A stretch of 64,000 nucleotides of DNA, from NCBI RefSeq assembly GCF_056746865.1, contig NZ_CM163382.1. One strand, 5' to 3'. Every line of letters starts with the position of its first letter. Positions within the stretch are counted from its first letter, which is position 1. The translations under genes were made by a program, and so were the position numbers. The notes under the pieces were generated by a model. The model was not told where the DNA came from. It made no database searches and saw only the letters and a list, made by a program, of their open reading frames with translations. Shown in pieces: positions 1 through 64,000 of this stretch.

Positions 1-2927
1 GATTTTATGAATCTGAACGACGCAATTTTCTCGGAACATTATTCAGTGAAGGTGGTTTACCTTTCCGGCTACTCAAAGAATCAGACAGTCGCTTTCTGGC
101 TGTTTTCTCCAGGATCCTTGGACAATATGAGCAAGCAAAGCAGTCAGGTTTTTCTGCCCTTTCGCTGGCAAGAGCTGTCATAGAAAAATCAGCGCTGCCA
201 ACTGTTTTTAGCGAAGATACCTCTGTAGAACTTATCAGTCATATGGCTGATAACCTCAATTCCTTAGTACTTACTCACAACCTAATAAATCACAAAGAAC
301 CAGTACAACAGCTTGAGAAGGTTCACCCTACCTGGCGAAGCGAGTTTCCAATACCGTTAGATGATGAAACAGGAACGCATTTTTTGAATGGACTGCTATG
401 CGCAGCCTCTGTAGAGGCTAAGCCTCGACTACAAAAAAATAAGAGTACGCGTTGCCAATTCTATTGGTCAGAAAAGCATCCAGATGAGCTTAGGGTGATA
501 GTATCTCTTCCGGACGAAGTTTCCTTTCCTGTAACAAGCGAGCCGTCAACTACGCGCTTTGAACTTGCCATTTGTGAAGATGGTGAGGAAGTCTCTGGCC
601 TTGGGCCAGCCTATGCTTCTCTGGAAAACAGACAGGCAACAGTTCGATTACGTAAAAGCGAAGTGAGATTTGGCAGGCAAAATCCATCGGCAGGTTTGTC
701 GTTAGTGGCTCGTGCTGGAGGGATGATTGTTGGGAGCATTAAACTTGATGACAGTGAAATTGCCATTGGTGAGGTGCCGTTAACCTTCATCGTTGATGCA
801 GATCAATGGCTGTTACAGGGACAGGCTTCTTGCAGTGTGCGAAGCAGCGATGTTCTGATTGTGCTCCCTCGGGATAATAGCAATGTTGCTGGTTTTGATG
901 GCCAATCGAGGGCAGTAAACGTATTAGGACTAAAAGCACTACCTGTGAAGGGATGTCAGGACGTTACAGTTACAGCAAATGAAACTTATCGGATTCGCAC
1001 CGGAAGAGAACAAATCAGCATCGGAAGGTTTGCTCTAAATGGAAAGCGTGCAAGCTGGGTTTGTCATCCAGATGAAACATTTATTGGTGTACCAAAAGTC
1101 ATTTCTACACTACCGGATATTCAAAGCATTGATGTAACGCGTTACCTGAGCGGAATTTCAATTGAGCAATGTCATATACAAGAGATGCTGGGGGCTCAAT
1201 ATCTTTCTATCCGTAATAGTAAGAATGAAACGCTCTTGCGTCGCAAAATCGGTATTTTGCCTGCTGATTTCAGTATTGAGATAAAAGGTGGAATACACGC
1301 AAATGAAGGCACTATCGTAATCACCACACAGCATCCTTGTGTAGCAAAACTTAAAGATAAAACATTGGAGGCTACACGTAAGCGTACTGAGGGGCGAACA
1401 GAGATACAACTCAAAGCGGAAGGGGTACCTCCGGCATTTATTACATTACAAGTTCTGCCTAATTTGGCGGCTGACCCCATCGATATTGAGTTACCTTTTC
1501 CCGCTAAAGGCTGTCTCGCTCTTGATGTAAACGGACGTCCTCTGGATAAAAACATTACGCTGCATGATCTGCTGGGTTCCAGAGCGTTTCTGTTCTCCAG
1601 AAATGGCGAGCCGACAAGATATACATTGCAGTTGCATTTGCGCTCCGTTAGTGGATTACAGGCATGGCACGAATGGTGTTATACGGCGTTGAGCGATCGT
1701 CCTGTTGAATTGAATCTCTATAGTCTGCGCGAACATATTGAGAACCTGATTTCACTTGAGGCAGGTATTGACCAGGTTGTTGAGATGCGTATTACGGGGG
1801 CGGGTGTGGTCATGGCCTGGCAAATTCGTCGCTATAAATACAGTCTGCGCTATGATTATGAAAAAGAACTATTACTCAGCCAGTCAGTGAACCATCGTGC
1901 TGGACAGATTCCTTCCCCCGTTATCATGCTGTTAAGTGAACCCGAGAGGAAATCCATCCCCTTAGCATCAAGAATGAGCGAGGGAGTGCCTGTCGGTGAA
2001 TATGAGTTGAGCTCAATCGTTAACAAAAATGGACCGTGGTTGGTTGTCCCTAAACCGGGTGAAGAGATGGCTTTTCGTCCCTGCTTCATTCGTGGCGAAT
2101 CTTCGTTACCGGTAGAAGAAAGCAACATCCGCTCATTGCAGAAAGCGACCCAGCTTTTTAATCCACAGGCAGAAGTTAATACCATCACACTGGTTCTCGG
2201 ACAGATGGCTAACGATCCTGCCCATTCCGGCTGGCAATTTATGCGTAGCCTGTACGATCAATTTGGTTATTTACCACTGGCAACCTTTGAAGTATGGCGT
2301 GCACTGGTGCAGCATCCGCAGGCATTGGCAATGTCGCTCTTCAAATTTGAAATGTCAGCAGAGTACCTGAGTCGTATTGAGAATGAGTTCCCTATTCTAT
2401 GGGAGTTTTTCCCCATCTTTGAGATCAAAGCGGCATCTGAGCGTTTCAAATTGTTCCTGAGCCAAAAAGGTGCACCGGAGGAAACCCAGAAATTACTGGT
2501 TACTAATATGTTTCAACGGCTGGGGCTCGTGTTCCCGACATATGCCGATGAAATTGAGAAATGGTTAAGTAACGGACATCTCCCCCCGTCTATTCCTGAG
2601 TCTTTTGTCCACGTGTGGTATCAGGAGCTTTTACGTGAGCATAGTGAAGCTCAATGGCCAGAGTACGGCAGCAAGCGGCTGCATAGCTGGATGGCATCAC
2701 AAAAAAATCCAGTGATTGGTATTAATCCTGACGCAAATCACCGCTATTCCGTGGCCTTGTTACCCGTCTTCGCTGCAGCTGTGGCAAGCGGAAATGCTTC
2801 TTTTGAATCTGTATTTGACCGTAAACCCGGTGCCGTATTTTTCCTGAGGCAAGTCAGGGATTTCGATTCCCGCTGGTTTAAGGCCATCTTCCAGTGCAGC
2901 CTGTTGCGTTATGTTGCTAAAAAATAA
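1..2927 (+). CDS. Large protein of unknown function, 5-prime partial (continues upstream of the window); first gene of candidate two-gene defense operon
   Basis: Reading frame is open from position 3 through the ORF-track ATG at 243 with no stop, and the upstream translation (FYESERRNFLGTLFSEGGLPFRLL...) looks protein-like; stop at 2925-2927; no catalytic motif I can name. Confidence 0.7.
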   Translation, partial: FYESERRNFLGTLFSEGGLPFRLLKESDSRFLAVFSRILGQYEQAKQSGFSALSLARAVIEKSALPTVFSEDTSVELISHMADNLNSLVLTHNLINHKEPVQQLEKVHPTWRSEFPIPLDDETGTHFLNGLLCAASVEAKPRLQKNKSTRCQFYWSEKHPDELRVIVSLPDEVSFPVTSEPSTTRFELAICEDGEEVSGLGPAYASLENRQATVRLRKSEVRFGRQNPSAGLSLVARAGGMIVGSIKLDDSEIAIGEVPLTFIVDADQWLLQGQASCSVRSSDVLIVLPRDNSNVAGFDGQSRAVNVLGLKALPVKGCQDVTVTANETYRIRTGREQISIGRFALNGKRASWVCHPDETFIGVPKVISTLPDIQSIDVTRYLSGISIEQCHIQEMLGAQYLSIRNSKNETLLRRKIGILPADFSIEIKGGIHANEGTIVITTQHPCVAKLKDKTLEATRKRTEGRTEIQLKAEGVPPAFITLQVLPNLAADPIDIELPFPAKGCLALDVNGRPLDKNITLHDLLGSRAFLFSRNGEPTRYTLQLHLRSVSGLQAWHEWCYTALSDRPVELNLYSLREHIENLISLEAGIDQVVEMRITGAGVVMAWQIRRYKYSLRYDYEKELLLSQSVNHRAGQIPSPVIMLLSEPERKSIPLASRMSEGVPVGEYELSSIVNKNGPWLVVPKPGEEMAFRPCFIRGESSLPVEESNIRSLQKATQLFNPQAEVNTITLVLGQMANDPAHSGWQFMRSLYDQFGYLPLATFEVWRALVQHPQALAMSLFKFEMSAEYLSRIENEFPILWEFFPIFEIKAASERFKLFLSQKGAPEETQKLLVTNMFQRLGLVFPTYADEIEKWLSNGHLPPSIPESFVHVWYQELLREHSEAQWPEYGSKRLHSWMASQKNPVIGINPDANHRYSVALLPVFAAAVASGNASFESVFDRKPGAVFFLRQVRDFDSRWFKAIFQCSLLRYVAKK

Positions 2928-2939
2928 AAAGGAATAAGG

Positions 2940-5900
2940 ATGACTACACGCTATTTTTCGTCACTTATTGAACAATCGTTGTCTCGTTCAACTGAAGCAA
3001 CGCTCAGTATCATGGGCGTTACCAACCCGCAGCTGCGTGAACATCTCGCGCAACAAATGGGGGCTGATTGTGGGAAACCGGGCTCATTCCTTGCTTCTCC
3101 GGTATTCCAGCAAATGTTTGGCTGGAAGGAGTCAAACCACACGATGCGCAGCCTGACGGAAGGCAACGCATTGTTGAGCAAAGCAGTGGTTGATTCACTG
3201 GATGATCAGAATAATGGCCGGTACCGGTTTGGTGCTGACTGGAGGCCTTTTACGCACCAGTTAGCCAGTTGGAAAGCTTTGCTGGAAAAGAAACATTCAG
3301 TGGTGGTAACCAGTGGTACGGGTTCAGGTAAAACGGAATGTTTTATGGTACCGGTGCTGGAAGATCTTTACCGGGAACTGCATGAAAATGGCAACAATCC
3401 GTTGGTCGGTGTCCGAGCCCTTTTTCTCTATCCATTGAACGCCCTGATTAATTCACAGCGCGAGCGTCTGGATGCCTGGACGCGTGGTTTTGGTACAGGG
3501 ATCCGCTACTGCCTTTACAACGGCAACACCGAAAACCTACACGCTTCGGTAAAAAGCGAACAGGCAAAAAGGCCGAATGAGGTGCTCTCGCGCGAAAAAA
3601 TGCGTGAAGAACCTGCGCCGATTCTGGTGACCAACGGCACGATGCTGGAATATATGATGGTTCGCCAGGTCGACGCCCCGATTATCCAGCAATCTAAAGC
3701 ACAAAAATCACTACGCTGGATTGTACTGGATGAAGCGCATACCTATGTAGGGTCGCAGGCCGCTGAACTGGCGCTCCAGCTGCGTCGTGTGATGACCGCG
3801 TTTGGCGTGACACCAGATGACGTGCGCTTTGTCGCGACCTCTGCGACCATTGCCGGCAGCGACGCTGAAAAGCAGCTGAAAAAATTTCTCTCTGAATTAT
3901 CCGGTATCCCGCAGGAGCGCATCGATGTTCTGGACGGAAGTCGGGTGATTCCTGAACTGGAACCATCCAAAAACGTTTCTGTTCCGTTAGACGAGATAGA
4001 GCAAATACCTGATCTGGATCTAAGAGATAAAAATGATAATAAAATTAAAGGGATAAGTCCTGAGCGCTTTTATGCGCTTACGCATTCCCCCGAAGCGCGT
4101 TACATACGTGAGATGTTGGTCAAACAGCCCAATCCGATGAAGCTGGATGAGATAACAGAGCGGTTACACGTGCTGACAAAACAGCATTACAGCCAGCAGG
4201 AAGTACTGCGTTGGATCGATGTCTGTTCAGGGACTCAACCTAATGCAAAGGATCCCGCATTTCTTAAAGTCAGGGCGCATATCTTCCAGCGTAATACCCA
4301 GGGAATATGGGCTTGTGTTGATAAAGATTGCAGATTAAAGCACGGTACACCGCTCGACAAAGGCTGGCCCTTTGGCTATGTGTATGTGAACCAGCGACAA
4401 AATTGTGACTGTGGAAGCCCTGTATACGAAGTTGCATTCTGTAATGATTGTAATGAGCCTCATCTTCTGGCACGGGACAAAAAGGGCAAACTAGTCCAGT
4501 GGGAAAATAAAGGTGGCGATGAATTCTCTTTGCAGGATGAAGTACCTGTTGAACATGACGCTACAGAAGAAAAAGTCGAAAAAGAGAACAGTTTTCAGCC
4601 TCCGTTGATTATTGCCGCAGGAGAGACCAGCGAGGCAGGTTATACCCTACAACGCCTCGACCGTCAGACGCGCCGTATTGGCGTTATTAACAATGACAGC
4701 ATTCCGCTGATTATTAATGATATTGAACAGGTTTGTAGTGCCAGTGGCTGTGGCTACAGAGGCATGAGTGGGAAACAGCCCTTCCGGCGTGCACTATTAG
4801 GTGGGCCATTTTACGTTACTAATATCGTGCCCACCGTTCTAGAGTATTGTCAGGACTTTACCAGTGATGAAGGCAAAGAGGGCGTCGGACCAGATTCGTT
4901 GCCAGGACGAGGTCGTCGACTCATCACCTTTACAGACAGTCGACAAGGGACAGCCCGAATGGCGGTGCGTATGCAGCAAGAAGCAGAACGCAGTCGCTTA
5001 CGCGGAAGCGTAGTCGAAATTCTCAGCTGGCATCAAAGGACGCAAACGTCTACAGCGCCGAATGCCAATGCCGATCTGGAAAAATTAGCGGCCAGGGCGA
5101 AGCAAGCCCGTGAGCAGGCAGAAGAATATCGAAGCTGGGGAATGCCAGACCAGGCGAAATTGTCACAAGCACAGGCTGAACAGCTTGAACAGGCTTATCA
5201 GGCTGCAACCGGTGGGAAAGCTGCGACTATCCTGGTATCCCGAACCTGGACGGAGATGGTTAACGAGCTTAAAGAGAGAGCCGATATCCGCGGGCCGGTT
5301 CTGCAATATAACCATTATCTTAAGCCTGAAGTGTTTAATGAAAACGGCGGCCCCCTTAAGCTTTCTGAAATGTTGTTGTTCCGGGAATTCATGCGTCGCC
5401 CTAAACGGACTAACAGCCTGGAAACACAGGGGCTGGTTCAGGTTGGTTACCAGGGGCTGGAGAAAATACATAAGAGCCCCTTGCACTGGCAGGAAAAAGG
5501 ATTAACGCTGGATGACTGGCGCGATTTTCTCAAGGTTACGTTGGATCATTACGTTCGCGAGAGCAACTTCACACAGCTGGATGATGAGCTGAAAAACTGG
5601 ATTGGTAGCCGTTTTTCATCAAAATTCGTCCGTAACCCGGAATCAAAAGATCCTGAAGATAATCAGAACAGACGCTGGCCTCAAATTCGTAATGGCAACG
5701 TATCCCATCGTTTAGCGAAGTTGCTGATGCTGGGGGCTGGATTCAAAACCGTCAATGCGGCAACTATTGATATTATCAATACATGGCTGAAAGAAGCATG
5801 GGCCCAACTTACCGGACCGCTTGCAGTACTGAAACCCGATGGCAACCGTTTTTATTTACCGAAAGAGCATATGACTTTTTCTTTAATCACGGATGCCTGG

Positions 5901-8900
5901 ATTTGCCCGGTAACCAATAAAATCCTGGATACGGCTTTTAAAGGCTTAACCCCTTATCTGCCTACCCATATTTCGTTCGAGCATCTTACCCTGGCGCAAT
6001 ATGACACTTTTGTCGCGCAGAAAGTCACAATGCCGGAAATCTGGAAGCTGGATCGTTCACAGGAAGACTACGCAGAGGGTCTGGCAAAAGCACGCGACTG
6101 GGTCAGCCATGATCCGCTGATCGCACAATTGCGGTCGGAAAACGTCTGGACAGACATTAACGATCGTGTCGTGGAAGGCGGCTTCTACTATCGTACTGCC
6201 GAGCACTCTGCCCAGCAGTCGTCAGAACGTCTGCAAAGCTATGAAAAGATGTTCAAGAATGGGCAACTAAATGTTCTCAACTGTTCCACCACCATGGAAA
6301 TGGGGGTTGATATCGGGGGTATTACTGCGGTGGTAATGAACAACGTACCGCCACATCCGGCCAACTATTTACAGCGCGCCGGGCGAGCCGGGCGTAGTAA
6401 AGAATCACGCGCGATCTCTTACACCCTATGTAAAGGTAACCCACACGACCAGCAGGTTTTTGCCAACCCGCTCTGGCCATTTGAAACCATGATCCCGGCA
6501 CCCATGGTCGCGATGAACTCCGCCCGACTGGTGCAACGTCACGTCAATGCATTATTACTGTCCGACTTTTTATGTAACGTTATTGGCGAAACCGATAAAG
6601 AAAAAACCAGCCTCGATAGCCTCTGGTTTTTCGGTGAAGATGACGGGCAGTCAAAATGCGAACGCTTTAAAATCTGGCTGGAACGTCCGGTTCTTGATAT
6701 CGACACGGCGCTGGAACGGCTGGTGAAAGGTACGGCGTTGCATGGTGCAAGAGCCGAATATCTGCGGGATAAAACAATCAACGCGATCACCTTCCTGCAA
6801 CAGCGGTGGCTCTCCGTTTATCGCGATCTCGTGACACAGGAGCGTGAGTCGCAGCCGCAAACGCCTTATCGTAAGCGCATAGAGCTGGAGAAGAAACGGC
6901 ACTGTGGCGAGTATCTGCTGCGCGATCTGGCTGCCAGAACCTTCCTGCCGGGATACGGTTTCCCGACAGATGTAGTGACGTTTGATAACTTCACGATGGA
7001 AGATTATATCCGCGAAAAATCGCAGAAAAGTCGTGATAAAAAGGACCGTGAAGATAACGTTTCCCGTTATAAAGGATTACCTTCCCGTAACCTCGGTGTT
7101 GCCATTCGTGAATATGCACCGGGAGCAGAGATCATCCTTGATGGCCGTGTCTTCCGCTCTGCCGGTGTCTCACTGCACTGGCACAACATTAATGCTGATA
7201 CCAATGAAGCCCAGCGTCTGGATTGCGCCTGGCGCTGTCACAAATGCGGGACCATTGGCTATGAAGAGGGGATGAGCAGTTCCGGGATGCTCTTTTGCTC
7301 CAATAGCGCCTGCGGCGAAAAAATAATCATGGATAATCGCCGTCAGGTGCTGCAGCCTGCCGGGTTTGTCACCGATGCACACGCTCCGGTAACGAACAAT
7401 ATTGAAACCATGAAATTCGTCCCGGTTGTCCCCGCGTGGGTCTTTGTTAAAGCAGAGCCCGTACCGTTGCCTAACCCGCTAATGGGTTATATGGCTTCTG
7501 GGGCTGATGGGCATGTTTTCCAGCAAAGTTTGGGGGAAGGTGGACACGGTTATGCATTGTGTCTGAGCTGTGGCCGTGCTGAGTCGATGCTGAATGAAAA
7601 TGATGCGCCGAAAAGTATGGAAGCTCACTATCCACCGCGTCCGGGTAAAGCGGATCGCGACAGCCAGAATCATCGTCTGATTTGCCCCGGTTCGACGGCA
7701 CTCATGAAGAATGTCACCCTGGGCGCACTGGCGCGTACCGATGTCTTTGAAATGGTTCTGCGCAAACCGCAAAACGGCGAGTATCTGCCAGATAACACAG
7801 AGGAGGGGCGGATTGTTGCCATGACTCTGGCGGTTGCTCTGCGTCAGGCGCTGGCGGGCGTTCTGGGTATCTCCGCCGCAGAACTCGGCTATTCTGTACG
7901 TCCGGTCAGACTGGAGGATGGGCAATCGGTATTAGCCGTACAGCTTTATGATGTGATCAGCGGTGGTGCAGGTTTTGCCTCCAGCGCACCGGTACACATT
8001 GAAGCTATATTGCAGGGAATGGTGAAACAGTTAGGCTGCCGCCATTGTGAGACTGCATGTAGTGAATGCCTGCTTGATTCCCAGACTCGCCACGATCACG
8101 ATTTGCTGGATCGCAAAGCGGCGCTGGCCTGGCTTGGCGATGACTTCACGTATTACATCGGTTTACCGGATGAAGAGACATTCTCGCTGCCGGATGCCCG
8201 CTACTGCCCTGGCGCCATTGGCGATACGATTCGCCGGGCGATTAACGAAGGCGCTGAAAAGCTCACCCTGTGGATGACCGGCGCGCCCAATGAGTGGGAT
8301 TTATACGCACGTCAGTTCCGCGCGGCGGTTCAGAACTATCGGCTAAAAGACAACGTCGAGGTCGATCTTGTTATTCCTACGGGAGTGGATGACCCGGACC
8401 TGTTGCATGAACTATCGCAATTTACTGCGCTGGGTGTGCGGCTGTGCCATGTTGAACAGGATCTGCAATTACCGATCGTTGCCCAGGTCACCTTTACCGA
8501 TCGCGTGATGACGCTGGCCTCTCGCAGCCAGCAGGCAACGATTCCGGGGCCGGAGTGGCACCTGAATGACGAACTGGTGGTGCGTAGTCTCGGTTATAAA
8601 ACGGTAGAACTGAACGAGTTTATTCTGCCGGCTAAAGCCACCAACGCTGTCGAGCGGGTCAAAGACATTCAGATCCACAAACAGTTGAATGGACCACTGT
8701 CGCAGTTTGGGCAACGCTTCTGGGACGTGCTGTTTAACGACCATGAAGAAGCGCAGTCACTGATGAATAACACGCGAATTACCGGCGTTCACTATACCGA
8801 TCGCTATCTGCAAAACCCGGTTGCGCTGGCGTTGTTGGGATCAATTCTGAGACCGCTAAAAACAAAGCTGACCGATGGCGCTGAAGTGACGCTGGATACG

Positions 8901-9284
8901 CTATTTAAAGATAAAGATCGCCCCGGTAACCGGCCTTTCCATGACTGGATGAGCATAGCGGATTTTCAGGATTTCGCTGATCAGTGGTTTGCTGCTGCGC
9001 TGGGCAGGCCGGTAGAACTGACGGTGTTCGACTCGCCGCGCGATATCCCTCACCATCGTAAACTGACGGTGACTTTTGAGGATGGTCAGGTATTGAAGAT
9101 CCGCTTCGATCAGGGGATGGGCTACTGGCGCATCAACTTTTCATCGCAATGGCATTACTTTGATTTCCGCGATGACGTTTCTTTCCAGTTAGTCAAAATG
9201 GCTCAGGCCTGCAAGGAAGGGAATGTCGCCAACAGCGAAGAGAGTTGGGCAACGGATGTGCTGGTGGAGGTGATCGCCTCCTGA
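2940..9284 (+). CDS. Giant (2114 aa) DEAH-box superfamily-2 helicase with C-terminal Cys-rich Zn-ribbon (DUF1998/MrfA-like) region; candidate DruE-like defense helicase
   Basis: Walker A GTGSGKT (aa 126-132, nt 3315-3335), DEAH box VLDEAH (aa 264-267, nt 3729-3740), SAT motif, helicase C-domain motif QRAGRAGR (nt ~6372-6395), Cys clusters [31 protein letters not shown] (nt ~7220-8075); starts 13 nt after gene 1 stop behind aaggaataagg RBS. Confidence 0.85.
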
Positions 9285-9290
9285 TGATGA

Positions 9291-9325
9291 GCCGCTCCCG
9301 ATGTGGTGTCGGGAGCGGTATTTTC
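9291..9325. terminator. Bidirectional rho-independent terminator between the convergent helicase gene and mcrC
   Basis: Stem ccgctcccg / cgggagcgg with 9-nt loop followed by T-run, in the 56-bp gap between two convergent stops. Confidence 0.6.
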
Positions 9326-9340
9326 TATAAAACTTACCGC

Positions 9341-10387
9341 TTATTTGAGATATTCATCGAAAATGTCGAGTAATTCTTGATGTATACACGGCCATTCCTG
9401 ACCTAAATTGACGGTACACAAGCCAATATCGAAGCCATTAATTTTATAACGATGTTTCACTGCGGTATCTACGTGGGGATATATTAATAATCCCCCTATG
9501 TTTTCGCCATTTTCAGGCTTTAACGACCATAAGTAATTCATCAGTTGATAAAGATTTTGCGAATGAAATTTTTCTGTTCCCATTCGTCGTGAAAAAATGC
9601 TCTTATAGTATTTGGCGTCAACGATAAGTATTTTTTCTGATGAGCGAATGGTGATGTCAGTTTCCATTCGAGGTAACAAATTAAGTGACTGATCCGATAT
9701 ACTCGATGCATCCCATTTTAAATAAGAGCGGGTTGTGTTTGCAGACGTTAATTCACGACGGCAAAATTCATAAAGAAACTTTTGATAAAGTAATGACATC
9801 TCTTTTTCGTTTCTTTCAAAATCATAGAAACGGTAGTGTCCTTTGTTTTGACCTGGAATAGAATTATTGACGATGAATTTGCAGACACTGATAACGAATT
9901 TATAATAACGCGTATTTTTTCCGCCATTCAGATAGCTGAAATGCTGCGGAGTTAAATGAAGAGTGCTAATGCCCGGTAATTTTCTATAAAGTGAACGAGC
10001 TTCATCTCTGATAGTTGAATTTAACTTTTCATGCTTAATTAATATGGCTAATGTGCTTTTTATAATTCGGTTAGCCAGCGTGTCTTCATTAAGCATATCA
10101 AAAGTACTGACGGTTTTCCCATGATTAAGATGGAAGCCGCGTATTGTTTTAGCAAACTCTATTCGCCCTTTGATGCCAGGAATGATCTCGGTATTAGGAT
10201 TGTAATCAAGCTCAAGCCCTCGGCGTGAAAGCTGTAAAACCCCTTTATTTAATACATACCCCAGGATATCAAGAAGATTGTTACCGGGTATGGCTTCAAG
10301 GTTTGCCTGCTTAATTTCCTGTAAATAACCCCATGCATAGGTAAGCATGTAATAGATATTACGGACAGGTATCACGGGCTGTTCCAC
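9341..10387 (-). CDS. mcrC: McrC, specificity/nuclease subunit of the McrBC modification-dependent (type IV) restriction system
   Basis: Translation matches McrC as I recall it (..EQPVIPVRNIYYMLTYAWGYLQEIK..); start taken as GTG at 10387, overlapping the mcrB stop by 1 nt; AT-rich gene. Confidence 0.9.
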   Translation of the reverse strand: MEQPVIPVRNIYYMLTYAWGYLQEIKQANLEAIPGNNLLDILGYVLNKGVLQLSRRGLELDYNPNTEIIPGIKGRIEFAKTIRGFHLNHGKTVSTFDMLNEDTLANRIIKSTLAILIKHEKLNSTIRDEARSLYRKLPGISTLHLTPQHFSYLNGGKNTRYYKFVISVCKFIVNNSIPGQNKGHYRFYDFERNEKEMSLLYQKFLYEFCRRELTSANTTRSYLKWDASSISDQSLNLLPRMETDITIRSSEKILIVDAKYYKSIFSRRMGTEKFHSQNLYQLMNYLWSLKPENGENIGGLLIYPHVDTAVKHRYKINGFDIGLCTVNLGQEWPCIHQELLDIFDEYLK

Positions 10388-11766
10388 TATGAGTCCCCTA
10401 ATAATTTGTTGGTCCATTTCTGTTGTTTATAGGGGTCATCAAAGAAATATTCTTCGAGTAAAGGGGCGATATCCGTCATCACAATTTCATTAAGCCATTG
10501 CGTATCCGGAGAGGTGCCATCTTCCAACCCACAGCAGAAGTAACTATGCCCAATGCGGAATCCTTTCCCAAGGATAGTGGCCTCTTTGCTGATTTCCTGG
10601 TTCAACTCGTTCATTTTTTGGCATAAAGACTCAACAAATGAAGGTTCTGCTTTTTTATTCAGTAAAAAATTCCGGAACTGTGGTGTATCAAAACCTGGCT
10701 CAATATCTATGAAAGAAAATCGTCTGCGTAGGGCATAGTCAACAACGGCCAGAGAGCGATCGGCAGTATTCATTAAACCGATGATATAAACATTCTCCGG
10801 GACATAGAATCGTTCTTCATCGTTTTCGGAGTAGGTTAGGGGAACAGACCAGTTTTCACCTCGTTTATCATGTTCCATTAACATCATCACTTCGCCAAAT
10901 ACTTTACTGAGATTGGCACGATTGATTTCATCTATAATAAAAATATACTTTTTCTCTGGCTGCTCTTTAGCTTGCTGACAAAAATTGTAAAATATGCCGT
11001 CTTTACGTCGGAAGCCGACGCCATTCGGACGATAGCCCTGTATAAAATCCTCATAGCTATAGGATTGATGGAACTGAACCATATTGACGCGTTGCGGAGC
11101 CTTTTCTCCTGTCAGCAAGTAAGCCAGACGGCGTGCAACAAAGGTTTTTCCAACGCCGGGCGGCCCCTGGAGGATAATATTTTTTTTGATGGTTAATCGT
11201 TTGAGTATCGTCTCTATTGTGGTTTCAGGGATAAACAAATCATTTAACGCATCTTCCAGACAGTATGATTCAGTTTTTGACATAGGTGGAATAACACTCT
11301 TGCCAGAATTAAATATTAATTTATAGTCGTTGATTATGTTGTCCAGCATAGAGGCAAATCGGGTGTAATCAATACCCTGTGAGACTTTTTGGGAACAGGC
11401 GTAATAGGACTGTCCGTATTTTTTAGGATATACACCCGAAGTTGCCTGAAAATACTCTGCGATTGTTTTAGGTATGTCTGAAGAGAACTGCCATTGGGCA
11501 TGTGGTTCATTCGTGTCGCTTATACCATAAGCCAAAACCAACTCATCAAAATCTTTATAATAGAGAATAACGGGATATATACCGTTAGAAGCTTCCTGAC
11601 CTTCTCCAAGAAATGCAAACCAGGGAATAGACGTAAAATTACCATAACCGAAACTCAATTTTACTCGCAGGTTACGGTAAGACGTTGGATAATCTTTAGT
11701 GGATTGCGAACGTTGTTGCTGTGCTTGCTTAATAAATTTTTCAATCCAGGGTTGAATAGATTCCAT
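10387..11766 (-). CDS. mcrB: McrB, GTP-binding 5-methylcytosine-DNA recognition subunit (AAA+)
   Basis: Translation MESIQPWIEKFIKQAQQQRS.. with Walker A GPPGVGKT; start at the 7th codon of the track ORF (459 aa). Confidence 0.9.
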   Translation of the reverse strand: MESIQPWIEKFIKQAQQQRSQSTKDYPTSYRNLRVKLSFGYGNFTSIPWFAFLGEGQEASNGIYPVILYYKDFDELVLAYGISDTNEPHAQWQFSSDIPKTIAEYFQATSGVYPKKYGQSYYACSQKVSQGIDYTRFASMLDNIINDYKLIFNSGKSVIPPMSKTESYCLEDALNDLFIPETTIETILKRLTIKKNIILQGPPGVGKTFVARRLAYLLTGEKAPQRVNMVQFHQSYSYEDFIQGYRPNGVGFRRKDGIFYNFCQQAKEQPEKKYIFIIDEINRANLSKVFGEVMMLMEHDKRGENWSVPLTYSENDEERFYVPENVYIIGLMNTADRSLAVVDYALRRRFSFIDIEPGFDTPQFRNFLLNKKAEPSFVESLCQKMNELNQEISKEATILGKGFRIGHSYFCCGLEDGTSPDTQWLNEIVMTDIAPLLEEYFFDDPYKQQKWTNKLLGDS

Positions 11767-11927
11767 AAGATATGCCTTCCTCATTGCTAAGCCTCTATTA
11801 TCGCTTTCGCAACGTACTGAAACAATAGATTTTTACTGCAAAATCAGACTGGTAAATATTTACTGAGGGGGAAAGTTTCTATTGAGTCAGTGGAAGGCTC
11901 CCGGTGGTTAACCGGGAGTAAACGCTG

Positions 11928-12269
11928 TTACGCGACTTTCTGTTTACCGGCAATCACTCCAATAAACGCCTGCACCTGCTTTTGTTTACGCGCCGACAGT
12001 TTGCACACCTGGCGTAGCGACTGCATCAGTTCGCTCTCCTCGGCGGCGGGTGGTTGGGCGGTGAGGACAATACAGCCTTCCATCACTTTGACATCTACCG
12101 CCGTGCCAGTGGCAAAACCGGCGGCTTCCAGCCACTGACCTTTCAGGGTGATGGCGGGAATACGGCTGTAATCCGGGTAGCGACTCGCATAACCGACGGT
12201 GACATGACGGTTATTTGCCGGGGAGACTTCTGCTTCGAACGGTTGTGCAATAGAATGCGTGTCAGTCAT
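11928..12269 (-). CDS. symE: SymE, SOS-induced type I toxin (AbrB-fold RNA endonuclease-like)
   Basis: Translation [34 protein letters not shown].. (113 aa) inside the 132-aa track ORF. Confidence 0.85.
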
Positions 12270-12340
12270 AACTGCTATTCTCCAGGAATAGTGATTGTGA
12301 TTAGCGATGCGGGTGTGTTGGCGCACATCCGCACCGCGCT
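12255..12340 (+). ncRNA. symR: SymR antisense sRNA (antitoxin of symE), approximate position
   Basis: Established knowledge: SymR is encoded antisense to the symE 5-prime UTR and start codon; ends not determinable from sequence alone. Confidence 0.4.
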
Positions 12341-12342
12341 AA

Positions 12343-12362
12343 ATACCTGTATATATCATCAG
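12343..12362 (-). promoter_or_regulatory. Putative LexA operator (SOS box) in the symE promoter
   Basis: tacCTGTatatatcaTCAGta on + strand, CTGA-N8-ACAG on the symE strand, 7/8 match to the CTGT-N8-ACAG core. Confidence 0.45.
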
Positions 12363-12496
12363 TAAATATGGGGAAAGTCCAGCTAAAAATAGAATAAAAT
12401 GGGCAATTTCTGGAATGATTTAAATATATTTATGTGGGTTATGATTGGCGTGAAATAATAAAAAGCGCACCGGAAAGGTGCGCCAGAAAATAATGT

Positions 12497-13891
12497 TCAG
12501 GATTTTTTACGTGAGGCTTTTTTACCCCCGCTAGCTGCGCGTTCAGCTTTGATTTTTTCCAGCAACGCGGCGGCGCTGTTTTCTCCGCTGATCAAATCCG
12601 GGTTTTCGGCCCGCCACTGGGCGGTAAGTTCACCACGGAACGCTTTTGCCAGGATGGATTGCGTCAGGTTGTTGACGCGGGCTAAGGCGTTGTTGACCTG
12701 TTTTTCTATGGTGTCGGCGTAGGCGAAGAGTTGCTCGACGCGGCGAACGATTTCGGCTTGTTCTTTTACTGGAGGTAATAAAACAACTTGGGATTTGATA
12801 TCTTTTCCTGAAATACCTTTTTGACCAGAAGTTGTTTTCACGCAGTTCATCATTGCATTTCGTGCTGAGGGGGATGAAAAAAATATTTCGATATATTCTG
12901 GTAAAGCATCTTTGGTTAATCGAGCTCGAATAAGTTTATCAGGATATAGCAAATTTTGATGTTGTAATTTTTTCAATAACCCACAAACACCAACAAATTC
13001 TAAACTTCCGTTATAGCGAGTAAATAAAAGATCTCCATCTTGTAATTTGTGGCGGTTTAGTTCACTTTCTGAACATTCTAGAAACCGAATATCGTTTTGA
13101 TCTACATGGCCAGCACGTACAGAACTAATGCGTAGTATTGGATGACCAACACCACTTTCATTTGGCTTTGATGAAAGACCATTACGTAATTCAGTTAAGA
13201 TAGATTCAAAATTTAACTTCTTAAATACAGAATGTTGCGGCTCAAAATTACGCCATTTTTCTGTCAATTTTCCATTAACTGCGCCCCCCAATACCGCTTG
13301 ACGAAAACGTTTCAGGATTTGTGGGATTTGCTCAAAACGTGCTTTGGTGCTGTCTACCTGCGCCAGCAGCGTATCGAGTTTTTCAGCGATGATTTTTTGT
13401 TCGGCAAGTGGTGGGATTGGTATATTTATCAAATCAAAGCTTGCCGGCTTAATATTATTAATATTTGCACCAGCAGAAAGTGATGAAATTTTGTTTCGAT
13501 AAAGAGAAGATTTTGTGAAATGAGCAATAAAACCAGAAAATATAAGTTTTTCAGGACGTAATACACCGCAAAATGCGCCGAAACTACATTCAAATGGTAG
13601 ATGCTGATGTGCGGATTTACCAACTACGGATTTGCTCCCTGATGACATTGCAATAACAATATCTTCAGGAGATATTTTTTGATTTTCTTTAACAAGATTT
13701 TTAGGAACAAAAACCAAGTCCGTAGTATCAAACTTGCCATTCTGAATATTGTTCGCACGGATAAGAGGCAAATAATCATCTTTTAGATAATTTATTGCCT
13801 GCTCTTTTTTATACGTTACTCCTCGGATTAGAGTTGTGACCGTAGATACTGGGGCGATAACCCACCCCTCCGGCAATTTCCCCGCACTCAT
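12497..13891 (-). CDS. hsdS: HsdS, type I restriction-modification specificity subunit (EcoKI family)
   Basis: 464-aa translation MSAGKLPEGWVIAPVSTVTTLIRG..; AT-rich target-recognition regions; stop overlaps hsdM. Confidence 0.9.
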   Translation of the reverse strand: MSAGKLPEGWVIAPVSTVTTLIRGVTYKKEQAINYLKDDYLPLIRANNIQNGKFDTTDLVFVPKNLVKENQKISPEDIVIAMSSGSKSVVGKSAHQHLPFECSFGAFCGVLRPEKLIFSGFIAHFTKSSLYRNKISSLSAGANINNIKPASFDLINIPIPPLAEQKIIAEKLDTLLAQVDSTKARFEQIPQILKRFRQAVLGGAVNGKLTEKWRNFEPQHSVFKKLNFESILTELRNGLSSKPNESGVGHPILRISSVRAGHVDQNDIRFLECSESELNRHKLQDGDLLFTRYNGSLEFVGVCGLLKKLQHQNLLYPDKLIRARLTKDALPEYIEIFFSSPSARNAMMNCVKTTSGQKGISGKDIKSQVVLLPPVKEQAEIVRRVEQLFAYADTIEKQVNNALARVNNLTQSILAKAFRGELTAQWRAENPDLISGENSAAALLEKIKAERAASGGKKASRKKS

Positions 13892-15477
13892 TCCTTCACC
13901 CCACCAAACGCTTCTTCCAGCAACTGACGCTGCAAATCGGCCTCATCGCTCGCCCCCAGTTCACGCATCAGCGCATCCAGTTCAGACAGCGCCTGTACCA
14001 GTTCGCCCATCGCTTCTGCCGCTAATACATCCGGCTCCGGCAGGCTGTCGGCATCAATACTGTCTTTATCTTTCAGCCAGGAGATATCCAGCGAATCGGA
14101 TTTTGCGGTGCGGATCCACTCACGGCTGAACTTGCGCCAGCGGCTGGTAGCAAGATGCTGGTCGGTGTTTTTGTTCTCTTCGCTGTCGGCAACTTCCGTC
14201 TCTTCGGCGTTAAAACTCCATTCACCTTCAGTGCGCGGGCTTAAACCGTGCGGGTCTTCGCCATACACGCGCTCAAACGGCTGCAAATGCTCGTCGGTAA
14301 ACGGTGTGCGCTTGCCGAAACTCGGCATATTGGTACGCAGGTCATACACCCACACGTCGTCGGTGCAGTTCTTATCCTGATGCGGGTTCGCCACTGTGCC
14401 TTTGGTAAAGAACAGCACGTTGGTCTTCACGCCCTGCGCGTAAAAAATACCGGTCGGCAGACGCAGAATGGTGTGCAGATGACACTTATCCATCAGGTCA
14501 CGACGGATGTCGGTGCCTTTGCCGCCTTCAAACAACACGTTATCTGGCACCACCACCGCCGCACGACCGCCGGGATGCAGCGTTTCGATAATATGCTGCA
14601 TAAAGCACAGCTGTTTGTTGCTGGTCGGGTGAACAAAGGTGCGGGTAATGTTGGTGCCTGCGGCGCTGCCAAACGGCGGGTTAGTGGCGACAATATGCGC
14701 CTTCGGCAGGTTTTCACCGTCGCTGCCCAGGGTGTTGCCCAGACGGATTGCGCCGCCGTGGTCGAGGTTGCCTTCAATATCGTGCAGCAGGCAGTTCATC
14801 AGTGCCAGACGACGGGTGCCGGGCACCAGTTCGAGGCCGATAAACGCGCGGTGGATCTGGAAATCCTGCGTGTCGCCATCAAGGTCGTCCAGATCATTGG
14901 TTTGCGACTTAACATAGCGGTCGGCTTCAATCAAAAAGCCCGCCGTACCTGCCGCCGGGTCCTGCACCACTTCACGCGGCTGCGGTTTCAGCAGATGAAT
15001 AATGGTTTTAATCAGCGGACGCGGGGTGAAGTACTGGCCTGCACCAGACTTGGTTTCATTCGCGTTCTTCTGCAACAGCCCTTCGTACATATCGCCGAAG
15101 TCATCGCGCGACTTACCGTGCGCGCCGTTGTACCAGTCCAGCGAATCCATATTGCTGACCAGTGCGGTTATTTGTTTCGGCTCGGTGATGGTGGTACTAA
15201 CATTATGAAAAACTGCCTGTACCAGCTTTTTGTCATCTTCGCCTAAATGCACGAGCATTTTTCGGTAGAACTGCAACTGCTCCTGGCCGATGCGGGATTT
15301 CAGGTCATCCCAGCGGTAACCTTCCGGCAGGTATTCCGCTTCCTGACCGGTCTCTTTACACATTTTCAAAAACAGCAGCGAGGCGAGTTCATTGACGTAG
15401 TTTTGATAGGAAACGCCGCCATCGCGCAGGTTGTCGCACAGCTTCCACAGCTTCGCGACCAGATCGTTATTGTTCAT
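13888..15477 (-). CDS. hsdM: HsdM, type I R-M N6-adenine DNA methyltransferase
   Basis: 529-aa translation with NPPF catalytic motif (..HIVATNPPFGSAAG..) and AdoMet-binding region; 4-nt overlap with hsdS. Confidence 0.92.
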   Translation of the reverse strand: MNNNDLVAKLWKLCDNLRDGGVSYQNYVNELASLLFLKMCKETGQEAEYLPEGYRWDDLKSRIGQEQLQFYRKMLVHLGEDDKKLVQAVFHNVSTTITEPKQITALVSNMDSLDWYNGAHGKSRDDFGDMYEGLLQKNANETKSGAGQYFTPRPLIKTIIHLLKPQPREVVQDPAAGTAGFLIEADRYVKSQTNDLDDLDGDTQDFQIHRAFIGLELVPGTRRLALMNCLLHDIEGNLDHGGAIRLGNTLGSDGENLPKAHIVATNPPFGSAAGTNITRTFVHPTSNKQLCFMQHIIETLHPGGRAAVVVPDNVLFEGGKGTDIRRDLMDKCHLHTILRLPTGIFYAQGVKTNVLFFTKGTVANPHQDKNCTDDVWVYDLRTNMPSFGKRTPFTDEHLQPFERVYGEDPHGLSPRTEGEWSFNAEETEVADSEENKNTDQHLATSRWRKFSREWIRTAKSDSLDISWLKDKDSIDADSLPEPDVLAAEAMGELVQALSELDALMRELGASDEADLQRQLLEEAFGGVKE

Positions 15478-15567
15478 TGTGAGTTCCGTAAATTAAGCAG
15501 CGGCCCAAATTCATCGAGCCGCAGAAGAAGAAATTGCCGAGGGTAATATACACAAAATCATTCAGGT

Positions 15568-15662
15568 TGCATCAAGGCGGCAAGTGAGTGAATCCCCGGG
15601 AGCGTACAGAAGTACGTGACCGGGGTGAACGAGCGCAGCCAACGCAGAGGCAGCCTGAAGGA
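15568..15662. repeat. ERIC (IRU)-like intergenic repeat between hsdM and hsdR
   Basis: Contains AAGTGAGTGAATCCCCGGGAGCGTACAGAAGTACGTGACCGGGGTGAACGAGCG, close to the ERIC core GTGAATCCCCAGGAGCTTACAT..GGGGTGAGCG. Confidence 0.65.
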
Positions 15663-15677
15663 TGAAGTGTATACGTG

Positions 15678-18600
15678 TCAGGCCAGCTCGTCCCAGATAT
15701 AATCGCTGAATTTGCCCAGCAGGGTATCGAGATTATCGTCAAAGGTTCTTTGCAGCATCGCCTTCCCGCCGCGACGGTGGAAGTTGCCGGTTTTGAAGAC
15801 ATCGTCGTCGAGCACCACTTTCTCTTTCAGCGCCTGCGCTAAACGATCGAGCCAGCTTAATTGCTCGCTGCTCCAGTCGTTTTCGCCCTTAATGCGCGTC
15901 AGCGCGTGATCGACACGTTCCTCAAACGGTTTCAGCGCATCGCCCACCGCAGCGCGGCGAATATGACCAATCAGCCGGGCGGCGATATCTTCATTGCGCG
16001 TCTCTTTCCATGCTTTGCGCAGGGAAGATTCCTCAAAGTGCTGGCGGTCAAACCACTCCTGTAGCTCGACCAGCCCTTTACGGGTGAGATCGCGCGGGCG
16101 ATTAATAACTGCCTGCAATGCCGGTTGCGCGTTCGGGGAACGTTGCACCAGCGAGTCAAAGGCTTCGAGGAAATCCTGCGGCGTGTCGTAATCACCGTAC
16201 AGCGATTTTACACTCACCACTTCATCGTCGATATCGAGGAAGATCGGCGCATCATTCAGGTTGTTGATGTCCGTTTTCAGCTTTTCCAGACGGGCGATAA
16301 AGCCAGGCAGTTTGTTAAAGACTTCGGCGCTCCAGTGCGGCCCTTTTTCCCGCAGGCGCGAGGCGAAGCCGTTAAAGCCCACCCCCGCCGCGTCCTGGCA
16401 TAGCTCATCCAGACGACGCACCTGTTTATCTATCGTTTCGCTGCGGTCACGGTTAAACGTGGCCAGGCCGATGATGCGCTGGAGCTTCGCCACCAGTTGT
16501 TCATGGCTGTGCTCGGCAAAACTGCGGCCATCCGCTTCGGTGATTTTATAGGTTTCTGAATCGGTAATTTCGTTGACCAGCGTTTGCAGCTCCACCTTAG
16601 GACGCACCACCACCGGACGCATGGTGTCGACGCTCTCCAGCGTGCTGTATATATCGACGCAGTCGAAAATCTTAAAGCTGGTTTTATTCACGTCCGGGCA
16701 CAAGCGCGTGGCGCGGCCTTTCATCTGCTCGTACAGAATACGGCTGCGTACTTTACGCAGGAACACGATGTTACAGATCGACGGAATATCGACGCCGGTC
16801 GTCAGCAGGTCGACGGTTACCACAATATTGGGCAGCCGCTCTTTATTGAAGCGGGTGATCATGGTCTGCACTTTGCGCGCGTCTTTATCGGCATCACCGG
16901 TGATCTTGATTATCGCGTCGTGCTCCAGTTGCGGATACTTTTTCTTGAACGCGGTACGCAACTCTTCCACCACCATATCGGCATGGGCATTGGTGACGCA
17001 GAAGACCAGCGTTTTTTGCGACCCGGTCGGGTCAAGGTAGTTGGTGAGTTCGTTACAGACGGCGCGGTTAAACGCCGGGATCACCAGGCCACGGTTAAAG
17101 TCGGCGACCTCAAAATCCTGATCGTCTTCCAGGGTGTCGTTGATTACTTCCCCCTGCGGGCTGATGCGCTCTACCTGTTCGCCTTTGGAGAGATAAACAC
17201 CCTCCTGTGCGTTGCGGGTGGTGATCTGAATTGGTGGATCCTGGTCGATCAGAAAACCGTCGATAACCGCGGTACGGTAGGTATAACGGTAAACCGGCTC
17301 GCCGAAAATCTGCACCGTATGCAACGCCGGGGTGGCGGTGAGGGCGATTTTTATCGCATCGAAGTGATCGAGAATGCGACGGTAGGCAGAGACATAATCC
17401 AGCTGGCTGCGGAACTGTAGTTCGCCTTCGGTCTGCTCTTTATCGAGAATATAGCCGCGATGCGCTTCATCGACGACGATACAGTCGTAACGGGCCACCG
17501 GCATCGGTTCATCTGATTGCAGGGTGCGTTTCACCAGCGACTGTACGGTGGCAACGTGAATTTTGGTGCTGTCTTCCGGGAATTTATCCGTCAGCCCTTT
17601 AATGTCGAAAATGCTGTTGAAGGTGTCGCCGTTAATACGCGTATCTTCAAACGCCCCCAGCGCCTGCTCGCCAAGAGAACGGCGATCCACAAGGAAGAGA
17701 ATGCGTTTAAAACGCTGGGACTGGATCAGGCGGAACATCATGGCAATTGCGGTGCGGGTTTTACCGGTACCGGTCGCCATCGCCAGCAGGATCTCTTGTT
17801 GACCCTTGACGATTGCCTTTTCCACCGCGCGGACGGCATCTTCCTGATAATAACGCAGGCCCAGCTCGCTCATGCCGGGATTATCGGCAAACCACTGATT
17901 CTGTTTTTGCGGTTCGCTGCCGAGCATTTCCAGCAGCTCTTCCGGGCGATGCCACTCGGGTAAGGCTTTCGACATATTGCGGGTATCACGCACGTCGCGA
18001 TACCAGATGCCACTTTTAGTCTTCATTGCTGCGCGGTATTCGCGCCCGTTGGTGGAGTAGCAGAAGGGGATTTTAAACCGTTGTTGGCCGCTGGAGTCCT
18101 GCCAGCTAGTTTCATACTCCGGCACCGCTTCATGCACTTCATCCGGTGAGTAGTGCTCAAGCAAGGTTTCCCGCAGGAAGCCATTATCGAAGCATTTACT
18201 GTAGCGATACGACTCATTGAGCTTGCCGGGAACGTCGATATTTTTACGTTTCGCCTCTACCACCGCGATGGGTTTGAGGCCGACAAACAGCACATAATCC
18301 GCAAAGCCCTGTTTACCCGTTTCATCTTTCCCGGTCGGCCATTCGGCAATGGCTTTATTGACGCCGGGTTCCGGGCGCGCGCCTTTGGAGAAGCGCAGGG
18401 TTTTGCTATCGGCCTGCCAGCCTGCTTTACGCAGTTGCGCATCAATCAGGAAGCGGCTCTCTTCTTCGCTAAGGTTGAGTGTGCGCTTGATGGCCTGATC
18501 GGTAATTTCTTTGTGGTAAGCCTTACGTTCCTGTTCAGTCTGTTTGGCCAGTTCCGCGTTCTTCTCGGCGAGCTGTGCTTCCAGCGCCGCAAGGCGAGCC

Positions 18601-19190
18601 TGGGTTTGCGCTTCTGTTTCCTGCTGTTTGCCTTCCAGAATAGCGATATAGCCGTTCAGGGCAACCAGCTTCTGCTGTTGCGCTTCGACTTCTGCCTGAG
18701 TCTGCGCTTTTTCTCGCACCTGCTGTTCAAGCTGTTGTTTTAGCGTCAGCACTTCCTGGTGATAGAGGTTCTCGCCACGTTCTGGTAACACAAACACCGG
18801 CACCGGGAAGTCATAATCTTTAGTGACCAGACGGTAGTACCAGACAGCCAGGCGGAACCCGAGTCGCAGGCACATCTGGGCATCGTCGAGATCGTTGTGA
18901 TATTCGTGCACCGCCTGGTTACCAATGCGGCGTAATTTGTGAAATACAGAGAGAATGTTGTCATCAACGAAGGCGATTTTGCCGAGTTCGCGCAGGAGAT
19001 CGTGTTGATTCTCACAAGGGGGGATGTTGAGTAACAGACCAAGATGTTTCGCTGTGGCTTCGCCAAACATACGCATTTTAATTAGCGTCGTGTTGGGATC
19101 ATCCGGGTAGTTATTTTCCGCCGCACAGGCGATGGCATAAGTGAAGTCGTTGACGCCCTTCAGGAATTCGAAGTTGGATTTATTCATCAT
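15678..19190 (-). CDS. hsdR: HsdR, type I R-M restriction endonuclease/translocase subunit
   Basis: 1170-aa translation with DEAD-like helicase motifs (AMATGTGKT, VVDEAH) and N-terminal nuclease region. Confidence 0.92.
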   Translation of the reverse strand: MMNKSNFEFLKGVNDFTYAIACAAENNYPDDPNTTLIKMRMFGEATAKHLGLLLNIPPCENQHDLLRELGKIAFVDDNILSVFHKLRRIGNQAVHEYHNDLDDAQMCLRLGFRLAVWYYRLVTKDYDFPVPVFVLPERGENLYHQEVLTLKQQLEQQVREKAQTQAEVEAQQQKLVALNGYIAILEGKQQETEAQTQARLAALEAQLAEKNAELAKQTEQERKAYHKEITDQAIKRTLNLSEEESRFLIDAQLRKAGWQADSKTLRFSKGARPEPGVNKAIAEWPTGKDETGKQGFADYVLFVGLKPIAVVEAKRKNIDVPGKLNESYRYSKCFDNGFLRETLLEHYSPDEVHEAVPEYETSWQDSSGQQRFKIPFCYSTNGREYRAAMKTKSGIWYRDVRDTRNMSKALPEWHRPEELLEMLGSEPQKQNQWFADNPGMSELGLRYYQEDAVRAVEKAIVKGQQEILLAMATGTGKTRTAIAMMFRLIQSQRFKRILFLVDRRSLGEQALGAFEDTRINGDTFNSIFDIKGLTDKFPEDSTKIHVATVQSLVKRTLQSDEPMPVARYDCIVVDEAHRGYILDKEQTEGELQFRSQLDYVSAYRRILDHFDAIKIALTATPALHTVQIFGEPVYRYTYRTAVIDGFLIDQDPPIQITTRNAQEGVYLSKGEQVERISPQGEVINDTLEDDQDFEVADFNRGLVIPAFNRAVCNELTNYLDPTGSQKTLVFCVTNAHADMVVEELRTAFKKKYPQLEHDAIIKITGDADKDARKVQTMITRFNKERLPNIVVTVDLLTTGVDIPSICNIVFLRKVRSRILYEQMKGRATRLCPDVNKTSFKIFDCVDIYSTLESVDTMRPVVVRPKVELQTLVNEITDSETYKITEADGRSFAEHSHEQLVAKLQRIIGLATFNRDRSETIDKQVRRLDELCQDAAGVGFNGFASRLREKGPHWSAEVFNKLPGFIARLEKLKTDINNLNDAPIFLDIDDEVVSVKSLYGDYDTPQDFLEAFDSLVQRSPNAQPALQAVINRPRDLTRKGLVELQEWFDRQHFEESSLRKAWKETRNEDIAARLIGHIRRAAVGDALKPFEERVDHALTRIKGENDWSSEQLSWLDRLAQALKEKVVLDDDVFKTGNFHRRGGKAMLQRTFDDNLDTLLGKFSDYIWDELA

Positions 19191-19377
19191 TGTTATTAAT
19201 CCATTGCTGTGTGGGCCTGTCCAAATATTTAAGGCCCATAACGTCTTATCTTAGCTTTCTGTACCTTTCCGGACAATGACCGGAGTCACAGCAACTGACT
19301 CATTTCTAACGTGTTCGTCTATTTTGGTAGTGTTATAGTAGCCGAAAAACATCTACCTGATTCTGCAAGGATGTACT

Positions 19378-20292
19378 ATGACGGTTCCTACCTATGACAA
19401 ATTTATTGAACCTGTTCTGCGTTATCTGGCGACAAAACCGGAAGGTGCAGCCGCGCGTGATGTTCATGAGGCTGCCGCGGATGCATTAGGACTGGATGAC
19501 AGCCAGCGAGCGAAAGTCATTACCAGCGGACAACTTGTTTATAAAAATCGTGCAGGCTGGGCACATGACCGTTTAAAACGTGCCGGGTTGTCGCAAAGTT
19601 TGTCGCGTGGCAAATGGTGCCTGACTCCTGCGGGTTTTGACTGGGTTGCGTCTCATCCCCAGCCAATGACGGAGCAGGAGACGAACCATCTGGCCTTCGA
19701 TTTTGTGAATGTCAAACTTAAGTCACGGCCGGATGCCGTCGATTTAGATCCGAAAGCCGACTCTCCCGATCATGAAGAACTAGCAAAGAGCAGCCCGGAC
19801 GATCGGTTAGATCAGGCGCTAAAAGAGCTTCGTGATGCGGTGGCTGATGAGGTTCTGGAAAACTTATTGCAGGTTTCTCCTTCGCGCTTTGAAGTCATTG
19901 TTCTGGATGTTTTGCATCGCCTGGGGTATGGCGGCCACCGTGATGATTTGCAGCGTGTTGGCGGTACTGGAGATGGTGGCATCGATGGTGTGATATCGCT
20001 TGATAAACTTGGCCTGGAGAAAGTTTATGTTCAGGCAAAACGTTGGCAGAACACTGTAGGCAGGCCAGAATTACAGGCATTTTACGGCGCACTGGCTGGG
20101 CAAAAGGCGAAACGTGGGGTGTTTATTACCACTTCTGGATTTACGTCTCAGGCGCGTGACTTTGCTCAATCCGTCGAGGGTATGGTGTTGGTTGATGGGG
20201 AACGCCTGGTGCACTTAATGATCGAAAACGAAGTAGGGGTTTCTTCACGTTTGTTGAAGGTGCCGAAACTGGATATGGACTATTTTGAGTGA
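19378..20292 (+). CDS. mrr: Mrr, modified-DNA (methyladenine/methylcytosine) restriction endonuclease (type IV)
   Basis: 304-aa translation MTVPTYDKFIEPVLRYLATKPEGAAARDV..; divergent from hsdR. Confidence 0.9.
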   Translation: MTVPTYDKFIEPVLRYLATKPEGAAARDVHEAAADALGLDDSQRAKVITSGQLVYKNRAGWAHDRLKRAGLSQSLSRGKWCLTPAGFDWVASHPQPMTEQETNHLAFDFVNVKLKSRPDAVDLDPKADSPDHEELAKSSPDDRLDQALKELRDAVADEVLENLLQVSPSRFEVIVLDVLHRLGYGGHRDDLQRVGGTGDGGIDGVISLDKLGLEKVYVQAKRWQNTVGRPELQAFYGALAGQKAKRGVFITTSGFTSQARDFAQSVEGMVLVDGERLVHLMIENEVGVSSRLLKVPKLDMDYFE

Positions 20293-20295
20293 AAT

Positions 20296-20335
20296 ATCAG
20301 GCCGGATGCGGCTGCGCCTTATCCGGCCCATAACC
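20296..20335. repeat. REP element between convergent mrr and yjiA
   Basis: gccggatgcggctgcgccttatccggcc palindromic REP consensus. Confidence 0.7.
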
Positions 20336-20337
20336 CC

Positions 20338-21294
20338 TTACTTCCTCAACCCCGCAAACGCCGCCCGAATCTCATCCTCCGGCAACTGAATCCCGATAAA
20401 CACCATCGTGCTATGCGGTTTTTCATCGCCCCACGGTCTGTCCCAGTCGGCGCTGTAGAGGCGCTGGACGCCCTGGAACAGCAGGCGGTTAGCTTCGCCG
20501 TCAATCCACAGCATCCCTTTGTAACGCAGCAGTTTATCCGCCGATTCCAGCAGCAGGTTTTCCATCACGCGGGAAACTTCGCTGATATCTACCGGGTAAT
20601 CCAGTTCCACCACAATCGACGAAATATCGTTTTGTTTATCCGCGATAAAGTGGAAACGCGGTTTGGTGCTGACGACGTTCTCTTCCAGCATAAAACCGTT
20701 GGTGTTGAACAGCAGGCCCAGGTCGATGTCGCCGTGGGTAACGGTGTAGACCGGTGCACGGGCGTTGATGCGCGCCAGGCGTTCGCGCAGTTTTTCTGCT
20801 TCGCCTGCGACGTCGGTTTTAGTCAGCAGAATACGGTCGGCGTAGCCAACCTGTGACTGGGCGATGGTGAACTGGTTCATCTGCTCATCGGCATGTACCG
20901 CATCCACCAGCGCAATCACGCCGTCCAGCAGGTAACGCTGGCATAAAATCTCATGGGAGAAAAAGGTCTGAATAATCGGGCCGGGATCGGCCATGCCGGT
21001 GCATTCAATGACCAGACGGTCGAACTGAATATTGCCCTTGTCGAGATTATCCAGCAGGTCGAGTAGCGCGTCCTCCAGCTCGTTGGAGCGCGAACAGCAG
21101 ATGCAGCCGTTGGTCAGCGTTTTGATCTGCGTGGCGCGGTCACCAATCAGTTGATCATCAACGGAGACTTCGCCGAATTCGTTTTCAATCACGGCAATCT
21201 TGTAGCCGTGTTGTTCGTTAAGAATATGGCGCAGCAGGGTGGTTTTGCCCGCGCCTAAAAAACCGGTGAGTAGGGTAACTGCAATCGGGTTCAT
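20338..21294 (-). CDS. yjiA: YjiA, COG0523-family P-loop GTPase (metal chaperone-like)
   Basis: Translation MNPIAVTLLTGFLGAGKTTLLRHILNEQHGYKIAVIENEFGE.. (318 aa from the internal Met of the 346-aa track ORF). Confidence 0.85.
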   Translation of the reverse strand: MNPIAVTLLTGFLGAGKTTLLRHILNEQHGYKIAVIENEFGEVSVDDQLIGDRATQIKTLTNGCICCSRSNELEDALLDLLDNLDKGNIQFDRLVIECTGMADPGPIIQTFFSHEILCQRYLLDGVIALVDAVHADEQMNQFTIAQSQVGYADRILLTKTDVAGEAEKLRERLARINARAPVYTVTHGDIDLGLLFNTNGFMLEENVVSTKPRFHFIADKQNDISSIVVELDYPVDISEVSRVMENLLLESADKLLRYKGMLWIDGEANRLLFQGVQRLYSADWDRPWGDEKPHSTMVFIGIQLPEDEIRAAFAGLRK

Positions 21295-21304
21295 GCTCTC
21301 TCCA

Positions 21305-21508
21305 TTAACAACAGCGCATACCGCCTTTACCATCGCCGCCGTAGCGCGCGTTCTGGCGTTCGCGGAAGAATTCTTCATAGCTCATGTACGGCTTGTCGGG
21401 ATGGTTGGTCTTCATATGCTCGACGTAGTTGTCGTAGTCTGGAATGCCAATCAACATCTTCGCCGCCTGGCCGAGATATTTTTTTGCCTGTCCTAAGTTA
21501 CCAAACAT
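21305..21508 (-). CDS. yjiX: YjiX, small conserved protein (67 aa) co-transcribed with yjiA
   Basis: 67-aa [51 protein letters not shown].. immediately upstream of yjiA. Confidence 0.8.
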
Positions 21509-21557
21509 AGTTCACTCTGATAAGAACAAAGCCCCGCCGAAGCGGGGCTAAACACGG

Positions 21558-23708
21558 TTAGTGGTGCGAAGAGATCTTCACGCCGCCTTCCGGGATTGGA
21601 ACGTACGGTGTTTCTTTGTCAGTACGTTTGTCGCTGTTACGCACCTTCAGCCAGGTTTTGAAACCGTAGAAGATGATGCTGTACACCACAATCAGGAACA
21701 GAATACTCAGGCCCGCGTTGGTGTAGTTGTTCACAACAATGTGGTTCATGTTGGCAATCTGCTGCGCCGTCAGGTCAGTACCGTTAGCAATCTTCTCTTT
21801 GTACTGGCTTGCCATGTAGAAGAAGCCTTCCATCTGTGGGTTGGTGCTGAACAGTTTCAGACCCAGTGCCCAGGTGGTGCAGATAAGCAGCCATACAGCC
21901 GGAACAACGGTAACCCAGATGTATTGGGTGCGCTTCATCTTAATCAGCACAACGGTGCCCAGTACCAGCGCCACGGCTGCCAGCATCTGGTTGGAGATAC
22001 CGAACAGCGGCCACAGGCTCTTAACGCCGCCCAGCGGATCGACCACGCCCTGATACAGCAGGTAGCCCCACAGACCCACACAGCCCGCAGTACCGATGAT
22101 ACCGGCAACCAGAGAGTCGGTTTTTTTCAGGAACGGGATGAAGTTACCCAGCAGGTCTTGCAGCATAAAGCGGCCAGAACGGGTACCCGCATCCAGCGCG
22201 GTCAGGATGAACAGGGCTTCGAACAGAATACCGAAGTGATACCAGAAGCCCATGTCAGCCATCGGCAGCACTTTGTGGAACACATGAGCGATACCTACCG
22301 CCAGCGTCGGCGCACCACCTGCACGGTTCAGGACAGAAGGCTCACCAATGTCTTTCGCGGTTTGCAGGATCTGCTCTGGCGAAATCACGAAGCCCCAGGA
22401 GCTGACGGTTGCCGCCGCGTGTGCGGTAACGTCTTTCAGCTGCGCCATGATGATCGGCGCGTTCTCGCCACCCATTTCATGCAGGTTAGGCATGGTGATG
22501 CCAAGGCCAGCAGGCGGGGTATTCATCGCGAAGTAAAGACCCGGTTCGATGATGGACGCAGCAACCAGCGCCATAATCGCCACGAAGGACTCCATCAGCA
22601 TTGCGCCGTAGCCAATGAAACGCGCGTCGGTTTCATTAGCCAGCAGTTTCGGCGTCGTACCGGAAGAGATCAGCGCGTGGAAGCCAGATACCGCACCACA
22701 GGCGATGGTGATGAACAGGAACGGGAACAGAGCGCCTTTCCACAGCGGGCCAGTACCGTCAATGTACTGGGTCATCGCAGGCATTTTCAGTTCCGGGTTC
22801 AGCACCACGATACCCAGCGCCAGGCCGACGATAACGCCGATTTTCAGGAAGGTTGCCAGATAGTCGCGCGGTGCGAGGATCAGCCACACCGGCAGCAGTG
22901 CGGAAACAAACGCATAGCCAATCAGCGCGAAGGTAATGGTGGTGTCTTTAAAGGTCAGTGCCGGACCCCAGTACGGATCGTGAGCAATCACGCCACCGAA
23001 GTAGATAGAGGCAACCAGCAGCACGATACCAATGACAGAGACTTCACCCACACGCCCCGGACGGATAAAGCGCATGTAGATACCCATAAACAGCGCAATC
23101 GGTACGGTTGAGCAAACGGTGAAAACACCCCACGGGCTTTCGGCCAGGGCTTTAACCACAATCAGCGCCAGGACGGCAAGGATGATGATCATGATTAAGA
23201 AACAGCCAAACAGCGCGATAGTCCCCGGTACTGGTCCCATCTCTTCTTTGATCATCTCACCGAGAGATGCGCCGTTACGGCGAGAGGAGATAAACAGCAC
23301 CATAAAGTCCTGTACCGCACCGGCCAGTACTACCCCCGCCAGCAGCCACAGCGTGCCAGGTAGGTAGCCCATCTGCGCGGCGAGAACCGGACCAACCAGC
23401 GGACCAGCACCGGCGATAGCGGCGAAGTGGTGACCAAACAACACGTAACGGTTGGTCGGAACGTAGTTCAGACCGTCGTTGTTAATAACCGCAGGCGTCG
23501 CGCGCGTGGGGTCGAGTTTCATCACCTTCTGGGCGATGTACAAACTGTAGTAGCGATACGCCACCAGATACACCGACACAGAGGCGACCACGATCCACAG
23601 GGCGCTGACGTGCTCCCCCCGACGTAATGCAACTACCGCGAGGCAGAATGCACCGATGATTCCGAGAATCACCCAGGGTATGTGCTTGAATAGTTTTTTC
23701 GTATCCAT
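21558..23708 (-). CDS. btsT: BtsT (YjiY), CstA-family pyruvate/H+ symporter
   Basis: 716-aa polytopic membrane protein starting MDTKKLFKHIPWVILGIIG.. Confidence 0.9.
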   Translation of the reverse strand: MDTKKLFKHIPWVILGIIGAFCLAVVALRRGEHVSALWIVVASVSVYLVAYRYYSLYIAQKVMKLDPTRATPAVINNDGLNYVPTNRYVLFGHHFAAIAGAGPLVGPVLAAQMGYLPGTLWLLAGVVLAGAVQDFMVLFISSRRNGASLGEMIKEEMGPVPGTIALFGCFLIMIIILAVLALIVVKALAESPWGVFTVCSTVPIALFMGIYMRFIRPGRVGEVSVIGIVLLVASIYFGGVIAHDPYWGPALTFKDTTITFALIGYAFVSALLPVWLILAPRDYLATFLKIGVIVGLALGIVVLNPELKMPAMTQYIDGTGPLWKGALFPFLFITIACGAVSGFHALISSGTTPKLLANETDARFIGYGAMLMESFVAIMALVAASIIEPGLYFAMNTPPAGLGITMPNLHEMGGENAPIIMAQLKDVTAHAAATVSSWGFVISPEQILQTAKDIGEPSVLNRAGGAPTLAVGIAHVFHKVLPMADMGFWYHFGILFEALFILTALDAGTRSGRFMLQDLLGNFIPFLKKTDSLVAGIIGTAGCVGLWGYLLYQGVVDPLGGVKSLWPLFGISNQMLAAVALVLGTVVLIKMKRTQYIWVTVVPAVWLLICTTWALGLKLFSTNPQMEGFFYMASQYKEKIANGTDLTAQQIANMNHIVVNNYTNAGLSILFLIVVYSIIFYGFKTWLKVRNSDKRTDKETPYVPIPEGGVKISSHH

Positions 23709-23743
23709 AGTAAAACCTGGCATTTTACTCGTCGTCTTTTGGC

Positions 23744-23830
23744 TTACAGGTGCGGCAGCTGCGTTCGTTCACCTCTGACACTTACTGTTGTAAGCTCCCG
23801 GGGATTCACTCACTTGCTGCCTTCCTGCAA
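23744..23830. repeat. ERIC (IRU)-like repeat in the btsT leader, inverted relative to the copy at 15568-15662
   Basis: GCTCCCGGGGATTCACTCACTTGC is the exact reverse complement of the core at 15574-15597; about 85 percent identity over ~80 bp. Confidence 0.65.
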
Positions 23831-23966
23831 ACCAAAATCCATAGAGTAATTTGTTAATCATAGGCCGAAGCCGTTCTAGGTTTGCGTTGCGTTTGAGGAG
23901 GTAAATTGACCGCTATCCTGCAGTGATGTTGCCAGAGATACGCGCGCGTAAAGTAAGGTAAATAAC

Positions 23967-24015
23967 TGAGTGGTTATTTTAGGGATGTAAGCGGTCAGGA
24001 ATGGCGGTGAGCGGT
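23967..24015 (-). promoter_or_regulatory. Putative BtsR (YehT) operator: three direct repeats ACC(G/A)CT(C/T)A spaced 12-13 bp, upstream of btsT
   Basis: On the btsT strand: ACCGCTCA (24015-24008), ACCGCTTA (23995-23988), ACCACTCA (23974-23967); matches the published YehT/BtsR half-site as I recall it. Confidence 0.5.
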
Positions 24016-24043
24016 TGGGCAAGAATTATTCATCGGGTGGATA

Positions 24044-24059
24044 TGTGATTGAGATCACA
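24044..24059. promoter_or_regulatory. Consensus CRP site TGTGA-N6-TCACA
   Basis: tgtgattgagatcaca, perfect palindromic CRP half-sites; lies upstream of btsT and just downstream of the hpaC terminator. Confidence 0.55.
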
Positions 24060-24065
24060 ATAAAA

Positions 24066-24096
24066 ATGCCCCTTCGACGAATGCGTGAAGGGGCTG
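24066..24096 (-). terminator. Rho-independent terminator after hpaC
   Basis: gccccttc..gaaggggc stem-loop directly 3-prime of the hpaC stop. Confidence 0.55.
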
Positions 24097-24100
24097 GAGC

Positions 24101-24613
24101 TTAAATCGCAGCTTCCATTTCCAGCATCACCGGATGGAAACGGCGTTTAAAGTAGATAAGTCCGTGACCTTCTGCACTGAGGATGATGTTTTTAATCTCC
24201 ACCAGATACACCAGATGTGTGCCAATTGCCTGCACATCGCGGATCTCACCTTCAAGACTGGCCAGCGAACCTTTTAGCACCGGCTGCGCCAGCGGACCTT
24301 TTTGCCAGCATGAGAGGCTAAAACGCTCTTCCATCGCCATGCCTGTCATGCCCGCGAAGTGGCGTGCCATCAGTTCCTGCTCATGGTTGAGGACGTTGAC
24401 GCACAACTTGCCGTTGCCCTGAAAAACCGGGTTCATCGCACTGTTGGCGTTAATGCACACCATCAGCGACGGTGGTGTATCCGTGACCGAGCAGACAGCC
24501 GTTGCCGTAATCCCGCATTGTCCGGTGTCGCCCTCGGTGGTGATAATATTTACCGCTGCCGACAGGCTGGCCATCGCGTCACGAAAGCGCAGGCGTTGTT
24601 CATCTAATTGCAT
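24101..24613 (-). CDS. hpaC: HpaC, NAD(P)H-flavin oxidoreductase component of 4-hydroxyphenylacetate 3-monooxygenase
   Basis: 170-aa translation; position immediately after hpaB; flavin reductase family. Confidence 0.85.
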   Translation of the reverse strand: MQLDEQRLRFRDAMASLSAAVNIITTEGDTGQCGITATAVCSVTDTPPSLMVCINANSAMNPVFQGNGKLCVNVLNHEQELMARHFAGMTGMAMEERFSLSCWQKGPLAQPVLKGSLASLEGEIRDVQAIGTHLVYLVEIKNIILSAEGHGLIYFKRRFHPVMLEMEAAI

Positions 24614-24630
24614 CTTAACCTCCTGCTGCG

Positions 24631-26193
24631 TTATTTCAGCAGCTTATCCAGCATGTTGATATCGTCGTTGTTGTGCAGGTGCGGCACAGTCCAGCCGTTC
24701 TGGTCGTATTCCGACAGGCAGCGATCAACCATCGCCATCATCTTGTCCATATTGCCGGAGCTTTGTGCCTGGCGCAGACACTGCAGGCGAATCTCATCCT
24801 GGCTACCGGAGTAGTTGATTTCATACAGTTCGTGGCGACCACCAAACTCGCTGCCAATGGCGTCCCACATCAGTTTGAGGATCTTGATGCGCTGGACGTG
24901 ATCCATACCATTCGAACCGCGCACATACTTCGCCAGATACTGGTCGATCTGCGGATTGTTCAGGTCACGGGCACTGGAAGGGAGGTAGATCAGGCCACTG
25001 GTAACGTTGCGTTCGATAATGTTTTTGATCTTCGCGTAGGCCATTGGTGCCAGTACGCGATAGGTTTGCAGTGCGGCATGATCCGGTAAATAAGCCCCGT
25101 TGACCCACGGCGTCGCTTCAGAACACATCGAGTCACTCAATGCCCAGAAGGTGTTGCGCCACGCCACCACTTCACCGAGATCGGCCTGCACACCACGGAA
25201 CTCCAGGGTGCCGGTACATTCGAGTGATTTTTTCAGCAGTGCCGTAATGAAGTCGAGTTTCACTGCCAGGCGCACACAGGCTTGCAGCGGATACATACGG
25301 GCAAAACCGCCTTCCATCGTCCAGCGACGGCAGCGATCAAAATCGCGGTAGATCAGCACGTTTTCCCATGGGATCAGCACGTTATCCATCACCAGAATCG
25401 CATCATTCTCATCGAAGCGGCTGGAGAGCGGGTAGTCATACGGTGAGCCGGTAGCACCCGCGACCATCTCATAAGAGGCGCGGGAGATTAATTTCACGCC
25501 ATCAGCATCCATTGGCGCAACGAACATCAGCGCGAAGTCCGGGTTTTCGCCCATTACTTGTGCCGAGCCGAAGCCAACCATGTTGTAGTGAGTCAGCGCC
25601 GAGTTGGTGGCAACCACTTTCGCACCGCTAACGATAATCCCGGCGTCAGTCTCTTTTTCCAGCTTGATGTAAACGTCTTTCACTTTATCGGTCGGCAAAT
25701 GACGATCGATCGGTGGGTTAACAATCGCGTGGTTAAAGTAGAGGCCAGTTTCCTGAATACGGGTATACCAGTTACGGGCGTTCTGCTCGAACTGACCGTA
25801 AAAGCCCGGATTCGCGCCCAGTGCGCAACCGAAAGCAGCTTTGTAGTCTGGGGTACGGCCCATCCAGCCATAGCTCAGGCGTGACCACTCAGCGATGGCG
25901 TCGCGTTGCTGGCGCAGGTCGTCGGCACTTTTCGCCACGCGGAAGAATTTATGGGTATAGCCGCCGCTGCCGGTGTCGGTGTTCCAACACAGAGAGTCCT
26001 GCATCTCCGGTTTGTGCAGCGCGTCGTACAGTTGGGCAACAGACGCTGCCGCATTACGAAATGCCGGATGAGTAGTGACGTCTTTCACTCGCTCGCCATA
26101 GATATAGATCTCGCGACCATCCTGCAGGCTTTTCAGATACTCTTCCCCGGTGAACGGACGTTGGGTACTGGCGCGGAAATCTTCTGGTTTCAT
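24631..26193 (-). CDS. hpaB: HpaB, 4-hydroxyphenylacetate 3-monooxygenase oxygenase component
   Basis: 520-aa translation MKPEDFRASTQRPFTGEEYLKSLQDGREIYIYGERVKDVTTHPAFRNAAASV.. Confidence 0.9.
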   Translation of the reverse strand: MKPEDFRASTQRPFTGEEYLKSLQDGREIYIYGERVKDVTTHPAFRNAAASVAQLYDALHKPEMQDSLCWNTDTGSGGYTHKFFRVAKSADDLRQQRDAIAEWSRLSYGWMGRTPDYKAAFGCALGANPGFYGQFEQNARNWYTRIQETGLYFNHAIVNPPIDRHLPTDKVKDVYIKLEKETDAGIIVSGAKVVATNSALTHYNMVGFGSAQVMGENPDFALMFVAPMDADGVKLISRASYEMVAGATGSPYDYPLSSRFDENDAILVMDNVLIPWENVLIYRDFDRCRRWTMEGGFARMYPLQACVRLAVKLDFITALLKKSLECTGTLEFRGVQADLGEVVAWRNTFWALSDSMCSEATPWVNGAYLPDHAALQTYRVLAPMAYAKIKNIIERNVTSGLIYLPSSARDLNNPQIDQYLAKYVRGSNGMDHVQRIKILKLMWDAIGSEFGGRHELYEINYSGSQDEIRLQCLRQAQSSGNMDKMMAMVDRCLSEYDQNGWTVPHLHNNDDINMLDKLLK

Positions 26194-26443
26194 GTCGACC
26201 TCTACAGTATTAATCGGAATACGATTGTTAATTTTGTGTGTTGTTTTTGTTATTCAATTGAAGCTTGCAGGGGCGATTACGGGAAGAGACTTTTGGGACA
26301 ATGGCTGGTACTTTTCAGGTCGGGTACGGTTTTGTGATCGAGGTCGCTTTTAGCGATTTTTGACGTTACTAAATCCCCTTGCTCCAGGCGGAGAAAGGGG
26401 AATAGCAGGTGGTGCCTGGTTTCCCGTTAAGGCTAAGGGATTT

Positions 26444-27334
26444 TCACGTCACAGGTACTTTTTTGGCACGATAAGCACTGGGCGAGCAACCGACTAAGCG
26501 ATAAAAAAAGCGCGCAAAATAAGCCGGATCCTTAAAACCGAGTTGCCAGGCAATATTGTTCACGGCGTTATCAGAAAACAGCAGCAGCCGCTTGGCTTCT
26601 CGCAGCTGCCTGTCGAAAATCAACCGTTTTGGCGGACGGTTGGCAAAGCGACGGCAGATGTCCGTGAGTCGTGATTCGGTGATATGCAGTTCGTTAGCGT
26701 AATCCGGTACTGTCCAGTGCTGATGAAAATGGCTTTCAATCAGCATATGAAAACGCTGGAACAGTTTTAATTCTCCGCGCATCCCGCTGGCGGCATGGTC
26801 GTCGAGTTTTGCGTTACGCAGCAGTAGGGTGAACACTGCCTGTGCCAGGAGCGTCAGGGTGTGTTCCCGTCCAGGCAGTTGTTCCACCGATTCCCGCTCT
26901 ATCAGTTGCCAATAGTGTTCCAGCGCCGCCAGTTCGTCGGGTTTATCTGCCAGTGACAGGCAAATCCCCGGCAGGCCGAAGGTTTCCCGAGTGCCCGGAT
27001 ACAGAACTTCCAGCAGGGGCCAGATCAGATCTTCCCGTACCGTCAACACATGACCGTCGGCGTCAGACTCCGTAATAAACGCATGAGGTACTGACGGCGG
27101 CGTCAGGACAAACAGGGGCGCTTCCACCGAGTAGCGATGATCGTCAAGCTGTAGCTCAATCTGTCCGCTATTGAGGAAATGCATCTGAAAGTACTGTTCG
27201 TGGCGATGTGGCAGCATATGGCGGCCAAAAAATGCCGCCATGCGGGCGAACGACTGATAATGCACATCGTCCGTACCCAGGCTTTCATCGTACTCTTTGC
27301 TGATATCAATATTGGCAATCTGACGGTCACGCAT
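26444..27334 (-). CDS. hpaA: HpaA, AraC/XylS-family activator of hpaBC
   Basis: 296 aa with C-terminal AraC-type HTH (..AWQLGFKDPAYFARFFYRLVGCSPSAYR..). Confidence 0.85.
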   Translation of the reverse strand: MRDRQIANIDISKEYDESLGTDDVHYQSFARMAAFFGRHMLPHRHEQYFQMHFLNSGQIELQLDDHRYSVEAPLFVLTPPSVPHAFITESDADGHVLTVREDLIWPLLEVLYPGTRETFGLPGICLSLADKPDELAALEHYWQLIERESVEQLPGREHTLTLLAQAVFTLLLRNAKLDDHAASGMRGELKLFQRFHMLIESHFHQHWTVPDYANELHITESRLTDICRRFANRPPKRLIFDRQLREAKRLLLFSDNAVNNIAWQLGFKDPAYFARFFYRLVGCSPSAYRAKKVPVT

Positions 27335-27343
27335 CGTCGTTCC

Positions 27344-28720
27344 TTACGGGGTCGCTCGCGGACGGGAGGACTGCATTGGAATCGCCCAGATAATCCCCGC
27401 ACCAATCACCAGCAGCGCGGCAACAAACCACAATCCACTGTTAAAGCTGCCGGTCAGATCTTTCAACCAGCCGATCATAAACGGACTTAATGCTGAACCA
27501 ATGTTGCCAGTGGCGTTGATCACCGCAATACCGATCGCTCGTGCCCGCAGGCTGATGGACTGATCCGGTGTTGTCCAGAAAATCGCCATTGCGCTGAATG
27601 ATCCGGTCGAAGCCATAATGATCCCCAGCATCTGGATCATGTTGTGATCAGTTGCCGAAGCCAGTAACCAACCAGCGGCAGCGAACAAATAAGGAAGGGC
27701 GGTGTGATGCCTTCGTTCCTGGCGGTGATCTGAGTGACGGCTCCAGTAAATCATCCCGAGAATGGTACAAATCTGCGGTACGGCGGCCAGCAGGCCGATG
27801 GTGATATTACTGCTGCCCTGATTAAAGCTTTGCAGGATCTGCGGTGTCCAGATGCTGATCGCACTAAGTGTGTTGGTCAGGCAGAAATACGCCAGGGTAT
27901 ACATCATCACCACCGGAGTGAAGATCTCCCGCCACATGCTGCGTTGTTGCATGGCGTGGTGGCTGATGGCTCCCTCTGGCTGAACCAGCGTCAGACGATC
28001 GTTATCCATCATCTCTTGCAGGCATTTTTTGTCTTCTTTCGTCAGCCACTTAGCTTTGTCCGGTGAGTCATCAAGCCAGAACCACACCATGATGCCGAGT
28101 AATACCGACGGGAAGCCTTCCAGCAAAAACAGCCACTGCCAGCCTTTTAATGCCATTACGCCATCCAGCGACAAAATGTAGCCGGAAACGATCGATCCCA
28201 ACGCTGTCGTTACCGGCATTGCCACCATAAACAAGGCGTTGGCACGGGCGCGGAAATAGGCCGGAAACCAGAAGGTTAAATACAGCAGAATGCCAGGCAG
28301 AAAGCCGGCTTCGGTAATGCCAACCAGTATACGCAGTACGTACAAGCTGGTGGGGCCAGTGGCAAACATGGTGGCAGTAGAGGCGATGCCCCAAAGCACC
28401 ATGATGGTGGCGATCCAGCGCCGCGCACCGACAATACTCAGCATAATGTTGCTGGGAATGCCGAAGATGACATAAGCGGCGTAGAACAGGGTGGTGGCGA
28501 GGCCAAACATGGTGGCGCTCAGACCGAGGTCGCGTCCCATCGTGAGTCCGGCAAAGCCGATGTTGATGCGATCAAGGAACGAGAAGATAAACAGCACGAA
28601 CAGAAAGACGATCAGGCGGCGAAACAGCTTCTTAATAACCGCCTGTTGTCCGGCAGTCAGCGCTTTATGCTGATTCGCCGGATCGATACTCTCCGGTATG
28701 GCAGGTGAGGTGTCGCTCAT
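27344..28720 (-). CDS. hpaX: HpaX, MFS 4-hydroxyphenylacetate transporter
   Basis: Polytopic MFS protein; start taken at MSDTSPAIPES.. inside the 478-aa track ORF. Confidence 0.8.
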   Translation of the reverse strand: MSDTSPAIPESIDPANQHKALTAGQQAVIKKLFRRLIVFLFVLFIFSFLDRINIGFAGLTMGRDLGLSATMFGLATTLFYAAYVIFGIPSNIMLSIVGARRWIATIMVLWGIASTATMFATGPTSLYVLRILVGITEAGFLPGILLYLTFWFPAYFRARANALFMVAMPVTTALGSIVSGYILSLDGVMALKGWQWLFLLEGFPSVLLGIMVWFWLDDSPDKAKWLTKEDKKCLQEMMDNDRLTLVQPEGAISHHAMQQRSMWREIFTPVVMMYTLAYFCLTNTLSAISIWTPQILQSFNQGSSNITIGLLAAVPQICTILGMIYWSRHSDHRQERRHHTALPYLFAAAGWLLASATDHNMIQMLGIIMASTGSFSAMAIFWTTPDQSISLRARAIGIAVINATGNIGSALSPFMIGWLKDLTGSFNSGLWFVAALLVIGAGIIWAIPMQSSRPRATP

Positions 28721-28744
28721 TTTTCTTCCTCTAATGGGATTTTT

Positions 28745-28894
<150 letters not shown>

Positions 28895-28900
<6 letters not shown>

Positions 28901-29683
28901 CACGTCGGGCTTAATCGCTGTAGCCTGCGCACCAAACCGTGCTGCCAGCGCTTCGGCGGCGCGGGCGAGCAGGGTGGTGTCAACGCCGACGGCGACAAAC
29001 AGCGCGCCCAGTTCCAGATAGCGTTTTGCCAGTTGCTCATTGGCGATCAGGATCCCCGGCGCTTTGCCCGCTTCGCGGATCTGCACGATCGCCTGCTCAA
29101 TCGCGGCCTGTACTTCCGGGTGCTGAGGATTACCGGCATAACCCATATCGGCGCTCAGATCCGCCGGGCCGATAAACACGCCGTCGACCCCTTCCACGTC
29201 CAGAATCTGCGGTAAGTTCTTCATTGCCTCACGCGTTTCGATCTGCACCAGCACGCACATTTGATCGTTGGCTTTTTGCAGGTAATCAGGAATACGATTC
29301 CAGCGCGAGGCTCGGGCCAGCGCACTGCCCACACCGCGAATACCGGCGGGGGGATAACGGGTGGCGCGTACCGCTTCACGGGCTTCGTCAGCGTTTTGAA
29401 CCATCGGCACCAGTAAGGTTTGTGTGCCGACATCCAGCAGTTGTTTGATTTGCACCGGATCGTTCCACGACGGACGTACCACCGGCTGGCTGGGGTAGGG
29501 CGCAATCGCCTGTAGCTGGGTGAGCACGGTTTGCACGTTATTCGGCGCGTGCTCACCGTCGATCAATAACCAGTCGAATCCTGCTCCGGCCAGTAACTCT
29601 GCGCTGTAGCTGCTACTTAGCCCCAGCCATAATCCGATCTGCGGGCGGCCTGCTTTCAGCGCCGCTTTAAAACTGTTTTCCAT
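28895..29683 (-). CDS. hpaI: HpaI, 2,4-dihydroxyhept-2-ene-1,7-dioate aldolase (HpcH family)
   Basis: Translation from [48 protein letters not shown]..; the N-terminal extension in the track ORF overlaps hpaH and is discarded. Confidence 0.85.
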
Positions 29684-29693
29684 CGTTCTCTCC

Positions 29694-30497
29694 TTAAACA
29701 AAGCGGCAGCTAATGGAGCCCATGTTGCCGTAATCGACGTGGAAGGTATCGCCCTTACGCGCCGGAACCGGGCGGGTGAACGAACCGCCGAGAATGATTT
29801 GCCCGGCTTCCAGTTGTACGTCATACGGTGCGAGTTTGTTCGCCAGCCAGGCCACGCCGTTTGCCGGATGATTTAGCACACCAGCGGCGACGCCAGTTTC
29901 TTCAATCACGCCATTGCGATACATCAGGGCGGAGATCCAACGCAGATCCAGTTCGTCTGGTTTGATCGGACGACCGCCGAGGATCACTCCGGCGTTGGCG
30001 GCGTTATCAGAAATGGTGTCGAACACTTTGCGCGGGCGCTGGGTTTCCGGATCGATGTTGTGGCAGCGGGCGTCGATCAGCTCCAGCGCCGGGATCACGT
30101 AGTCCGTGGCGTTGTAGACGTCGAACAGCGTGCAGTTTGGCCCACGCAGCGGTTTTGCCAGCACAAAAGCCAGCTCCACTTCAATGCGCGGCACGATAAA
30201 GCGATCGGTCGGGATATCGCTGCCATCGTGGAAGAACATGTCGTCCAGCAATGCACCGTAATCTGGCTCGCTGATTTGTGAGCTGGCCTGCATCGCTTTC
30301 GAGGTCAGGCCGATTTTGTGGCCTTTCAGCGTGCGGCCTTCGGCGATTTTCAGTCGGACCCATTCGCGCTGTACGGCGTAGGCGTCTTCAATGGTGATCT
30401 CCGGGTAATCCAGCGAGATCGCGCGGATCTGTTCACGCTGTTTTTCTGCCTGATCCAGACGCTGGGCGATCAGGGTGTGGGTGTGTTTATCGAACAT
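29694..30497 (-). CDS. hpaH: HpaH, 2-oxo-hept-4-ene-1,7-dioate hydratase
   Basis: 267-aa translation [43 protein letters not shown].. Confidence 0.85.
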
Positions 30498-30516
30498 AGC
30501 GATATCCTGTGGCATT

Positions 30517-30548
30517 GCCGGATGCGGCTGCGCCTTATCATCCAGCCT
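30517..30548. repeat. Single REP element between hpaH and hpaF
   Basis: gccggatgcggctgcgccttatcatcc. Confidence 0.55.
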
Positions 30549-30564
30549 GGAAGCTGGTGCAAAT

Positions 30565-30945
30565 TTATTTAAACAACGCGTGTACGTTGTTCTGTTTGAA
30601 ATTCAACGTCGGGTGCAGCTCTGCAATCTCAAATGAAAGCGCCAGGTAACGGCTCTCCATCAGTGAGGCGAAGTGCGTTTTAATCAGATCAAACAGCATT
30701 TCGCCTACTTCCTGACGGCTTTCCAGACTGCGCCCGCTGCCGATTTTTAGCGTCATATGCACAAAGGCGTAATCGTGCTTGCCATCAGCCATTTGCCAGG
30801 TATCGATCCAGTGTGCCCGGCTACGTATTCCCCCAAGCGGAAAAATCCCCGTCGCCGCCAGTGCGGTGTTAACACTGGCAAACAGCTCAGGTAAGCGGGC
30901 TTCTTGACGAATATTTTCAGTACATTCCACGATAAAGTGCGGCAT
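30565..30945 (-). CDS. hpaF: HpaF, 5-carboxymethyl-2-hydroxymuconate isomerase
   Basis: 126-aa translation [26 protein letters not shown].. Confidence 0.85.
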
Positions 30946-30954
30946 GGTTTTTCC

Positions 30955-31806
30955 TTACGCGGGAAGCGGGAAAACAGCGTTAACCTGACCAGTGCCAGAG
31001 CTTGGGAACAGCTCGGTAATAAACTCCACCTTGCCGTCGTATTTATCCCAGCCGAGCATCCCCAGCAGCATCACCGTGTCGTGCATATTGCCTTCGCCGT
31101 AGCAGTAGTCGGCGTACTCCGGCAGCATATTGCAGAACTCTTTGAACTGGCCTTCGCGCCACAACTTCACCACGCGCTCGTCCATCTGGCGGTCGAACTC
31201 GCGGGTGTAGCTGTTCATCCCTTCTTCCGCACGCTGATCGTCAATAAAGCGGTGCGATAACGAACCGCTGGCAAGGACCGCCACGGTGCCGTCGTACTGT
31301 TCGATCGCTTTCAGAATCGCTTCGCCCAGCTTGCGGCTGTCGGCAAAATCATGAACGGTACAGAATGCGGAGATGGAGACCACTTTGAAGTGCTTGTCTT
31401 CATTCATGTAGCGCATCGGCACCAGCGTGCCGTATTCCAGTTTCAGGCTGGGAATATTGTGCGCTTTTGCCCGCACGCCGAGCTTTAAGGCTTCATCGGC
31501 AATAAGCTGCCCCAACTCCGGGTTGCCCTCGTAGTTGTAGGTCATGTCACGAATAAAATGCGGCAGCTCGTTACTGGTGTAGACGCCTTCAAAATGGTCT
31601 GCACAGTTGATGTGATAAGCACTGTTGACCAGCCAGTGGGTATCGAAAACGATAATGGTATCGACGCCCATTTCCCGGCAACGCTTGCTGATCTCTTTAT
31701 GCCCGTCGATCGCGCCCTGGCGGCAACCGTGGTTTTTCCCTGGCAGTTCAGAGAGATACATCGACGGTACGTGCGTGATCTTGGCGGCTAACGCTAACTT
31801 ACCCAT
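30955..31806 (-). CDS. hpaD: HpaD, 3,4-dihydroxyphenylacetate (homoprotocatechuate) 2,3-dioxygenase
   Basis: 283-aa extradiol dioxygenase-like translation; operon position. Confidence 0.85.
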   Translation of the reverse strand: MGKLALAAKITHVPSMYLSELPGKNHGCRQGAIDGHKEISKRCREMGVDTIIVFDTHWLVNSAYHINCADHFEGVYTSNELPHFIRDMTYNYEGNPELGQLIADEALKLGVRAKAHNIPSLKLEYGTLVPMRYMNEDKHFKVVSISAFCTVHDFADSRKLGEAILKAIEQYDGTVAVLASGSLSHRFIDDQRAEEGMNSYTREFDRQMDERVVKLWREGQFKEFCNMLPEYADYCYGEGNMHDTVMLLGMLGWDKYDGKVEFITELFPSSGTGQVNAVFPLPA

Positions 31807-31807
31807 A

Positions 31808-43192: not shown

Positions 43193-43445
43193 CGGGCGAT
43201 CCTCACTAAACCGGGCCGTTTAGCCAACGTTTAAGCTTTTTGAGAAGCACAATGTAATGGCGTGGCCATATTGCTGCAATTCTAGTGTCAAAAAAATGCG
43301 ATGTTGTTAGGAATTAGTTTATAAACAGACTTTTTTGATTACGGTCGCTTCCCGTGTAACAGGGGGAAAACCGTCCAGGAGCAGGGAAAAGGGCAGGAGA
43401 GAGCCGCGTCAGCCGGGTAACAGCTAAAACGCGGCGTTTCGCGGT

Positions 43446-43943
43446 TCAGGAAATGAAGTTCAGCCCCTGCTTTAACACCAGATCGCAGGCTTTGGTTTTC
43501 ACCTTTTCTGCCAGCGGAGTCGTTCCGATATTATCCAGATTGAGTTGCTGACCATCTTTAGTTTTCAGCAAACCCTGAATGCCATCCAGATAGTTGGTGT
43601 CTTCTTTTTGCTCTTCACTGTTCAGGCCCAGTTTTTCCAGTACCTGATTCTTGATGTTTTCGGCATCGGTTACCGAAGCCAGCTTTTGCTTCGCGCAGTA
43701 TTGCAGAATGCCTGCGGCATTGTTCATGTTATCTGCGCTTAAGGCCTGGTTCCCGCTGCTAAGCAAGTTAGTTAATGACGCGAGCGACCAACCGCCTTCC
43801 TGTGTCGTGTTGTTTTGGTTGCCAAGTTCGCTGGCGGCGCTGGAGAGCGCATCTTTCCATGACGCAGCATGTGCCCCGGTGGAAATTAATGCGCTGGCGG
43901 CAATGGCACAGCACAGAAGATGTTTAACAGTTTTCATCATCAT
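43446..43943 (-). CDS. yjjA: YjjA, small secreted protein of unknown function
   Basis: ~165 aa with N-terminal signal peptide (MMKTVKHLLCCAIAASALISTGAHA). Confidence 0.75.
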   Translation of the reverse strand: MMMKTVKHLLCCAIAASALISTGAHAASWKDALSSAASELGNQNNTTQEGGWSLASLTNLLSSGNQALSADNMNNAAGILQYCAKQKLASVTDAENIKNQVLEKLGLNSEEQKEDTNYLDGIQGLLKTKDGQQLNLDNIGTTPLAEKVKTKACDLVLKQGLNFIS

Positions 43944-43988
43944 TACTCAAGGTGGAATTGTGTCGCAGTATACCGCCAGAAACGGGGA

Positions 43989-44726
43989 TTAATACTCTTT
44001 ACCCGTTACCCGGCTACGGTAGCTATCCCAGTTGAAGATCACCCACAAACTGTTACCCAGGCGCATACGGTCCATCACGCGTTCGCCCAGCAACTTGGTC
44101 ATCTCTTCCATATTACTGTTGGTCAGCATCCCGGTTGGGCGTTTGGAAGAAGAGCGGCGATCGACGATCTGGTTGATGATCACTTTTTCGTATTTCGATT
44201 CGGTTTGCACGCCGATCTCATCGATCACCAGCAGATCAACATTGCTCAGATCGTTAAGCAGTTGTTCTTCGCTGGTACCGCTATTCCTGAAGGTATCTTT
44301 CATCGCCGACATAATATCGGCCACGGTGATGATCAATACGGATTTACCGCGTAGCAGCAGCTCGTTGCAGATTGCCGCCGCCAGATGGTTTTTGCCGGTT
44401 CCTGGCTTACCAGAAAAGATGAAGCTGGCGATGTTGCCGTCAAACTCTTCGACATACTGGCGCGCTTTGCTTAACGCATTCATCTGCCCTTCACACTCAA
44501 CGCGATAGTTCTCAAAGGAGCAGTTCTGATGCAGTGGACGAATACCGGAGCGGTTAAAGGTGCGCTGCATTTTCATCGCCCGATTTTCACGTTCGAGAGC
44601 GGCGGAGCGGATCGCCCCTTGTTCTTTCTGCCAGGCCAGTAGTTCTTCACCCGTTTTGAAAGCAGGTTTGATATGGGCAGGCATCATTTTTTGCAGGCGT
44701 TGCATCAGGTCGCCAACGTTTTTCAT
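43989..44726 (-). CDS. dnaC: DnaC, helicase loader (AAA+)
   Basis: 245 aa, Walker A GKPGTGKNHLAAA, Walker B LLVIDEIG. Confidence 0.92.
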   Translation of the reverse strand: MKNVGDLMQRLQKMMPAHIKPAFKTGEELLAWQKEQGAIRSAALERENRAMKMQRTFNRSGIRPLHQNCSFENYRVECEGQMNALSKARQYVEEFDGNIASFIFSGKPGTGKNHLAAAICNELLLRGKSVLIITVADIMSAMKDTFRNSGTSEEQLLNDLSNVDLLVIDEIGVQTESKYEKVIINQIVDRRSSSKRPTGMLTNSNMEEMTKLLGERVMDRMRLGNSLWVIFNWDSYRSRVTGKEY

Positions 44727-44728
44727 CG

Positions 44729-45268
44729 TTACCCTCTGAATCCTGGTGGAATTTGGCTGTCAGGTTCACTGACCGTATTCACATCTCGTTTAGGCAGTCC
44801 GCCGTTGCTGGCACGACCGATTTGCAGGCTGCGCGCCAGTTTTTGTTGCCACTGCACATGGTGAAAGACTTTACCTTCCGCCTGCCAGTAGGCAATGAAT
44901 GAGGCCAGTTCTTCGGTGGTCACCGGCGCTCTTAGTGCCACGCCCCATAGCGCCGCCAGGCGGATAAAGTCGGCATCGGGTTGCCAGTCCGGATACATGG
45001 CGAATTTCCCCATGGGTACAGCAACGGGAGCAGCTTGCGGTTCCTGATAGAGTTGATCGTCCAGAGCGACATCGCTTCCCGGACGCGCCAGCTTTTCTTC
45101 CAGCGCTAGCAGTTCAGCCAGGCGTGCAGGCGTGACGGCATAAAACGCCGGGGCATTGTTAGCAAATACGGCAACCACACCGCCTTCAGCTTTTGCCAGA
45201 ACGGTTTGGTGATCGTGTACCAGGGCGTCAATACCAACGACGTCCGGGGTCAAAACTCTGGAAGACAT
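44729..45268 (-). CDS. dnaT: DnaT, primosomal protein I
   Basis: 179 aa [35 protein letters not shown]..; immediately upstream of dnaC. Confidence 0.9.
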
Positions 45269-45374
45269 ACTGTTTCTCAAATATGGAACGATGAACGAGA
45301 AGGGAGATAACTTTTATAGTAACACACGGAGGAGAGGAGGCTGTCTCTCATCCGTGTGCTTAAGCGAGGCAATT

Positions 45375-45848
45375 TTATACGCGAGGGCGCTTGCGGTACA
45401 ACCATAATCCAGGAATGGAAAGACCGATGGATAACGCACCAACAATTGATGAAGCTGTAAGAAAGTTGGTTAACAGGGTAATCATCAACGGTTCGCTGTA
45501 ACCTAGCTGGCTGATTTTTACCGCCGAAATCATTGCGGTATAAGCCGATATGCCAGGGAACATAGGAATAACAGCCGCCACGGTAAACACTTTCGGATGC
45601 GCCAGATACCAGCGCGACCATTGAATACCAATGGTGCCGACCAGCATAGAAGCCATAAAAGTTGACCACTCAATATTCAGCCCGCTGGTCATTAAGATCA
45701 TTCGGGAACCATGACCTATCGAGCCAAGCAGCGCACACCAGCGTAACGCCCGCACGGGAACGTTGAACACCATCGCAAAGCCGACCGCAGGAATGGCGGC
45801 GAGGATCATATCCTGCGCCAACGCTAACAGAAATTCGATCACACCCAT
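45375..45848 (-). CDS. yjjB: YjjB, ThrE-family inner membrane protein (small subunit; proposed succinate exporter with YjjP)
   Basis: 157-aa hydrophobic protein [31 protein letters not shown].. Confidence 0.8.
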
Positions 45849-46609
45849 CCGCGTAGCCCCCAAATCGTCAGTGCCATTACTACGCCGACGCAGGTAGCCA
45901 GTGTCAGCAGACTGGCGATCGCCCAGCGTGCCAGTCCGGTATTGATGTGGCCTTTAAACATATCGGCGACGGCATTAATCAACGGAAAACCCGGCACCAG
46001 CAGCAGAACGCTGGCGGCCATCGCGATAGTGGGTGTATTGCTGAAAGTGGGAAGTTGCAAAAGCAAACCGGAAATGGTGGTGGCGGCGAAAGCGGTGAGG
46101 CAAAAGTTGATCTGTGGATGAAGATGACGTTGTGCCAGCAGCTGGCGGATATACATCGCGACCGTACTGGCAAAGAAGGTGATGACGGCACCATCCCAGC
46201 CACCTTTATTGAGTTTACAGAAACAGGCGCAAGAAAGGCCGACCATTAAGGCTACCAGCCATCTCGGGTAACGTAATGGCTGAATTTGGCTAAATCGTTT
46301 CTCTACACCTTTGTAATCCAGCAGATGATGCTCCGCCAGAATCACAATGTGCTGGACTTCAGTCACCACATGCATATTAATGCCGCGATCTTGATTTTTT
46401 CGTGTCGATGTCAGGCATTGCCCATCTTTAATAGTTGTCAGCACTATGGCGTTCGAAGAGATAGAACTTTCGACGCTGTCCATTCCCAGCGCCCGACCCA
46501 GTCGTGAGGAAAGCTCATCAACCAACGCGCTTTCCGCACCATGTTGCAAAAGAAATAATCCACACTGGATACAAAGCCGTGTTACGGCTCGCTGTTGCTC
46601 AGTTTGCAT
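45839..46609 (-). CDS. yjjP: YjjP, ThrE-family inner membrane protein (large subunit)
   Basis: ~256-aa membrane protein; overlaps yjjB start by 10 nt. Confidence 0.8.
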
Positions 46610-46672
46610 AACTCGCCCTTTGTCATAGACGTGCTGCGTATTGTTCAGATAATGAGAATCCATTTGTATCAT

Positions 46673-47227
46673 GAAGCACGGTTGTTTTGCGGTAGGTTAA
46701 GATCAAAATTGCGCTGATTAATCCTGGTTATCGGGAGAAGCTCGGTGATAAAAAGCGAATTATCTCTCGTCGCAAATAAATTATCACATGAATATTATCA
46801 CTATAATGAATTTATTGTTTAGCCTTTACGAATCAGGATAAAAGATAACTGGGCGCGTTTTTTAATTTTTACAAGTTAAAACTATCAGATTTTATTGAAT
46901 AAATATTGATTGTGTGATTTTGCATTCTACTGGAAGGGATATCAGTTAATTATAAATTAAATGAATGAGAATTCTGTTTTTCATTAAGTATTTCTAACAA
47001 CTTAATGTAGATATTTTAAATGTCTCCAGGCTATTTCACCAGGTTATCATTTGATGCTAACCTTCTGACACATGCAGTGGAGTTGTTGTGCAGCAGGAGT
47101 ATGCTGATATGAAAGTGAATGCTAAGGATAATTTATTCGCTTAATCTATTAATTTGCTGGAAACATTTAAGGAATGAATATCCTGAATAAACCATCATAA
47201 TTTTTAGACAGTGGATGTGGAGGAAAT
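46673..47227. promoter_or_regulatory. AT-rich divergent control region of yjjP and yjjQ-bglJ (H-NS-silenced, LeuO-activated per established knowledge)
   Basis: ~550 bp visibly AT-rich with many A/T tracts between divergent genes. Confidence 0.6.
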
Positions 47228-47953
47228 ATGTTGCCAGGATGCTGCAAAAATGGAATTGTTATCAGTAAAATACCTGTTATGCAAGCAGGGTTAAAAGAGG
47301 TCATGAGGACTCACTTCCCTGAATATGAAATAATATCCAGCGCCTCTGCGGAGGACCTTACCTTATTACAATTACGTCGTTCCGGATTAGTCATTGCTGA
47401 TTTAGCCGGTGAAAGTGAAGATCCACGTTCTGTTTGTGAACATTATTATTCTTTAATCTCACAATATCGGGAAATTCACTGGGTTTTCATGGTGTCACGC
47501 TCCTGGTATTCCCAGGCAGTAGAACTGCTTATGTGCCCTACGGCGACGTTATTGTCTGATGTTGAACCCATTGAGAATCTGGTCAAGACCGTACGTTCCG
47601 GCAATACGCACGCAGAGCGTATCAGCGCCATGCTGACCTCTCCGGCAATGACTGAAACTCATGATTTTAGCTATCGCTCCGTCATTCTCACTCTTTCAGA
47701 GCGCAAGGTACTGCGGCTATTAGGTAAAGGATGGGGCATCAACCAGATAGCTTCATTGCTTAAGAAAAGTAATAAAACTATCAGCGCCCAAAAAAACAGT
47801 GCGATGCGTCGACTGGCAATTCACAGCAACGCTGAAATGTATGCATGGATAAATAGCGCACAGGGTGCAAGAGAACTTAACTTGCCTTCTGTTTATGGAG
47901 ATGCCGCAGAATGGAACACAGCCGAATTAAGAAGAGAAATGTCGCACTCATAG
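47228..47953 (+). CDS. yjjQ: YjjQ, LuxR/FixJ-type transcriptional regulator
   Basis: 241 aa with C-terminal LuxR HTH (..[41 protein letters not shown]..). Confidence 0.85.
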
Positions 47954-48588
47954 AAAAATGCGTCATGAGTAGTATCGGTATTGAGAGTTTATTCAGAAAG
48001 TTTGCGGGTAACCCTTATAAGCTCCATACCTATACCAGTCAGGAGTCATTTCAGGATGCCATGTCGCGGATCTCGTTTGCGGCGGTCATTTTTTCTTTTT
48101 CTGCCATGAGAGGTGAGCGTAGAGAGGGATTATCTTGCCTGACTGAACTGGCGATTAAGTTTCCGCGTACCCGGCGTTTAGTTATTGCGGATGATGATAT
48201 TGAAGCTCGGCTGATCGGCTCATTGTCGCCATCACCGCTGGACGGTGTATTAAGTAAAGCGTCAACGCTGGAGATTTTTCATCAGGAACTCTTTTTGTCA
48301 TTAAATGGTGTACGTCAGGCGACCGACCGACTGAACAATCAGTGGTACATTAATCAAAGCCGAACGCTAAGCCCGACGGAGAGAGAAATATTGCGCTTTA
48401 TGTCGCGTGGCTACTCAATGACACAAATTGCCGAGCAGCTTAAACGCAATATCAAAACGATCCGTGCACATAAATTTAATGTGATGTCGAAACTGGGCGT
48501 AAGTTCTGATGCAGGGTTGTTGGAGGCCGCAGATATTCTGTTATGTATGCGGCATTGCGAAGCAAGTAATGTGTTGCATCCCTATTAA
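47911..48588 (+). CDS. bglJ: BglJ, LuxR-type regulator (RcsB partner, bgl activation)
   Basis: 225 aa with C-terminal LuxR HTH (..[43 protein letters not shown]..); overlaps yjjQ by 43 nt in another frame. Confidence 0.85.
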
Positions 48589-48625
48589 TCCGCATGATGC
48601 CGGGTTTACTTCCCCGGCAGTGCTT

Positions 48626-49414
48626 TCATTTCAGCATACAATCGCCACATTGCTGCACATCCGGTAAGCGATAACGCTGGCAGCAAGTGCGGCGCACCAG
48701 CAGGCCGTCGCGCAGTACCACGGTACGCCAGAGTGGATTATCTTCACCGTTCGTGAGCATTTTCTCAAAAAAGAGGGCATGGCGCAGCGATTCAACCGTC
48801 GCCTCGCCAAGCAGCTGTTTCATCTCAGTCAGATACCAGTTGATCAAATAACCGGTATTGCTCCAGATAAGTTTGCCGTTGATCTCTCCCGTTGCTTCTA
48901 ATGCCTGCACTACCGGAACCAGCGCCTGACTGATTAACGTTTCCATTCGCTGCTGCGGCGAATGTAGTGTTGCGTTTTTATCTTCACACACATCGACCCA
49001 GAAACAGGCGGCGCGTCCGGTTTCGTGAAACTCAACGTGGAAATGTTCCGGCGACACATCTAATGCTTTTTCCTGCGTCAGCAGCGCCAACATTAATGGT
49101 GGCACCATCAGGCCGATATACCATTGCGCCCATAGTGAGATCAGCGGTTTGTTCTCGCGGATCATCGTTGGTTGGTTGCGATAGATATGATCGGAATAGA
49201 CCACCAGTAGAGAACTTAGCGCATTCGTTGATGACCATTGCGCCAGCGTCATGGCGTTAAGCGGAGCGGGTTCATCCAGGCGGATAAACTCGAGCAAATG
49301 TTCACGATGTTCGGCGATCGTCGCCCGTATGGCTTGTGCAAGCCCAGCATCCTGCGGCTGGAGATGCGTTCGCCAGATAACATCTTCATAGAGCGGTGCG
49401 GAACGATAGGCCAT
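48626..49414 (-). CDS. fhuF: FhuF, ferric-siderophore reductase (2Fe-2S)
   Basis: 262 aa with C-terminal C-C-x10-C-x2-C cluster (..RRTCCQRYRLPDVQQCGDCMLK). Confidence 0.9.
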   Translation of the reverse strand: MAYRSAPLYEDVIWRTHLQPQDAGLAQAIRATIAEHREHLLEFIRLDEPAPLNAMTLAQWSSTNALSSLLVVYSDHIYRNQPTMIRENKPLISLWAQWYIGLMVPPLMLALLTQEKALDVSPEHFHVEFHETGRAACFWVDVCEDKNATLHSPQQRMETLISQALVPVVQALEATGEINGKLIWSNTGYLINWYLTEMKQLLGEATVESLRHALFFEKMLTNGEDNPLWRTVVLRDGLLVRRTCCQRYRLPDVQQCGDCMLK

Positions 49415-49429
49415 AATCGGGATAGTAAT

Positions 49430-49545
49430 CTAAATGATAATGATTGCTAATCCTAGCGATAGGTTTACCCGATAGCAAGGGATTTCTCTGGCTTGCAAAT
49501 GATAAAAATTATCATATGATATTAGTTATCATTATCAATGAAAGA
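49430..49545. promoter_or_regulatory. Fur boxes in the fhuF / yjjZ divergent promoter
   Basis: aaatgataatgattgctaatc (49432-49452) and gataaaaattatcatatgatattagttatcattatc (49501-49536) resemble the GATAATGATAATCATTATC Fur consensus. Confidence 0.6.
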
Positions 49546-49554
49546 GATGAAACC

Positions 49555-49791
49555 ATGTTGCAACGTACGCTGGGCAGTGGCTGGGGAGTGTTGCTGCCGG
49601 GATTGCTGATTGCAGGGCTGATGTATGCGGATTTATCGCCGGATCAGTGGCGGATTGTCATTCTGATGGGATTAATATTGACGCCGGTGATGCTGTATCA
49701 CAAACAGTTGCGGCATTACGTTTTGCTGCCATCGTGCCTGGCGCTTATTGCTGGCATCATGCTGATGATAATGAATTTGAATCAGGGATGA
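49555..49791 (+). CDS. yjjZ: YjjZ, small Fur-regulated membrane protein
   Basis: 78 aa MLQRTLGSGWGVLLPGLLIAGLMYADLSPDQWRIVILMGLIL.. Confidence 0.75.
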   Translation: MLQRTLGSGWGVLLPGLLIAGLMYADLSPDQWRIVILMGLILTPVMLYHKQLRHYVLLPSCLALIAGIMLMIMNLNQG

Positions 49792-49829
49792 AAAATCAGG
49801 GAAGAAACAAGAAAGGAAGTAAAGATAAT

Positions 49830-49916
49830 TGGTGCGAGGGGGGGGACTTGAACCCCCACGTCCGTAAGGACACTAACACCTGAAGCTAGCGCGTCTACCA
49901 ATTCCGCCACCTTCGC
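49830..49916 (-). tRNA. leuV: tRNA-Leu(CAG)
   Basis: 87-nt reverse complement of GCGAAGGTGGCGGAATTGGTAGACGCGCTAGCTTCAGGTGTTAGTGTCCTTACGGACGTGGGGGTTCAAGTCCCCCCCCTCGCACCA; symbol assigned by operon order. Confidence 0.9.
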
Positions 49917-49950
49917 ACAGTCATCTTACTTTTTTTGATATCGCCTCGTT

Positions 49951-50037
49951 TGGTGCGAGGGGGGGGACTTGAACCCCCACGTCCGTAAGAACACTAACAC
50001 CTGAAGCTAGCGCGTCTACCAATTCCGCCACCTTCGC
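49951..50037 (-). tRNA. leuP: tRNA-Leu(CAG), variable-arm variant (one substitution relative to its neighbours)
   Basis: Same 87-nt gene with taagaacact instead of taaggacact (plus strand). Confidence 0.88.
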
Positions 50038-50065
50038 CCAGTGCGAGCAATATCAACGTGGTTTT

Positions 50066-50152
50066 TGGTGCGAGGGGGGGGACTTGAACCCCCACGTCCG
50101 TAAGGACACTAACACCTGAAGCTAGCGCGTCTACCAATTCCGCCACCTTCGC
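50066..50152 (-). tRNA. leuQ: tRNA-Leu(CAG)
   Basis: Third identical-length copy; first gene of the leuQPV operon on the minus strand. Confidence 0.9.
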
Positions 50153-50269
50153 ATACCATCAATTCTTAAAAAGAATTGCTACCACGGAGGCGCATTCTAG
50201 TGGTTTTCAGCTTTTCGTCAATAGTTAATTATCGCCGGAGGTGTAATTGCTGGAAAAATGGCCATCAGG

Positions 50270-50530
<261 letters not shown>

Positions 50531-51562
50531 TTAACCTTTCTTCGCCTGGCGGGTCATAATGGCGCGATACACCTTGAAGCGCCCGGTTTGCGCGATCACT
50601 TCGTGGAAGCCAAATGTCTCATCCAGCACGTCCGGGTAAGGCAGGAAGGCGTTCGCTACAATTCGCAGCTCGCCGCCGCTATTAAGATGACGCACCGCGC
50701 CGCGAATCAGCGTTTGCGCCGCATCGAGGCTGGTTTGCATCCCATCGTGGAACGGCGGGTTGGAGATGATCATATCAAAACGACCTTTCACCTCGGAAAA
50801 GACGTTACTGGCAAAGACTTCACCTTCAACACCGTTGGCCGCAAGTGTTGCGCGGCTGGCTTCTACCGCTGGCGCAGAGACATCGCACAGAGTGAGACGA
50901 ATTTTCGGTGAATGGCGCGCAAAGGCAACAGAAAGCACGCCCGCGCCACAGCCGACATCCAGTACTTTACCTTTCGTGTGCGGAGTTAACGTCGAGAGCA
51001 GTAACTGGCTACCGACATCCAGACCGTCGCGGCTAAACACGCCAGGCAGCGTTTTGACTGTCAGGCCATCGACGCTGTATTCGCCCCAGAATTTATCGGC
51101 ATCAAATTCCGGCTGTTTTTCCAGACGACCAAAATAGAGGCCACAGCGACGGGCGCTGTCGACTTTATTCAACGGCGCATAATCTGCCAGCATCTGTTCG
51201 GCGCTGCGCACGCCGCTGCGGTTCTCGCCAACGACAAAAATATCCGTGCCCACCGGCAGTAGAGAAAGTAAATTCATCAACTGGAACTGGGCTTCCGGTT
51301 TGTTCTTCGGCCAGTAGTAAATCAGCGTATTGCAATCTGCGACATCATCCGCCGTGGCGACCAGACTGAAACGGGCGTTATCCCCCATCTGGCGGCTTAA
51401 CACCTGCCAATGGTGGAATTGCTGGGTATGAGCACGGCTGGCCGCGGTATCTAAACGCGCGGGCAGGTCATCCTGTAAGTCTCCGGCAAAAAGAATACGG
51501 CTTTGTTCGAAATCATCACTGTGACGCAGCAAGACTTCACTTGCCGGGGTAAATGCAGACAT
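50531..51562 (-). CDS. rsmC: RsmC, 16S rRNA m2G1207 methyltransferase
   Basis: 343 aa, AdoMet motif VLDVGCGAG and NPPFH catalytic motif. Confidence 0.9.
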
Positions 51563-51664
51563 GGAATGCTCCTCAATTGATACTGGCGGCGATTATAGCC
51601 ATATGTTGGCGCGGTATCGACGAATTTGCTATATTTGCGCCCCTGACAACAGGAGCGATTCGCT

Positions 51665-52078
51665 ATGACATCCCGACGAGACTGGCAGTTACAGCAACTG
51701 GGCATTACCCAGTGGTCGCTGCGTCGCCCTGGCGCGTTGCAGGGGGAGATTGCGATTGCGATCCCGGCACACGTCCGTCTGGTGATGGTGGCAAACGATC
51801 TTCCCGCCCTGACCGATCCTCTGGTGAGCGATGTTCTGCGCGCATTAACCGTCAGCCCCGATCAAGTGCTGCAACTGACGCCAGAAAAAATCGCGATGCT
51901 GCCGCAAGGCAGTCGCTGCAACAGCTGGCGGTTGGGTACTGACGAACCGCTATCACTGGAAGGCGCTCAGGTGGCATCACCGGCGCTCACCGAATTACGG
52001 GCAAACCCAACGGCACGCGCCGCGTTATGGCAACAAATTTGCACATATGAACACGATTTCTTCCCTCGAAACGACTGA
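51665..52078 (+). CDS. holD: HolD, DNA polymerase III psi subunit
   Basis: 137 aa MTSRRDWQLQQLGITQWSLRRPGALQGEIAI.. Confidence 0.88.
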   Translation: MTSRRDWQLQQLGITQWSLRRPGALQGEIAIAIPAHVRLVMVANDLPALTDPLVSDVLRALTVSPDQVLQLTPEKIAMLPQGSRCNSWRLGTDEPLSLEGAQVASPALTELRANPTARAALWQQICTYEHDFFPRND

Positions 52079-52493
52079 TTTACCAGCGGCTTACCACATT
52101 GAACAACGCGCCCACGCCTTTCCGTGGAGTGAAAAAACCTTTGCCAGCAACCAGGGCGAGCGTTATCTCAACTTTCAGTTAACGCAAAACGGCAAAATGG
52201 CGGCGTTTGCGATTACGCAAGTGGTGCTGGATGAAGCTACATTGTTCAATATTGCGGTCGATCCTGACTATCAGCGTCAGGGATTGGGAAGGGCGCTGCT
52301 GGAACATCTGATCGACGAACTGGAAAAACGCGGCGTGGCGACGCTATGGCTGGAAGTCCGTGCCTCAAACGCTGCCGCCATTGCACTGTACGAAAGTTTA
52401 GGCTTTAACGAGGCGACGATTCGCCGCAATTACTACCCCACCACGGACGGTCGCGAAGACGCCATCATCATGGCGTTGCCAATCAGTATGTAA
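52047..52493 (+). CDS. rimI: RimI, ribosomal protein S18 alanine N-acetyltransferase (GNAT)
   Basis: 148 aa GNAT fold ([13 protein letters not shown]); overlaps the holD 3-prime end. Confidence 0.88.
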
Positions 52494-52507
52494 GACAAGG
52501 TGGAATA

Positions 52508-53185
52508 ATGAAGTGGGACTGGATTTTCTTTGATGCCGATGAAACGCTGTTTACCTTTGACTCATTCACCGGCCTGCAGCGGATGTTTCTTGATTACAGC
52601 GTCACCTTTACCGCTGAAGATTTTCAGGACTATCAGGCCGTTAACAAGCCACTGTGGGTGGATTATCAAAACGGCGCGATCACTTCATTACAGCTTCAGC
52701 ACGGGCGGTTTGAGAGCTGGGCCGAACGACTGAACGTCGAGCCGGGTAAACTCAACGAAGCCTTTATTAATGCGATGGCGGAAATCTGTACGCCGCTGCC
52801 GGGCGCGGTTTCTCTGCTTAACGCCATTCGTGGCAACGCCAAAATCGGCATCATCACCAACGGCTTTAGCGCCTTGCAGCAAGTGCGTCTGGAACGCACG
52901 GGCCTGCGTGATTATTTCGATTTGTTGGTGATTTCCGAAGAAGTTGGCGTAGCCAAACCGAATAAGAAAATTTTCGATTATGCGCTGGAACAGGCGGGCA
53001 ATCCTGACCGTTCACGCGTGCTGATGGTTGGCGACACTGCCGAGTCCGATATTCTCGGTGGCATCAACGCCGGGCTTGCGACCTGCTGGCTGAATGCGCA
53101 CAATCGCGAGCAACCAGAAGGCATCGCGCCTACCTGGACCGTTTCTTCGTTGCACGAACTGGAGCAGCTCCTGTGTAAACACTGA
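52508..53185 (+). CDS. yjjG: YjjG, HAD-family pyrimidine 5-prime-nucleotidase
   Basis: 225 aa with HAD motif I FDADETLF and motif [12 protein letters not shown]. Confidence 0.88.
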
Positions 53186-53275
53186 TTGCCTCCCCCCCGT
53201 TGATGGGTAAAATAGCCGCAATTTTTCGTTTTCAACAAGCGCGGCGCGATGCCGCTTACTCAAGAAGAAAGAATT

Positions 53276-54865
53276 ATGACGTTGTCTCCTTATTTGCAAG
53301 AGGTGGCGAAGCGCCGCACTTTTGCCATTATTTCTCACCCGGACGCCGGTAAGACTACCATCACCGAGAAGGTGCTGCTGTTCGGACAGGCCATTCAGAC
53401 CGCCGGTACAGTAAAAGGCCGTGGTTCCAACCAGCACGCTAAGTCGGACTGGATGGAGATGGAAAAGCAGCGTGGGATCTCCATTACTACTTCTGTGATG
53501 CAGTTTCCGTATCACGATTGCCTGGTTAACCTGCTCGACACCCCGGGGCACGAAGACTTCTCGGAAGATACCTATCGTACCCTGACGGCGGTGGACTGCT
53601 GCCTGATGGTTATCGACGCTGCAAAAGGTGTTGAAGATCGTACCCGTAAGCTGATGGAAGTTACCCGTCTGCGCGACACGCCGATCCTCACCTTTATGAA
53701 CAAACTTGACCGTGATATCCGCGACCCGATGGAGCTGCTCGATGAAGTTGAGAACGAGCTGAAAATCGGCTGCGCACCGATCACCTGGCCGATTGGCTGC
53801 GGCAAGCTGTTTAAAGGCGTTTACCACCTTTATAAAGATGAAACCTATCTCTATCAGAGCGGTAAAGGCCACACGATTCAGGAAGTCCGCATTGTTAAAG
53901 GGCTGAATAACCCGGATCTCGACGCTGCGGTTGGTGAAGATCTGGCACAGCAGCTACGTGACGAACTGGAACTGGTGAAAGGCGCGTCTAACGAGTTCGA
54001 CAAAGAGCTGTTCCTTGCGGGCGAAATCACTCCGGTATTCTTCGGTACTGCGCTGGGTAACTTTGGCGTTGATCATATGCTGGATGGCCTGGTGGAGTGG
54101 GCCCCTGCGCCGATGCCGCGTCAGACTGATACCCGTACCGTAGAGGCGAGCGAAGACAAATTTACAGGCTTCGTATTTAAAATTCAGGCCAACATGGACC
54201 CGAAACACCGCGACCGCGTGGCGTTTATGCGTGTGGTGTCCGGTAAATATGAAAAAGGCATGAAGCTGCGCCAGGTGCGTACTGCGAAAGATGTGGTGAT
54301 CTCCGACGCGCTGACCTTTATGGCGGGTGACCGTTCGCACGTTGAAGAAGCGTATCCGGGCGATATCCTCGGCCTGCATAACCACGGCACTATTCAGATC
54401 GGCGACACCTTTACCCAGGGTGAGATGATGAAGTTCACCGGTATTCCGAACTTCGCGCCGGAACTGTTCCGTCGTATCCGCCTGAAAGATCCGCTGAAGC
54501 AAAAACAGCTGCTTAAAGGGCTGGTACAGCTTTCCGAAGAGGGCGCAGTGCAGGTGTTCCGTCCGATCTCCAACAACGATCTGATCGTTGGTGCGGTTGG
54601 TGTGCTGCAGTTTGATGTGGTGGTAGCGCGTCTGAAGAGCGAATACAACGTTGAAGCAGTGTATGAGTCAGTCAACGTTGCCACTGCCCGCTGGGTAGAA
54701 TGTGCGGACGCGAAGAAATTCGAAGAGTTCAAGCGTAAGAACGAAAGCCAACTGGCGCTTGATGGCGGCGATAACCTCGCTTACATCGCTACCAGCATGG
54801 TCAACCTGCGCCTGGCGCAGGAACGTTATCCGGACGTTCAGTTCCACCAGACCCGCGAGCATTAA
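53276..54865 (+). CDS. prfC: PrfC, peptide chain release factor 3 (GTPase)
   Basis: [41 protein letters not shown].. with G1 AHPDAGKT, DTPGH and NKLD GTPase motifs. Confidence 0.92.

Positions 54866-64000: not shown

Follow-up and report, generated by a model that had tools for sequence, protein, structure and literature searches.

Positions 1-9284 of the 64,000-nucleotide window that we analysed are, as judged from sequence, an undamaged Druantia type III-A anti-phage operon, with druH (yjiT) followed by druE. We consider this identity as a Druantia III system, taken together with a direct form of defence that is driven by the helicase, to be very probable. The system is already known and is not new: it is covered by PADLOC, NCBIfam, Pfam (the YjiT_N, YjiT_2nd and YjiV_N families) and the PDB sequence set. 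The assignment explains yjiT and yjiV, pseudogenes of E. coli K-12 that have long been puzzling, as what is left of a wrecked Druantia III system. It also means that two Druantia III clades occur in E. coli, deeply diverged from each other and sited at different loci, and that only one of them has been studied. The copy described here, which lies in the immigration control region (ICR), would make a useful natural comparison for the disputes over the role of DruH and over that of the PLD-like domain. In the literature that we searched, no direct experimental test of the ICR clade was found.

Two co-directional ORFs on the + strand are read in this region, and all of the features of the operon described below lie on the same strand. 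The first-pass annotation had assigned the pair to Druantia type III (DruH-DruE), and the PADLOC models bear this out. The first gene matches DruH3 (PDLC00049) with 1597 bits, over profile positions 123-1099 of 1100, and the second matches DruE3 (PDLC00037) with 2701 bits over residues 1-2110, whereas the DruE models of types I, II and IV score at most 540 bits. As is characteristic of Druantia III, druH is the sole accessory gene and is located directly upstream of druE in the same orientation. The flanks are yjiS upstream and a convergent mcrC downstream, therefore neither DruA-D nor DruM/F/G genes are present. The product of druE also has the size and domains of a type III DruE (approximately 2000 amino acids, a DEAD/DEAH SF2 helicase and a DUF1998/MZB domain), with a length of 2114 amino acids. 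The window DNA is 100% identical to that of E. coli GN04592.

The druH gene is represented by its 3′ 89%, at 1-2927. This comprises codons 123-1096 and a TAA stop at 2925-2927, in a frame that is open from position 3. In the RefSeq annotation of the identical genome, yjiT encodes 1096 amino acids from a TTG start 364 nt beyond the left edge of the window. An ORF start at position 243 was considered as the start of the gene and rejected, because the frame runs open to the window edge. The operon had previously been called intact; this holds in that druE is complete and druH is undamaged, but the first 122 codons of druH and any promoter fall outside the window. The full-length YjiT protein matches the NCBIfam family YjiT_fam (NF038336) with 1258 bits (cut-off 150). 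A Pfam scan of the same protein returned no match, using a release that predates YjiT_N and YjiT_2nd (PF27201 and PF27205).

An AlphaFold2 (AF2) model of YjiT, with a mean pLDDT of 83.8, predicts three parts. [quoted passage not shown] A structure prediction for this gene had been suggested by the first-pass annotation, and the predicted architecture of helical, Ig-like and helical parts matches that of the published DruH. The latter has six Ig-like domains, and in the published complex its C-terminal domain touches the stalk of DruE. The matches of the model in a Foldseek search of the PDB are tandem-Ig receptors (leptin receptor, Dscam and contactin), with very low TM-scores.

For residue-level comparison we used the PDB sequences of the solved DruE (9tu7) and DruH (9tud) from the ‘cluster 11’ system of Wu et al. 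(PMC13192584), which is the Druantia III system of E. coli Sakai. Only the N-terminal domain of YjiT is clearly similar to 9tud in a pairwise alignment (27% identity, 79 bits). A profile alignment of YjiT with Sakai DruH by hhalign has a probability of 99.9% over 1010 columns. In this alignment, which is of low confidence at these sites, the nucleobase/ATP pocket residues Y670, N672, Y733, R1031, H1062 and K1067 of the cluster-11 protein fall opposite different residues or gaps. The cluster-11 residue R1064 aligns with the invariant R1036 of our clade, in a region where the hhalign confidence is near zero. Mapped by position alone, the published catalytic-surface residues R22, K28, E64 and E220 of the P. 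aeruginosa protein (PaDruH) do not align with invariant residues of the ICR clade.

The druE gene, at 2940-9284, encodes a YprA/MrfA-like SF2 helicase of 2114 amino acids, and K-12 yjiV is its decayed counterpart. The helicase is matched by the PDB sequence of 9tu7 with 1029 bits over residues 5-2089, and Pfam finds DEAD, Helicase_C and MZB (DUF1998) domains, the last of these being the match on which the first-pass annotation had staked its assignment. The SF2 motifs and Cys clusters that were quoted from this protein are all present. The RecA1 core (3255-3869; Pfam DEAD, residues 106-310, E-value 1e-22) hosts the Walker A motif GTGSGKT at residues 126-132 (nt 3315-3335), thus K131 is the Walker A lysine, as had been proposed. 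It also hosts DEAH at residues 264-267 (nt 3729-3740) and SAT at residues 301-303. RecA2 (6192-6398; Pfam Helicase_C, residues 1085-1153) contains QRAGRAGR at residues 1145-1152 (nt 6372-6395). The region between the two RecA domains (residues ~690-1080), the candidate site of the stalk/dimerisation domain through which a type III DruE would dimerise and contact DruH, is colinear with Sakai DruE and is poorly conserved at ~700-800.

The Cys clusters had been read as DUF1998/MrfA-type throughout. This is right for one of them: C1700, C1703, C1707 and C1710 form the sole cluster within the Pfam MZB (DUF1998) match (7830-8072; PF09369, residues 1631-1711, E-value 4e-9). The others are Zn-binding motifs apart from MZB, and correspond to the double-Zn (dZBD) and OB/Zn (OBZ) domains described in the DruE cryoEM paper. 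The first is a Cys-rich double Zn-binding region between the RecA domains (4314-4751; C459, C464, C489, C491, C501, C504, C599 and C604), where all but C599 are invariant in a four-way DruE alignment. The second is a pair of motifs in the OB/Zn region (7224-7685; C1429/1433/1436/1453/1458 and C1541/1544/1582), where all but C1429 are invariant. A C-terminal PLD-like tandem domain (8109-9281, residues 1724-2114) is assigned by sequence alone, in keeping with type III-A architecture; residues 1624-2089 align with the PLD region of 9tu7 (its residues 1609-2089) with an E-value of 3e-36. In the four-way alignment this domain has the invariant residues Y1952, D1954-R1955-Y1956 (DRY) and H2038-x-R2040 (HxR). 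The catalytic and Zn motifs do not vary among the DruE proteins of E. coli, Aeromonas, Methylotuvimicrobium and Sakai.

Some candidate expression signals can be read around the genes. The 12-nt gap between druH and druE hosts a Shine-Dalgarno-like AAAGGAA at 2929-2935, which suggests that the translation of druE is tight or coupled. A G+C-rich hairpin with a 13 bp stem and a following T-run (9291-9319) starts 7 nt past the druE stop, before the convergent mcrC. This is likely to be a terminator, and possibly a bidirectional one; the consensus scan that found it returned 1 hairpin where 0.3 were expected. The G+C content of druHE is 45-53%, and we saw no sharp anomaly of the kind that marks a mobile island; mcrBC alone has a clearly low value (41%). 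In the RefSeq annotation of the 100% identical genome the neighbours are mcrC, mcrB, symE/SymR, hsdS, hsdM, hsdR and mrr, i.e. the immigration control region. This defence-island context had been pointed out from the sequence, and it recurs: homologous DruH-DruE pairs are found beside other defence genes in Salmonella Typhi, Aeromonas and Methylotuvimicrobium.

The first-pass annotation knew of no mechanism for Druantia III, a statement that has been overtaken by at least five papers or preprints of 2026, several of which present structures and models. Defence by the characterised systems depends on both genes, on the helicase motifs and on the MZB cysteines. Cultures that carry Druantia III survive a high multiplicity of infection, and phage are cleared without killing of the cells. 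DruE is dimeric, unwinds in the 3′-to-5′ direction and works with DruH; its loading sites are ssDNA or forks in the phage DNA. The latter has variously been reported as an ssDNA binder, an exonuclease, or a sensor with nuclease activity. Both a nuclease activity of DruE and its activation by forked DNA have been reported, and another published model proposes immobilisation without degradation. Whether Druantia III itself cuts DNA is disputed in the literature.

By homology with these other clades, a mechanism can be proposed for the ICR copy. A DruE dimer would load on exposed ssDNA, or on the 3′-tailed or forked DNA that arises from phage replication and recombination. It would translocate 3′-to-5′ using ATP, by means of K131 and the DEAH motif, and the strand separation would require the Zn-binding MZB domain. 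DruH would act with DruE on the same DNA, either as an ssDNA binder or as a 3′-5′ exonuclease, and possibly also as a sensor of infection. The phage genome would be disabled or degraded and the cell would survive, so the defence would be direct and not abortive. The host chromosome, being circular and covered with protein, would offer no loading site, which would allow self to be discriminated from non-self without methylation. With regard to the fate of the phage DNA, we lean towards a contested version of this mechanism, in which the DNA is finally degraded and the PLD-like C-terminus of DruE and/or DruH would provide the nuclease activity.

It is possible, with a lower probability in our judgement, that the same system works without a nuclease of its own. 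DruE would unwind from 3′ tails, DruH, freed of its inhibition by ATP, would coat the ssDNA, and the immobilised genome would be destroyed by other nucleases of the host or of the neighbouring genes, for which McrBC, the type I enzyme, Mrr and RecBCD are plausible candidates. One group found that the PLD domains of the cluster-11 E. coli system are dispensable and saw no nuclease activity, and DruH has been solved with ssDNA bound at a site for which ATP competes, both of which fit well with this idea. However, the DruE of P. aeruginosa shows ATP-dependent degradation of ssDNA, and the substitutions D1740A, D1917A and R1918A abolish its defence. Motifs of the DRY and HxR types line the putative nuclease pocket of that protein, and both are invariant in the ICR clade, which suggests that the PLD pocket is under selection. 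Furthermore, nuclease activity of DruH has been reported by two groups. Degradation by the system itself is the version that we continue to favour.

A more speculative idea, which we think rather unlikely as a whole, is that the ICR clade differs from the studied one in its sensing or regulatory half. The DruH of the ICR clade shares only ~20% identity with that of the studied clade, and its ATP/nucleobase pocket may be missing. The ICR clade may have co-evolved to work with the nucleases next to it (McrBC, type I restriction-modification and Mrr) rather than with Zorya II and ARMADA II as partners; for example, phage DNA unwound by DruE could be finished off by these enzymes or by RecBCD.

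The history of the locus raises the question of whether an operon that is intact in sequence confers any defence. It could give little or none if it were silenced (e.g. by H-NS), or if it were decaying, as it is in K-12, E. coli B and S. Typhi. As the first-pass annotation had stated, K-12 carries only decayed remains: MG1655 retains positions 1-1145, 4163-6312 and 8495 onward, which are annotated as yjiT and helicase pseudogenes. Two internal deletions, of 1146-4162 (3017 bp; the junction shows GTTAC microhomology) and of 6313-8494 (2182 bp), have left 44% of the locus and destroyed both genes. Loss by deletion of this kind is typical of accessory defence genes. Decay has also occurred repeatedly elsewhere. 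B-type strains have only the 3′ 36% of the locus, IS insertions are found in H1 and H24, and the DruE of S. Typhi is broken into ORFs of 845 and 1281 amino acids. Some part of the locus is carried by 661 E. coli genomes, but at least 80% of it is present in just 231 of the 5426 complete E. coli genomes (~4%), and no sigma-70 consensus promoter was found by a consensus scan of the 498-nt yjiS-yjiT intergenic region upstream of yjiT, a result that is itself uninformative. Against this, three E. coli alleles contain no internal stops, and all of the catalytic motifs are intact. The dN/dS ratios between intact alleles are 0.14-0.15 for druH and 0.10-0.12 for druE, with alleles up to ~10% apart at synonymous sites, which shows that both have long been under purifying selection. 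We therefore regard an operon with little or no activity as improbable.

That druH-druE is a housekeeping DNA-repair module akin to MrfAB of B. subtilis (mitomycin repair), and not an immune system, seems very improbable: the core and MZB domain of DruE are homologous to MrfA/YprA (PDB 6znp, 63.5 bits), and mitomycin C renders the characterised system cytotoxic, so Druantia III can act on damaged host DNA, but the similarity to MrfA is confined to the core and is far outscored by the PADLOC DruE3 match, the genes are patchy in distribution and dispensable, the defence-island context is found in four genera, and direct phage-defence phenotypes have been reported for homologous pairs. On the PADLOC scores and the context we rejected such a repair function, the other Druantia types and other YprA-family systems.

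Several other systems share features with the operon. DruE has its SF2 core and MZB domain in common with MrfA/YprA of Bacillus subtilis, DrmA of DISARM, DpdJ and ARMADA. The matches to these are partial and weak (98 bits for DpdJ, 35 bits for DrmA and the 6znp match given above, against 2701 for DruE3), and none of the DISARM, Dpd or ARMADA partner genes is present in the neighbourhood, hence we do not assign the operon to these systems. The K-12 yjiT and yjiV pseudogenes are at the same locus, and their retained DNA is 99.8-100% identical to the window.

The type III Druantia of P. aeruginosa BL12 (Loeff, Chanez and Jinek 2026 preprint) also consists of two proteins, with a helicase that carries a PLD-like C-terminus. 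The glutamate of its DEAH motif is E266, where that of the ICR DruE is E265, and both proteins have the pocket motifs DRY and HxR. We considered the P. aeruginosa homologue P0159, which is 59% identical, as the DruE of Loeff et al. and rejected it; the published residue numbers do not fit, so the protein of Loeff et al. is a different variant.

The main comparator is the Druantia type III-A system of E. coli ATCC 8739, EDL933 and Sakai (ECs_5259-ECs_5260, in OI-172/SpLE6 at leuX). The two systems differ in their setting: the Sakai-type locus is in a leuX-integrated element between Zorya II and ARMADA II, whereas the ICR copy adjoins mcrBC and hsd. They have also diverged in DruH, where pairwise similarity can be detected only in the N-terminal 250 amino acids and where, in a low-confidence alignment, the ssDNA/ATP pocket residues of the Sakai-type protein are mostly unmatched, although the overall architecture is the same. 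The ICR DruE is colinear with Sakai DruE (ECs_5260) over ~2100 amino acids, but only 34% identical to it. The gene order is shared, as is the DruE series of RecA1, Zn-rich insert, RecA2, OB/Zn, MZB and PLD-like C-terminus, and the helicase motifs and MZB cysteines that are essential in the Sakai-type system are all present in the ICR copy.

Two co-directional reading frames occupy positions 1-9284 of the window, both on the + strand. The druH (yjiT) frame is open from position 3 and ends with a TAA at 2925-2927, and druE, the intact form of K-12 yjiV, follows at 2940-9284 and encodes 2114 aa. The 12 nt between them contain AAAGGAA. Beginning 7 nt past the druE stop, and ahead of the convergent mcrC, a G+C-rich hairpin with a 13-bp stem leads into a T-run. 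The sequence of E. coli GN04592 matches the window with 100% identity across all 64,000 bases, and its RefSeq annotation gives yjiT 1096 aa, with a TTG start 364 nt left of the window. Therefore the window lacks the first 122 druH codons and any promoter. The first-pass annotation had described an intact operon in this stretch; this holds for the two open frames and the complete druE, but not for the 5′ end of druH. A mechanical ORF call that starts druH at position 243 was rejected, as the frame is open to the window edge and the annotated TTG is further left.

The observation itself is confirmed, and its interpretation as a Druantia type III (DruH-DruE) system is supported. The PADLOC type III models cover both proteins end to end. 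The druH product matches DruH3 (PDLC00049) with 1597 bits, in an alignment that begins at profile position 123, just where it should if the window edge truncates the gene, while the druE product matches DruE3 (PDLC00037) with 2701 bits over residues 1-2110. Among the other PADLOC models, no DruE of type I, II or IV exceeds 540 bits on the second protein, and DpdJ, DrmA, BrxH and Cas3 match its helicase core only. The first protein is also a member of the NCBIfam family NF038336 YjiT_fam ('STY4851/ECs_5259 family'; 1258 bits, cut-off 150). Judged by sequence, the architecture is type III-A, with a PLD-like DruE C-terminus. The system is already known and the locus well known; PADLOC, NCBIfam, Pfam and PDB all contain entries for the system.

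All of the DruE motifs previously quoted were found: the Walker A motif GTGSGKT at residues 126-132, with its lysine at K131, DEAH at 264-267, SAT at 301-303, QRAGRAGR at 1145-1152 and Cys clusters at 1429-1458, 1541-1544 and 1700-1710. Pfam places DEAD at 106-310, Helicase_C at 1085-1153 and, as a suggested DUF1998 search had anticipated, the MrfA Zn-binding/DUF1998 domain (MZB) at 1631-1711. The Cys clusters had all been attributed to DUF1998/MrfA-type domains, which is correct for C1700/C1703/C1707/C1710, the sole listed cluster within MZB. The remaining two, and a further, previously unlisted Cys set at 459-604, match the OB/Zn and double-Zn domains of the DruE cryoEM structure. The last 390 residues of DruE align with the PLD-like part of an E. 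coli DruE of solved structure (PDB 9tu7; E 3e-36). A DruE alignment across four genera shows Y1952, D1954-R1955-Y1956 and H2038-x-R2040 to be invariant, and the same motif types line a putative nuclease pocket in P. aeruginosa DruE.

Full-length YjiT was modelled with AlphaFold2 from a 57-sequence alignment (mean pLDDT 83.8). In the model, residues 1-269 and 834-1095 form helical domains at the N- and C-terminus, and the middle, 272-820, is all-beta. Its Foldseek matches are tandem-Ig receptors, and the predicted architecture agrees with that published for DruH (helical/Ig-like/helical). The residues of the published DruH nucleobase/ATP pocket are mostly not aligned with identical ones, R1064 alone falling on an invariant residue, R1036, but the alignment is unreliable in this region.

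The defence-island setting is also borne out. The block 3′ of druE is the E. coli immigration control region (ICR): mcrC (9341-10387, -), mcrB (10387-11766, -), symE (11928-12269, -) with the SymR antisense RNA (12264-12340, +; Rfam, 95 bits), hsdS (12497-13891, -), hsdM (13888-15477, -), hsdR (15678-19190, -) and mrr (19378-20292, +). The region is complete at 9341-20292, and the G+C content of mcrBC is noticeably low, at 41%. YjiT homologues with 41-77% identity occur in Enterobacterales, Pseudomonas, Aeromonas, methanotrophs and others. At each of the three loci opened, a DruE of about 2100 aa follows the YjiT homologue and defence genes surround the pair: an HNH/ScoMcrA-like enzyme, AbiJ and a YjhX toxin in S. 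Typhi, SIR2 and an AAA_5 pair in Aeromonas, and type I R-M, a Schlafen/AlbA protein and an integrase in Methylotuvimicrobium. A lack of model or domain matches, or homologous pairs mainly outside defence islands, had been named as grounds against the assignment; the matches and these loci show the opposite.

Elsewhere in the window, the complete set of 4-hydroxyphenylacetate catabolism genes (hpaC, B, A, X, I, H, F, D, E, G, R; 24101-35278) lies between btsT and tsr; this cluster is known from E. coli B, C and W but not from K-12. In GN04592, RefSeq marks the MFS transporter gene lgoT of the L-galactonate locus (37110-38471, -) as a pseudogene that contains an internal stop. At 49829-50153 (-), three tRNA-Leu genes stand in tandem with a period of 121 bp and correspond to the leuV/P/Q cluster. 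REP/BIME-type repeats scoring as Rfam naRNA4 occur as five tandem 101-bp units in the yjjW-yjjV interval (58117-58629), as two 111-bp units adjoining the tRNA-Leu cluster (50273-50524) and as a single copy near deoC (62105-62181).

Of 5426 complete E. coli genomes, 661 contain some part of the locus, in every case chromosomal, and 231 have 80% or more of it. K-12 had been said to carry decayed fragments only, and indeed its strains keep 44% of the locus (window 1-1145, 4163-6312 and 8495 onward), having lost the rest in two deletions, one of 3017 bp, whose junction shows GTTAC microhomology, and one of 2182 bp; the remnants carry annotations as pseudogenes of yjiT and of a helicase. In B-type strains of E. 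coli, the last 36% alone survives. Among three intact alleles (synonymous divergence up to about 10%), dN/dS is 0.14-0.15 for druH and 0.10-0.12 for druE, so selection keeps both genes where they are intact. In S. Typhi, namesake of the STY4851 family (locus L006, 13313-19637; locus L005, 13300-20845), druH is intact, but one assembly calls its druE partner as two overlapping ORFs of 845 and 1281 aa and another does not call it. This druE has probably become a pseudogene by frameshift, which would be a third independent decay besides K-12 and E. coli B. A 921-aa protein cluster with 229 members (P0118) matches 40% of YjiT at 97% identity and combines YjiT domains with MZB; it is presumably the fused frame left by K-12-type deletions joining yjiT to druE fragments.

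The earlier statement that no mechanism is known for Druantia III has been overtaken by several 2026 papers. Some points were reported for the system of E. coli ATCC 8739/EDL933 and for one of P. aeruginosa. In these, defence depends on both genes, on helicase motifs I, II and VI and on the MZB cysteines, and cultures infected at high MOI survive, so that defence is direct and not abortive. DruE is a dimeric 3′-to-5′ DNA helicase on ssDNA, 3′-tailed or forked DNA. Beyond this, the groups disagree on DruH, which has been described as an ssDNA binder inhibited by ATP, as a 3′-5′ exonuclease that prepares forked DNA and recruits DruE, and as a phage sensor with dimer-dependent nuclease activity. 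They also disagree on the PLD-like domain of DruE, for one group an essential nuclease coupled to ATP, whereas in another report it is dispensable and its activity undetectable. In yet another account, a mycobacterial system blocks the circularisation and replication of phage DNA. We give substantial weight to the same system operating without a nuclease of its own, but favour a functional PLD-like pocket in DruE of the ICR clade, because the DRY and HxR motifs are invariant there. The mechanism of druHE is probably that of its homologues. By this analogy, DruE would load on ssDNA-bearing intermediates of phage replication or recombination and unwind them, DruH would act on the same DNA, and the phage genome would then be degraded while the cell survives.

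The link to Druantia III is already in print. No paper directly testing the ICR copy was found in the literature searched. The characterised E. coli system, Sakai ECs_5259/ECs_5260, sits at leuX with Zorya II and ARMADA II on its flanks. In O157 Sakai SpLE6 (locus L010, 18934-50000) this pair sits between a Zorya II-like three-gene set, ECs_5256-5258, and four large helicase genes, ECs_5261-5264, which are ARMADA II according to the literature. Wu et al. divided Druantia III into 15 clades, with DruE and DruH trees that are congruent, and studied 'cluster 11'. The Sakai system belongs to a different clade from the ICR copy: the DruE proteins share 34% identity over their full length, and the DruH proteins 27% over the N-terminal 250 aa (BLASTP) or 20% over 1010 columns (hhalign, 99.9% probability). 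The residual value of the ICR pair is that it represents a second Druantia III clade of E. coli, deeply diverged and unstudied, set among different defence genes.

Follow-up and report, generated by a model that had tools for sequence, protein, structure and literature searches.

The closest characterised relatives of the locus studied here are two-gene Druantia type III anti-phage systems. In E. coli, the characterised Druantia III-A DruH-DruE pair is of the ECs_5259/ECs_5260 type (NCTC12923, ATCC 8739 and EDL933; PDB 9tud and 9tu7), and for the Pseudomonas aeruginosa pair PaDruH/PaDruE the DruH domain order is reported, by description, to be the same (10.64898/2026.05.13.724313). Both DruH and DruE are required for phage protection in these other pairs. 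Deletion of the N-terminal domain of DruH abolishes defence (10.64898/2026.05.12.722862), alanine mutants of E75, R78/R79, W88 and Y114/W115 in the characterised DruH do the same (PMC13192584), and residues 22, 28 and 64 of PaDruH, in a putative catalytic cleft of its helical N-terminal domain, are essential (10.64898/2026.05.13.724313). The 2026 preprints disagree on the biochemistry of DruH, which is presented as an ssDNA binder without nuclease activity, as a 3'-5' exonuclease or as a dimer-dependent nicking nuclease and protein sensor. For PaDruH an exonuclease activity has been claimed, which another group did not observe with E. coli DruH. In the searched literature, we found no experiments on the yjiT-druE lineage of the immigration control region, to which the present locus belongs.

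The main finding of this analysis is that the first gene of the window (the whole 64,000-nt stretch of DNA that was analysed) is the E. coli accessory gene yjiT/druH, part of a Druantia type III anti-phage system, and that its truncation is a window-edge effect in a gene that is already known and annotated. The protein encoded in the window matches the PADLOC DruH3 profile PDLC00049 (E = 0, 1596.7 bits) over profile positions 123-1099 of 1100, and its score of 1082.9 bits against NCBIfam NF038336 (YjiT_fam) lies above the curated cutoff of 150 bits, which places it in the YjiT/DruH family with its first residue at position 110 of the 1090-position model. Close homologues carry precomputed matches to Pfam PF27201 (YjiT_N) and PF27205 (YjiT_2nd); a scan of full-length YjiT with a Pfam copy predating these two entries returned no family. 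All the residues encoded in the window (123-1096) are identical to those of the 1096-aa RefSeq yjiT product WP_001513100.1. The locus lies at the proximal edge of the immigration control region of E. coli (mcrBC, hsdRMS, mrr), with yjiS upstream and druE, mcrCB, symE, hsdSMR and mrr downstream.

No stop interrupts frame 3 between base 3 and the TAA at 2925-2927, which gives 974 sense codons in the translation of window 3-2930. Over bases 1-243, a script found two stops in one of the remaining frames (181 and 226) and five in the other (8, 14, 47, 128 and 209). With a stop probability of 0.056 per codon at the base composition of the window, 80 open codons have a chance probability of ~0.01 and 974 of ~6e-25. 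The first-pass annotation, made from the sequence alone, had stated that there is no in-frame stop back to base 3, which both the translation and the script bear out, and that the upstream translation looks protein-like, which agrees with residue 1 of the window matching position 123 of the DruH3 profile. The ORF list nevertheless enters gene 1 as 243..2927 (894 aa) from the first in-frame ATG inside the window, because ORFs running off the window go unlisted. The features of the region are collected in the table.

Table. Features at the 5' edge of the window and in the adjoining druE region.
Feature	Coordinates	Strand	Basis
Last two bases (GA) of codon 122 (CGA, Arg122) of druH/yjiT	1..2	+	First base is C at L001 6000
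3' portion of druH (yjiT), codons 123-1096 and TAA stop	3..2927	+	Open frame, family profiles, identity to WP_001513100.1
Retained part of YjiT_N (residues 123-261), linker and first strands to residue 383	3..785	+	AlphaFold2 secondary structure, invariant columns
Internal ATG (Met203), not a translation start	243..245	+	No Shine-Dalgarno; inside conserved N-terminal domain
druH-druE spacer, 12 nt, with the druE ribosome-binding site (AAAGGAATAAGG)	2928..2939	+	Sequence read directly
druE, 2114-aa helicase of the YprA-like SF2 family, Druantia type III core gene, intact	2940..9284	+	DruE3 profile

The missing 5' end was read from public genomes that show no difference from the window across the 36.9 kb of overlap, not from the window's own source assembly. 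E. coli FDAARGOS_497 matches window 1-36867 at 100% identity over 36,867 consecutive bases, and in that genome yjiT is annotated as a 1096-aa gene whose start, at L001 5637 (window -363, with L001 6001 being window base 1), is in frame with window base 3. E. coli strain ZJ3920 is annotated with the same start and length, and K-12 MG1655 with the same start, its upstream 1105 bp being 100% identical. The proposed check was to extend the sequence upstream until an in-frame stop and to look for a plausible start with its ribosome-binding site; run on these identical genomes, it yielded a TTG codon with an AAGGAG ribosome-binding site 6 nt ahead of it (-375..-370) and an in-frame TGA stop at -456. 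In the reconstructed druH, residues 1-122 of 1096 are thus missing from the window. This upholds the earlier predictions that gene 1 would exceed 974 aa, its full length being 1096 aa, and that its N-terminal region and promoter would lie outside the window, since the TTG start is 364 nt 5' of base 1.

We regard as very likely the explanation as a whole, in which the window edge truncates a gene with DruH function whose true start is the TTG at window -363, giving a product of 1096 aa. The N-termini of enterobacterial orthologues begin at the TTG column of the alignment, and two orthologous loci, 63% and 77% identical, again have a TTG start after AAGGAG(C/T)TTGCT; no N-terminal peptide or mapped transcription start was found for yjiT. 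That translation would begin instead at ATG -411, the first ATG of the frame, to produce a 1112-aa protein in which the TTG is an internal leucine, is suggested by the ORF list of an identical genome, which runs from this ATG (L001 5589, 1112 aa), and by gene callers having given longer N-termini to two orthologues (P0017, 1115 aa, and P0021, 1117 aa). However, the extra residues of P0017 and P0021, which end in '...SKEL(T/A)L', are the conserved AAGGAGCTT ribosome-binding region translated, ATG -411 itself is preceded by TTTCAAATTAGAA, which contains no ribosome-binding site, and the family N-termini line up at the TTG column. What decides is that in the same two orthologous loci in-frame stops sit 18 and 42 nt 5' of the TTG with no alternative start between; because of these stops a longer product is excluded, ATG -411 was rejected as a start, and we consider it very improbable.

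A start at ATG 243, which would make an 894-aa protein and leave the upstream open frame as a remnant or a chance occurrence, has in its favour that this is the first in-frame ATG inside the window, and it is the least probable of the alternatives. It is preceded by CTTATCAGTCAT, without a Shine-Dalgarno sequence, whereas the 80 codons upstream match the DruH/YjiT models, including the invariant L132, E138, G139, G140, L141, P142 and P188. The ATG encodes Met203, which in the AlphaFold2 model sits within a helix of the N-terminal domain; family conservation is continuous across it, and full-length homologues are all ~1095-1119 aa, which supports the original view that it is not the true start. 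It is also improbable, to much the same degree as a start at ATG -411, that the 5' part of yjiT is disrupted in the source genome by an IS, a deletion or a stop, so that the window would hold a pseudogene fragment. The locus does decay often: K-12 has two deletions (window 1146-4162 and 6313-8494), IS1, IS2, IS3, IS5 or IS1414 lies within yjiT in several E. coli genomes, which are a minority, druE of strain ZJ3920 has an internal stop and a 921-aa DruH-DruE fusion cluster exists (P0118). Yet the 974 codons of druH left in the window and the 2114 codons of druE are all uninterrupted, genomes that share 36.9 kb of identical sequence with the window have a complete yjiT of 1096 aa, and the upstream segment is contiguous in 604 of the 631 genomes having it, 27 being without a contiguous upstream match. 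The repeated decay of yjiT-druE in E. coli through K-12 deletions, IS elements and fusion alleles might reflect a fitness cost.

Transcription of druH most likely starts in the yjiS-yjiT spacer of 498 bp (29.5% G+C). The only reported RNA polymerase/promoter site, which is further upstream than the TTG and hence outside the window as had been anticipated, is an RpoD-binding site with H-NS and a predicted TTGAGA-18-TATAAA promoter in this spacer (PMC3946193). We located the motif at L001 5417-5446 (window -583..-554). When the upstream region was scanned for consensus promoters and terminators there was no match; TTGAGA-18-TATAAA was missed because the scan accepts only -10 hexamers with T as their sixth base.

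The part of DruH that lies beyond the window edge is rich in conserved residues. The AlphaFold2 model of full-length DruH (mean pLDDT 81.2) has helices at residues 3-261, strands at 272-818 and helices at 834-1095, and its pTM is only 0.46, which makes the relative placement of the domains unreliable. As modelled, DruH fits the family architecture of a helical N-terminal domain (approximately residues 1-261), a chain of Ig-like β-domains (the first β-rich domain starting at residue 272) and a helical C-terminal domain. Foldseek searches against the PDB (to 2026-04-08) returned only generic Ig-like domain chains, the best being multi-Ig-domain receptors and S-layer proteins. Across 30 aligned sequences, ECs_5259 among them, 63 residues are invariant in the family, 16 of which are within the missing residues 1-122. 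E75, R78, R79, W89, W117 and the EGGLP motif are invariant in this alignment and all are present in the reconstructed full-length gene; inside the window, only L132 and E138-G139-G140-L141-P142 remain of the acidic/basic N-terminal motif set. E75, R78, R79, W89, Y116 and W117 align with E75, R78/R79, W88 and Y114/W115 of the characterised DruH. The warning that the 894-aa ORF would miss N-terminal domains was well founded, for it is without residues 1-202 of a domain spanning ~1-261.

Downstream of druH, the genes are arranged as in Druantia type III: druH is directly 5' of a co-oriented druE of ~2100 aa with DEAD/DEAH, Helicase_C and MZB/DUF1998 domains, there are no other dru genes and the gene after druE is mcrC, on the opposite strand. 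This druH-druE layout is the one expected of a two-gene operon. The PADLOC DruE3 profile PDLC00037 matches DruE over its full length (E = 0), the Pfam domains found are DEAD, Helicase_C and MZB, and the motifs include a Walker A at residue 128 and a DEAH at 264. DruE is 34% identical to the characterised ECs_5260 over its full length, into the C-terminal region, and also matches PDB 9tu7. The strict HxKxxxxD pattern, used to look for an active PLD-like nuclease domain at the C-terminus, has no match in DruE nor in the characterised ECs_5260, and is therefore too strict to be informative.

By homology with related systems described in the 2026 preprints, DruH would consist of a helical N-terminal domain, an Ig-like domain chain and a helical C-terminal domain, and may engage phage replication intermediates that contain ssDNA, or possibly late proteins of the phage. 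It would then license DruE, encoded downstream and presumably a 3'-to-5' helicase-nuclease, to unwind and destroy phage DNA, which would spare the cell, and the N-terminal domain cut by the window edge would be required for this defence. The DruH proteins in these preprints are 27% identical to the window DruH, over residues 15-258 only. The value of the finding is practical, the window edge itself bringing no new biology. A DruH annotated from the 894-aa ORF, or even from the 974-aa fragment, would seem to lack the best-conserved stretch of its N-terminal domain, which is essential according to mutagenesis, and its defence system might be labelled incomplete. Once the 364 nt upstream are restored, an intact Druantia type III operon stands beside McrBC, an EcoKI-type Hsd and Mrr, in a more complete form of the defence island of which laboratory K-12 keeps only remnants.

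The window system and the characterised ECs_5259/ECs_5260 type are two-gene druH-druE operons, and both encode a DruH of ~1100 aa with the same order of N-terminal helical, Ig-like and C-terminal helical domains, a TTG start with a strong ribosome-binding site, and the invariant E75, R78, R79, W88/89, W115/117, GG motif and P182/188. Residues 22, 28 and 64 of PaDruH would, by their numbers, likewise fall within the stretch missing from the window. The two differ in sequence: the 27% identity to ECs_5259 covers only residues 15-258, and the rest is barely alignable. In 9tud an ssDNA/ATP-binding pocket lies where the fifth Ig-like domain (Ig5) meets the C-terminal domain; its residues (Y670, N672, Y733, R1031, H1062, R1064 and K1067) correspond to non-conserved positions or gaps in the YjiT clade, and those from N672 onwards are not recovered as conserved in the window lineage, in a region where identity is ~17% and the MAFFT alignment untrustworthy. 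Because only the N-terminal core is common and equivalents of the solved ssDNA/ATP pocket are not recognisable, a different trigger or a different ligand switch is possible; it is a tentative idea, which we think rather less probable than its opposite, that yjiT-druE in the immigration control region forms a functionally distinct lineage within Druantia type III. The settings also differ, the ECs_5259 system sharing the mobile island SpLE6/OI-172 with Zorya II and ARMADA II, and the window system lying in the immigration control region. The Sakai immigration control region was considered as the source of the characterised DruH and rejected, as there is no yjiT there and ECs_5259 is in the phage-like element SpLE6. 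By comparison with these distant relatives, WP_001513100.1 of E. coli has the same sequence over 123-1096 and the same neighbours, with no difference except the first 364 nt missing from the window, and this intact form has been reduced by deletions in K-12 MG1655 to yjiT (b4342, 505 aa) and the yjiV pseudogene.

The most useful outcome of this analysis is an exact reconstruction of the window's first gene, druH (yjiT), in which sequence comparison points to a TTG start at -363 (negative coordinates lie upstream of window base 1) and a product of 1096 aa, residues 1-122 of which are missing from the window. The truncation itself, by the window edge in an already annotated gene, is correct, ordinary and already known. 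Translation of window 3-2930 gives 974 sense codons and then TAA at 2925-2927, and a script check found the frame stop-free in bases 1-243, bearing out the first-pass annotation, which had seen no in-frame stop back to position 3; of the other two forward frames, one is interrupted by stop codons at 181 and 226, the other at 8, 14, 47, 128 and 209. At 45.6% G+C and a stop probability of 0.056 per codon, the chance of 80 open codons is ~1% and that of 974 essentially nil. The gene was listed as 243..2927 (894 aa, ATG) because the mechanical ORF list opens each ORF at the first start codon and leaves out ORFs running off the source. That the upstream part is protein-like and the gene extends beyond the window is confirmed by matches of the 974-aa fragment to the PADLOC DruH3 profile PDLC00049 (E = 0; residues 1-974 on profile positions 123-1099 of 1100) and, from position 110 of 1090, to NCBIfam NF038336 (YjiT_fam, "STY4851/ECs_5259 family protein"; 1082.9 bits, cutoff 150). 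The two profiles therefore indicate independently that ~110-122 N-terminal residues are missing. After a 12-nt gap containing a ribosome-binding site comes druE, assigned by a DruE3 match over its full length, with DEAD, Helicase_C and MZB domains, Walker A at residue 128 and DEAH at 264. Together, druH and druE are a Druantia type III system.

Window 1-3000 is matched in 619 complete E. coli genomes, chromosomally in every case. FDAARGOS_497 is identical over window 1-9000 (9000/9000), and its sole difference over 1-50033 is one 33-bp indel inside tsr. This in-frame indel in a chemoreceptor gene is an extra copy in the window, beside a GCC-repeat stretch. Both FDAARGOS_497 and ZJ3920 carry yjiT annotated as 3291 nt and 1096 aa (WP_001513100.1), starting 364 nt upstream of window base 1; K-12 MG1655 has the same annotated start and is 100% identical over 1105 bp (the yjiS-yjiT spacer plus the yjiT start), a segment contiguous in 604 of the 631 genomes possessing it. 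Extension into these identical genomes, as initially suggested, reaches an in-frame TGA and reveals AAGGAG 6 nt ahead of the TTG at -363. This TTG is best read as the real start because the ATG at -411 lacks a ribosome-binding site, and because homologues agree. In orthologues of 60-77% identity and 1094-1100 aa from Salmonella Typhi (STY4851), Klebsiella, Serratia, Pantoea, Cronobacter, Kosakonia and Pectobacterium, the first residue falls at the TTG alignment column; two orthologues were called with longer N termini, and the extra residues read "...SKEL(T/A)L", the translated AAGGAGCTT ribosome-binding region. At the DNA level, two orthologous druH loci, L007 (63% identity) and L008 (77%), have a TTG start after AAGGAG(C/T)TTGCT, with in-frame stops 18 and 42 nt upstream and no alternative in-frame start in either. 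The distant homologue ECs_5259 also starts with TTG, preceded by AAGGAAGG. Codons 1-121 and the opening base of codon 122 thus lie outside the window, and the ATG at 243, rightly doubted as the true start, is Met203. A TTG start with a strong ribosome-binding site is found in four of the four druH genes read as DNA, including the 27%-identical ECs_5259; retention of a weak start codon despite such divergence may reflect selection for low DruH expression.

Placement of the druH promoter outside the window, also proposed initially, is well supported, and its exact position is a prediction. In the yjiS-yjiT spacer (498 bp, 29.5% G+C), a genomic SELEX study lists an RpoD holoenzyme site marked as associated with H-NS; the motif of the promoter predicted there, TTGAGA-18-TATAAA (PMC3946193), occurs only once. 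A simple consensus promoter scan upstream of druH found nothing, and no mapped druH transcription start was found. G+C steps up from the spacer to druH (45.5%) and druE (51.2%), by which druH is compositionally more foreign than druE. This contrast is consistent with the reported faster divergence of DruH than DruE (PMC13192584).

Coordinates of features in and around the druH-druE locus (L001, the locus in an identical public E. coli genome; L006, the ECs_5259 locus)
Feature	Window	Other	Detail
yjiS-yjiT spacer	-862..-365	L001 5139-5636	
TTGAGA-18-TATAAA	-583..-554	L001 5417-5446	
Nearest upstream in-frame stop	-456		TGA
Candidate starts	-411, -408, -363		ATG, TTG, TTG
Ribosome-binding site	-375..-370		AAGGAG
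TTG start codons		L001 5637-5639; L006 9011-9013; L007 7001-7003; L008 7001-7003	
druH in window	3-2927		
druE	2940-9284		2114 aa
Invariant DruH residues in 1-122			W15, R23, D29, R31, L33, Y36, E42, Y43, L46, E75, R78, R79, W89, G112, W117, R119
First K-12 deletion	1146-4162		3017 bp
Second K-12 deletion	6313-8494		2182 bp
tsr indel	36868-36889		33 bp
tRNA-Leu(CAG) genes	49830-50152		three, tandem, minus strand

What the window edge removes probably matters for function. Modelled with AlphaFold2 from a 30-sequence alignment (mean pLDDT 81.2, pTM 0.46), the reconstructed protein comprises an α-helical N-terminal domain (helices 3-261), a β-rich region (272-818) and an α-helical C-terminal domain (834-1095); Foldseek matches to the model are chains of Ig-like domains. 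In this model, the edge sits in a low-confidence loop (residues 124-128) joining two N-terminal-domain helices. Residues 1-122 make up 11% of the protein but hold 16 of the 63 columns that are invariant across the 30 aligned sequences, the distant ECs_5259 among them. The solved DruH (PDB 9tud) shows significant pairwise similarity in the N-terminal domain only (27% identity, residues 15-258, E = 1.7e-21), and the residue numbers in PMC13192584 coincide with 9tud/ECs_5259 numbering. The loss-of-function mutations E75A, R78A/R79A, W88A and Y114A/W115A (PMC13192584) correspond to YjiT E75, R78, R79, W89 and Y116/W117, none of which the window encodes, while L129, G136/G137 and P182 of the characterised DruH correspond to L132, G139/G140 and P188, just within it. 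Deletion of the N-terminal domain abolishes defence in a characterised DruH (10.64898/2026.05.12.722862), and three residues essential in P. aeruginosa DruH (22, 28 and 64) lie along a putative exonuclease cleft within the same domain (10.64898/2026.05.13.724313). The missing stretch would thus contain conserved, functionally essential DruH residues, a warning for analyses of the fragment.

For the window's DruH-DruE lineage, we infer a mechanism by homology. DruE, a YprA-like helicase of superfamily SF2, would carry PLD-like nuclease domains at its C terminus, load onto single-stranded or forked DNA and translocate in the 3'-to-5' direction. Preprints on other DruH-DruE pairs find that DruH is needed alongside DruE but are at odds on its role: an ssDNA-binding protein inhibited by ATP and devoid of nuclease activity, a 3'-5' exonuclease recruiting DruE to forks (10.64898/2026.05.13.724313), or a sensor of late phage proteins with dimer-dependent nicking activity (PMC13192584). 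We lean towards a reading in which DruH would use the helical domains at its two termini to recognise or process ssDNA-containing phage replication intermediates, thereby licensing DruE, and in which its Ig-like region would evolve fast under phage selection. The 9tud ssDNA/ATP-pocket residues were not recovered as conserved in the YjiT clade; over the pocket region the alignment is ~17% identical and unreliable.

Laboratory K-12 carries a dead Druantia III system with its intact counterpart in the window, because MG1655 yjiT (505 aa) and the yjiV pseudogene equal the intact druH-druE minus two deletions, the flanks being otherwise 99.9% identical. In several complete genomes, yjiT is interrupted by differing insertion sequences (IS1, IS2, IS3, IS5, IS1414); an internal stop codon interrupts druE in ZJ3920; and in one homologue cluster (P0118; 921 aa, 229 member sequences), DruH residues 1 to ~432 are fused to the C-terminal part of DruE. 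These lesions suggest repeated, independent inactivation. Its downstream neighbours mcrC, mcrB, symE, hsdS, hsdM, hsdR and mrr place the locus at the proximal edge of the immigration control region of E. coli (PMC4498929; PMC13192584). Farther on, past the defence island, tandem tRNA-Leu(CAG) genes are in keeping with an ordinary E. coli core-genome setting. In Sakai, yjiT is absent from the immigration control region; the characterised E. coli Druantia III has a different location, SpLE6/OI-172, which it shares with Zorya II and ARMADA II.

What the first reader, a model, noticed from the sequence alone, without database searches (positions are those of the whole stretch)
7200..8080. Multi-cysteine Zn-ribbon module embedded in the C-terminal half of the giant helicase
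Paired Cys motifs (CAWRCHKCG..., [29 protein letters not shown]) cluster after the helicase C-domain. In DUF1998 helicases (MrfA, DrmA, DruE) this module is the family signature. About 400 aa follow it with no motif I can assign, which could be an effector or regulatory domain.
Basis: partly seen in the sequence, partly recalled or inferred. Interest (0 to 1): 0.5.

Follow-up and report, generated by a model that had tools for sequence, protein, structure and literature searches.

The report
Zinc sites of Druantia helicase DruE
The cysteine motifs are real and conserved, but they form three separate zinc-binding sites in DruE, the large helicase of the known anti-phage system Druantia type III, and the unassigned tail is a pair of phospholipase-D-like domains already described in relatives.

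Summary
The 2114-aa ORF (window 2940-9284, +) is DruE of a Druantia type III system. It sits after DruH/YjiT in the E. coli immigration control region, next to mcrCB, hsdSMR and mrr. They are not one module.

Conservation in 88 homologues from separate 50%-identity clusters (median 37% identity), together with homology to the cryo-EM structure of EDL933 DruE (PDB 9tu7), resolves three sites:
- C1433/C1436/C1453/C1458, in the OB/Zn domain. C1429 is not conserved.
- C1541/C1544/H1563/C1582, also in the OB/Zn domain. The CCHC ligand set is my inference.
- C1700/C1703/C1707/C1710, which alone is the DUF1998/MZB family signature (Pfam MZB, aa 1631-1711).

Preprints from 2026 already describe this architecture in relatives and show that the MZB cysteines are essential for defence. 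They disagree on whether the PLD tail is a nuclease or dispensable. The finding is ordinary and already known; this lineage itself is untested.

The parts
3..2927 (+). druH (yjiT), 3' part. The gene starts about 363 nt before the window.
   Evidence: PADLOC DruH3 with E = 0. NCBIfam YjiT_fam 981 bits. Annotated as yjiT, 1096 aa, in the identical genome.
2940..9284 (+). druE, 2114 aa: the Druantia type III YprA/MrfA-family SF2 helicase. It starts 12 nt after the druH stop, behind an AAGGA ribosome-binding site.
   Evidence: PADLOC DruE3 PDLC00037 2701 bits over aa 1-2110. PDB 9tu7 (EDL933 DruE) 1029 bits at full length. 100% identical to WP_000213431.1. Sequence.
3255..3869 (+). RecA1 (DEAD/DEAH), with Walker A T127-T132 and DEAH at aa 264-267.
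   Evidence: Pfam DEAD aa 106-310, E 1.2e-22. Motif positions.
4314..4751 (+). Double zinc-binding domain inserted in the helicase core: eight invariant cysteines (C459, 464, 489, 491, 501, 504, 599, 604).
   Evidence: 88/88 conservation of each cysteine. Corresponds to the dZBD / ZBM_L with two Zn motifs in the homologue structures (10.64898/2026.05.13.724758; 10.64898/2026.05.12.722862).
6192..6398 (+). RecA2 C-terminal helicase motifs (RAGR at aa 1146).
   Evidence: Pfam Helicase_C aa 1085-1153, E 8e-12. Motif position.
7236..7313 (+). Zn site 1 of the OB/Zn domain: C1433, C1436, C1453, C1458 (C-x2-C ... C-x4-C).
   Evidence: Conserved in 88/88, 88/88, 87/88 and 88/88 homologues; C1429 is variable. 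Aligned to the Cys pairs of 9tu7.
7560..7685 (+). Zn site 2 of the OB/Zn domain: C1541, C1544, H1563, C1582 (the CCHC ligand set is inferred).
   Evidence: C1541 and C1544 in 88/88, H1563 in 87/88, C1582 in 84/88; the nearby H1536 is not conserved. 'CLSCGRAES' is identical in 9tu7.
7830..8072 (+). MZB (DUF1998) domain as matched by Pfam, aa 1631-1711.
   Evidence: PF09369 E 1.7e-9, 38.7 bits against a cut-off of 24.2, profile positions 2-80 of 80.
8037..8069 (+). MZB four-cysteine signature: C1700, C1703, C1707, C1710.
   Evidence: Conserved in 88/88, 87/88, 88/88 and 88/88. Aligns to C1681/1683/1687/1690 of EDL933 DruE, whose mutation abolishes defence (10.64898/2026.05.13.724758).
8202..8624 (+). 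PLD-like domain 1 (about aa 1755-1895), degenerate.
   Evidence: AF2 model pLDDT 90.9. PLD-superfamily fold hits. Only 17% mean identity among homologues and no conserved His.
8625..9281 (+). PLD-like domain 2 (about aa 1896-2114), with a conserved pocket: Y1952, D1954, R1955, Y1956, P1960, H2038, R2040, D2057, G2059.
9291..9319 (+). Terminator-like hairpin (13-bp stem followed by a T-run) just after the druE stop, facing convergent mcrC.

Best explanation
The region encodes the 'lid' or 'canopy' of DruE, the YprA/MrfA-type 3'-to-5' DNA helicase of a two-gene Druantia type III-A anti-phage system (druH-druE). Between aa 1421 and 1714 there are three independent structural zinc sites, not one module.

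Two of them sit in insertions of the OB-fold/connector region: C1433/C1436/C1453/C1458 and C1541/C1544/H1563/C1582. They stiffen loops that line the channels for the tracking and displaced DNA strands.

The third, C1700/C1703/C1707/C1710, is the four-cysteine knot of the MZB (DUF1998) domain. This domain closes with the OB domain over the RecA core to form the ssDNA tunnel. In relatives it is required to turn DNA-stimulated ATP hydrolysis into duplex unwinding.

The 400 aa that follow are two PLD-fold domains. PLD1 is degenerate. PLD2 keeps an invariant His-x-Arg / Asp-Arg-Tyr pocket, which is a nuclease or phosphate/nucleotide-binding site according to different reports on relatives.

Shown here: the motifs, their conservation, the family assignment and the PLD fold of the tail. 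Inferred from homologues: zinc occupancy, the ligand grouping (especially the CCHC site), and the DNA-handling roles.
For: Family assignment: PADLOC DruE3 at full length with E = 0, and DruH3 for the upstream gene. A full-length match to the PDB chain 9tu7, which is EDL933 DruE by residue numbering.

MZB: the Pfam hit covers only aa 1631-1711.

Conservation: each of the 11 Cys plus H1563 is kept in 84-88 of 88 divergent homologues, while the surrounding sequence is only 33-37% identical. C1429 and H1536 vary. Eight further homologues, including a 1699-aa protein without the PLD tail, keep all 12 ligands.

Literature on homologues: EDL933 DruE has five Zn motifs (two in dZBD, two in OBZ, one in MZB). 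MZB Cys mutants abolish defence. The truncation 1-1502 binds ssDNA and hydrolyses ATP but needs the MZB (1-1723) to unwind (10.64898/2026.05.13.724758). In MrfA the four-Cys site was shown to bind Zn by anomalous diffraction (PMC7797055).

Against: No metal or structure data exist for this protein. It is only about 35% identical to the solved EDL933 DruE in this region. I could not obtain coordinates, so the grouping of ligands into sites rests on sequence spacing, conservation and the published count of sites. The fourth ligand of site 2 (H1563) is an inference. The only structure prediction that covered the Cys region was run from a single sequence and failed (pLDDT 37). [quoted passage not shown] The role of the tail is contested: the PLDs are dispensable in the E. 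coli EDL933 and NCTC12923 systems, whereas PLD-pocket mutations abolish defence in P. aeruginosa DruE and in the E. coli DruE of PMC13192584.
Confidence: 0.88

Rival explanations
1. One reading: the four Cys motifs form a single contiguous multi-cysteine Zn-ribbon module, and that module as a whole is the DUF1998 family signature.
For: All the motifs lie within 282 aa, and all but C1429 are conserved. [quoted passage not shown]
Against: The Pfam MZB profile (80 positions) matches only aa 1631-1711, which holds the last motif. The MrfA signature is four closely spaced Cys in a coil between helices, and MrfA's OB and connector domains are described without Zn sites (PMC7797055). The EDL933 structure assigns two sites to the OB/Zn domain and one to the MZB (10.64898/2026.05.13.724758). 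The motifs are separated by 83 and 118 aa of conserved non-Cys sequence.
Confidence: 0.07
2. The closely spaced C-x2-C-x3-C-x2-C motif (aa 1700-1710) binds an iron-sulfur cluster, as in XPD/DinG/AddB-type enzymes, and acts as a redox or DNA-charge sensor rather than a structural zinc site.
For: Four cysteines within 11 residues resemble ferredoxin-like spacing. This rests on the sequence only.
Against: In MrfA the homologous site gave a Zn-edge anomalous peak (PMC7797055). The cryo-EM studies of DruE relatives describe the Cys motifs as zinc-binding (10.64898/2026.05.13.724758; 10.64898/2026.05.13.724313). There are no Fe-S assembly partners in the locus.
Confidence: 0.03
3. For the tail: PLD2 is the catalytic nuclease effector of the system. 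DruE would be a helicase-nuclease that degrades phage DNA threaded by the motor.
For: D1954, H2038, R2040 and G2059 are invariant in 88/88 homologues although PLD2 is only 26% identical overall. The fold matches the PLD nucleases SauUSI, Nuc, BfiI and NgoAVII. In PaDruE, alanine substitutions of D1740, D1917 and R1918 abolish defence, and D1740A also abolishes ssDNA degradation in vitro (10.64898/2026.05.13.724313). R1258A in the pocket abolishes defence in another E. coli study (PMC13192584).
Against: There is only one conserved His: no His in PLD1 is kept in at least 80% of homologues, whereas classical PLD chemistry uses two. The motif is H-x-R rather than H-x-K-x4-D. There is no Pfam PLD hit even at E <= 10. 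The best fold match is the non-catalytic MITD1. Deleting both PLDs left defence, ATPase and unwinding intact, and no reproducible nuclease activity was seen, in EDL933 and NCTC12923 DruE (10.64898/2026.05.13.724758; 10.64898/2026.05.12.722862). PLD-less DruE homologues exist.
Confidence: 0.4
4. For the tail: the PLD2 pocket is a nucleotide- or phosphate-binding regulatory or assembly site and not a nuclease.
For: ATP-gamma-S was seen bound in the PLD pocket of trimeric DruE, and the CTD mediates higher-order assembly (PMC13192584). The closest fold is the MITD1 PLD-like domain. There is a single-His pocket. The PLDs are dispensable for core defence in two E. coli studies.
Against: The same pocket's mutants abolish in vitro DNA degradation in PaDruE (10.64898/2026.05.13.724313). 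Nothing was tested on this protein.
Confidence: 0.35

Closest known systems
DruE of E. coli O157:H7 EDL933 / ATCC 8739 / NCTC12923 (Druantia III-A; PDB 9tu7-9tuc; 2104 aa)
   Same: Collinear over the full length (1029 bits, aa 5-2089). It has the same set of Cys clusters, the same 'CLSCGRAES' motif, the MZB four-Cys motif, the DRY and HxR motifs of PLD2, and a DruH/YjiT-family partner upstream.
   Different: Only about 35% identical in the Zn region. The MZB spacing is C-x2-C-x3-C-x2-C here against C-x-C-x3-C-x2-C there. An extra, non-conserved C1429 is present. The interface histidines after C1582 (LCHGH) are replaced by ICPGS. This operon sits next to mcrCB/hsd/mrr, and neither Zorya II nor ARMADA II is annotated in the surrounding locus; the EDL933-type systems are co-encoded with both.
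DruE of Pseudomonas aeruginosa (PaDruantia, helicase-nuclease model; 10.64898/2026.05.13.724313)
   Same: Same domain list: RecA1/2, OB, DUF1998, Cys-rich Zn motifs and two MITD1-like PLD domains. The pocket motifs D-R-Y and H-x-R are conserved here (D1954-R-Y, H2038-x-R2040).
   Different: The position corresponding by offset to H1830 is not conserved in the family.
MrfA/YprA of Bacillus subtilis (PDB 6ZNP/6ZNS; PMC7797055)
   Same: SF2 core plus a WH-OB-CON-MZB canopy. The four-Cys Zn site is the family signature (Pfam PF09369 hit; PDB hit 6znp E 5e-17 on RecA1).
   Different: MrfA is 749 aa, and only the MZB zinc site is described for it (PMC7797055). It has no dZBD, no Zn insertions in OB/CON and no PLD tail, and it works with the exonuclease MrfB in DNA repair rather than in phage defence.
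PLD-superfamily domains (MITD1 C-terminal domain; the nucleases Nuc, BfiI, NgoAVII, SauUSI, Zucchini)
   Different: There is no H-x-K-x4-D motif; the invariant residues are H2038-x-R2040 with a single His. There is no Pfam PLD match. Global TM-scores to two-domain PLD enzymes are only 0.22-0.28, so the two domains are not packed as in the classical pseudo-dimer, or the model's packing differs.

Membership tests
Druantia type III (DruH + DruE) | A large DruE helicase matching the DruE type III profile over its full length | tested here: met
   PADLOC PDLC00037 DruE3: E = 0, 2700.9 bits, aa 1-2110 on profile positions 1-2053 of 2055.
Druantia type III (DruH + DruE) | A DruH gene adjacent, in the same operon | tested here: met
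   The upstream ORF ends 12 nt before druE. PADLOC DruH3 with E = 0. NCBIfam YjiT_fam 981 bits against a cut-off of 150. The gene is cut by the left edge of the window.
Druantia type III (DruH + DruE) | Protects against phage infection | not testable with these tools
   Defence has been shown only for homologues (EDL933, ATCC 8739, NCTC12923, P. aeruginosa, M. smegmatis), not for this ICR lineage.
Druantia subtype III-A (as opposed to III-B) | DruE carries two C-terminal PLD-like domains; III-B lacks them (10.64898/2026.05.13.724758; PMC12458937) | tested here: met
   AF2 model of aa 1715-2114 with pLDDT 90.9. PLD-superfamily fold hits. Collinear with PLD1/2 of 9tu7.
YprA/MrfA (DUF1998/MZB) helicase family | An SF2 dual-RecA core with DExH | tested here: met
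   Pfam DEAD E 1e-22 and Helicase_C E 8e-12. TGSGKT at aa 127 and DEAH at aa 264.
YprA/MrfA (DUF1998/MZB) helicase family | A C-terminal MZB domain with four closely spaced conserved cysteines | tested here: met
   PF09369 38.7 bits, above the 24.2 cut-off, aa 1631-1711. C1700, C1703, C1707 and C1710 are kept in 87-88 of 88 homologues.
YprA/MrfA (DUF1998/MZB) helicase family | The four cysteines coordinate Zn2+ | not testable with these tools
   Shown for MrfA by anomalous diffraction (PMC7797055) and described as zinc-binding in the cryo-EM studies of DruE homologues. No coordinates or metal data exist for this protein.
   Site 1 (C-x2-C, 16 aa, C-x4-C) has ribbon-like spacing. However, no Zn-ribbon Pfam family matched aa 1400-1714 even at E <= 10, and the only model covering it was unusable (pLDDT 37). 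By homology to MrfA, the MZB site is a coil between helices and not a ribbon (PMC7797055).
Phospholipase D superfamily (catalytic HKD enzymes) | PLD alpha/beta fold | tested here: met
Phospholipase D superfamily (catalytic HKD enzymes) | Two H-x-K-x4-D (HKD) motifs forming one active site | tested here: not met
   There is no Pfam PLD hit. The only invariant His is H2038, in H-x-R. The K2041 that gives an apparent 'HRK' is not conserved (E/S/V in homologues). No conserved His occurs in PLD1. The tail is therefore PLD-like in fold and not a canonical HKD enzyme.

The most novel reading that the evidence does not exclude
This immigration-control-region druHE is an experimentally untouched lineage, about 35% identical to the studied DruEs and without Zorya II or ARMADA II neighbours. 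In it, the strictly invariant single-His PLD2 pocket (D1954-R-Y, H2038-x-R2040) could be an obligatory output device: a non-canonical one-histidine nuclease, or a nucleotide-gated switch. That would reconcile the contradictory 2026 reports of 'dispensable' against 'essential nuclease', if the tail's requirement depends on which partner systems are present. The lone invariant C989 might also belong to an unrecognised metal or redox site.
Probability: 0.25. Interest if true: 0.45.

Novelty: already known. Interest (0 to 1): 0.15.

Why it matters
The finding mainly serves annotation. RefSeq calls this gene only a 'DEAD/DEAH box helicase'. It is in fact the intact DruE of a Druantia III-A system in the E. 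coli immigration control region, the full form of the K-12 remnants yjiT and yjiV.

The residue-level map may help anyone doing mutagenesis on this lineage.

One point bears on an open question. The PLD2 pocket residues are invariant across 88 divergent homologues, although two studies found the PLD domains dispensable. That conservation argues the tail has a selected function still to be pinned down.

Tried and rejected
- Single-sequence AlphaFold of aa 1301-2114 gave pLDDT 36.9 and was discarded. That used one of the two structure jobs, so the Cys region itself was never modelled with an alignment.
- The structure tools return no coordinates, so Cys-Cys distances could not be measured. Conservation and homology to 9tu7 were used instead.
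- Pfam at E <= 10 on the tail (aa 1715-2114) and on the N-terminal Cys cluster gave nothing. NCBIfam gave only sub-threshold helicase-core hits for DruE.
- H1536 ('GHGYA') was considered as the fourth ligand of site 2 and rejected, because it is kept in only 17 of 88 homologues. H1563 is kept in 87 of 88.
- C1429 was rejected as a ligand because it is not conserved.
- The apparent canonical 'H-R-K' (aa 2039-2041) was considered as an HKD motif and rejected. The alignment shows that H2038 and R2040 are the invariant pair, K2041 is variable, and no D lies at +5.
- The antisense ORF 7479-7925 (148 aa) has no Pfam match and lies inside a frame conserved as protein on the + strand. I treat it as spurious.
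- I looked for exact EDL933- or Pa-numbered sequences among the 88 representatives and found none, so the Pa residues D1740, H1830, R1951 and S2022 were not mapped.
- A first MAFFT run with --auto timed out and was redone with FFT-NS-2.
Full report
**What is at the coordinates**

The finding (nt 7200-8080) lies inside one long + strand ORF, 2940-9284, of 2114 aa. C1582 lies between them.

The region aa 1421-1714 carries 12 of the protein's 34 cysteines (binomial P = 0.003). The protein has 11 C-x(1-4)-C pairs, against 2.1 expected from shuffles. The only other ORF here is a 148-aa antisense ORF (7479-7925) with no family match. I regard it as spurious.

**Identity of the gene**

PADLOC profiles identify the protein as DruE of Druantia type III. 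PDLC00037 scores 2701 bits over aa 1-2110. The upstream ORF, which runs off the left edge of the window and ends 12 nt before druE, is DruH (E = 0). NCBIfam places that upstream protein in the YjiT family.

The DNA is 100% identical to E. coli FDAARGOS_497 and many other strains. There the gene is annotated only as 'DEAD/DEAH box helicase' (WP_000213431.1). It lies between yjiT and mcrCB-symE-hsdSMR-mrr, which is the immigration control region.

Pfam finds DEAD (aa 106-310), Helicase_C (aa 1085-1153) and the MrfA Zn-binding domain MZB/DUF1998 (aa 1631-1711, 38.7 bits against a cut-off of 24.2).

The Protein Data Bank holds a full-length relative, 9tu7 (2108 aa, 1029 bits). Residue numbering identifies it as EDL933 DruE with a 4-residue offset. 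Its C1685/1687/1691/1694 equal the published C1681/1683/1687/1690 (10.64898/2026.05.13.724758). Identity to it in the Zn region is 35%.

**The cysteines resolve into three sites, not one module**

I aligned 88 full-length homologues, each representing a different 50%-identity cluster. Their median identity to the query is 37%.

| Site | Ligands | Conservation (of 88) |
|---|---|---|
| OB/Zn site 1 | C1433, C1436, C1453, C1458 | 88, 88, 87, 88 |
| OB/Zn site 2 | C1541, C1544, H1563, C1582 | 88, 88, 87, 84 |
| MZB signature | C1700, C1703, C1707, C1710 | 88, 87, 88, 88 |

The nearby H1536 is variable. H1563 is the only invariant His between C1544 and C1582.

The grouping is therefore:
- Site 1: C-x2-C, 16 aa, C-x4-C.
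- Site 2: C-x2-C, 18 aa, H, 18 aa, C. The CCHC composition is my inference.
- Site 3: C-x2-C-x3-C-x2-C.

This agrees with the cryo-EM description of EDL933 DruE. [quoted passage not shown]

Only site 3 falls within the Pfam MZB match. In MrfA the family signature is exactly such a tight four-Cys knot in a coil between two helices, and anomalous diffraction proved that it binds Zn (PMC7797055). 'Zn-ribbon' is at best a description of site 1. In DISARM the domain sits on DrmB, not DrmA (PMC12458937).

**How it most likely works (by homology, not shown here)**

In MrfA the MZB acts as a drum that rolls the OB/connector canopy over the loaded strand (PMC7797055).

In EDL933 DruE the OB/Zn and MZB domains form a lid that closes over the RecA core to make the tunnel for the 3' tracking strand. 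One OB/Zn zinc motif touches the displaced strand. A fragment ending before the MZB binds ssDNA and hydrolyses ATP but cannot unwind. Mutating the MZB cysteines abolishes defence (10.64898/2026.05.13.724758).

The tracking-strand contacts F1327/P1328 of that protein correspond to the invariant F1341/P1342 here. The clamp residues W1480 and H1698 probably correspond to W1500 (59/88) and H1718 (32/88; F or Y in many others).

I therefore read the three sites as structural zinc knots that hold the lid loops in shape. The MZB knot is indispensable for coupling ATP hydrolysis to strand separation.

**The 400-aa tail**

No Pfam family matches aa 1715-2114 even at E <= 10. With a 40-sequence alignment, AlphaFold gave a confident model (pLDDT 90.9, pTM 0.76).

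PLD1 is barely conserved (17% identity, no conserved His). PLD2 is 26% identical overall but keeps Y1952, D1954, Y1956, P1960, H2038, R2040, D2057 and G2059 in 83-88 of 88 homologues, and R1955 in 79. These align with DRY and HxR in 9tu7. They match the pocket residues D1917/R1918/Y1919 and H1999/R2001 of P. aeruginosa DruE (10.64898/2026.05.13.724313).

It is not a canonical HKD site. There is one His, Arg stands in place of Lys, and the local 'HRK' is a coincidence because K2041 is variable.

**An unresolved point in the literature**

Two groups found both PLD domains dispensable for defence, ATPase and unwinding, and saw no nuclease activity (10.64898/2026.05.13.724758; 10.64898/2026.05.12.722862).

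Two others report ATP-dependent DNA degradation and loss of defence on mutating the pocket, plus ATP-gamma-S bound in it (10.64898/2026.05.13.724313; PMC13192584).

My conservation result (88/88 for D1954, H2038, R2040 and G2059) shows that the pocket is under strong selection wherever the tail exists. Tail-less DruEs that keep all three Zn sites also exist (P0243, 1699 aa). I cannot decide between the nuclease and regulatory readings for this protein.

**Novelty**

The system, the domain architecture, the zinc motifs and the PLD-like tail are all described for relatives, and PADLOC already has a profile fitting this protein end to end. This particular ICR lineage has not, as far as the searched literature shows, been tested experimentally. 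The finding is a correct but ordinary observation whose interpretation needed refinement.

**Seen in passing**

- The K-12-type YjiV (906 aa) is this DruE with aa 1-480 missing and aa 1125-1852 deleted in frame. It lacks all three zinc sites of the finding.
- 652 of 5426 complete E. coli genomes match druE at 95% identity or more, but only 237 over at least 80% of its length.
- A lone cysteine, C989 (C-P-x-T), is invariant in 88/88 and unexplained.
- A hairpin terminator follows druE at 9291-9319.
- The window equals the FDAARGOS_497 chromosome except for a 33-nt in-frame insertion in tsr near nt 36868.

Noticed in passing
window 4380-6311 and 8496-9284 (DruE aa 481-1124 and 1853-2114): The widespread K-12-type 'YjiV' protein (P0055, 906 aa, seen on at least 1000 contigs) is 99-100% identical to these two segments joined in frame. 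K-12 therefore carries a DruE remnant that lacks RecA1, the end of RecA2, the OB/Zn and MZB domains and PLD1. Only 237 of the 652 E. coli genomes with a druE match cover at least 80% of the gene.
   Followed up: partly
window 5904-5906 (DruE C989, motif C-P-x-T): A lone cysteine is invariant in 88/88 divergent homologues (P990 in 87/88, T992 in 82/88). It lies outside every Cys cluster, in the duplex-binding/cap region. No role for it was found in the papers read.
   Followed up: no
It corresponds to the double Zn-binding domain that contacts duplex DNA in homologue structures.
   Followed up: partly
window 1-2927: The DruH (yjiT) gene is cut by the left edge of the window; about 363 nt (121 codons) are missing. 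The ATG at 243 listed by the ORF finder is internal.
   Followed up: yes
window 36868-36900 (tsr): This is the only difference from the FDAARGOS_497 chromosome across the 64 kb: a 33-nt in-frame insertion that partly repeats the flanking sequence (GCCGCGCTGG...GCCGCCGCC) within the tsr chemoreceptor gene.
   Followed up: partly
window 9291-9319: A 13-bp-stem hairpin with a T-run sits in the 56-nt gap between the convergent druE and mcrC genes. It is likely a terminator.
   Followed up: no
P0243 (1699-aa homologue, not in the window): A DruE relative that keeps all 12 Zn ligands of the three sites but has only 31 aa after the MZB, so it has no PLD tail. This shows that the tail is a separable accessory.
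   Followed up: partly

Follow-up and report, generated by a model that had tools for sequence, protein, structure and literature searches.

The window, i.e., the whole 64,000-nucleotide stretch that was analysed (contig NZ_CM163382.1, assembly GCF_056746865.1), carries between positions 9341 and 20292 the genes mcrC, mcrB, symE/SymR, hsdS, hsdM, hsdR, and mrr, in the order known from E. coli K-12. These and the adjoining features are as follows.

1..2927, plus strand: druH (YjiT family), sensor-like Druantia type III partner (PADLOC DruH3, 1557 bits)
2940..9284, plus strand: druE, 2,114-aa Druantia type III effector, a DEAD/DEAH helicase that includes an MrfA Zn-binding domain (PADLOC DruE3, 2701 bits)
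9291..9319, plus strand: terminator-like hairpin downstream of druE (terminator scan: 13-pair stem, then a T-run)
9320..11931, minus strand: mcrBC cassette, 2.6 kb, 39.1% GC, filling the interval from the druE terminator to the symE stop codon
9341..10387, minus strand: mcrC, 348-aa McrBC nuclease subunit (NCBIfam McrC equivalog, 452 bits; Pfam McrBC), identical to the K-12 protein
10387..11766, minus strand: mcrB, 459-aa AAA+ GTPase subunit that binds methyl-cytosine (NCBIfam McrB equivalog, 1106 bits), same protein as in K-12
11928..12269, minus strand: symE, 113-aa SOS-induced toxin-like protein (NCBIfam SymE equivalog, 228 bits; Pfam SymE_toxin)
12264..12340, plus strand: SymR, cis-antisense RNA over the symE start codon and 5' leader (Rfam RF01809)
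12347..12362, no strand assigned: LexA-box-like palindrome tACTGatgatatatACAGgt at the symE promoter (pattern CTG-N10-CAG and sequence context)
12497..13891, minus strand: hsdS, 464-aa EcoKI-type specificity subunit (NCBIfam equivalog, 808 bits), comprising TRD1 (13415-13857), a central conserved region (13253-13414), TRD2 (12769-13252), and a C-terminal conserved region (12497-12768)
13888..15477, minus strand: hsdM, 529-aa N6-adenine methyltransferase subunit (Pfam N6_Mtase, 317 bits, and HsdM_N; PADLOC MTase_I, 767 bits)
15547..15673, no strand assigned: ERIC/IRU-type repeat of 127 nt in the hsdM-hsdR intergenic region, with ERIC core GTGAATCCCCGGGAGC...GTGACCGGGGTGAACGAGCG
15678..19190, minus strand: hsdR, 1,170-aa type IA restriction subunit, nuclease and SF2 translocase (NCBIfam equivalog, 1741 bits; Pfam HSDR_N, ResIII, Helicase_C, and EcoEI_R_C; PADLOC REase_I, 2808 bits)
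19378..20292, plus strand: mrr, 304-aa type IV methyl-dependent restriction endonuclease (Pfam Mrr_N and Mrr_cat; PADLOC mREase_IV, 577 bits)
20338..21294, minus strand: yjiA, conserved GTPase and right-hand anchor (NCBIfam equivalog, 682 bits)

All gene identities were upheld by NCBIfam equivalogs, Pfam, and PADLOC and, for SymR, by Rfam (RF01809; 95.3 bits, the gathering score being 61, with a match along the whole length, 1-77). McrB matched PDB 6UT6 and 7VSR along its entire length, 3SSC over its N-terminal domain, and 6HZ4 over residues 162-459, and HsdS agreed with the EcoKI specificity protein (PDB 2Y7C) at 463 of 464 residues, the sole change being S70N. As compared to a K-12 strain, McrC, McrB, and SymE exhibited no differences, HsdS, HsdM, and Mrr one each, and HsdR 13; strain MSB1_8G is 100% identical to the locus, and the gene order is common to K-12. 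The stack of McrBC, SymE/SymR, EcoKI-family type I R-M, and Mrr read from the sequence in the initial annotation is correct. We regard it as virtually certain that window positions 9341-20292 hold the Immigration Control Region of E. coli (ICR, also defence hotspot 36) in its K-12-type form, and no evidence contradicting this identification was found among the sequence comparisons. There is equally little doubt that the ICR occupies a constant position in the chromosome, with yjiS as its left border and the yjiA stop codon as its right one, and that the combination of restriction systems found there varies by strain. Its location between yjiS and yjiA has been described (PMC3874153), and the ICR or "hotspot 36", its anchors, and its system frequencies have been reviewed (PMC12707154). 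The locus is thus a textbook ICR, known for decades, and nothing in its arrangement is new.

The activities of the ICR units are predicted from the literature, as follows. McrBC is a type IV system in which the N-terminal domain of McrB binds 5-methyl- or 5-hydroxymethyl-cytosine, the McrB AAA+ GTPase ring translocates DNA, and McrC does the cutting. It had been proposed that mcrC starts at a GTG overlapping the mcrB stop codon by 1 nt, and the junction sequence, the Shine-Dalgarno site, and the RefSeq annotation, which has the identical overlap, all agree. On the minus strand the junction reads ...GGGGACTCATAGTGGAACAG; mcrB ends with TCA TAG at 10389-10387 and the mcrC GTG begins at 10387, so that both codons use the G at that position. 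The Shine-Dalgarno sequence AGGGGA lies 6 nt upstream of this GTG, and the alternative in-frame ATG (10417, 10 codons further upstream) is without such a site. symE is LexA-repressed and encodes a toxin-like product, and its translation is blocked by the cis-antisense RNA SymR; going by published symE work, the LexA-box-like palindrome probably functions at the symE promoter. EcoKI-type type IA R-M enzymes (HsdR2M2S1) methylate AAC(N6)GTGC and respond to an unmethylated site with ATP-driven translocation, then cutting. Because S70N lies within TRD1, the retention of AAC(N6)GTGC specificity by this HsdS is assumed from the literature. The hsdM stop and hsdS start codons overlap by 4 nt (ATGA). 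The ERIC/IRU-type repeat, which has copies elsewhere and is absent in PCP07083 (with a 76-nt hsdM-hsdR intergenic region), is a passenger outside the restriction system. Mrr likewise belongs to type IV and cleaves DNA that is methylated.

The initial annotation also placed a "candidate system" beside the island; it does adjoin the island, but it is a known system, Druantia type III, as identified by PADLOC. DruH matches NCBIfam YjiT_fam with 981 bits over profile positions 185-1090, and druE has Pfam matches to DEAD, Helicase_C, and MZB. The druH frame continues past the left end of the window, with no stop codon in 3-320, and its position relative to MSB1_8G places the start ∼364 nt upstream of the window, leaving the first ∼120 codons outside. 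DruH has been classed with the YjiT family, which is represented in E. coli by a member located in the ICR (PMC13192584). The count of five units within ∼21 kb therefore holds for window 1-20292 (Druantia III, McrBC, SymE/SymR, type IA R-M, and Mrr), with SymE/SymR only putatively a defence unit. Together, the four ICR units and the adjacent druH/druE pair would filter incoming phage and plasmid DNA.

Base composition is clearly non-uniform across the locus. The AT-richness ascribed to mcrC, mcrB, and the hsdS target-recognition regions is confirmed by their GC contents (mcrC 0.372, mcrB 0.404, and hsdS 0.404, with TRD1 at 0.348, TRD2 at 0.345, and the central and C-terminal conserved regions at 0.469 and 0.537) as compared to those of hsdM (0.552), hsdR (0.542), mrr (0.507), symE (0.556), and yjiA (0.548). 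By segment, mcrBC is at 39%, hsdM and hsdR are at 54-55%, and the rest of the window is at 52.5%; none of 1,604 equally long background windows reached the AT-richness of the 2.6-kb mcrBC segment. Third-position GC tells the same story: with the 34 other window genes as reference, GC3 z-scores were −3.9 for mcrC, −3.2 for mcrB, −4.5 for hsdS, +1.1 for hsdM, and +0.8 for hsdR, and mcrC, mcrB, and hsdS fell below all 34. We read the low GC of mcrBC and the two hsdS TRDs as the compositional mark of DNA that came from a wider gene pool. As a mark of cassettes, AT-richness serves for mcrBC and the hsdS TRDs, but hsdM and hsdR, which are swapped wholesale for type IB systems in other strains, have a host-like GC, and symE is not a cassette; composition alone thus fails to delimit exchangeable units.

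It is unlikely, in our judgment, that this AT-richness reflects protein-level or other local functional constraint on long-resident genes rather than acquisition. Between the K-12 and B alleles, mcrBC diverges by ∼3%, which is like core-genome divergence and would mean that mcrBC has long resided in E. coli without drifting to host composition, and GC1 and GC2 are low as well, so that amino-acid composition contributes to the AT-richness. However, GC3, which is largely independent of the protein, deviates most (0.35-0.40 and 0.32 vs. a mean of 0.60), and the composition breaks fall within a few tens of bases of the mcrBC presence/absence boundaries and also match the limits of homology between hsdS alleles. 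Moreover, mcrBC was found in just 581 of 5,426 complete E. coli genomes (11%), and GmrSD fills its slot in other strains, a replacement also reported previously (PMC4437046).

The cassettes are bounded where genes end. In PCP07083, which lacks mcrBC, druE is followed by 42 nt and then symE, and homology to mcrBC-less genomes stops at 9325-9328 and restarts at 11932. The druE hairpin, the left-hand limit of the mcrBC cassette, is kept in an mcrBC-less strain (junction comparison with L008). At the druE-symE site, mcrBC is present or absent as a block; without a phylogeny, insertion and deletion would fit alike. On the right, the yjiA stop codon is the exact limit of the variable region, homology to O157:H7 and CDE6306 restarting at 20337/20338, and the yjiA end of the query was matched in 5,383 of the 5,426 genomes.

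The ICR units occur independently of one another. The 5,426 complete genomes surveyed include many K-12 laboratory derivatives, which inflate the counts of K-12 alleles: at least 80% of window 9000-21500 was present in 584 genomes, the EcoKI-type hsdS allele in 428 (any part of hsdS in 925, with only the conserved regions matching in other alleles), type IA hsdMR in 927, mrr in 943, and near full-length druHE in 231, of which 200 also had mcrBC. symE/SymR was found in 2,859 genomes (53%), whatever its flanks, and is therefore a retained framework element rather than a cassette. Cross-genome comparison supports the earlier proposal of horizontally exchanged cassettes, as different cassettes, not simple deletions, occupy the same slots. 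At the ICR site, O157:H7 carries DUF262+GmrSD, symE, type IB hsdSMR, and DUF262+HNH; CDE6306 carries symE, type I remnants, a restriction endonuclease, and BrnTA; BCE049 has GmrSD in the mcrBC slot and retains type IA hsd and mrr; and a strain labelled C has different TRDs within the same hsdS framework.

Deletion by itself does not account for absence of the locus, because other cassettes lie in the interval from yjiS to the yjiA stop codon, and it is very improbable that the K-12-type arrangement is ancestral and that strains without these genes simply deleted them, with no cassette exchange. Deletions do occur: K-12 is without window 1146-4162 and about 6316-8494 (two deletions in druH/druE), MB50 has lost symE and most of hsdS beside IS1, GN25 has lost dru and most of mcrC beside IS1, and CDE6306 has its type I remnants. 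However, deletion would not place unrelated genes (GmrSD, type IB hsdSMR, DUF262/HNH, BrnTA, and a different restriction endonuclease) in the same slots or alternative TRDs inside an otherwise conserved hsdS framework. The distinct contents of O157:H7, CDE6306, and BCE049 refute a deletion-only reading of the complete locus. Least credible of all is one integrative mobile island that brought all five units in a single event; the units are contiguous, and 584 genomes share most of the region, but frequency and boundaries differ from unit to unit, no tRNA, integrase, transposase, or flanking direct or att-like repeats were found in window 1-21300, and the SNP pattern as compared to K-12 is a mosaic (4 SNPs in 9000-14355, a 13-SNP patch in 14356-14731, none in 14732-16377, and ∼2.8% divergence over 16378-21250) that indicates piecewise homologous exchange. 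Per-unit searches found no plasmid copies of mcrBC, hsdS, hsdMR, mrr, or druHE; the plasmid matches listed were four in the whole-locus search and one in the symE/SymR search.

Our preferred reading is that the ICR evolves by cassette exchange, a mechanism for which we lean on the literature. Whole units would be swapped by homologous recombination in conserved flanks, which may be the druE terminator, the symE/SymR framework, the conserved parts of hsdS, hsdM and hsdR, and yjiA, and exchange would proceed without an integrase. The ICR lacks the integrase that is present at hotspot 37 (PMC12707154), which likewise argues against a single integrative island.

The closest known counterpart is the K-12 ICR (mcrCB-symE-hsdSMR-mrr), with which this locus shares gene order, orientation, overlaps, and anchors (yjiA on the right and, as seen in the closest genome, yjiS on the left). 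It differs in that the divergence of ∼2.8% starts within hsdR and continues through mrr and yjiA, in that an hpa gene cluster follows btsT where K-12 has btsT directly followed by tsr, and in that druH/druE, which are deletion-scarred pseudogenes in K-12 (yjiT/yjiV), are here intact for druE and, as far as the window shows, for druH. Both proteins match the DruH3 and DruE3 models nearly end to end, and the pair sits outside the McrBC-to-Mrr coordinates. With EcoKI the locus has in common the organisation of hsdR, hsdM, and hsdS, the 4-nt overlap included; the differences are S70N in TRD1 of HsdS, N366H in HsdM, and the 13 substitutions in HsdR. The O157:H7 allele shares the chromosomal site, the symE/SymR framework, and the yjiA junction, and the E. 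coli B lineage (EcoBI) shares mcrBC at 97% identity, but among these alleles the type IV and type I slots are filled differently from here, and other type IA ICR alleles have hsdS TRDs unlike those of this locus.

The stretch from 9341 to 20292 is the Immigration Control Region (ICR, defence hotspot 36) of E. coli, a textbook locus that was already known and that the initial annotation identified correctly. The map below combines the ORF listing with NCBIfam, Pfam, PADLOC and Rfam matches, and all of the mapped proteins but Mrr reached the NCBIfam equivalog cut-off.

Gene map of the locus (window positions, strand, identification)
9341-10387, minus: mcrC; NCBIfam McrC equivalog, 452 bits (cut-off 338); Pfam McrBC
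10387-11766, minus: mcrB; NCBIfam McrB equivalog, 1106 bits (cut-off 637); Pfam MrcB_N and AAA_5
11928-12269, minus: symE; NCBIfam equivalog, 228 bits; Pfam PF08845 (SymE_toxin), 78 bits
12264-12340, plus: SymR antisense RNA; Rfam RF01809, 95.3 bits (gathering score 61)
12497-13891, minus: hsdS; NCBIfam equivalog; two Pfam Methylase_S domains
13888-15477, minus: hsdM; NCBIfam equivalog and PADLOC
15678-19190, minus: hsdR; NCBIfam equivalog and PADLOC
19378-20292, plus: mrr; Pfam Mrr_N, 73 bits, and Mrr_cat, 135 bits; PADLOC mREase_IV, 577 bits
20338-21294, minus: yjiA, a conserved GTPase; NCBIfam equivalog

On the right, yjiA, yjiX and btsT come after mrr inside the window; the left anchor lies outside it, and in MSB1_8G and K-12 yjiR and yjiS are found upstream of druH. 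An earlier review has the ICR bounded by yjiS and yjiA (PMC3874153), and PMC12707154 names yjiA as a conserved anchor and lists as contents hsd genes of types IA, IB and ID, Mrr, McrBC and GmrSD, and three toxin-antitoxin modules, namely symE-symR, brnAT and rpn. When the segment 9000-21500 was compared by megablast with 5,426 complete E. coli genomes, MSB1_8G was 100% identical and K-12 derivatives 98.8% identical.

The locus had been described as a stacked defence island of AT-rich cassettes, and the AT-richness of mcrC, mcrB and the target-recognition domains (TRDs) of hsdS relative to hsdM, hsdR and the flanking genes was borne out by GC content, GC3 and codon bias alike. GC content was 0.372 in mcrC, 0.404 in mcrB and 0.404 in hsdS, as against 0.552 in hsdM, 0.542 in hsdR, 0.548 in yjiA and 0.525 in the remaining window. 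With hsdS divided at the points where other type IA alleles cease to match, the two TRDs had values of 0.348 and 0.345, and the conserved regions had 0.469 (central) and 0.537 (C-terminal). GC3 z-scores, calculated against 34 reference genes in the window, were −3.9 for mcrC, −3.2 for mcrB, −4.5 for hsdS, +1.1 for hsdM, +0.8 for hsdR and −2.1 for mrr; by GC3 and Karlin codon bias, mcrC, mcrB and hsdS fell outside the range of all 34, while hsdM and hsdR were typical and mrr intermediate by the codon measures. None of 1,604 equal-length background windows was as AT-rich as the mcrBC segment. Composition across the locus is thus not uniform, uniformity being what the initial annotation had said would contradict it. 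As a mark of cassettes, however, AT-richness serves for mcrBC and the TRDs but not for hsdM and hsdR, which have host-like GC content and yet are replaced by type IB systems elsewhere. Outside the island, AT-richness peaks at 46470-47569 (GC content down to 0.29), in the intergenic region upstream of two ORFs, 47228-47953 and 47911-48588, that look like yjjQ and bglJ by synteny with O157:H7.

Cassette edges were set by pairwise comparison with seven other loci, and the right limit of all variation proved to be the yjiA stop codon (20337/20338). Among the strains compared, the same anchors enclose seven different contents. At this site O157:H7 carries DUF262 with GmrSD, symE, a type IB (EcoAI-family) hsdSMR and DUF262 with HNH; in CDE6306, symE is accompanied by remnants of a type I system, a further restriction endonuclease and BrnT/BrnA; BCE049 has GmrSD where mcrBC sits here, with the type IA hsd genes and mrr kept; and the strain labelled C shares the framework but differs in its hsdS TRDs. 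Absence of the units from related genomes is therefore not a matter of deletion only, since unrelated contents occupy the site in other strains. Decay is also seen, as IS1-associated deletions in MB50 and GN25 and as two deletions in druH/druE of K-12. The comparison across E. coli genomes that had been suggested for mapping cassette boundaries yielded, besides these edges, a frequency that differs from unit to unit.

Occurrence of each unit among 5,426 complete E. coli genomes (counts are inflated by K-12 laboratory strains within the collection)
mcrBC: 581
EcoKI-type hsdS allele: 428
any part of hsdS (mostly the conserved regions only): 925
type IA hsdMR: 927
mrr: 943
symE/SymR: 2,859
druHE, near full-length: 231
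druHE and mcrBC together: 200

The E. coli shares for type IA hsdMR (17%), mrr (17%) and mcrBC (11%) are of the same order as those published for Enterobacteriaceae, which PMC12707154 puts at 14% (type IA), 22% (Mrr) and 6% (McrBC). The description as an island of exchanged cassettes is supported, mcrBC and hsd being replaced in other strains, with symE/SymR as an exception: the segment from 11932 to ∼12400 is kept at 92–95% identity in O157:H7, CDE6306 and BCE049, whatever flanks it, and symE/SymR is a framework element rather than a cassette. We know of no established defence role for SymE/SymR. The primary paper on cassette variation in this region is reportedly that of Sibley and Raleigh from 2004.

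Relative to K-12 (L001), there are 4 SNPs in 9000-14355, a patch of 13 SNPs in 14356-14731, none in 14732-16377 and a divergence of about 2.8% across 16378-21250, a mosaic which implies putative recombination breakpoints inside hsdM and hsdR. These breakpoints would be consistent with piece-by-piece homologous exchange via conserved flanks, as the literature proposes for the region. A mobile island was rejected, because a search of 1-21300 for a tRNA, an integrase, a transposase and flanking direct or inverted repeats found none. In the window, tRNA genes occur only as a tandem set of three tRNA-Leu(CAG) copies (49830-50152, minus strand), unrelated to the island. Matches in a promoter and terminator scan were no commoner than in shuffled sequence, and from the terminator scan only the druE, hsdS and hsdR-side hairpins were taken, as anatomical landmarks. 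Alternative cassettes each bring their own G+C-rich hairpin beside the symE 3′ end, and such junction hairpins may be sites of cassette exchange. Further along the window, a 4-hydroxyphenylacetate catabolic (hpa) gene cluster (∼24101-34566) separates btsT from tsr, two genes that adjoin each other in K-12, where the cluster is missing; it therefore marks a second variable site near the ICR. The reading frame of the MFS transporter gene lgoT (37110-38471, minus strand) is interrupted by a stop at codon 279 (37635-37637), which probably makes lgoT a pseudogene here.

The mcrBC genes form a discrete 2.6-kb block (about 9320-11931, from after the druE terminator hairpin at 9291-9319 to the symE stop codon), because in PCP07083 druE is followed by 42 nt and then symE, without mcrBC. 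Replacement of McrBC by GmrSD has already been published (PMC4437046). On either side of the block, at 9291-9319 and 11897-11918, lies a G+C-rich hairpin, the two being alike in their stems (GCTCCCG...CGGGAG); the PCP07083-type junction has a single hairpin, and GmrSD cassettes place a different hairpin at the same position beside the symE stop codon. Within the block, McrB has an MrcB_N domain at residues 20–101 and an AAA_5 domain at residues 196–350 (Pfam) and aligns over its full length with the solved K-12 structures PDB 6UT6 and 7VSR; its nuclease partner McrC is encoded directly downstream in the same operon. At the junction (minus strand, GGGGACTCATAGTGGAACAG), mcrB ends TCA TAG, and the last G of the TAG (10387) is the first base of the mcrC GTG. 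The GTG start with a 1-nt overlap had been proposed from the sequence and is also the RefSeq annotation; the GTG is preceded, at a distance of 6 nt, by an AGGGGA Shine-Dalgarno motif, and no such motif accompanies the other in-frame candidate, an ATG located 10 codons upstream. From protein identity with the characterised K-12 enzyme, we infer that McrBC would cleave DNA containing methylated cytosine in a GTP-dependent manner.

SymE belongs to the SymE_toxin family (Pfam PF08845 and the NCBIfam equivalog) and is identical to its K-12 counterpart. SymR, on the plus strand, covers the symE start codon (12269-12267) and is cis-antisense to the symE 5′ end. Just upstream of the SymR-complementary leader is a LexA-box-like palindrome (ACTGatgatatatACAG, 12347-12362), a sequence match only, whose position at the symE promoter fits the published SOS control of symE. 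In MSB1_8G, ISKox3 (15427-16647 of that locus, L002) is inserted exactly at this palindrome with an 8-nt target duplication (window 12351-12358), which probably cuts symE off from both its promoter and SOS control.

All three genes of the type I system, hsdR, hsdM and hsdS, are present, and the equivalog and PADLOC matches, along with the near-identity of HsdM and HsdR to the K-12 proteins, place them in the type IA (EcoKI) family. HsdS has two variable TRDs with conserved regions between, and other type IA alleles align to its gene only at 12497-12768, at 13253-13414 and from ∼13858 on. It agrees at 463 of 464 positions with the EcoKI specificity protein in PDB 2Y7C; the sole change, S70N (codon 70, window 13683), falls within TRD1 and is unlikely to alter the predicted specificity, AAC(N6)GTGC. 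A 127-nt ERIC/IRU-type repeat element (15547-15673) lies in the hsdM-hsdR intergenic region, with a related copy downstream of btsT (23758-23830); PCP07083 lacks the element and has a spacer of 76 nt versus 200 nt here. Mrr combines an N-terminal winged-helix Mrr_N domain with a C-terminal Mrr_cat nuclease domain (Pfam); no match to it was found in PDB or NCBIfam, and it was identified by its Pfam and PADLOC matches and by how closely it resembles the K-12 protein, to which it is nearly identical. The spacer between mrr and yjiA consists of a REP-like palindrome (GCCGGATGCGGC...GCCTTATCCGGCC, 20299-20336). A 16-nt direct repeat flanking mrr (19233-19248 and 20325-20340) was dismissed as a chance match that arises in part because its second copy overlaps this palindrome.

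The neighbour upstream of mcrC, noted initially as a candidate system, is indeed a defence system but a known one, Druantia type III. PADLOC recognised DruH3 (1557 bits) and DruE3 (2701 bits) in the druH-druE pair at 1-9284, whose genes are 12 nt apart; druH is open at the window edge, with its N-terminus outside, and druE encodes 2,114 aa. The system is apparently intact here. In the collection, mcrBC is nearly always beside druE or druE remnants, and druHE matches are wholly missing from only ∼10 of the 596 genomes in which mcrBC gave a match of any kind. The genes mcrC and druE are convergent, with a terminator region common to both. We consider it improbable that this adjacency is functional rather than historical, though DruE may engage DNA ends or single-stranded intermediates left by McrBC or EcoKI cleavage. 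As to the history, a haplotype with druHE may either have gained mcrBC by insertion or have lost it by deletion.

The ICR was the earliest defence island to be studied in detail, and its genes encode some of the best-characterised restriction systems, which is the reason for the Δ(mrr-hsdRMS-mcrBC) deletion in commercial cloning strains. The finding has little weight as a discovery, and its practical worth is in annotation. The strain should restrict DNA with unmethylated AAC(N6)GTGC sites as well as cytosine- or adenine-methylated DNA. In contrast to K-12 it also has an apparently intact Druantia III beside the ICR, which is relevant when transforming the strain, infecting it with phage or taking K-12 as a Druantia-free background. 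By RefSeq annotation, gene order is the same here as in K-12 and MSB1_8G. Compared with the K-12 proteins, McrC, McrB and SymE show no differences, HsdS, HsdM and Mrr differ by S70N, N366H and A108D, respectively, and HsdR is substituted at 13 of 1,170 residues. The Druantia genes differ in both strains: in MSB1_8G an IS3-family element is inserted in druH (window ∼278-283), and the yjiT and yjiV pseudogenes of K-12 are druH and druE with two deletions, corresponding to window 1146-4162 and about 6316-8494.

Follow-up and report, generated by a model that had tools for sequence, protein, structure and literature searches.

Gene content and surroundings of the symE locus

The window, that is, the whole stretch of 64,000 nucleotides that was analyzed, carries a gene of 113 codons plus stop on the minus strand at 11928-12269, with its ATG at 12269 and its stop codon ending at 11928. 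Two RefSeq records with identical coordinates list this coding sequence (CDS) as symE (protein WP_000132601.1). It is flanked by mcrB on one side (10387-11766, minus strand) and by hsdS on the other (12497-13891, minus strand), and it lies in a defense island with the order Druantia III druH/druE (243-9284), mcrCB, symE, hsdSMR, and mrr. The spacer between symE and hsdS comprises 227 bp. After hsdS, a terminator scan detected a terminator-like hairpin with a T run on the minus strand (12464-12484), composed of an 8-pair stem with 6 GC pairs followed by TTTTATTATT. This hairpin, read from 12484 to 12464, points to symE as a transcription unit of its own.

The segment from 11800 to 12500 was 100% identical to the E. 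coli K-12 chromosome over its 701 bases, as well as to other strains. The difference from K-12 is confined to the wider context: the window has an intact Druantia III pair as well as the hpa operon, and in the K-12 record these are absent or a pseudogene. The Druantia pair occupies 243-9284 on the plus strand and consists of open reading frames of 894 and 2114 aa, which PADLOC assigned to DruH3 and DruE3 of Druantia type III (1557 and 2701 bits, respectively); they are the counterparts of yjiT and yjiV. According to the annotation of the FDAARGOS_497 record, druH extends past the left end of the window. At the position of this pair, the K-12 record retains only a 786-bp helicase pseudogene. 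Thus, despite the identity of the symE region, the window comes from a strain other than K-12. A complete 4-hydroxyphenylacetate (hpa) catabolic cluster was found at 24101-35278, between btsT and tsr; this cluster is not known from K-12, which would be a further sign of a different E. coli lineage. No PADLOC model matched SymE.

Several other features of the window were recorded. Rfam reported eight naRNA4 (REP/BIME-type) matches, located at 58122-58602, 50292-50485, and 62105-62181; a tandem array of five copies, spaced by about 100 nt, accounts for 58122-58602. On the minus strand, 49833-50152 contains three tRNA genes in tandem, all with the same score; the stretch of FDAARGOS_497 overlaps two of them, and its annotation gives both as tRNA-Leu. 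The lgoT gene appears to be split into open reading frames of 157 and 278 aa (37110-38471, minus strand), and in the near-identical FDAARGOS_497 record it is a pseudogene with an internal stop.

The symE gene and its product

SymE matched the Pfam family PF08845 (SymE_toxin) with 77.8 bits, against a cut-off of 29, and the NCBIfam equivalog NF010128 with 227.6 bits, against a cut-off of 132; the latter alignment covered residues 1-112 of 113. Since the family models, the identity to K-12, and the RefSeq annotation all agree, symE is both intact and correctly named. The claim of the original prediction that the gene is intact was therefore upheld by the 113-aa reading frame, by both family models, and by a RefSeq CDS with the same coordinates. 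A mechanical list of open reading frames also contained a GTG start at 12326, which would yield a protein of 132 aa; the family models, the annotation, and the spacing of the GGAG motif favor the ATG at 12269. This GGAG, the Shine-Dalgarno (SD) sequence of symE, is found at 12280-12283 on the minus strand, 10 nt before the ATG, and is complementary to positions 17-20 of SymR. An SD sequence is likewise marked in the symE leader region according to the legend to Fig. 1A of Kawano et al. 2007 (PMC1891008).

Typical type I toxins are small hydrophobic membrane peptides. SymE is 113 aa long and is not hydrophobic, and reviews have already termed it an atypical type I toxin (PMC4147584). A phmmer search of PDB sequences with SymE produced no match at E ≤ 10, and a Pfam search at E ≤ 10 returned SymE_toxin alone, with no AbrB or MazE model. 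The AlphaFold2 model of SymE, computed with an alignment of 7 close homologues, had a mean pLDDT of 50.5 and was too poor for a fold search. The likeness of the SymE core to AbrB and MazE was described by Kawano et al. 2007 (PMC1891008) and in an AlphaFold model in PMC11894785. The core is reportedly homologous to the DNA-binding domains of these proteins (PMC1891008, PMC11894785). Antitoxins with the MazE/AbrB fold differ from SymE in that SymE is the growth-inhibiting partner, and the relation is reported at the level of the fold only, with no sequence match.

The antisense RNA SymR

Opposite the start of symE, the Rfam model RF01809 identified SymR (RyjC), a 77-nt RNA with two hairpins, at 12264-12340 on the plus strand (95.3 bits with a gathering threshold of 61; E = 8e-19; model positions 1-77 of 77). 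SymR is complementary to the initial 6 nt of the symE CDS (ATG at 12267-12269), to the SD sequence, and to most of the leader, and it stops 4-6 nt short of the 5' end predicted for the symE mRNA. The overlap of SymR with the start of symE had thus been anticipated correctly. Its ends had been held to be unreadable from sequence, a point that can be refined: comparison with the homologous 77-nt RNA that Kawano et al. cloned (PMC1891008) puts them at 12264 and 12340.

The predicted fold of SymR had a minimum free energy of -37.8 kcal/mol (z = -5.3), a value equaled by none of 200 shuffled sequences. The anti-SD CUCC is located at the apical loop of hairpin 1. Among 7 related sequences, 93% of the cells of the structure were paired, compared with 24-49% in slid controls, and six pairs of hairpin 2 were changed on both sides. 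With just 7 SymR sequences at hand, this covariation backs the Rfam curation and does not replace it.

The -10 element of the symR promoter, TAGAAT (12251-12256, plus strand), lies inside the symE CDS, 7 nt before the first nucleotide of SymR, and is unchanged in 7 of 7 loci; no convincing -35 element was found upstream of it. A CATTCT-to-CACTCC mutation abolished SymR and left SymE unaltered (Kawano et al. 2007, PMC1891008). The mutated site, CATTCT on the minus strand (12257-12252), overlaps the TAGAAT element.

At its 3' end, SymR forms a GC-rich hairpin followed by CGCGCU/AAAUACC, with no U tract (12335-12364), and the scan for terminators returned nothing on the plus strand. The LexA 20-mer described below begins 5 nt past the 3' end of SymR; in Kluyvera, the distance is 11 nt. 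Strain 884 of E. coli differs in the loop of hairpin 2 (12318-12323; 2867-2872 in its locus, L004), which is the exact reverse complement of the K-12 loop. The change, TTGGCG to CGCCAA, is flanked by the stem arms TGTG and CACA and amounts to a small inversion that keeps the stem. It explains a weak Rfam match on the minus strand at 12304-12337.

The LexA operator and the putative symE promoter

The original prediction placed a CTGA-N8-ACAG sequence, with 7 of 8 core positions matching, about 75 nt upstream of symE. Such a sequence was present on the minus strand at 12362-12347: seven of eight positions of the SOS-box core fit CTGT-N8-ACAG, and the exact distance from the core to the symE ATG was 77 nt (12270-12346). 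The CTG-N10-CAG core spans 12347-12362 and reads CTGATGATATATACAG on the minus strand (from 12362 to 12347) and CTGTATATATCATCAG on the plus strand. The full LexA operator, or SOS box, for which the consensus is TACTG(TA)5CAGTA, is a 20-mer at 12345-12364, with ACCTGTATATATCATCAGTA on the plus strand and TACTGATGATATATACAGGT on the minus strand.

The bare CTG-N10-CAG pattern occurred 22 times in the window, compared with an expectation of 13.9 ± 3.9. This pattern alone is uninformative and was therefore replaced by a matrix of 20 positions derived from the 18 E. coli LexA operators printed in PMC3009722. The symE operator is not among these 18 training operators, so that the matrix provides an independent test. 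Scoring with a LexA matrix had been proposed as a check on the site, and the outcome was favorable: the 20-mer reached 14.1 bits and ranked first among 63,981 positions of the 64-kb window. The next-best sites scored 9.8 bits (42194-42213, in opgB) and 9.6 bits (10645-10664, in mcrB); both lie within coding sequence, their number fits chance (about 1.5 per window), and we discarded them as LexA sites.

A score of 14.1 bits corresponds to a probability of 3e-6 per position, or 0.2 sites expected in 64 kb; for the 227-bp spacer, the expectation is 0.0006-0.002. A site of at least 14.1 bits occurred somewhere in 46 of 300 shuffled windows, which makes the window-wide score modest when taken alone; part of the weight is therefore carried by the position of the site beside symE and by its conservation. 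When the validated operators were scored by leaving each out in turn, their values ranged from 28.5 bits (istR2) down to 4.2 bits (polB). The symE site ranks between uvrD (15.4 bits) and dinB (13.4 bits), with dinG at 13.0 bits. Judged by its matrix score, the symE operator is real and of moderate to weak strength. The heterology index (HI) published for it is 7.9, which lies below the usual limit of 15, and the LexA site of yjiW/symE goes back to Fernandez De Henestrosa et al. 2000, as cited in PMC1891008.

A generic sigma-70 scan of 11780-12520 returned no promoter at threshold for either symE or symR. The promoter hexamers of symE were therefore assigned by hand and by conservation, and the overlap between operator and -10 element rests on weak hexamers. 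Spacing and conservation point to a putative -10 element, TGATAT, at 12353-12358 on the minus strand, in the center of the LexA box, and to a putative -35 element, TGGACT, at 12376-12381 on the same strand, 11-16 nt beyond the interval covered by the original prediction. The arrangement is TGGACT-17-TGATAT in E. coli and Citrobacter and TGGATT-17-TATATT in Kluyvera, with the LexA box in register in each, and the block AAAGTCCAGCT at the putative -35 element is identical in five E. coli alleles. Transcription of symE would start at about 12344-12346 on the minus strand, giving a leader of some 75-77 nt. The location of the putative -10 element inside the LexA box predicts repression by promoter occlusion.

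The module in E. coli, Citrobacter, and Kluyvera

Of 5,426 complete E. coli genomes, 2,872 matched the symE stretch, most of them at 90-95% identity. In the sampled rows of these matches, homology was mostly limited to about 11932-12400, which is the module itself. Similarity among the E. coli alleles fades past about 12391, roughly 10 nt upstream of the putative -35 element. Four divergent E. coli alleles contained SymR with Rfam scores of 83-94 bits and a CTGG...CAG box of 12.7 bits in the same register after the 3' end of SymR. A G at the fourth core position is also found in the ruvA, cho, and dinG operators.

Genome contigs totaling 298 Gb were searched with a degenerate SymR pattern that specified 16 bases on both strands, and 72 loci were found, a number to be read against an estimate of more than 100 random matches. 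The Rfam check covered the 4 enterobacterial loci; the other 68 lie outside Enterobacterales. Both symE and SymR were present in Citrobacter portucalensis (SymR, 92 bits) and Kluyvera georgiana (85 bits). The pattern matches in Dickeya and Enterobacter gave no SymR by Rfam. CTG-N10-CAG stood in the same register after the 3' end of SymR in both Citrobacter and Kluyvera; the Citrobacter site was weak (7.0 bits), and the Kluyvera site scored 17.9 bits. In Kluyvera, the core is kept in a spacer of different sequence, and this speaks for selection on the operator and not just for shared ancestry.

The neighbors of the module were compared as well. A type I restriction-modification (R-M) gene, either hsdS or hsdR, faces the promoter side of symE in five E. 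coli alleles and in Citrobacter. The neighbor on the other side varies and may be mcrBC, GmrSD, yjiS, or druE. The order in Citrobacter is hsdR-hsdM-hsdS-symE; a DruE/YjiV-like helicase comes directly next, and mcrBC is missing (loci L083-L085, 1-12339). Kluyvera georgiana has symE, SymR, and the LexA box with no R-M gene within 6 kb; its symE neighbors (locus L080, 5000-6400) encode an HTH_3 protein, a 244-aa protein without a Pfam match, and TauD. Thus, the module is autonomous, and its adjacency to R-M genes is best explained by a common hot spot. A search of plasmids yielded 4 records, two of them of chromosome size (about 4.9 Mb) and 0 predicted to be mobilizable, and so gave no clear sign of a plasmid-borne copy of symE. 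One paper on the SOS response of Salmonella makes no mention of symE.

Published regulation of symE

In work on a sequence identical to this one, symE mRNA could hardly be detected unless mitomycin C was given, and it was most abundant 60-90 min after treatment (PMC1891008). Loss of SymR raises SymE protein more than symE mRNA (PMC1891008), by seven-fold and about three-fold, respectively (review PMC4147584). Repression by SymR is independent of Hfq and RNase III, SymE is degraded by Lon, and LexA, SymR, and Lon act additively (PMC1891008). An RNA-seq study found a 2.5-fold dependence of symE on lexA (lexA3) and a 1.5-fold induction by AZT that was not significant. With ciprofloxacin, the log2 fold change of symE was up to 3.2.

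The activity of the protein is disputed. RNA cleavage by SymE was proposed, and reported indirectly, by Kawano et al. 2007 (PMC1891008) and has been repeated in reviews (PMC4147584); the product name in NCBIfam and RefSeq is "endoribonuclease SymE." As summarized in PMC11894785, Thompson et al. 2022 observed no RNA cleavage by overexpressed SymE but rather genome-wide, non-specific DNA binding and condensation of the nucleoid.

Discussion

The symE gene, SymR, and the LexA operator of this window form a well-studied E. coli locus that has been known since 2000-2007. With high confidence, we regard it as the symE-symR module of the E. coli chromosome, in which a DNA damage-inducible gene is silenced at several levels. 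What we show ourselves is where the gene, the RNA, and the operator lie and what they are, how the operator scores, and that the three are jointly conserved. LexA dependence, repression by SymR, control by Lon, and toxicity are taken from the literature.

At the level of transcription, a LexA dimer would sit on 12345-12364, over the putative -10 element of symE, so that symE would be transcribed only after RecA-stimulated cleavage of LexA. At the level of translation, SymR, whose promoter lies within the symE CDS, is perfectly complementary to the leader, the SD sequence, and the first two codons; its pairing keeps ribosomes from binding and makes the symE mRNA modestly less stable. The protein itself is degraded by Lon, as published. 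Soluble SymE that accumulates in spite of these controls stops growth, and the newer evidence suggests that it does so through non-specific DNA binding and condensation of the nucleoid.

Three other explanations bear on parts of this picture. Under the same regulation, SymE could have a different effector activity, namely, that of the mRNA endoribonuclease of the 2007 model; it would then be a toxin of the RNase type and would recycle damaged RNA once SOS has been induced. The 2007 proposal, the reviews, and the product name in NCBIfam and RefSeq speak for it, but overexpressed SymE bound DNA and compacted the nucleoid without cleavage (Thompson et al. 2022, as summarized in PMC11894785), and the SymE core is reportedly related to the DNA-binding AbrB and MazE domains. 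The sequence itself cannot decide the activity of SymE, and on the published evidence we consider an endoribonuclease unlikely. The "type I toxin" label of the original prediction has to be qualified: the antisense architecture agrees with it, and repression by SymR and toxicity of SymE were shown by Kawano et al. 2007 (PMC1891008), while the RNase model that goes with SymE is the part disputed by Thompson et al. 2022 (as summarized in PMC11894785).

The CTGA-N8-ACAG sequence might also be a chance match in an AT-rich spacer, with symE free of direct control by LexA. The abundance of CTG-N10-CAG in the window (22 sites, with 13.9 expected), the 46 of 300 shuffles that reach 14.1 bits, and the merely 1.5-fold induction by AZT are what such a coincidence would lead one to expect. 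They are outweighed by the 0.0006-0.002 sites expected in the spacer itself and by a core that is kept in register in three genera while the spacer sequence changes; the published LexA site, LexA dependence, and induction by DNA damage refute a chance match in practice, and its probability is close to nil. A functional tie between symE and its type I R-M neighbors, for example, an SOS-induced coat of SymE on DNA that eases the restriction of newly repaired, unmodified DNA, would account for the type I R-M gene at the promoter side in five E. coli alleles and Citrobacter and would mean that symE is no autonomous module; an association with R-M systems was already noted by Kawano et al. 2007 (PMC1891008). 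However, Kluyvera georgiana has the module with a strong LexA box and no type I R-M system within 6 kb, a terminator-like hairpin separates hsdS from symE, and a hot spot of integration common to both, the immigration control region, explains the adjacency equally well. We therefore give little credence to a role of a SymE coat in type I R-M.

The DNA damage-inducible symE-symR module resembles other systems in part. The K-12 symE (yjiW)/SymR (RyjC) locus (PMC1891008) has an identical gene, 77-nt RNA, symR -10 element, and LexA box. The remaining SOS-induced type I pairs of E. coli, tisB/IstR-1 and dinQ/AgrB, likewise have a toxin gene under LexA repression and a small antisense RNA that prevents its translation (PMC4147584). 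TisB and DinQ are small hydrophobic membrane peptides, in contrast to SymE, a soluble protein of 113 aa that is AbrB/MazE-like according to published analyses. IstR-1 is encoded beside tisB rather than opposite to it (PMC1891008), whereas SymR is a true cis-antisense RNA over the ribosome-binding site and start codon. In the hok/Sok system, as with SymR, a cis-encoded antisense RNA overlaps the toxin mRNA in its 5' part. The antitoxin RNA of hok/Sok is short-lived, and RNase III cleaves the duplex, whereas SymR is present in 10:1 excess over the mRNA and RNase III is dispensable (PMC1891008).

A further role may be imagined for the LexA operator, which could serve a second time at the 3' end of SymR. 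This double duty is proposed because the 3' hairpin of SymR lacks a U tract and the LexA 20-mer is only 5 nt away; it is quite improbable. If it were true, bound LexA could help to stop or trim the transcription of SymR on the plus strand. Once LexA is cleaved, SymR transcription would continue into the symE promoter; the antitoxin would then take another form, or this transcription would collide with the initiation of symE.

The symE locus of this window adds no new biology, and symE/SymR remains a standard example of an SOS-controlled gene under antisense regulation. The value of the analysis is practical: a three-part module was recognized from raw sequence, exact coordinates were assigned to SymR and the operator, and the contested label of SymE was flagged.

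Follow-up and report, generated by a model that had tools for sequence, protein, structure and literature searches.

The inverted repeats that bracket hsdR, mrr, yjiA, yjiX and btsT in the window, the whole 64-kb stretch of DNA analysed here, are very probably two independent ERIC MITE insertions, each polymorphic among strains, which neither act together nor bring about inversion of the segment between them. ERIC elements are mobile but non-autonomous, measure 127 bp, form an imperfect palindrome and insert at TA dinucleotides in the transcribed intergenic spacers of Enterobacteriaceae; they have been on record since 1990-91. Copy 1 occupies about 15546-15672 in the hsdR-hsdM spacer; its consensus orientation reads on the minus strand, in the same sense as the hsdR and hsdM mRNA. 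Copy 2 is located in the 5' leader of btsT in the opposite orientation (plus strand), with an aligned span of 127 nt at about 23724-23850 and an indel-defined insert of 123 bp at 23726-23848.

Both repeats are full-length ERIC elements

The reference was Wilson and Sharp's consensus for E. coli ERIC (RU-1), 127 nt long, reprinted in Table 1a of Delihas 2007 (PMC2759123). Copy 1 aligns to it end to end with 85% identity (108/127), and copy 2, likewise end to end, with 73% (93/127), the conserved central inverted repeat included. Between the two copies, identity is only 69%. Because each is nearer to the consensus than to the other copy, they are independent members of the family and not a special pair. 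Judged on these alignments, the resemblance between them is family similarity, and they represent two separate ERIC insertions. The first-pass annotation had described an ERIC-like element of ~85 bp between hsdM and hsdR; its nature and position are as described, but the element is longer, 127 bp in full. Aligned length is 127 nt for both copies, and the corresponding indels against empty alleles measure 124 bp at the hsd site and 123 bp at the btsT site.

Each copy is an imperfect palindrome, with self-complementarity at 78 of 130-132 positions (~60%). The ERIC1R primer matches at 19-20 of 22 positions and ERIC2 at 17-19 of 22. Both copies are intergenic, with either same-strand genes or a promoter region and the gene it serves on their two sides, and from its position each would be co-transcribed with the adjoining genes. 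A search with the 127-nt query shows the family to be widely dispersed. Of 5426 complete E. coli genomes, 5425 have it, and the median number of places in a genome is 13 (range 3-20). Strain 120899 has 15; over the regions compared, its sequence and that of the window are 100% identical. The two elements thus resemble the ERIC/IRU family as described in 1991 and by Wilson and Sharp in 2006 in their 127-bp length, full-length similarity to the consensus and hairpin-forming imperfect palindrome, in their operon or leader position between genes, in the TA at their termini and insertion sites, and in belonging to many dispersed copies that are present or absent from one E. coli strain to another. 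Every defining feature of the family that could be tested is found in both copies. There is no difference in kind, although the btsT copy, at 73% to the consensus, is more diverged than usual.

The kind of element is already known: the literature (PMC2229807, PMC10969869, PMC3184786) treats ERIC as a MITE that duplicates TA and whose effects have been linked to RNase E. Strain-to-strain presence and absence of ERIC in E. coli is documented as well; a 2024 MITE review (PMC10969869) cites Wilson and Sharp 2006 for 14 additional ERIC loci in non-K-12 E. coli. Rfam has no ERIC family. The whole 129-position model of its family RF02818 (V_AS5, a Vibrio antisense RNA) is matched by both copies, on opposite strands, yet at 44.9 and 28.2 bits these matches fall far short of the family's gathering score of 96. 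Most likely, RF02818 goes back to an ERIC-type repeat from Vibrio.

Each insertion is polymorphic among strains

At the btsT site, 123 bp (23726-23848) are cleanly missing from K-12, between conserved flanks. The insert is present in 2062 of 5383 complete E. coli genomes (~38%). About 3300 others, among them K-12, O157:H7, Nissle 1917 and CFT073, lack it and show an identical 123-bp gap. The type strain of E. albertii carries the insert at 98.4% identity, and Citrobacter werkmanii and C. youngae have none at this site. From this distribution, the btsT insertion arose within Escherichia.

The hsd site has an empty counterpart too. In strain 504239 the spacer measures 76 bp as against 200 bp, a clean 124-bp gap. 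The hsd copy is filled in 893 of 937 type IA hsd loci at a coverage of at least 80%; the other 44, which fall below that coverage, probably represent the same empty allele as in 504239. All four combinations of presence and absence are seen: both copies in the window, FDAARGOS_497 and BL21; the hsd copy alone in K-12 and UTI89; the btsT copy alone in many strains that lack this hsd type; and neither copy in 504239.

Comparison of empty and filled alleles gives the junctions. At the hsd site, the empty allele joins GATAC to CGTG and the filled allele reads ..ATATAC[..]GTATACGTG; at the btsT site, the empty CATG-TA-TTGA corresponds to ..TT-TA-[119 bp]-TA-ATTT when filled. Both are consistent with the TA target-site duplication described for ERIC (PMC2229807, PMC2759123), with limits that are uncertain by 1-2 nt, as the junction flanks are slightly diverged. 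A candidate case of gene conversion, in which the hsd copy of BHUCD02 seemed to have moved towards the btsT copy, was rejected; that assembly has no btsT copy and follows K-12 coordinates, and the signal is a probable artefact of reference-guided assembly.

Position of the two copies in their transcripts

The open reading frames and the annotation confirm that the pair brackets hsdR, mrr, yjiA, yjiX and btsT. On the minus strand are hsdS (12497-13891), hsdM (13888-15477) and hsdR (15678-19190), the latter two annotated as such in K-12 and in strain 120899. The gene mrr (19378-20292) is on the plus strand. By gene order, yjiA and yjiX lie between hsdR and btsT on the minus strand, and btsT itself is annotated at 21558-23708, also minus. 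The window is E. coli chromosome but not that of K-12, since an hpa cluster adjoins btsT.

Copy 1 sits in the region between the 3' end of hsdR and hsdM in a type IA (EcoKI-family) restriction locus. In the sense of the mRNA, the hsdR stop codon (15678-15680, minus strand) is 4 nt upstream of the end of copy 1, and the hsdM start codon (15475-15477, minus strand) is 68 nt downstream of it. Both copies had been placed in transcribed leaders, upstream of hsdR and of btsT. This is correct for the btsT copy only; the other lies downstream of hsdR and upstream of hsdM. Between copy 1 and the hsdM start there is also a G+C-rich hairpin with a 9-bp stem (15500-15522, minus strand), which is outside the ERIC and is kept in the allele without it. 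In a sigma-70 consensus scan, no minus-strand promoter was found in either spacer. Loenen et al. reportedly described, in 1987, a promoter belonging to hsdM itself.

Copy 2 lies between the operator/promoter region and the ribosome-binding site of btsT. The position of the btsT start codon (23706-23708, minus strand) comes from the annotation of strain 120899, whose sequence matches at 100% in this region, and the Shine-Dalgarno sequence AGG at ~23717-23719 (minus strand) is ~5 nt from the end of the insert. Upstream of copy 2, at 23967-23995 on the minus strand, is a direct repeat of the form ACCRCTYA-N13-ACCRCTYA, a putative BtsR (YehT) operator of the type reported by Kraxenberger et al. 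2012. It is the single perfect match to this motif in the window, where 0 are expected. Provided that the promoter abuts the operator as usual, copy 2 would be inside the btsT 5' UTR and add 123 nt to it. Copy 2 also lies downstream of a GGA motif in the leader, a candidate CsrA site. Our literature searches returned nothing relevant that ties ERIC to hsdR/hsdM or to yjiY/btsT, and a search on Pmod and Pres returned only the PvuII system.

Predicted hairpins and a possible regulatory role

RNA folding, proposed in the first-pass annotation as a check, bore out the expectation of hairpins. In the mRNA sense, copy 1 is predicted to fold with -46.3 kcal/mol (z -6.1 versus shuffled sequence) and copy 2 with -53.1 kcal/mol (z -6.4). 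At minimum free energy, each copy is predicted to form one long hairpin, with z between -3 and -8 depending on the strand. When folded within 256-261 nt of surrounding mRNA, each copy keeps its own hairpin, and the predicted in-context folds leave the flanks, the btsT Shine-Dalgarno sequence and the hairpin upstream of hsdM largely undisturbed. Because each ERIC would fold on itself and hold its flanks close together, the insertions may have been tolerated at these sites. We therefore picture both copies as passive MITE insertions, put up with as self-contained long hairpins.

Passive insertion would still be compatible with modest effects on the host transcripts, and effects of the hairpins on mRNA stability or translation are plausible from the predicted structures. 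The rule by which orientation determines RNase E exposure in Yersinia reportedly comes from De Gregorio et al. 2005. Copy 1 shares the geometry of those Yersinia elements: a stop codon is 4 nt away, and of its two arms it is the AU-rich one that comes 3' in the transcript. The effect on mRNA, however, was shown in Yersinia only, and copy 2, an insertion in a 5' leader, is outside that work. Yersinia ERICs are co-transcribed and shift the level of the upstream transcript according to orientation, by way of an RNase E site that is laid bare when ribosomes open the hairpin (PMC2229807, PMC10969869, PMC3184786). By analogy, a ribosome terminating on hsdR could open the copy 1 hairpin and expose an RNase E site, and the hsdR part of any read-through transcript would then be lowered, modestly, relative to hsdM-hsdS. 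At btsT, a stable hairpin just upstream of the Shine-Dalgarno sequence might alter translation or CsrA control, again modestly.

A stronger version of this idea is that selection has turned one copy or both into cis-regulatory RNA, so that the btsT hairpin tunes translation, CsrA control or half-life and the hsd copy uncouples HsdR from HsdM/S. We think this somewhat unlikely, although several observations speak for it. The hairpins are predicted to be stable and autonomous and lie at sensitive spots, just past the hsdR stop and just before the btsT Shine-Dalgarno sequence; in K-12, the Csr system controls the translation of yjiY/btsT (PMC5431176); orientation-dependent effects on mRNA are described for the Yersinia elements; and across the btsT copy the 2062 genomes that carry it, as well as E. 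albertii, retain 98-100% identity. That identity, however, is no higher than in the flanks, the E. albertii tract being 97% identical overall against 98.4% within the ERIC. Filled and empty alleles are both common and evidently viable, and the high frequency of the insert is equally well explained by linkage to the adjoining hpa haplotype.

The bracketed segment is found in a single orientation

An inverted-repeat search of 15000-24500 returned only one long pair, with arms at 15567-15671 and 23726-23830 that are 105 nt long, 75% complementary and separated by 8054 nt, in agreement with the earlier report of an inverted recurrence ~8.1 kb away in the btsT leader. The identical 24-bp core reported with it is likewise real: GCAAGTGAGTGAATCCCCGGGAGC at 15580-15603 (plus strand) is the reverse complement of 23794-23817, where the same core is read on the minus strand. 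By direct count, 79 of 105 arm positions are identical and the longest exact run is the 24-nt core. The pairwise alignment that had been suggested as a check thus finds similarity beyond the core, both in the arms and, at 69%, over the full copies. BLAST of the 64 kb found no third ERIC copy. By our own arithmetic, 15 copies in 5.1 Mb give ~0.34 pairs within 8 kb per genome, and ~29% of genomes would be expected to have at least one ERIC pair inside 8 kb. Because some 0.34 such pairs are expected per genome, the presence of two ERICs within 8 kb is not remarkable.

It had been suggested that the pair could recombine and flip the 8-kb hsdR-mrr-yjiA-yjiX-btsT segment into two isoforms. We now consider this very improbable, although the inverted homology is real (105 nt with a 24-nt exact block) and repeats in general have been discussed as engines of rearrangement (PMC3184786). 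We built the two recombinant junctions with the crossover in the 24-nt core, one joining hsdM through the ERIC to the 5' end of btsT (junction A) and the other joining the 3' end of hsdR through the ERIC to the btsT promoter region (junction B). At a query coverage of at least 80%, junction A was found in 0 of 5426 complete E. coli genomes and junction B also in 0 of 5426, and the best coverage, 54-55%, corresponds to one half of the query only. A search of related genomes for the inverted configuration had been suggested beforehand as a check of this proposal, and none of these 5426 has the inverted isoform. Roughly 150-300 of the 5426 have both copies, with both found in 3 of 11 genomes sampled evenly from 934 collinear ones, and at least ~148 genomes have the haplotype of the window at 99% identity or more. 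Among metagenome contigs, a gapped exact pattern with the same left flank matched the inverted junction 0 times and the normal junction 22 times, and in the one contig containing both copies the order is normal. As a fixed or majority isoform, the inversion is largely refuted, with the proviso that assemblies are blind to rare events in subpopulations.

Other considerations point the same way. RecBCD/RecA recombination needs a minimal processing segment of ~23-27 bp, a value reported by Shen and Huang in 1986. The 24 nt of exact identity sit right at that minimum, and their flanks are 25-30% diverged. According to the annotation, there is no recombinase gene in or beside the segment, the genes from symE to hpaR being restriction, GTPase, transporter and catabolic genes only. 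An inversion would moreover be expected to cut btsT off from its BtsR-box promoter. The arrangement resembles programmed invertible segments such as the Hin, Gin and Fim switches, shufflons and phase-variable hsdS in that inverted repeats enclose a set of genes, a type I restriction gene among them. Unlike those systems, it has no adjoining site-specific recombinase and no second orientation in any genome; its repeats are generic dispersed MITEs, and the restriction gene enclosed is hsdR rather than alternative hsdS halves. Neither of the features of a programmed invertible segment, that is, both orientations or a recombinase, is present.

That the inverted match is a chance or low-complexity artefact can be dismissed, since the 24-mer core at up to 3 mismatches occurs at exactly two places in the window, on opposite strands, against an expectation of 0.00 in 100 shuffles of the 64 kb, copy 1 and copy 2 match each other by BLAST with E = 1e-18, and both match the published consensus over its full length.

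Implications

The useful results of this analysis are negative or corrective: the inverted pair is no inversion switch for the restriction locus, and the placement of copy 1 has been mended. One practical consequence concerns the btsT leader. K-12, in which the work on pyruvate sensing by BtsS/BtsR-BtsT has been done and which serves as its model, is without the structured 123-bp insert found in over a third of E. coli strains, B/BL21 among them. Because K-12 lacks this insert, leader-dependent regulation measured there may not transfer to strains that have it. We offer, as an unlikely and tentative proposal, that the btsT-leader ERIC is a common natural cis-regulatory variant that changes BtsT translation, CsrA repression or mRNA half-life, and that the hsd copy likewise lowers HsdR relative to HsdM/S. 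If this were true, a large share of E. coli strains would control their pyruvate uptake in a different way.

The ERIC copies and an Rfam antisense RNA family

Both ERIC copies match RF02818, annotated in Rfam as 'V_AS5', a Vibrio antisense RNA. The hsd copy, in the spacer between hsdR and hsdM, is matched at 15546-15669 on the plus strand with 44.9 bits, and the btsT-leader copy at 23728-23846 on the minus strand with 28.2 bits. Each aligns to the entire model, positions 1-129, at a score below the gathering score of 96 bits. An ERIC-type repeat therefore appears to be the basis of this family.

Elements around the hsd copy

Upstream of hsdM, 23 nt from its start codon, is a G+C-rich hairpin (15500-15522, minus strand) whose stem has 9 bp. 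A weak T-rich tail follows it, and the hairpin is kept in the ERIC-less allele. It could be a terminator or attenuator for hsdR, or a leader structure of hsdM. Directly downstream of hsdS, and in the same arrangement in K-12, is the SymR antitoxin RNA (12264-12340, plus strand), which scores 95.3 bits with RF01809 and is antisense to the 5' end of symE.

In strain BHUCD02 (NZ_CM183444.1, excerpts L004 and L108), the core of the hsd ERIC carries seven substitutions typical of the btsT-type copy. This assembly is in K-12 coordinates, and the core is probably an artefact of reference-guided assembly, in which reads of an unplaced ERIC copy were mapped to the hsd site. Gene conversion is probably the poorer explanation, as the genome has no btsT ERIC.

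The btsT leader, the hpa cluster and E. albertii

The annotated btsT start is preceded, 15 nt upstream, by an in-frame ATG (23721-23723, minus strand), which is part of AAAATGCCAGG, a sequence at the border of the ERIC insert. Because K-12 has the same ATG, it was not made by the insertion. In Pseudocitrobacter faecalis, an ERIC copy split by ~70 bp of additional sequence lies directly downstream of btsT (4745-4938 of excerpt L038); this is a separate, independent insertion close to the gene.

The cluster of hpa (4-hydroxyphenylacetate) genes, from ~24000 to ~35300, adjoins the btsT-leader region (23724-24000), with its junction directly upstream of the BtsR box. Across E. coli, the cluster and the btsT-leader ERIC are almost fully linked (2062 versus 2065 genomes), agreeing in 19 of 19 sampled rows. 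They are distinct indels with ~150 bp between them, and E. albertii carries the ERIC but lacks hpa. In E. albertii NBRC 107761, btsT and its leader, ERIC included (2196-4642 of excerpt L028), are 97% identical to 24014-21567 of the window, while the neighbouring tsr region reaches just 85-88%. This difference in sequence identity suggests that btsT and its leader form a tract of recombination between E. albertii and E. coli.

Follow-up and report, generated by a model that had tools for sequence, protein, structure and literature searches.

Putative BtsR- and CRP-type control region of btsT (yjiY) next to hpaBC, with an ERIC element in the predicted leader

Between hpaC and btsT (yjiY), both encoded on the minus strand of the 64,000-nt stretch of DNA analysed here (the window), lies a closely packed series of putative control elements (Table 1). 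Read in the direction of btsT, the series consists of the intrinsic terminator of hpaBC, a CRP site, three BtsR-type repeats named R1 to R3, an extended -10 element and a long predicted leader into which an ERIC element is inserted. With the annotated start of btsT at the ATG at position 23708, the CRP site and the repeats are located 259-351 bp upstream of the gene, in agreement with a preliminary description made from the DNA letters, which had given a distance of about 260-350 bp. The same description had placed the motifs within about 45 bp of the hpaC terminator; its distances are correct, as are the coordinates and spacings, and the terminator in fact runs directly into the CRP site, as its U-tract AUUUUUAUU ends on the first T of this site. 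An additional in-frame ATG was noticed at 23721-23723, 15 nt 5′ of the annotated start codon (23706-23708). It gives an open reading frame of 721 aa (start at 23723 in the ORF list) compared to the annotated 716 aa, and K-12 has the same ATG.

Table 1. Features of the btsT-hpaC region with their window coordinates and the basis of their assignment.
Feature	Position	Strand	Basis or remark
btsT (yjiY) coding sequence, pyruvate/H+ symporter	21558-23708	-	ORF list; start from RefSeq annotation of the identical locus
Shine-Dalgarno AGG	23718-23716	-	within btsT leader
btsT 5′ leader, predicted	23709-23919	-	from -10 position and annotated start; ~211 nt vs. ~88 nt in K-12
ERIC/IRU element, 119 bp	23728-23846	-	insertion relative to K-12; TA flanks at 23847-23848 and 23726-23727
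Extended -10 TGgCAACAT, predicted	23926-23934	-	-10 at 23931-23926, TG at 23934-23933; cross-species conservation
R3, proximal BtsR-type repeat ACCACTCA	23967-23974	-	pattern match; 13 bp after R2; identical to K-12
R2, BtsR-type repeat ACCGCTTA	23988-23995	-	pattern match; identical to K-12
R1, distal BtsR-type repeat ACCGCTCA	24008-24015	-	pattern match; K-12 equivalent is GCCGCTCA
CRP site TGTGATCTCAATCACA (btsT direction)	24044-24059	.	perfect TGTGA-N6-TCACA; begins 44 bp upstream of R1
hpaBC intrinsic terminator	24059-24094	-	hairpin 24094-24068 (dG -18 kcal/mol, z -3.4), then U-tract 24067-24059
hpaC (4-hydroxyphenylacetate 3-monooxygenase reductase subunit)	24101-24613	-	stop codon 24101-24103; last hpa-cluster gene on the btsT side

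The arrangement reported in the preliminary description, i.e. three copies of ACC(G/A)CT(C/T)A spaced 12-13 bp apart in the btsT direction beside a perfect TGTGA-N6-TCACA, was recovered by pattern scanning. On the minus strand, the pattern ACCRCTYA gave the three perfect copies with gaps of 12 and 13 bp, and TGTGA-N6-TCACA occurs only once in the 64-kb window (0.02 occurrences expected), at the position given in Table 1. By itself, the 8-mer shows no enrichment in the window (10 matches vs. 6.2 expected). The in-phase triple is well above chance, with 0 mismatches in the window and at least 5 in the best of 360 shuffles of btsT upstream regions. The YehT site described by Kraxenberger in 2012 reportedly consists of two direct copies of ACC[G/A]CT[C/T]A separated by 13 bp, and R2 and R3 with the 13 bp between them have the direct-repeat form of such a BtsR/YehT (LytTR) site. 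PMC4222967, a secondary source, likewise gives 13 bp as the spacer within the direct repeat bound by YehT, which corresponds to the R2-R3 arrangement.

The assignment of the repeats to the BtsR type, also made in the preliminary description, is borne out by a 58-nt oligonucleotide designated 'yjiY YehT bs' that was used by the Jung laboratory (PMC4847170). It was placed on the MG1655 genome at 4591468-4591411, corresponding to -189 to -132 from the ATG, where it covers all three copies including R1. The window agrees with the oligonucleotide at 47 of 58 positions; both are identical over R2-R3 and the flank, and the differences are confined to the distal 25 bp. The distal copy R1 matches the pattern at 8 of 8 positions in the window and at 7 of 8 in K-12. 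Some Citrobacter and Pseudocitrobacter (loci L010, L012 and L013) have, as a fourth copy in phase, a repeat-like sequence (CCCGCTCA, CCCACTCA or CCCACTTA) 19-20 bp 5′ of R1, at about -190 to -202 from the ATG. It is absent from this place in E. coli. The triple repeats and the CRP site are supported as control elements of btsT, with binding predicted for the window allele.

The CRP site is separated from R1 by 28 bp and matches the 22-bp consensus at 17 of 22 positions. Its centre would lie near -132 relative to the predicted transcription start, a large distance for simple class I activation. The btsSR genes are located outside the window. In K-12, transcription of btsT, reported as the sole target of BtsS/BtsR, is known to require both BtsS/BtsR and cAMP-CRP (PMC5431176, PMC5936718), the activity of its promoter is abolished by deletion of crp (PMC7730263), and in addition to the dependence on cAMP-CRP, repression by LeuO and control by CsrA have been described (PMC5936718).

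For the comparison with the K-12 intergenic region, which had been proposed in the preliminary description, E. coli BM28 served as reference, since its sequence agrees with that of MG1655 at all of the 501 bp compared. The segment composed of R2, the 13-bp spacer and R3 is identical to K-12 (29/29), and the following 110 bp agree at 105 positions. The spacing of the CRP site, R1, R2 and R3 is that of K-12 without any gap. BLAST similarity to K-12 stops at 24014, inside the control region (between R1 and R2). On the distal side, the CRP core (14/16) and R1 (7/8) stand out from the CRP-R1 spacer (8/28), the R1-R2 spacer (6/12) and the 30 bp beyond the CRP site (6/30), and the flanks of the CRP core are unalignable. 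Judged by these alignments, the CRP site and R1 belong to another allele, which cannot be aligned with K-12 here but has both sites at the same spacing. The preliminary description of the btsT control region as intact beside hpa therefore holds for one part only: as all four sites are found at the K-12 spacing, the protein-binding part is intact, but the region as a whole differs from K-12 by the ERIC element in the leader and by the breakpoint within the region. On the tsr side, homology to K-12 restarts at window position 35336, so that about 11.3 kb stand in place of 87-133 bp of K-12.

The island-type distal allele including the terminator stem is not limited to hpa-bearing loci. It was also found in E. 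coli 2020CK-00188 (locus L003, 1-2800), in which genes for an amino-acid deaminase and an N-acyl-D-amino-acid deacylase are located upstream of btsT and an ERIC element is missing. The tsr-adjacent strain A32 is a mosaic of both distal alleles, and the island-type spacer within the CRP site (CTCA) is the common form in other genera. About 160 genomes without hpaC match the same terminator arm and CRP segment (window 24040-24077), L003 being the single locus analysed among them, which marks the tsr-btsT interval as a variable spot.

In order to compare the region across species, a genome collection was scanned with the N-terminus of BtsT, and btsT loci were obtained from 37 Enterobacterales species as well as from Pseudomonas and others. 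The best triple ACCRCTYA array with a period of 20-21 bp had 0-4 mismatches in 36/36 Enterobacterales species, compared to at least 5 mismatches in all 360 shuffles. R1, the first of the three repeats, is kept at the 20-21 bp phase in nearly all of the 36 species. A CRP-like site with at most 2 mismatches was present 43-45 bp upstream of R1 in 23 of the 36 species and in 0 of 273 shuffles, and this fixed offset argues for a constrained geometry without pointing to a particular mechanism. BtsR motifs have already been reported as conserved across gamma-proteobacteria (PMC5552118). The comparison of sequences shows that the same sites are present in the same geometry and are under purifying selection; the comparison of two alleles combined with that of many species provides clean evidence of selection on the distal repeat and on the far-upstream CRP site.

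In the window, btsT is annotated downstream of the repeats, and a conserved -10-like element of the TGnCAxxAT type follows R3. Its hexamer, with A at position 2 and T at position 6 and mostly preceded by TG, is located 33-36 nt past R3 in 30 of 34 sequences. The E. coli form is CAACAT; Xenorhabdus and Morganella have TATCAT, and Budvicia has TATTAT. From its position in the window, we infer that btsT transcription starts near 23919, which would place R3 at about -55 to -48. A generic sigma-70 promoter scan found no promoter in the region, as expected for an activator-dependent promoter. The sequence TGGCAACATCACTGCA (23934-23919, minus strand) also resembles the -24/-12 elements of a sigma-54 promoter (TGGCAC-N5-TTGCA). 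This reading was rejected, as the GC of the -12 element is replaced by ACA in K-12, the element is missing in other genera and BtsR is no enhancer-binding protein; we infer instead that TGGCAACATCACTGCA contains the extended -10 element. The literature search returned no usable mapped btsT start site, no CsrA or yjiY-leader data and no description of the hpa/tsr/yjiY context, and the RefSeq annotation of MG1655 holds no regulatory features in the region upstream of btsT. E. coli ABWA45 (locus L004, 1160-2500) has an IS3-family insertion in the btsT leader, directly behind GGTCAATTTACCTC, by which the intact CRP/BtsR promoter and btsT are kept about 1.3 kb apart.

Downstream of the promoter, the window differs from K-12 by a 119-bp insertion in the leader, whose 3′ end is 20 nt before the btsT start codon. 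This insertion is an ERIC/IRU element, as concluded from its hairpin, its primer matches, a second copy in the window and its multi-copy dispersal. It folds as one long hairpin (dG -55.5 kcal/mol, z -3.9), and the ERIC PCR primers match it back-to-back at 20/22 and 17/22 positions. The second ERIC-like copy is located at about 15555-15670, between the minus-strand ORFs 13888-15477 and 15678-19190, and is 85% identical to the btsT copy over 73 bp. The element is a dispersed repeat: 5425 of 5426 E. coli genomes contain it, at a median of 9 places each, and the matches listed do not overlap any annotated feature. An Rfam scan revealed no riboswitch or known leader RNA in the region; its only match, a weak and sub-threshold one to V_AS5, has the exact ends of the ERIC element. 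The ERIC/IRU family (PMC3184786) is about 127 bp long, with terminal inverted repeats forming a long hairpin, TA flanks, dispersal and an intergenic location, and the 119-bp element agrees with this description. Owing to the insertion, the binding sites are located 260-350 bp from the ATG instead of about 145-230 bp. According to the folding prediction, the ERIC element pairs with itself and the ribosome binding site is masked no more than in K-12; masking of this site by the element was considered and is not supported by the predicted folding. Within the element, the window has GTGTCAGAGGTG at 23770-23781, where four other hpa+ strains and E. albertii have GTGACAGGGGTG; the changes in the central stem are strain-specific. 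In strain EC21, the opposite ERIC arm has a 3-bp deletion.

The hpa/ERIC haplotype is common. Among 5,426 complete E. coli genomes, the hpaC-CRP junction was found in 2,065 and the ERIC element at btsT in 2,062, with both present in 2,060; about 38% of the genomes carry the haplotype and the two features are tightly linked. Across species they are not linked, since in E. albertii the same ERIC element (98% over 119 bp) accompanies a distal promoter of the tsr type. The four protein sites do not vary among five diverse hpa+ strains, whose substitutions are located in the spacers, the terminator and the ERIC element. The hairpin of the terminator behind hpaC was not listed by a simple terminator scan because its stem is bulged. 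The genes hpaB-hpaC are also located directly upstream of btsT in Pseudocitrobacter faecalis (L010), Enterobacter cloacae (L015) and E. asburiae (L016), and because of this adjacency in other genera the hpa cluster may be ancestral at this place. It has been suggested that K-12 lost an ancestral hpa cluster (PMC7201708). What had been called an hpa insertion in the preliminary description may therefore be a loss in K-12.

Taken together, the segment 23926-24059 is very probably the promoter and regulatory region of btsT, of the published BtsR/YehT and cAMP-CRP type and putative for this allele. In K-12, the BtsS/BtsR system (YehU/YehT) is reported to be activated at the exhaustion of nutrients in the presence of external pyruvate, which is sensed by BtsS; BtsR, which belongs to the LytTR family, binds direct repeats in the promoter of btsT and activates the gene. 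CRP is required as well (PMC5936718, PMC5431176), leading to catabolite repression. In the window, BtsR would occupy R1-R3, which are two helical turns apart on one face of the DNA, just 5′ of the weak extended -10 element, and the CRP site 44 bp upstream of R1 would be the one responsible for the cAMP-CRP requirement. In the hpa-bearing strain type, the site array is unchanged in content and spacing. The btsT transcript would carry the 119-bp ERIC hairpin, located about 20 nt before the start codon, given presumed read-through of the element, and the hpaBC terminator ending at the edge of the CRP site would probably insulate btsT from hpa transcription.

Other readings of the sites were weighed against this one. 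A chance origin of the motifs, at an AT-rich junction that remained after an island insertion, is hardly conceivable: the lack of enrichment of the single 8-mer would suit such an origin, but the phase of the copies, their identity with K-12 and the conservation across species exclude chance. It is very improbable, too, that the CRP site serves the neighbouring genes (tsr in K-12, the hpa genes here) and not btsT. The K-12 site is located in the divergent tsr-btsT intergenic region and the hpa genes are catabolite-repressed, both of which would agree with such a role. However, the site in the window follows the hpaC terminator, with btsT as the only gene that it can face, its offset of 43-45 bp to R1 holds with tsr, hpaC or another upstream neighbour, and the loss of btsT promoter activity upon crp deletion (PMC7730263) connects CRP to btsT itself. 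More weight, although it is still unlikely, has to be given to the reading that only R2 and R3 with their 13-bp spacer form the functional BtsR site and that R1 is a non-functional resemblance. The YehT site is cited in PMC4222967, a secondary source, as a single direct repeat spaced by 13 bp, R1 is imperfect in K-12 and the R1-R2 gap is 12 bp, not 13. On the other hand, R1 is kept in phase in nearly all of the 36 species, survives in an E. coli allele that is unalignable with K-12 around it and is included in the binding-site oligonucleotide of the Jung laboratory (PMC4847170), and some species have a fourth in-phase copy.

A different kind of objection concerns the output of the btsT control region and not its architecture. 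With the array intact, btsT expression in the hpa haplotype could still differ from K-12 if the ERIC insertion altered it, for example by processing with RNase E, by a change in mRNA stability or by additional GGA sites for CsrA. We regard this as a tentative possibility. In its favour, a 119-bp hairpin is located inside the predicted leader 20 nt from the start codon, ERIC elements in transcripts are reported to change mRNA stability via RNase E (reviewed in PMC3184786), btsT is under CsrA control (PMC7730263, PMC5936718) and the element brings extra GGA motifs. Against it, the element self-pairs in the predicted folds and leaves the ribosome binding site no more masked than in K-12, it lacks a terminator-like U-tract, and a haplotype present in 38% of the genomes and also, as regards the ERIC element, in E. 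albertii is at least tolerated. The combined proposal that the ERIC hairpin alters the post-transcriptional control of btsT in the hpa haplotype and in E. albertii (through RNase E, half-life or access of CsrA) and that R1 is a third functional BtsR site, giving a three-sited array in place of the published two-copy repeat, is at present doubtful. If it were true, one would expect E. coli B, C and W, among others, to scavenge pyruvate with kinetics unlike those of K-12 despite an identical BtsR/CRP array.

For the annotation of genomes, the analysis is of use since hpa-bearing E. coli lineages retain the complete activator array of btsT. Results obtained with K-12 promoter fragments may apply only in part to hpa+ strains, a type reported for B, C and W, because these have an additional 119-bp structured leader element and a different allele in the distal third of the promoter. 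The BtsR repeats, the dependence on CRP and the conservation of the motifs in gamma-proteobacteria are already published; modestly new, and descriptive, are the presence of an ERIC copy within the leader, the mosaic nature of the distal allele and the comparative support for the third BtsR repeat and for the fixed CRP offset.

The closest known systems include the btsT promoter of K-12 MG1655 (Kraxenberger et al. 2012; Behr et al. 2016, 2017), with the same gene, the same order of elements and the same CRP-R1-R2-R3 spacing. It differs from the window in that R1 is perfect in the latter, that the upstream neighbour is the hpaC terminator and not the tsr promoter region, and that only the window has an ERIC element in the leader. 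The site of YpdB (PyrR) in the yhjX promoter and the LytTR sites of AgrA, VirR and AlgR likewise consist of short direct repeats with a spacer of about one turn just upstream of the core promoter, but the YpdB motif GGCATTTCAT is absent at the window site, which has three in-phase copies instead of two. The insertion in the leader is like the ERIC/IRU elements of Enterobacteriaceae (Sharples and Lloyd 1990; Hulton et al. 1991) in its length of about 120 bp, its terminal inverted repeats, its TA flanks, its intergenic location and its multiple copies; the copy at btsT is polymorphic: K-12 lacks it, and E. albertii and about 38% of E. coli genomes have it. The promoter of cstA, which encodes a paralogous pyruvate transporter, is also CRP-dependent with an unusually distant CRP site and subject to CsrA control at the level of translation (PMC7730263), but unlike btsT it lacks BtsR repeats and is subject to repression by Fis (PMC7730263).

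Follow-up and report, generated by a model that had tools for sequence, protein, structure and literature searches.

The AT-rich gap between yjjP and yjjQ-bglJ of Escherichia coli, very probably a known H-NS- and LeuO-controlled regulatory region in three parts

We consider here what occupies the unusually long AT-rich DNA between the divergent yjjP and yjjQ-bglJ genes, and whether it acts as a silenced control region or also hides a small gene or RNA. It lies in a window of 64,000 nucleotides (the whole stretch of DNA analysed, from contig NZ_CM163382.1 of RefSeq assembly GCF_056746865.1), which is E. coli chromosome, and the RefSeq annotation confirms the two divergent flanks named in the initial annotation. 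A 1,101-bp query from the window (46400-47500) shares 100% identity with E. coli FDAARGOS_497, and 5,424 of the 5,426 complete genomes of the species contain a match to it. The yjjP/yjjQ region is disrupted in roughly 28 E. coli genomes, one of which was inspected. No feature is annotated between the two genes in RefSeq, either in 30 sampled records or in K-12 MG1655. With a probability of about 0.9, the gap is the known shared regulatory region of yjjP-yjjB and yjjQ-bglJ, controlled by H-NS and LeuO and arranged in three parts (Table 1). For this model, the present analysis supplies the base composition, the pattern of conservation, the elements of the promoters and the lack of any hidden gene, and H-NS repression, LeuO activation, in vitro binding of H-NS and RNA polymerase, the yjjP transcription start site (TSS) and the effects of insertion sequences (IS) come from published papers. 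The gap is real, ordinary and already known: silencing by H-NS and its reversal by LeuO have been published for it, and it belongs to the feedback circuit of LeuO and BglJ-RcsB.

Table 1. Features of the yjjP/yjjQ-bglJ locus, in positions of the window.
Feature	Position	Strand	Basis or remark
yjjP CDS	45839-46609	-	256 aa, ThrE family; leading gene of yjjP-yjjB; putative subunit of a succinate exporter; RefSeq
63 bp read as yjjP coding by the initial annotation (ATG 46672-46670), actually 5' UTR and core promoter	46610-46672	-	Indels, TSS; RefSeq ATG at 46609
yjjP-proximal conserved zone (promoter module)	46610-46728		Conservation against neutral
yjjP TSS, class I	46656-46659	-	47-50 nt leader; RVS_(I) 4600928-4600931 in U00096.2 (PMC4681348 supplement)
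yjjP extended -10, TGATACAAA	46663-46671	-	Correct distance to TSS; conserved offset
TTGATC hexamer, about -42 to -47 from the yjjP TSS	46701-46706	-	Invariant; contains a GATC Dam site; resembles an FNR half-site
Span of three K-12 gut-adaptive IS sites (IS1 ~46720, IS2 ~46794, IS5 ~46862)	46720-46862		PMC5094792
Variable AT-rich core, proposed H-NS nucleation platform	46729-46975		Conservation, AT profile, H-NS near-matches, SELEX
yjjQ-proximal conserved zone (yjjQ promoter or promoters, regulator sites, leader)	46976-47227		Conservation against neutral
30-codon ATG ORF (MSPGYFTRLSFDANLLTHAVELLCSRSMLI), unsupported small-ORF candidate	47020-47112	+	Frameshifted in one of 6 Escherichia clades, open in the other 5
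Predicted sigma-70 yjjQ-bglJ promoter, CTGATA-17-GATAAT	47104-47132	+	Promoter scan; predicted TSS near 47139
yjjQ Shine-Dalgarno, GGAGG	47219-47223	+	GGAG invariant in 23 genera-level sequences
yjjQ CDS	47228-47953	+	RefSeq
yjjQ-bglJ operon, LuxR/GerE-type regulators	47228-48588	+	RefSeq; operon table PMC10392735

As annotated, the gap (46610-47227) is 618 bp long with 67.3% AT. The initial annotation had described it as much longer and more AT-rich than the other intergenic regions of the window, and it does rank first in length among the 36 intergenic gaps (the runner-up being 518 bp) and is the most AT-rich stretch of its size at 67-68% AT, against mean AT contents of 55.2% for intergenic DNA, 47.9% for coding DNA and 48.6% for the whole window. 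An AT content this high is reached by just 0.24% of 555-bp windows, the richest of which (46748-47302, 69.2% AT) overlaps the locus. The far shorter hpaG/hpaR (271 bp) and fhuF/yjjZ (140 bp) gaps equal it in AT content, at 67.9%. The A/T tracts that had also been pointed out are a matter of composition only: the AT-richness stands, but there is no excess of tracts, with 12 homopolymer runs of at least 4 compared with 10.5 +/- 2.8 in composition-matched shuffles, and no helical (~10-11 bp) phasing, the AA/TT autocorrelation being at most 0.08 at lags from 5 to 35. Phased A-tract curved DNA in the gap is ruled out on these two grounds.

The span originally given for the region, 46673-47227 (555 bp, 68.1% AT), is correct at its right end, but its left end was set by the ATG of the longest open reading frame and belongs instead at 46610. 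We treat 46610-46672 as non-coding because in our alignment it carries 1-nt indels in Escherichia sister clades and because the yjjP TSS lies downstream of that ATG; the gap is to be taken as 618 bp since the upstream 'start codon' overlaps the yjjP -10 element. The abstract of Stratmann, Madhusudan and Schnetz 2008 (J Bacteriol 190:926) reportedly gives the region the same length of 555 bp, and is said to place H-NS binding at its centre. The K-12 region is the same locus with the same flanking genes and nothing essential differs, the current annotation and the TSS together shifting the yjjP start by 63 bp and giving the 618-bp gap. In K-12 the gap corresponds to NC_000913.3 4602859-4603476. 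The two gaps are collinear and without indels, with identities of 100% in the yjjP-proximal part, 92% in the centre and 99.6% in the yjjQ-proximal part, such that about 8% of positions in the central zone of the source strain differ from K-12. The offset between U00096.2 and window coordinates was confirmed by the breseq-style distances that separate the IS sites from the starts of yjjP and yjjQ, together with this indel-free alignment.

The yjjP end of the gap is a promoter module, with an extended -10 and no -35. Of 77 Enterobacteriaceae sequences, 55 have TG.TA[ACT]A at the offset of the extended -10, and the remainder carry GGTAAAAGT in its place. The zone as a whole is 86-88% identical to three deep Escherichia clades, compared with 60-66% at four-fold degenerate sites, and no other part of the gap can be aligned by similarity to several loci outside Escherichia, in this case five from Citrobacter/Salmonella. 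The module is older than the long AT-rich part and independent of it, and is old within the Enterobacteriaceae. We note separately that C. koseri has weak similarity along the whole gap. The promoter serves a transcript in which yjjB and yjjP are tabulated as one unit (PMC10392735), and dRNA-seq finds it active in exponentially growing cells with a strong class I TSS (PMC4681348), so that silencing of yjjP is at most partial.

The core behaves quite differently. It is only 53-55% identical to the deep Escherichia clades, which equals or falls short of the neutral level (60-66% at four-fold sites), and in a 40-bp profile the AT maximum is at 46770-47009, with 70-80% AT. Some 250 bp thus keep their composition while the sequence drifts about neutrally, a pattern compatible with a silencing platform and one in which hidden genes could hardly be accommodated. 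The high-affinity H-NS motif is absent from the gap at up to one mismatch; near-matches with two mismatches lie at 46809 and 46889, and such near-matches are about 5-fold denser in the gap than elsewhere in the window, which we attribute to the AT content. With neither a motif within one mismatch nor phased A-tract curvature to mark it, the nucleation site is placed by composition alone. H-NS and the RpoD holoenzyme both bind the yjjP/yjjQ spacer in vitro in genomic SELEX (PMC3946193). The repression of yjjQ-bglJ by H-NS and its activation by LeuO, which the initial annotation had taken from established knowledge, are stated in the literature (PMC5025477, PMC3950696, PMC4264507), as are the binding of LeuO and its relief of the repression (PMC5025477, PMC4264507, PMC12893673). 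Consistent with silencing, a yjjQ TSS is not listed in exponential-phase dRNA-seq (PMC4681348).

Constraint returns on the yjjQ side of the core, where the conserved zone is 80-85% identical to the deep Escherichia clades as compared with the 60-66% neutral level, and a block at 46986-47025 is nearly invariant within Escherichia. The predicted yjjQ-bglJ promoter is identical in sequence to that in Table 1 of PMC3946193, and its GGATAA(T/A) -10 is common to Escherichia, Citrobacter and Salmonella. The genes downstream are low in GC (44.6% for yjjQ and 45.3% for bglJ). Autoregulation by BglJ-RcsB at the gap was considered and set aside, the gap being missing from the published top genome-wide BglJ-RcsB matches.

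A long AT-rich gap recurs at 53 Enterobacteriaceae loci in which yjjP and yjjQ are adjacent, measuring 387-709 bp with 56-68% AT between flanks of 44-55% AT, and its sequence is not conserved among them despite this recurrence. At five yjjP loci without yjjQ the gaps are 110-365 bp, and the two in Enterobacteriaceae are just 52-56% AT; on this comparison, which is based on those five loci, the long AT-rich part accompanies yjjQ-bglJ. One could ask if such a gap is instead what decay has left of genes that once separated yjjP from yjjQ, since inserts do occur there, of ~2.6 kb in 20 of 80 loci and ~1.8 kb in three more, carrying pobA and an HpaA-like AraC regulator in Klebsiella, Kluyvera, Raoultella and some Citrobacter. 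However, tblastn of the insert ORFs against the E. coli gap gives chance-level matches only (E=0.048 at best, for a target of 831 bp), six-frame translation of the gap shows no profile-level similarity to pobA or pobR, the AT content is 67% in the gap compared with 45-53% in the inserts, and genera without the insert have gaps of 390-710 bp throughout. An origin from pobA and the AraC regulator is rejected given the tblastn result, and we find the remnant explanation barely credible.

The initial annotation had further suggested that the gap is large enough to hide a small ORF or an sRNA, and neither suggestion is borne out. The best case for an unannotated small protein gene is the ORF at 47020-47112, which might act as a yjjQ uORF once silencing is lifted: it has an ATG start, sits in the constrained yjjQ-proximal zone and remains open at 30 codons in five of six Escherichia-clade sequences, and ribosome-profiling surveys would have missed it because the locus is silent in the laboratory. 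But it is frameshifted in Escherichia sp. E1V33, its peptide is only 50-53% identical where the DNA is ~84% identical, and it lacks a third-position excess, as substitutions at codon positions 1/2/3 number 4/6-8/5. Its best Shine-Dalgarno match is only 3/6 to AGGAGG (the best upstream of any candidate small ORF in the gap being 4/6), no alignable counterpart lies outside Escherichia, there is no annotation for it in 30 sampled RefSeq records or MG1655, and the exact peptide is missing among ~15 billion called proteins, a collection from which very short ORFs are possibly excluded. More generally, no ORF of at least 10 codons is intact in all six Escherichia clades, the others, like that at 47020-47112, being broken in at least one of them, and none in the gap shows coding-type conservation; with no called protein on record and a near-neutral core, we regard a small protein gene as highly improbable. 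It is likewise a long shot that the derepressed yjjQ-proximal zone would yield a lineage-restricted product, such as 47020-47112 translated as a uORF ahead of yjjQ-bglJ.

A small regulatory RNA or other independent transcript encoded in the gap is similarly very unlikely. Promoter-like sites in the gap number 8 as compared with 3.9 +/- 1.9 in shuffles, so that hexamer pairs occur at about twice the shuffle frequency, with several directed into the gap, and fold z-scores are mildly negative around 46990-47114. Cryptic promoters are known in AT-rich H-NS-bound DNA, and we counted this in favour of such a transcript. An Rfam 15 scan of the gap (E<=10), however, returns no family better than E=5, with just two eukaryotic snoRNA noise matches; there are no terminator-like sites on either strand of 46400-47500, and the fold-energy minimum, z -2.3 across 44 windows, is what chance predicts. 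RNAalifold finds no covariation-supported structure in the gap, the plus strand giving -11.2 kcal/mol with two compensatory pairs that both derive from one clade split, and the minus strand -1.3 kcal/mol, and the central zone is unconstrained. The initial annotation had proposed dRNA-seq as a check for transcription start sites, and in the one exponential-phase dataset consulted (PMC4681348) the sole TSS listed in the gap is that of yjjP itself. Cryptic unstable transcripts could possibly arise from the gap in an hns mutant, and these would not amount to a gene.

We therefore return to the shared H-NS- and LeuO-controlled regulatory region, for which a plausible course of events can be proposed. 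Most likely, H-NS would nucleate on the AT core and from this platform spread or bridge to both promoters, and the resulting complex would silence yjjQ-bglJ nearly completely and dampen yjjP, at whose promoter a regulator may be bound at TTGATC. LeuO binding in the region would remodel the H-NS complex and permit yjjQ-bglJ transcription, and leuO is activated in return by BglJ-RcsB. Adaptive IS insertions isolated in the mouse gut raise yjjP expression 2-fold (PMC5094792, PMC7064181). They are at 4600992, 4601066 and 4601134 in NC_000913.2 (PMC5094792 supplementary tables), and in window coordinates all three map upstream of the yjjP TSS. Their location between the yjjP promoter and the remaining AT-rich gap suggests how they act, and we infer that they uncouple yjjP from the AT core; insertions at this place increase yjjP expression and are under selection in the mouse gut.

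The TTGATC hexamer upstream of the putative succinate exporter is an invariant element and a candidate site for a binding factor. All 77 of 77 Enterobacteriaceae sequences carry it at a constant spacing of 34-35 nt from the extended -10, and it is retained in Shimwellia and Cedecea, neither of which has yjjQ next to yjjP. The proposal that a factor genuinely binds it is tentative, and we give it somewhat less than even odds; the hexamer may presumably serve as operator for a hitherto undescribed regulator of the yjjPB exporter, and we rank this operator reading as more likely than the lineage-restricted product considered above. The arrangement recalls class II promoters of the FNR/CRP family, in which TTGAT-N4-ATCAA is centred at -41.5: the putative 14-bp yjjP site centres at 46699.5, which is -40.5 to -43.5 from the TSS, the promoter likewise has an extended -10 and no -35, and succinate, the putative substrate, is an anaerobic fermentation product. 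It differs from an FNR site in that the second half-site lacks conservation (about two of five positions, consensus.cC.g), and in that the invariance extends to the C following TTGAT, a position left unspecified by the FNR consensus. The 8/10 match of the full site in E. coli occurs at chance frequency (34 observed compared with 33 expected), and no paper in the searchable literature links yjjP to FNR. An FNR site was accordingly rejected even though the first half-site and the position fit, and sigma-54, IHF, CRP, ArcA and -35 hexamer assignments of TTGATC were also dismissed by eye, as either spacing or sequence is unfit.

A close parallel is the upstream silencer of the bgl operon. Like the yjjP/yjjQ gap, the bgl silencer is AT-rich, repressed by H-NS and relieved by LeuO, and an upstream IS insertion raises expression in both systems (PMC9678765, PMC2753651, PMC5094792); the bgl operon is also activated by BglJ-RcsB. 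There are differences, however, in that bgl is CRP-dependent and has a further H-NS site downstream, within bglG, whereas at yjjP/yjjQ two divergent operons use one AT-rich core, and the effect of IS insertion on yjjP is a modest 2-fold rise rather than an off-to-on switch.

The DNA between the divergent genes yjjP and yjjQ-bglJ (46610-47227, 618 bp, 67.3% AT) is longer than any other intergenic gap in the window (36 have at least 20 bp; the runner-up has 518 bp), and the initial annotation's observation of a long AT-rich region here is real and quantitatively sound. The interval that it delimited, 46673-47227, has 555 bp and 68.1% AT; pooled intergenic DNA in the window is 55.2% AT and coding DNA 47.9%. 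That it is more AT-rich than other gaps holds in that only 0.24% of 555-bp windows equal it, the richest (46748-47302, 69.2% AT) itself overlapping the locus and the next richest region lying in mcrC (65.9%), but the hpaG/hpaR (271 bp) and fhuF/yjjZ (140 bp) gaps, which are far shorter, are equally AT-rich. The A/T tracts described there are present, although their number is no more than composition predicts (12 runs of at least four A or T versus 10.5 +/- 2.8 in shuffles), and we see no helical phasing of them within the gap. AT content is maximal at 46770-47009 (70-80%), with a second patch at 47130-47209 and a less AT-rich island at 47050-47129. The runner-up gap, at 58123-58640 between the convergent yjjV and yjjW, is GC-rich for intergenic DNA (40% AT), repetitive extragenic elements being one possibility, and the next most AT-rich stretches, 60-66% AT over 555 bp, lie in that part of the restriction-gene cluster which holds mcrBC, symE and hsdS (9500-13900).

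Composition and length of the gap are conserved and its sequence is not. In a scan anchored on YjjQ with one genome per species, yjjP and yjjQ are directly divergent in 53 of the 80 loci, with gaps of 387-709 bp and 56-68% AT versus 44-55% in the flanks, and outside Escherichia the gap sequence is essentially unalignable; weak similarity persists only over the ~100 bp adjoining yjjP, in five loci from Citrobacter or Salmonella, and, in C. koseri, over most of the gap. Within Escherichia, an alignment of the window with K-12 and four lineages at greater distance, MOD1-EC7003 and E1V33 (both Escherichia sp.), SCPM-O-B-8794 and E. whittamii, divides the gap into three zones (see table). As a neutral yardstick, identity to the three deepest lineages at four-fold degenerate positions in yjjP and yjjQ is 60-66%; the two outer zones exceed this and are thus constrained, and the central zone, AT-rich in every lineage aligned, drifts at about the neutral rate. 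Constant composition and length with changing sequence are what a nucleation platform for an AT-reading protein would show, unlike a gene.

Features of the yjjP/yjjQ locus
Feature	Window position	Strand	Detail
yjjP	45839-46609	-	RefSeq annotation
yjjQ	47228-47953	+	RefSeq annotation
bglJ	47911-48588		RefSeq annotation
Extended -10, TGnTA(c/a)AA	46671-46663	-	same offset in 55/77; right spacing to mapped TSS
TTGATC	46706-46701	-	77/77 Enterobacteriaceae sequences; 34-35 nt upstream of the TG, ~45 bp upstream of TSS
yjjP-proximal zone	46610-46728		86-88% identity to three deepest lineages
Central zone	46729-46975		53-55% identity to three deepest lineages
yjjQ-proximal zone	46976-47227		80-85% identity to three deepest lineages
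Predicted yjjQ promoter, CTGATA-17-GATAAT	47104-47132	+	promoter scan
IS1 insertion	~46720		4600992; ~61 bp upstream of yjjP TSS (PMC5094792 tables)
IS2 insertion	~46794		4601066; ~135 bp upstream of yjjP TSS (PMC5094792 tables)
IS5 insertion	~46862		4601134; ~203 bp upstream of yjjP TSS (PMC5094792 tables)
~2.6-kb insert			comparison loci L011-L014, L028, L029, L032, L037, L043, L046, L049, L063, L068, L069, L073, L077-L079, L084, L085
~1.8-kb insert			comparison loci L033-L035

Two promoter elements beside yjjP emerge from an alignment of 24 genus-level sequences and were then sought in the full set of 77: an extended -10 and an invariant TTGATC, the latter shared by comparison loci L006-L085 and L089-L091. 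Dependence on yjjQ was probed with yjjP loci from further taxa. Shimwellia and Cedecea, in which no yjjQ is adjacent, keep both elements at unchanged distance in short gaps of unremarkable AT content (365 bp, 52% AT; 110 bp, 55.5% AT), and therefore the promoter module belongs to yjjP. Cronobacter, with a LuxR-type pair and a 514-bp gap of 59% AT, also has TTGATC; it is absent from the 159-220 bp gaps of Edwardsiella, Obesumbacterium and Enterobacillus, where yjjPB lies in another genomic context. The five loci without yjjQ suggest that the long AT-rich stretch accompanies yjjQ-bglJ. About 2.6 kb separate yjjP and yjjQ in 20 of the 80 loci and about 1.8 kb in three, and the module still adjoins yjjP in these. 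The larger insert carries pobA (4-hydroxybenzoate 3-monooxygenase; TIGR02360, 651 bits, cut-off 539) and an AraC-type regulator, an arrangement seen in Klebsiella, Kluyvera, Raoultella, Intestinirhabdus and the C. amalonaticus/sedlakii group; Pseudocitrobacter has pobA alone. No remnant of either gene was found in the E. coli gap by tblastn.

The module also bears on the left boundary, which the initial annotation had placed at 46673, next to the ATG (46672-46670) of the longest yjjP open reading frame of 277 codons. The 63 bp that separate this ATG from the RefSeq start (46609) do not code for protein, because they contain 1-nt indels in Escherichia sister clades, the ATG overlaps the extended -10, and a class I start site mapped to the reverse strand (4600928-4600931 of U00096.2; Romero et al. 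2014, PMC4681348) falls downstream of it, at 46656-46659. The coordinate conversion is secure, since the window aligns with K-12 without indels through the gap and a breseq-style annotation gives 4600992 distances of -111 to yjjP and -508 to yjjQ (PMC5094792). The 277-codon version (45839-46672, minus strand) is widespread in automatic calls, a 277-residue cluster (P0001) having 2,958 member sequences, and the mis-called start is therefore common in public data.

TTGATC includes a GATC Dam site and resembles an FNR half-site, and FNR would be a sensible regulator of yjjP as a putative succinate exporter gene. However, conservation does not extend to the second half-site (consensus.cC.g), matches as good as that in E. 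coli (8 of 10) are about as frequent in the window as chance predicts (34 versus 33 expected), and the searchable literature holds no link between yjjP and FNR; we regard TTGATC as a conserved element and do not class it as an FNR site. The speculation that the gap hides a small open reading frame or sRNA finds no support. No Rfam match is better than E=5, no terminator-like site occurs in the scanned region, and no fold energy in 100-nt windows on either strand is beyond chance (minimum z -2.3 over 44 windows). RNAalifold gives -11.2 kcal/mol for the plus strand of the constrained block 46986-47142 and -1.3 kcal/mol for the minus strand, with two compensatory pairs on the plus strand, both from one clade split. 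Every reading frame of at least 10 codons is broken in one or more of the six Escherichia lineages, none of these candidates in the gap has a good Shine-Dalgarno sequence, and a search of ~15 billion called proteins for five candidate peptides found none of them. The best, of 30 codons (47020-47112), stays open in five lineages but has a frameshift in the sixth; its peptide identity is 50-53% where the DNA is ~84% identical, and substitutions of 4, 6-8 and 5 at codon positions 1, 2 and 3 are not a coding pattern. At a silent locus, a lineage-restricted, conditionally expressed product could be present.

The primary study of this region, by Stratmann et al. in 2008, reportedly gives the intergenic region as 555 bp, and is said to place H-NS binding at its centre, distal to both promoters, and LeuO sites both at the centre and distal to the promoters of yjjQ, one of them overlapping that of yjjP. 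[quoted passage not shown] The predicted yjjQ promoter is identical to the sequence listed for yjjQ-bglJ among the RpoD-holoenzyme SELEX sites of Shimada et al. 2014, and the yjjP/yjjQ spacer is flagged with an H-NS SELEX site (PMC3946193). The -10 of this promoter, GGATAA(T/A), is kept in Escherichia, Citrobacter and Salmonella, beyond which conservation on this side is limited to a Shine-Dalgarno GGAG and the start codon. The exponential-phase dRNA-seq list that holds the yjjP start site contains none for yjjQ (PMC4681348), which fits silencing.

Recurrent beneficial IS insertions in the gap were described by the Gordo laboratory in K-12 colonising the mouse gut, with yjjP expression up ~2-fold aerobically in one IS clone (PMC5094792, PMC7064181). 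The IS1, IS2 and IS5 sites (see table) are all upstream of the yjjP start site; they therefore separate the promoter from the remainder of the AT-rich gap and leave the TTGATC/-10 module intact. They may loosen the coupling of yjjP to the proposed silencing platform; alternatively, the effect could come from an outward-reading IS promoter. In a mouse-gut derivative of K-12 lineage (L002, O16:H48, NZ_CP043199.1, 2439-3209), yjjP is an annotated pseudogene with an internal stop, which contrasts with gut-adaptive alleles that raise its expression.

The gene identities assumed at the outset agree with RefSeq annotation of an identical record, E. coli FDAARGOS_497 (100% identity over 46400-47500, 1,101 bp), which has the order dnaC, dnaT, yjjB, yjjP, gap, yjjQ, bglJ, fhuF, yjjZ and the leuV/P/Q tRNA genes, and with K-12 MG1655, where the order is identical and no feature is annotated between yjjP and yjjQ. 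GC content is 44.6% in yjjQ and 45.3% in bglJ versus 51.5% in yjjP. Of 5,426 complete E. coli genomes, 5,424 contain the 1,101-bp query, in most cases with 95-99% identity. A contiguous match is absent in 28 of the 5,424, and in the one inspected, a cat isolate (L086, NZ_CP180597.1, 5183-6380), an IS1-associated deletion has removed the gap together with yjjQ and a 5' portion of bglJ, an IS1 copy taking their place. The region 46610-47227 has served in E. coli source tracking as a marker informative about the host, with a sheep-associated biomarker of 33% sensitivity and 98% specificity (PMC11267920), a use that fits the fast-evolving central zone. Escherichia albertii NBRC 107761 (L010, ~2183-2341) has a 572-bp deletion inside yjjP (46000-46571 missing), with the intergenic region and yjjQ kept, and in the present strain the MFS transporter gene lgoT (37110-38471) is an annotated pseudogene with an internal stop.
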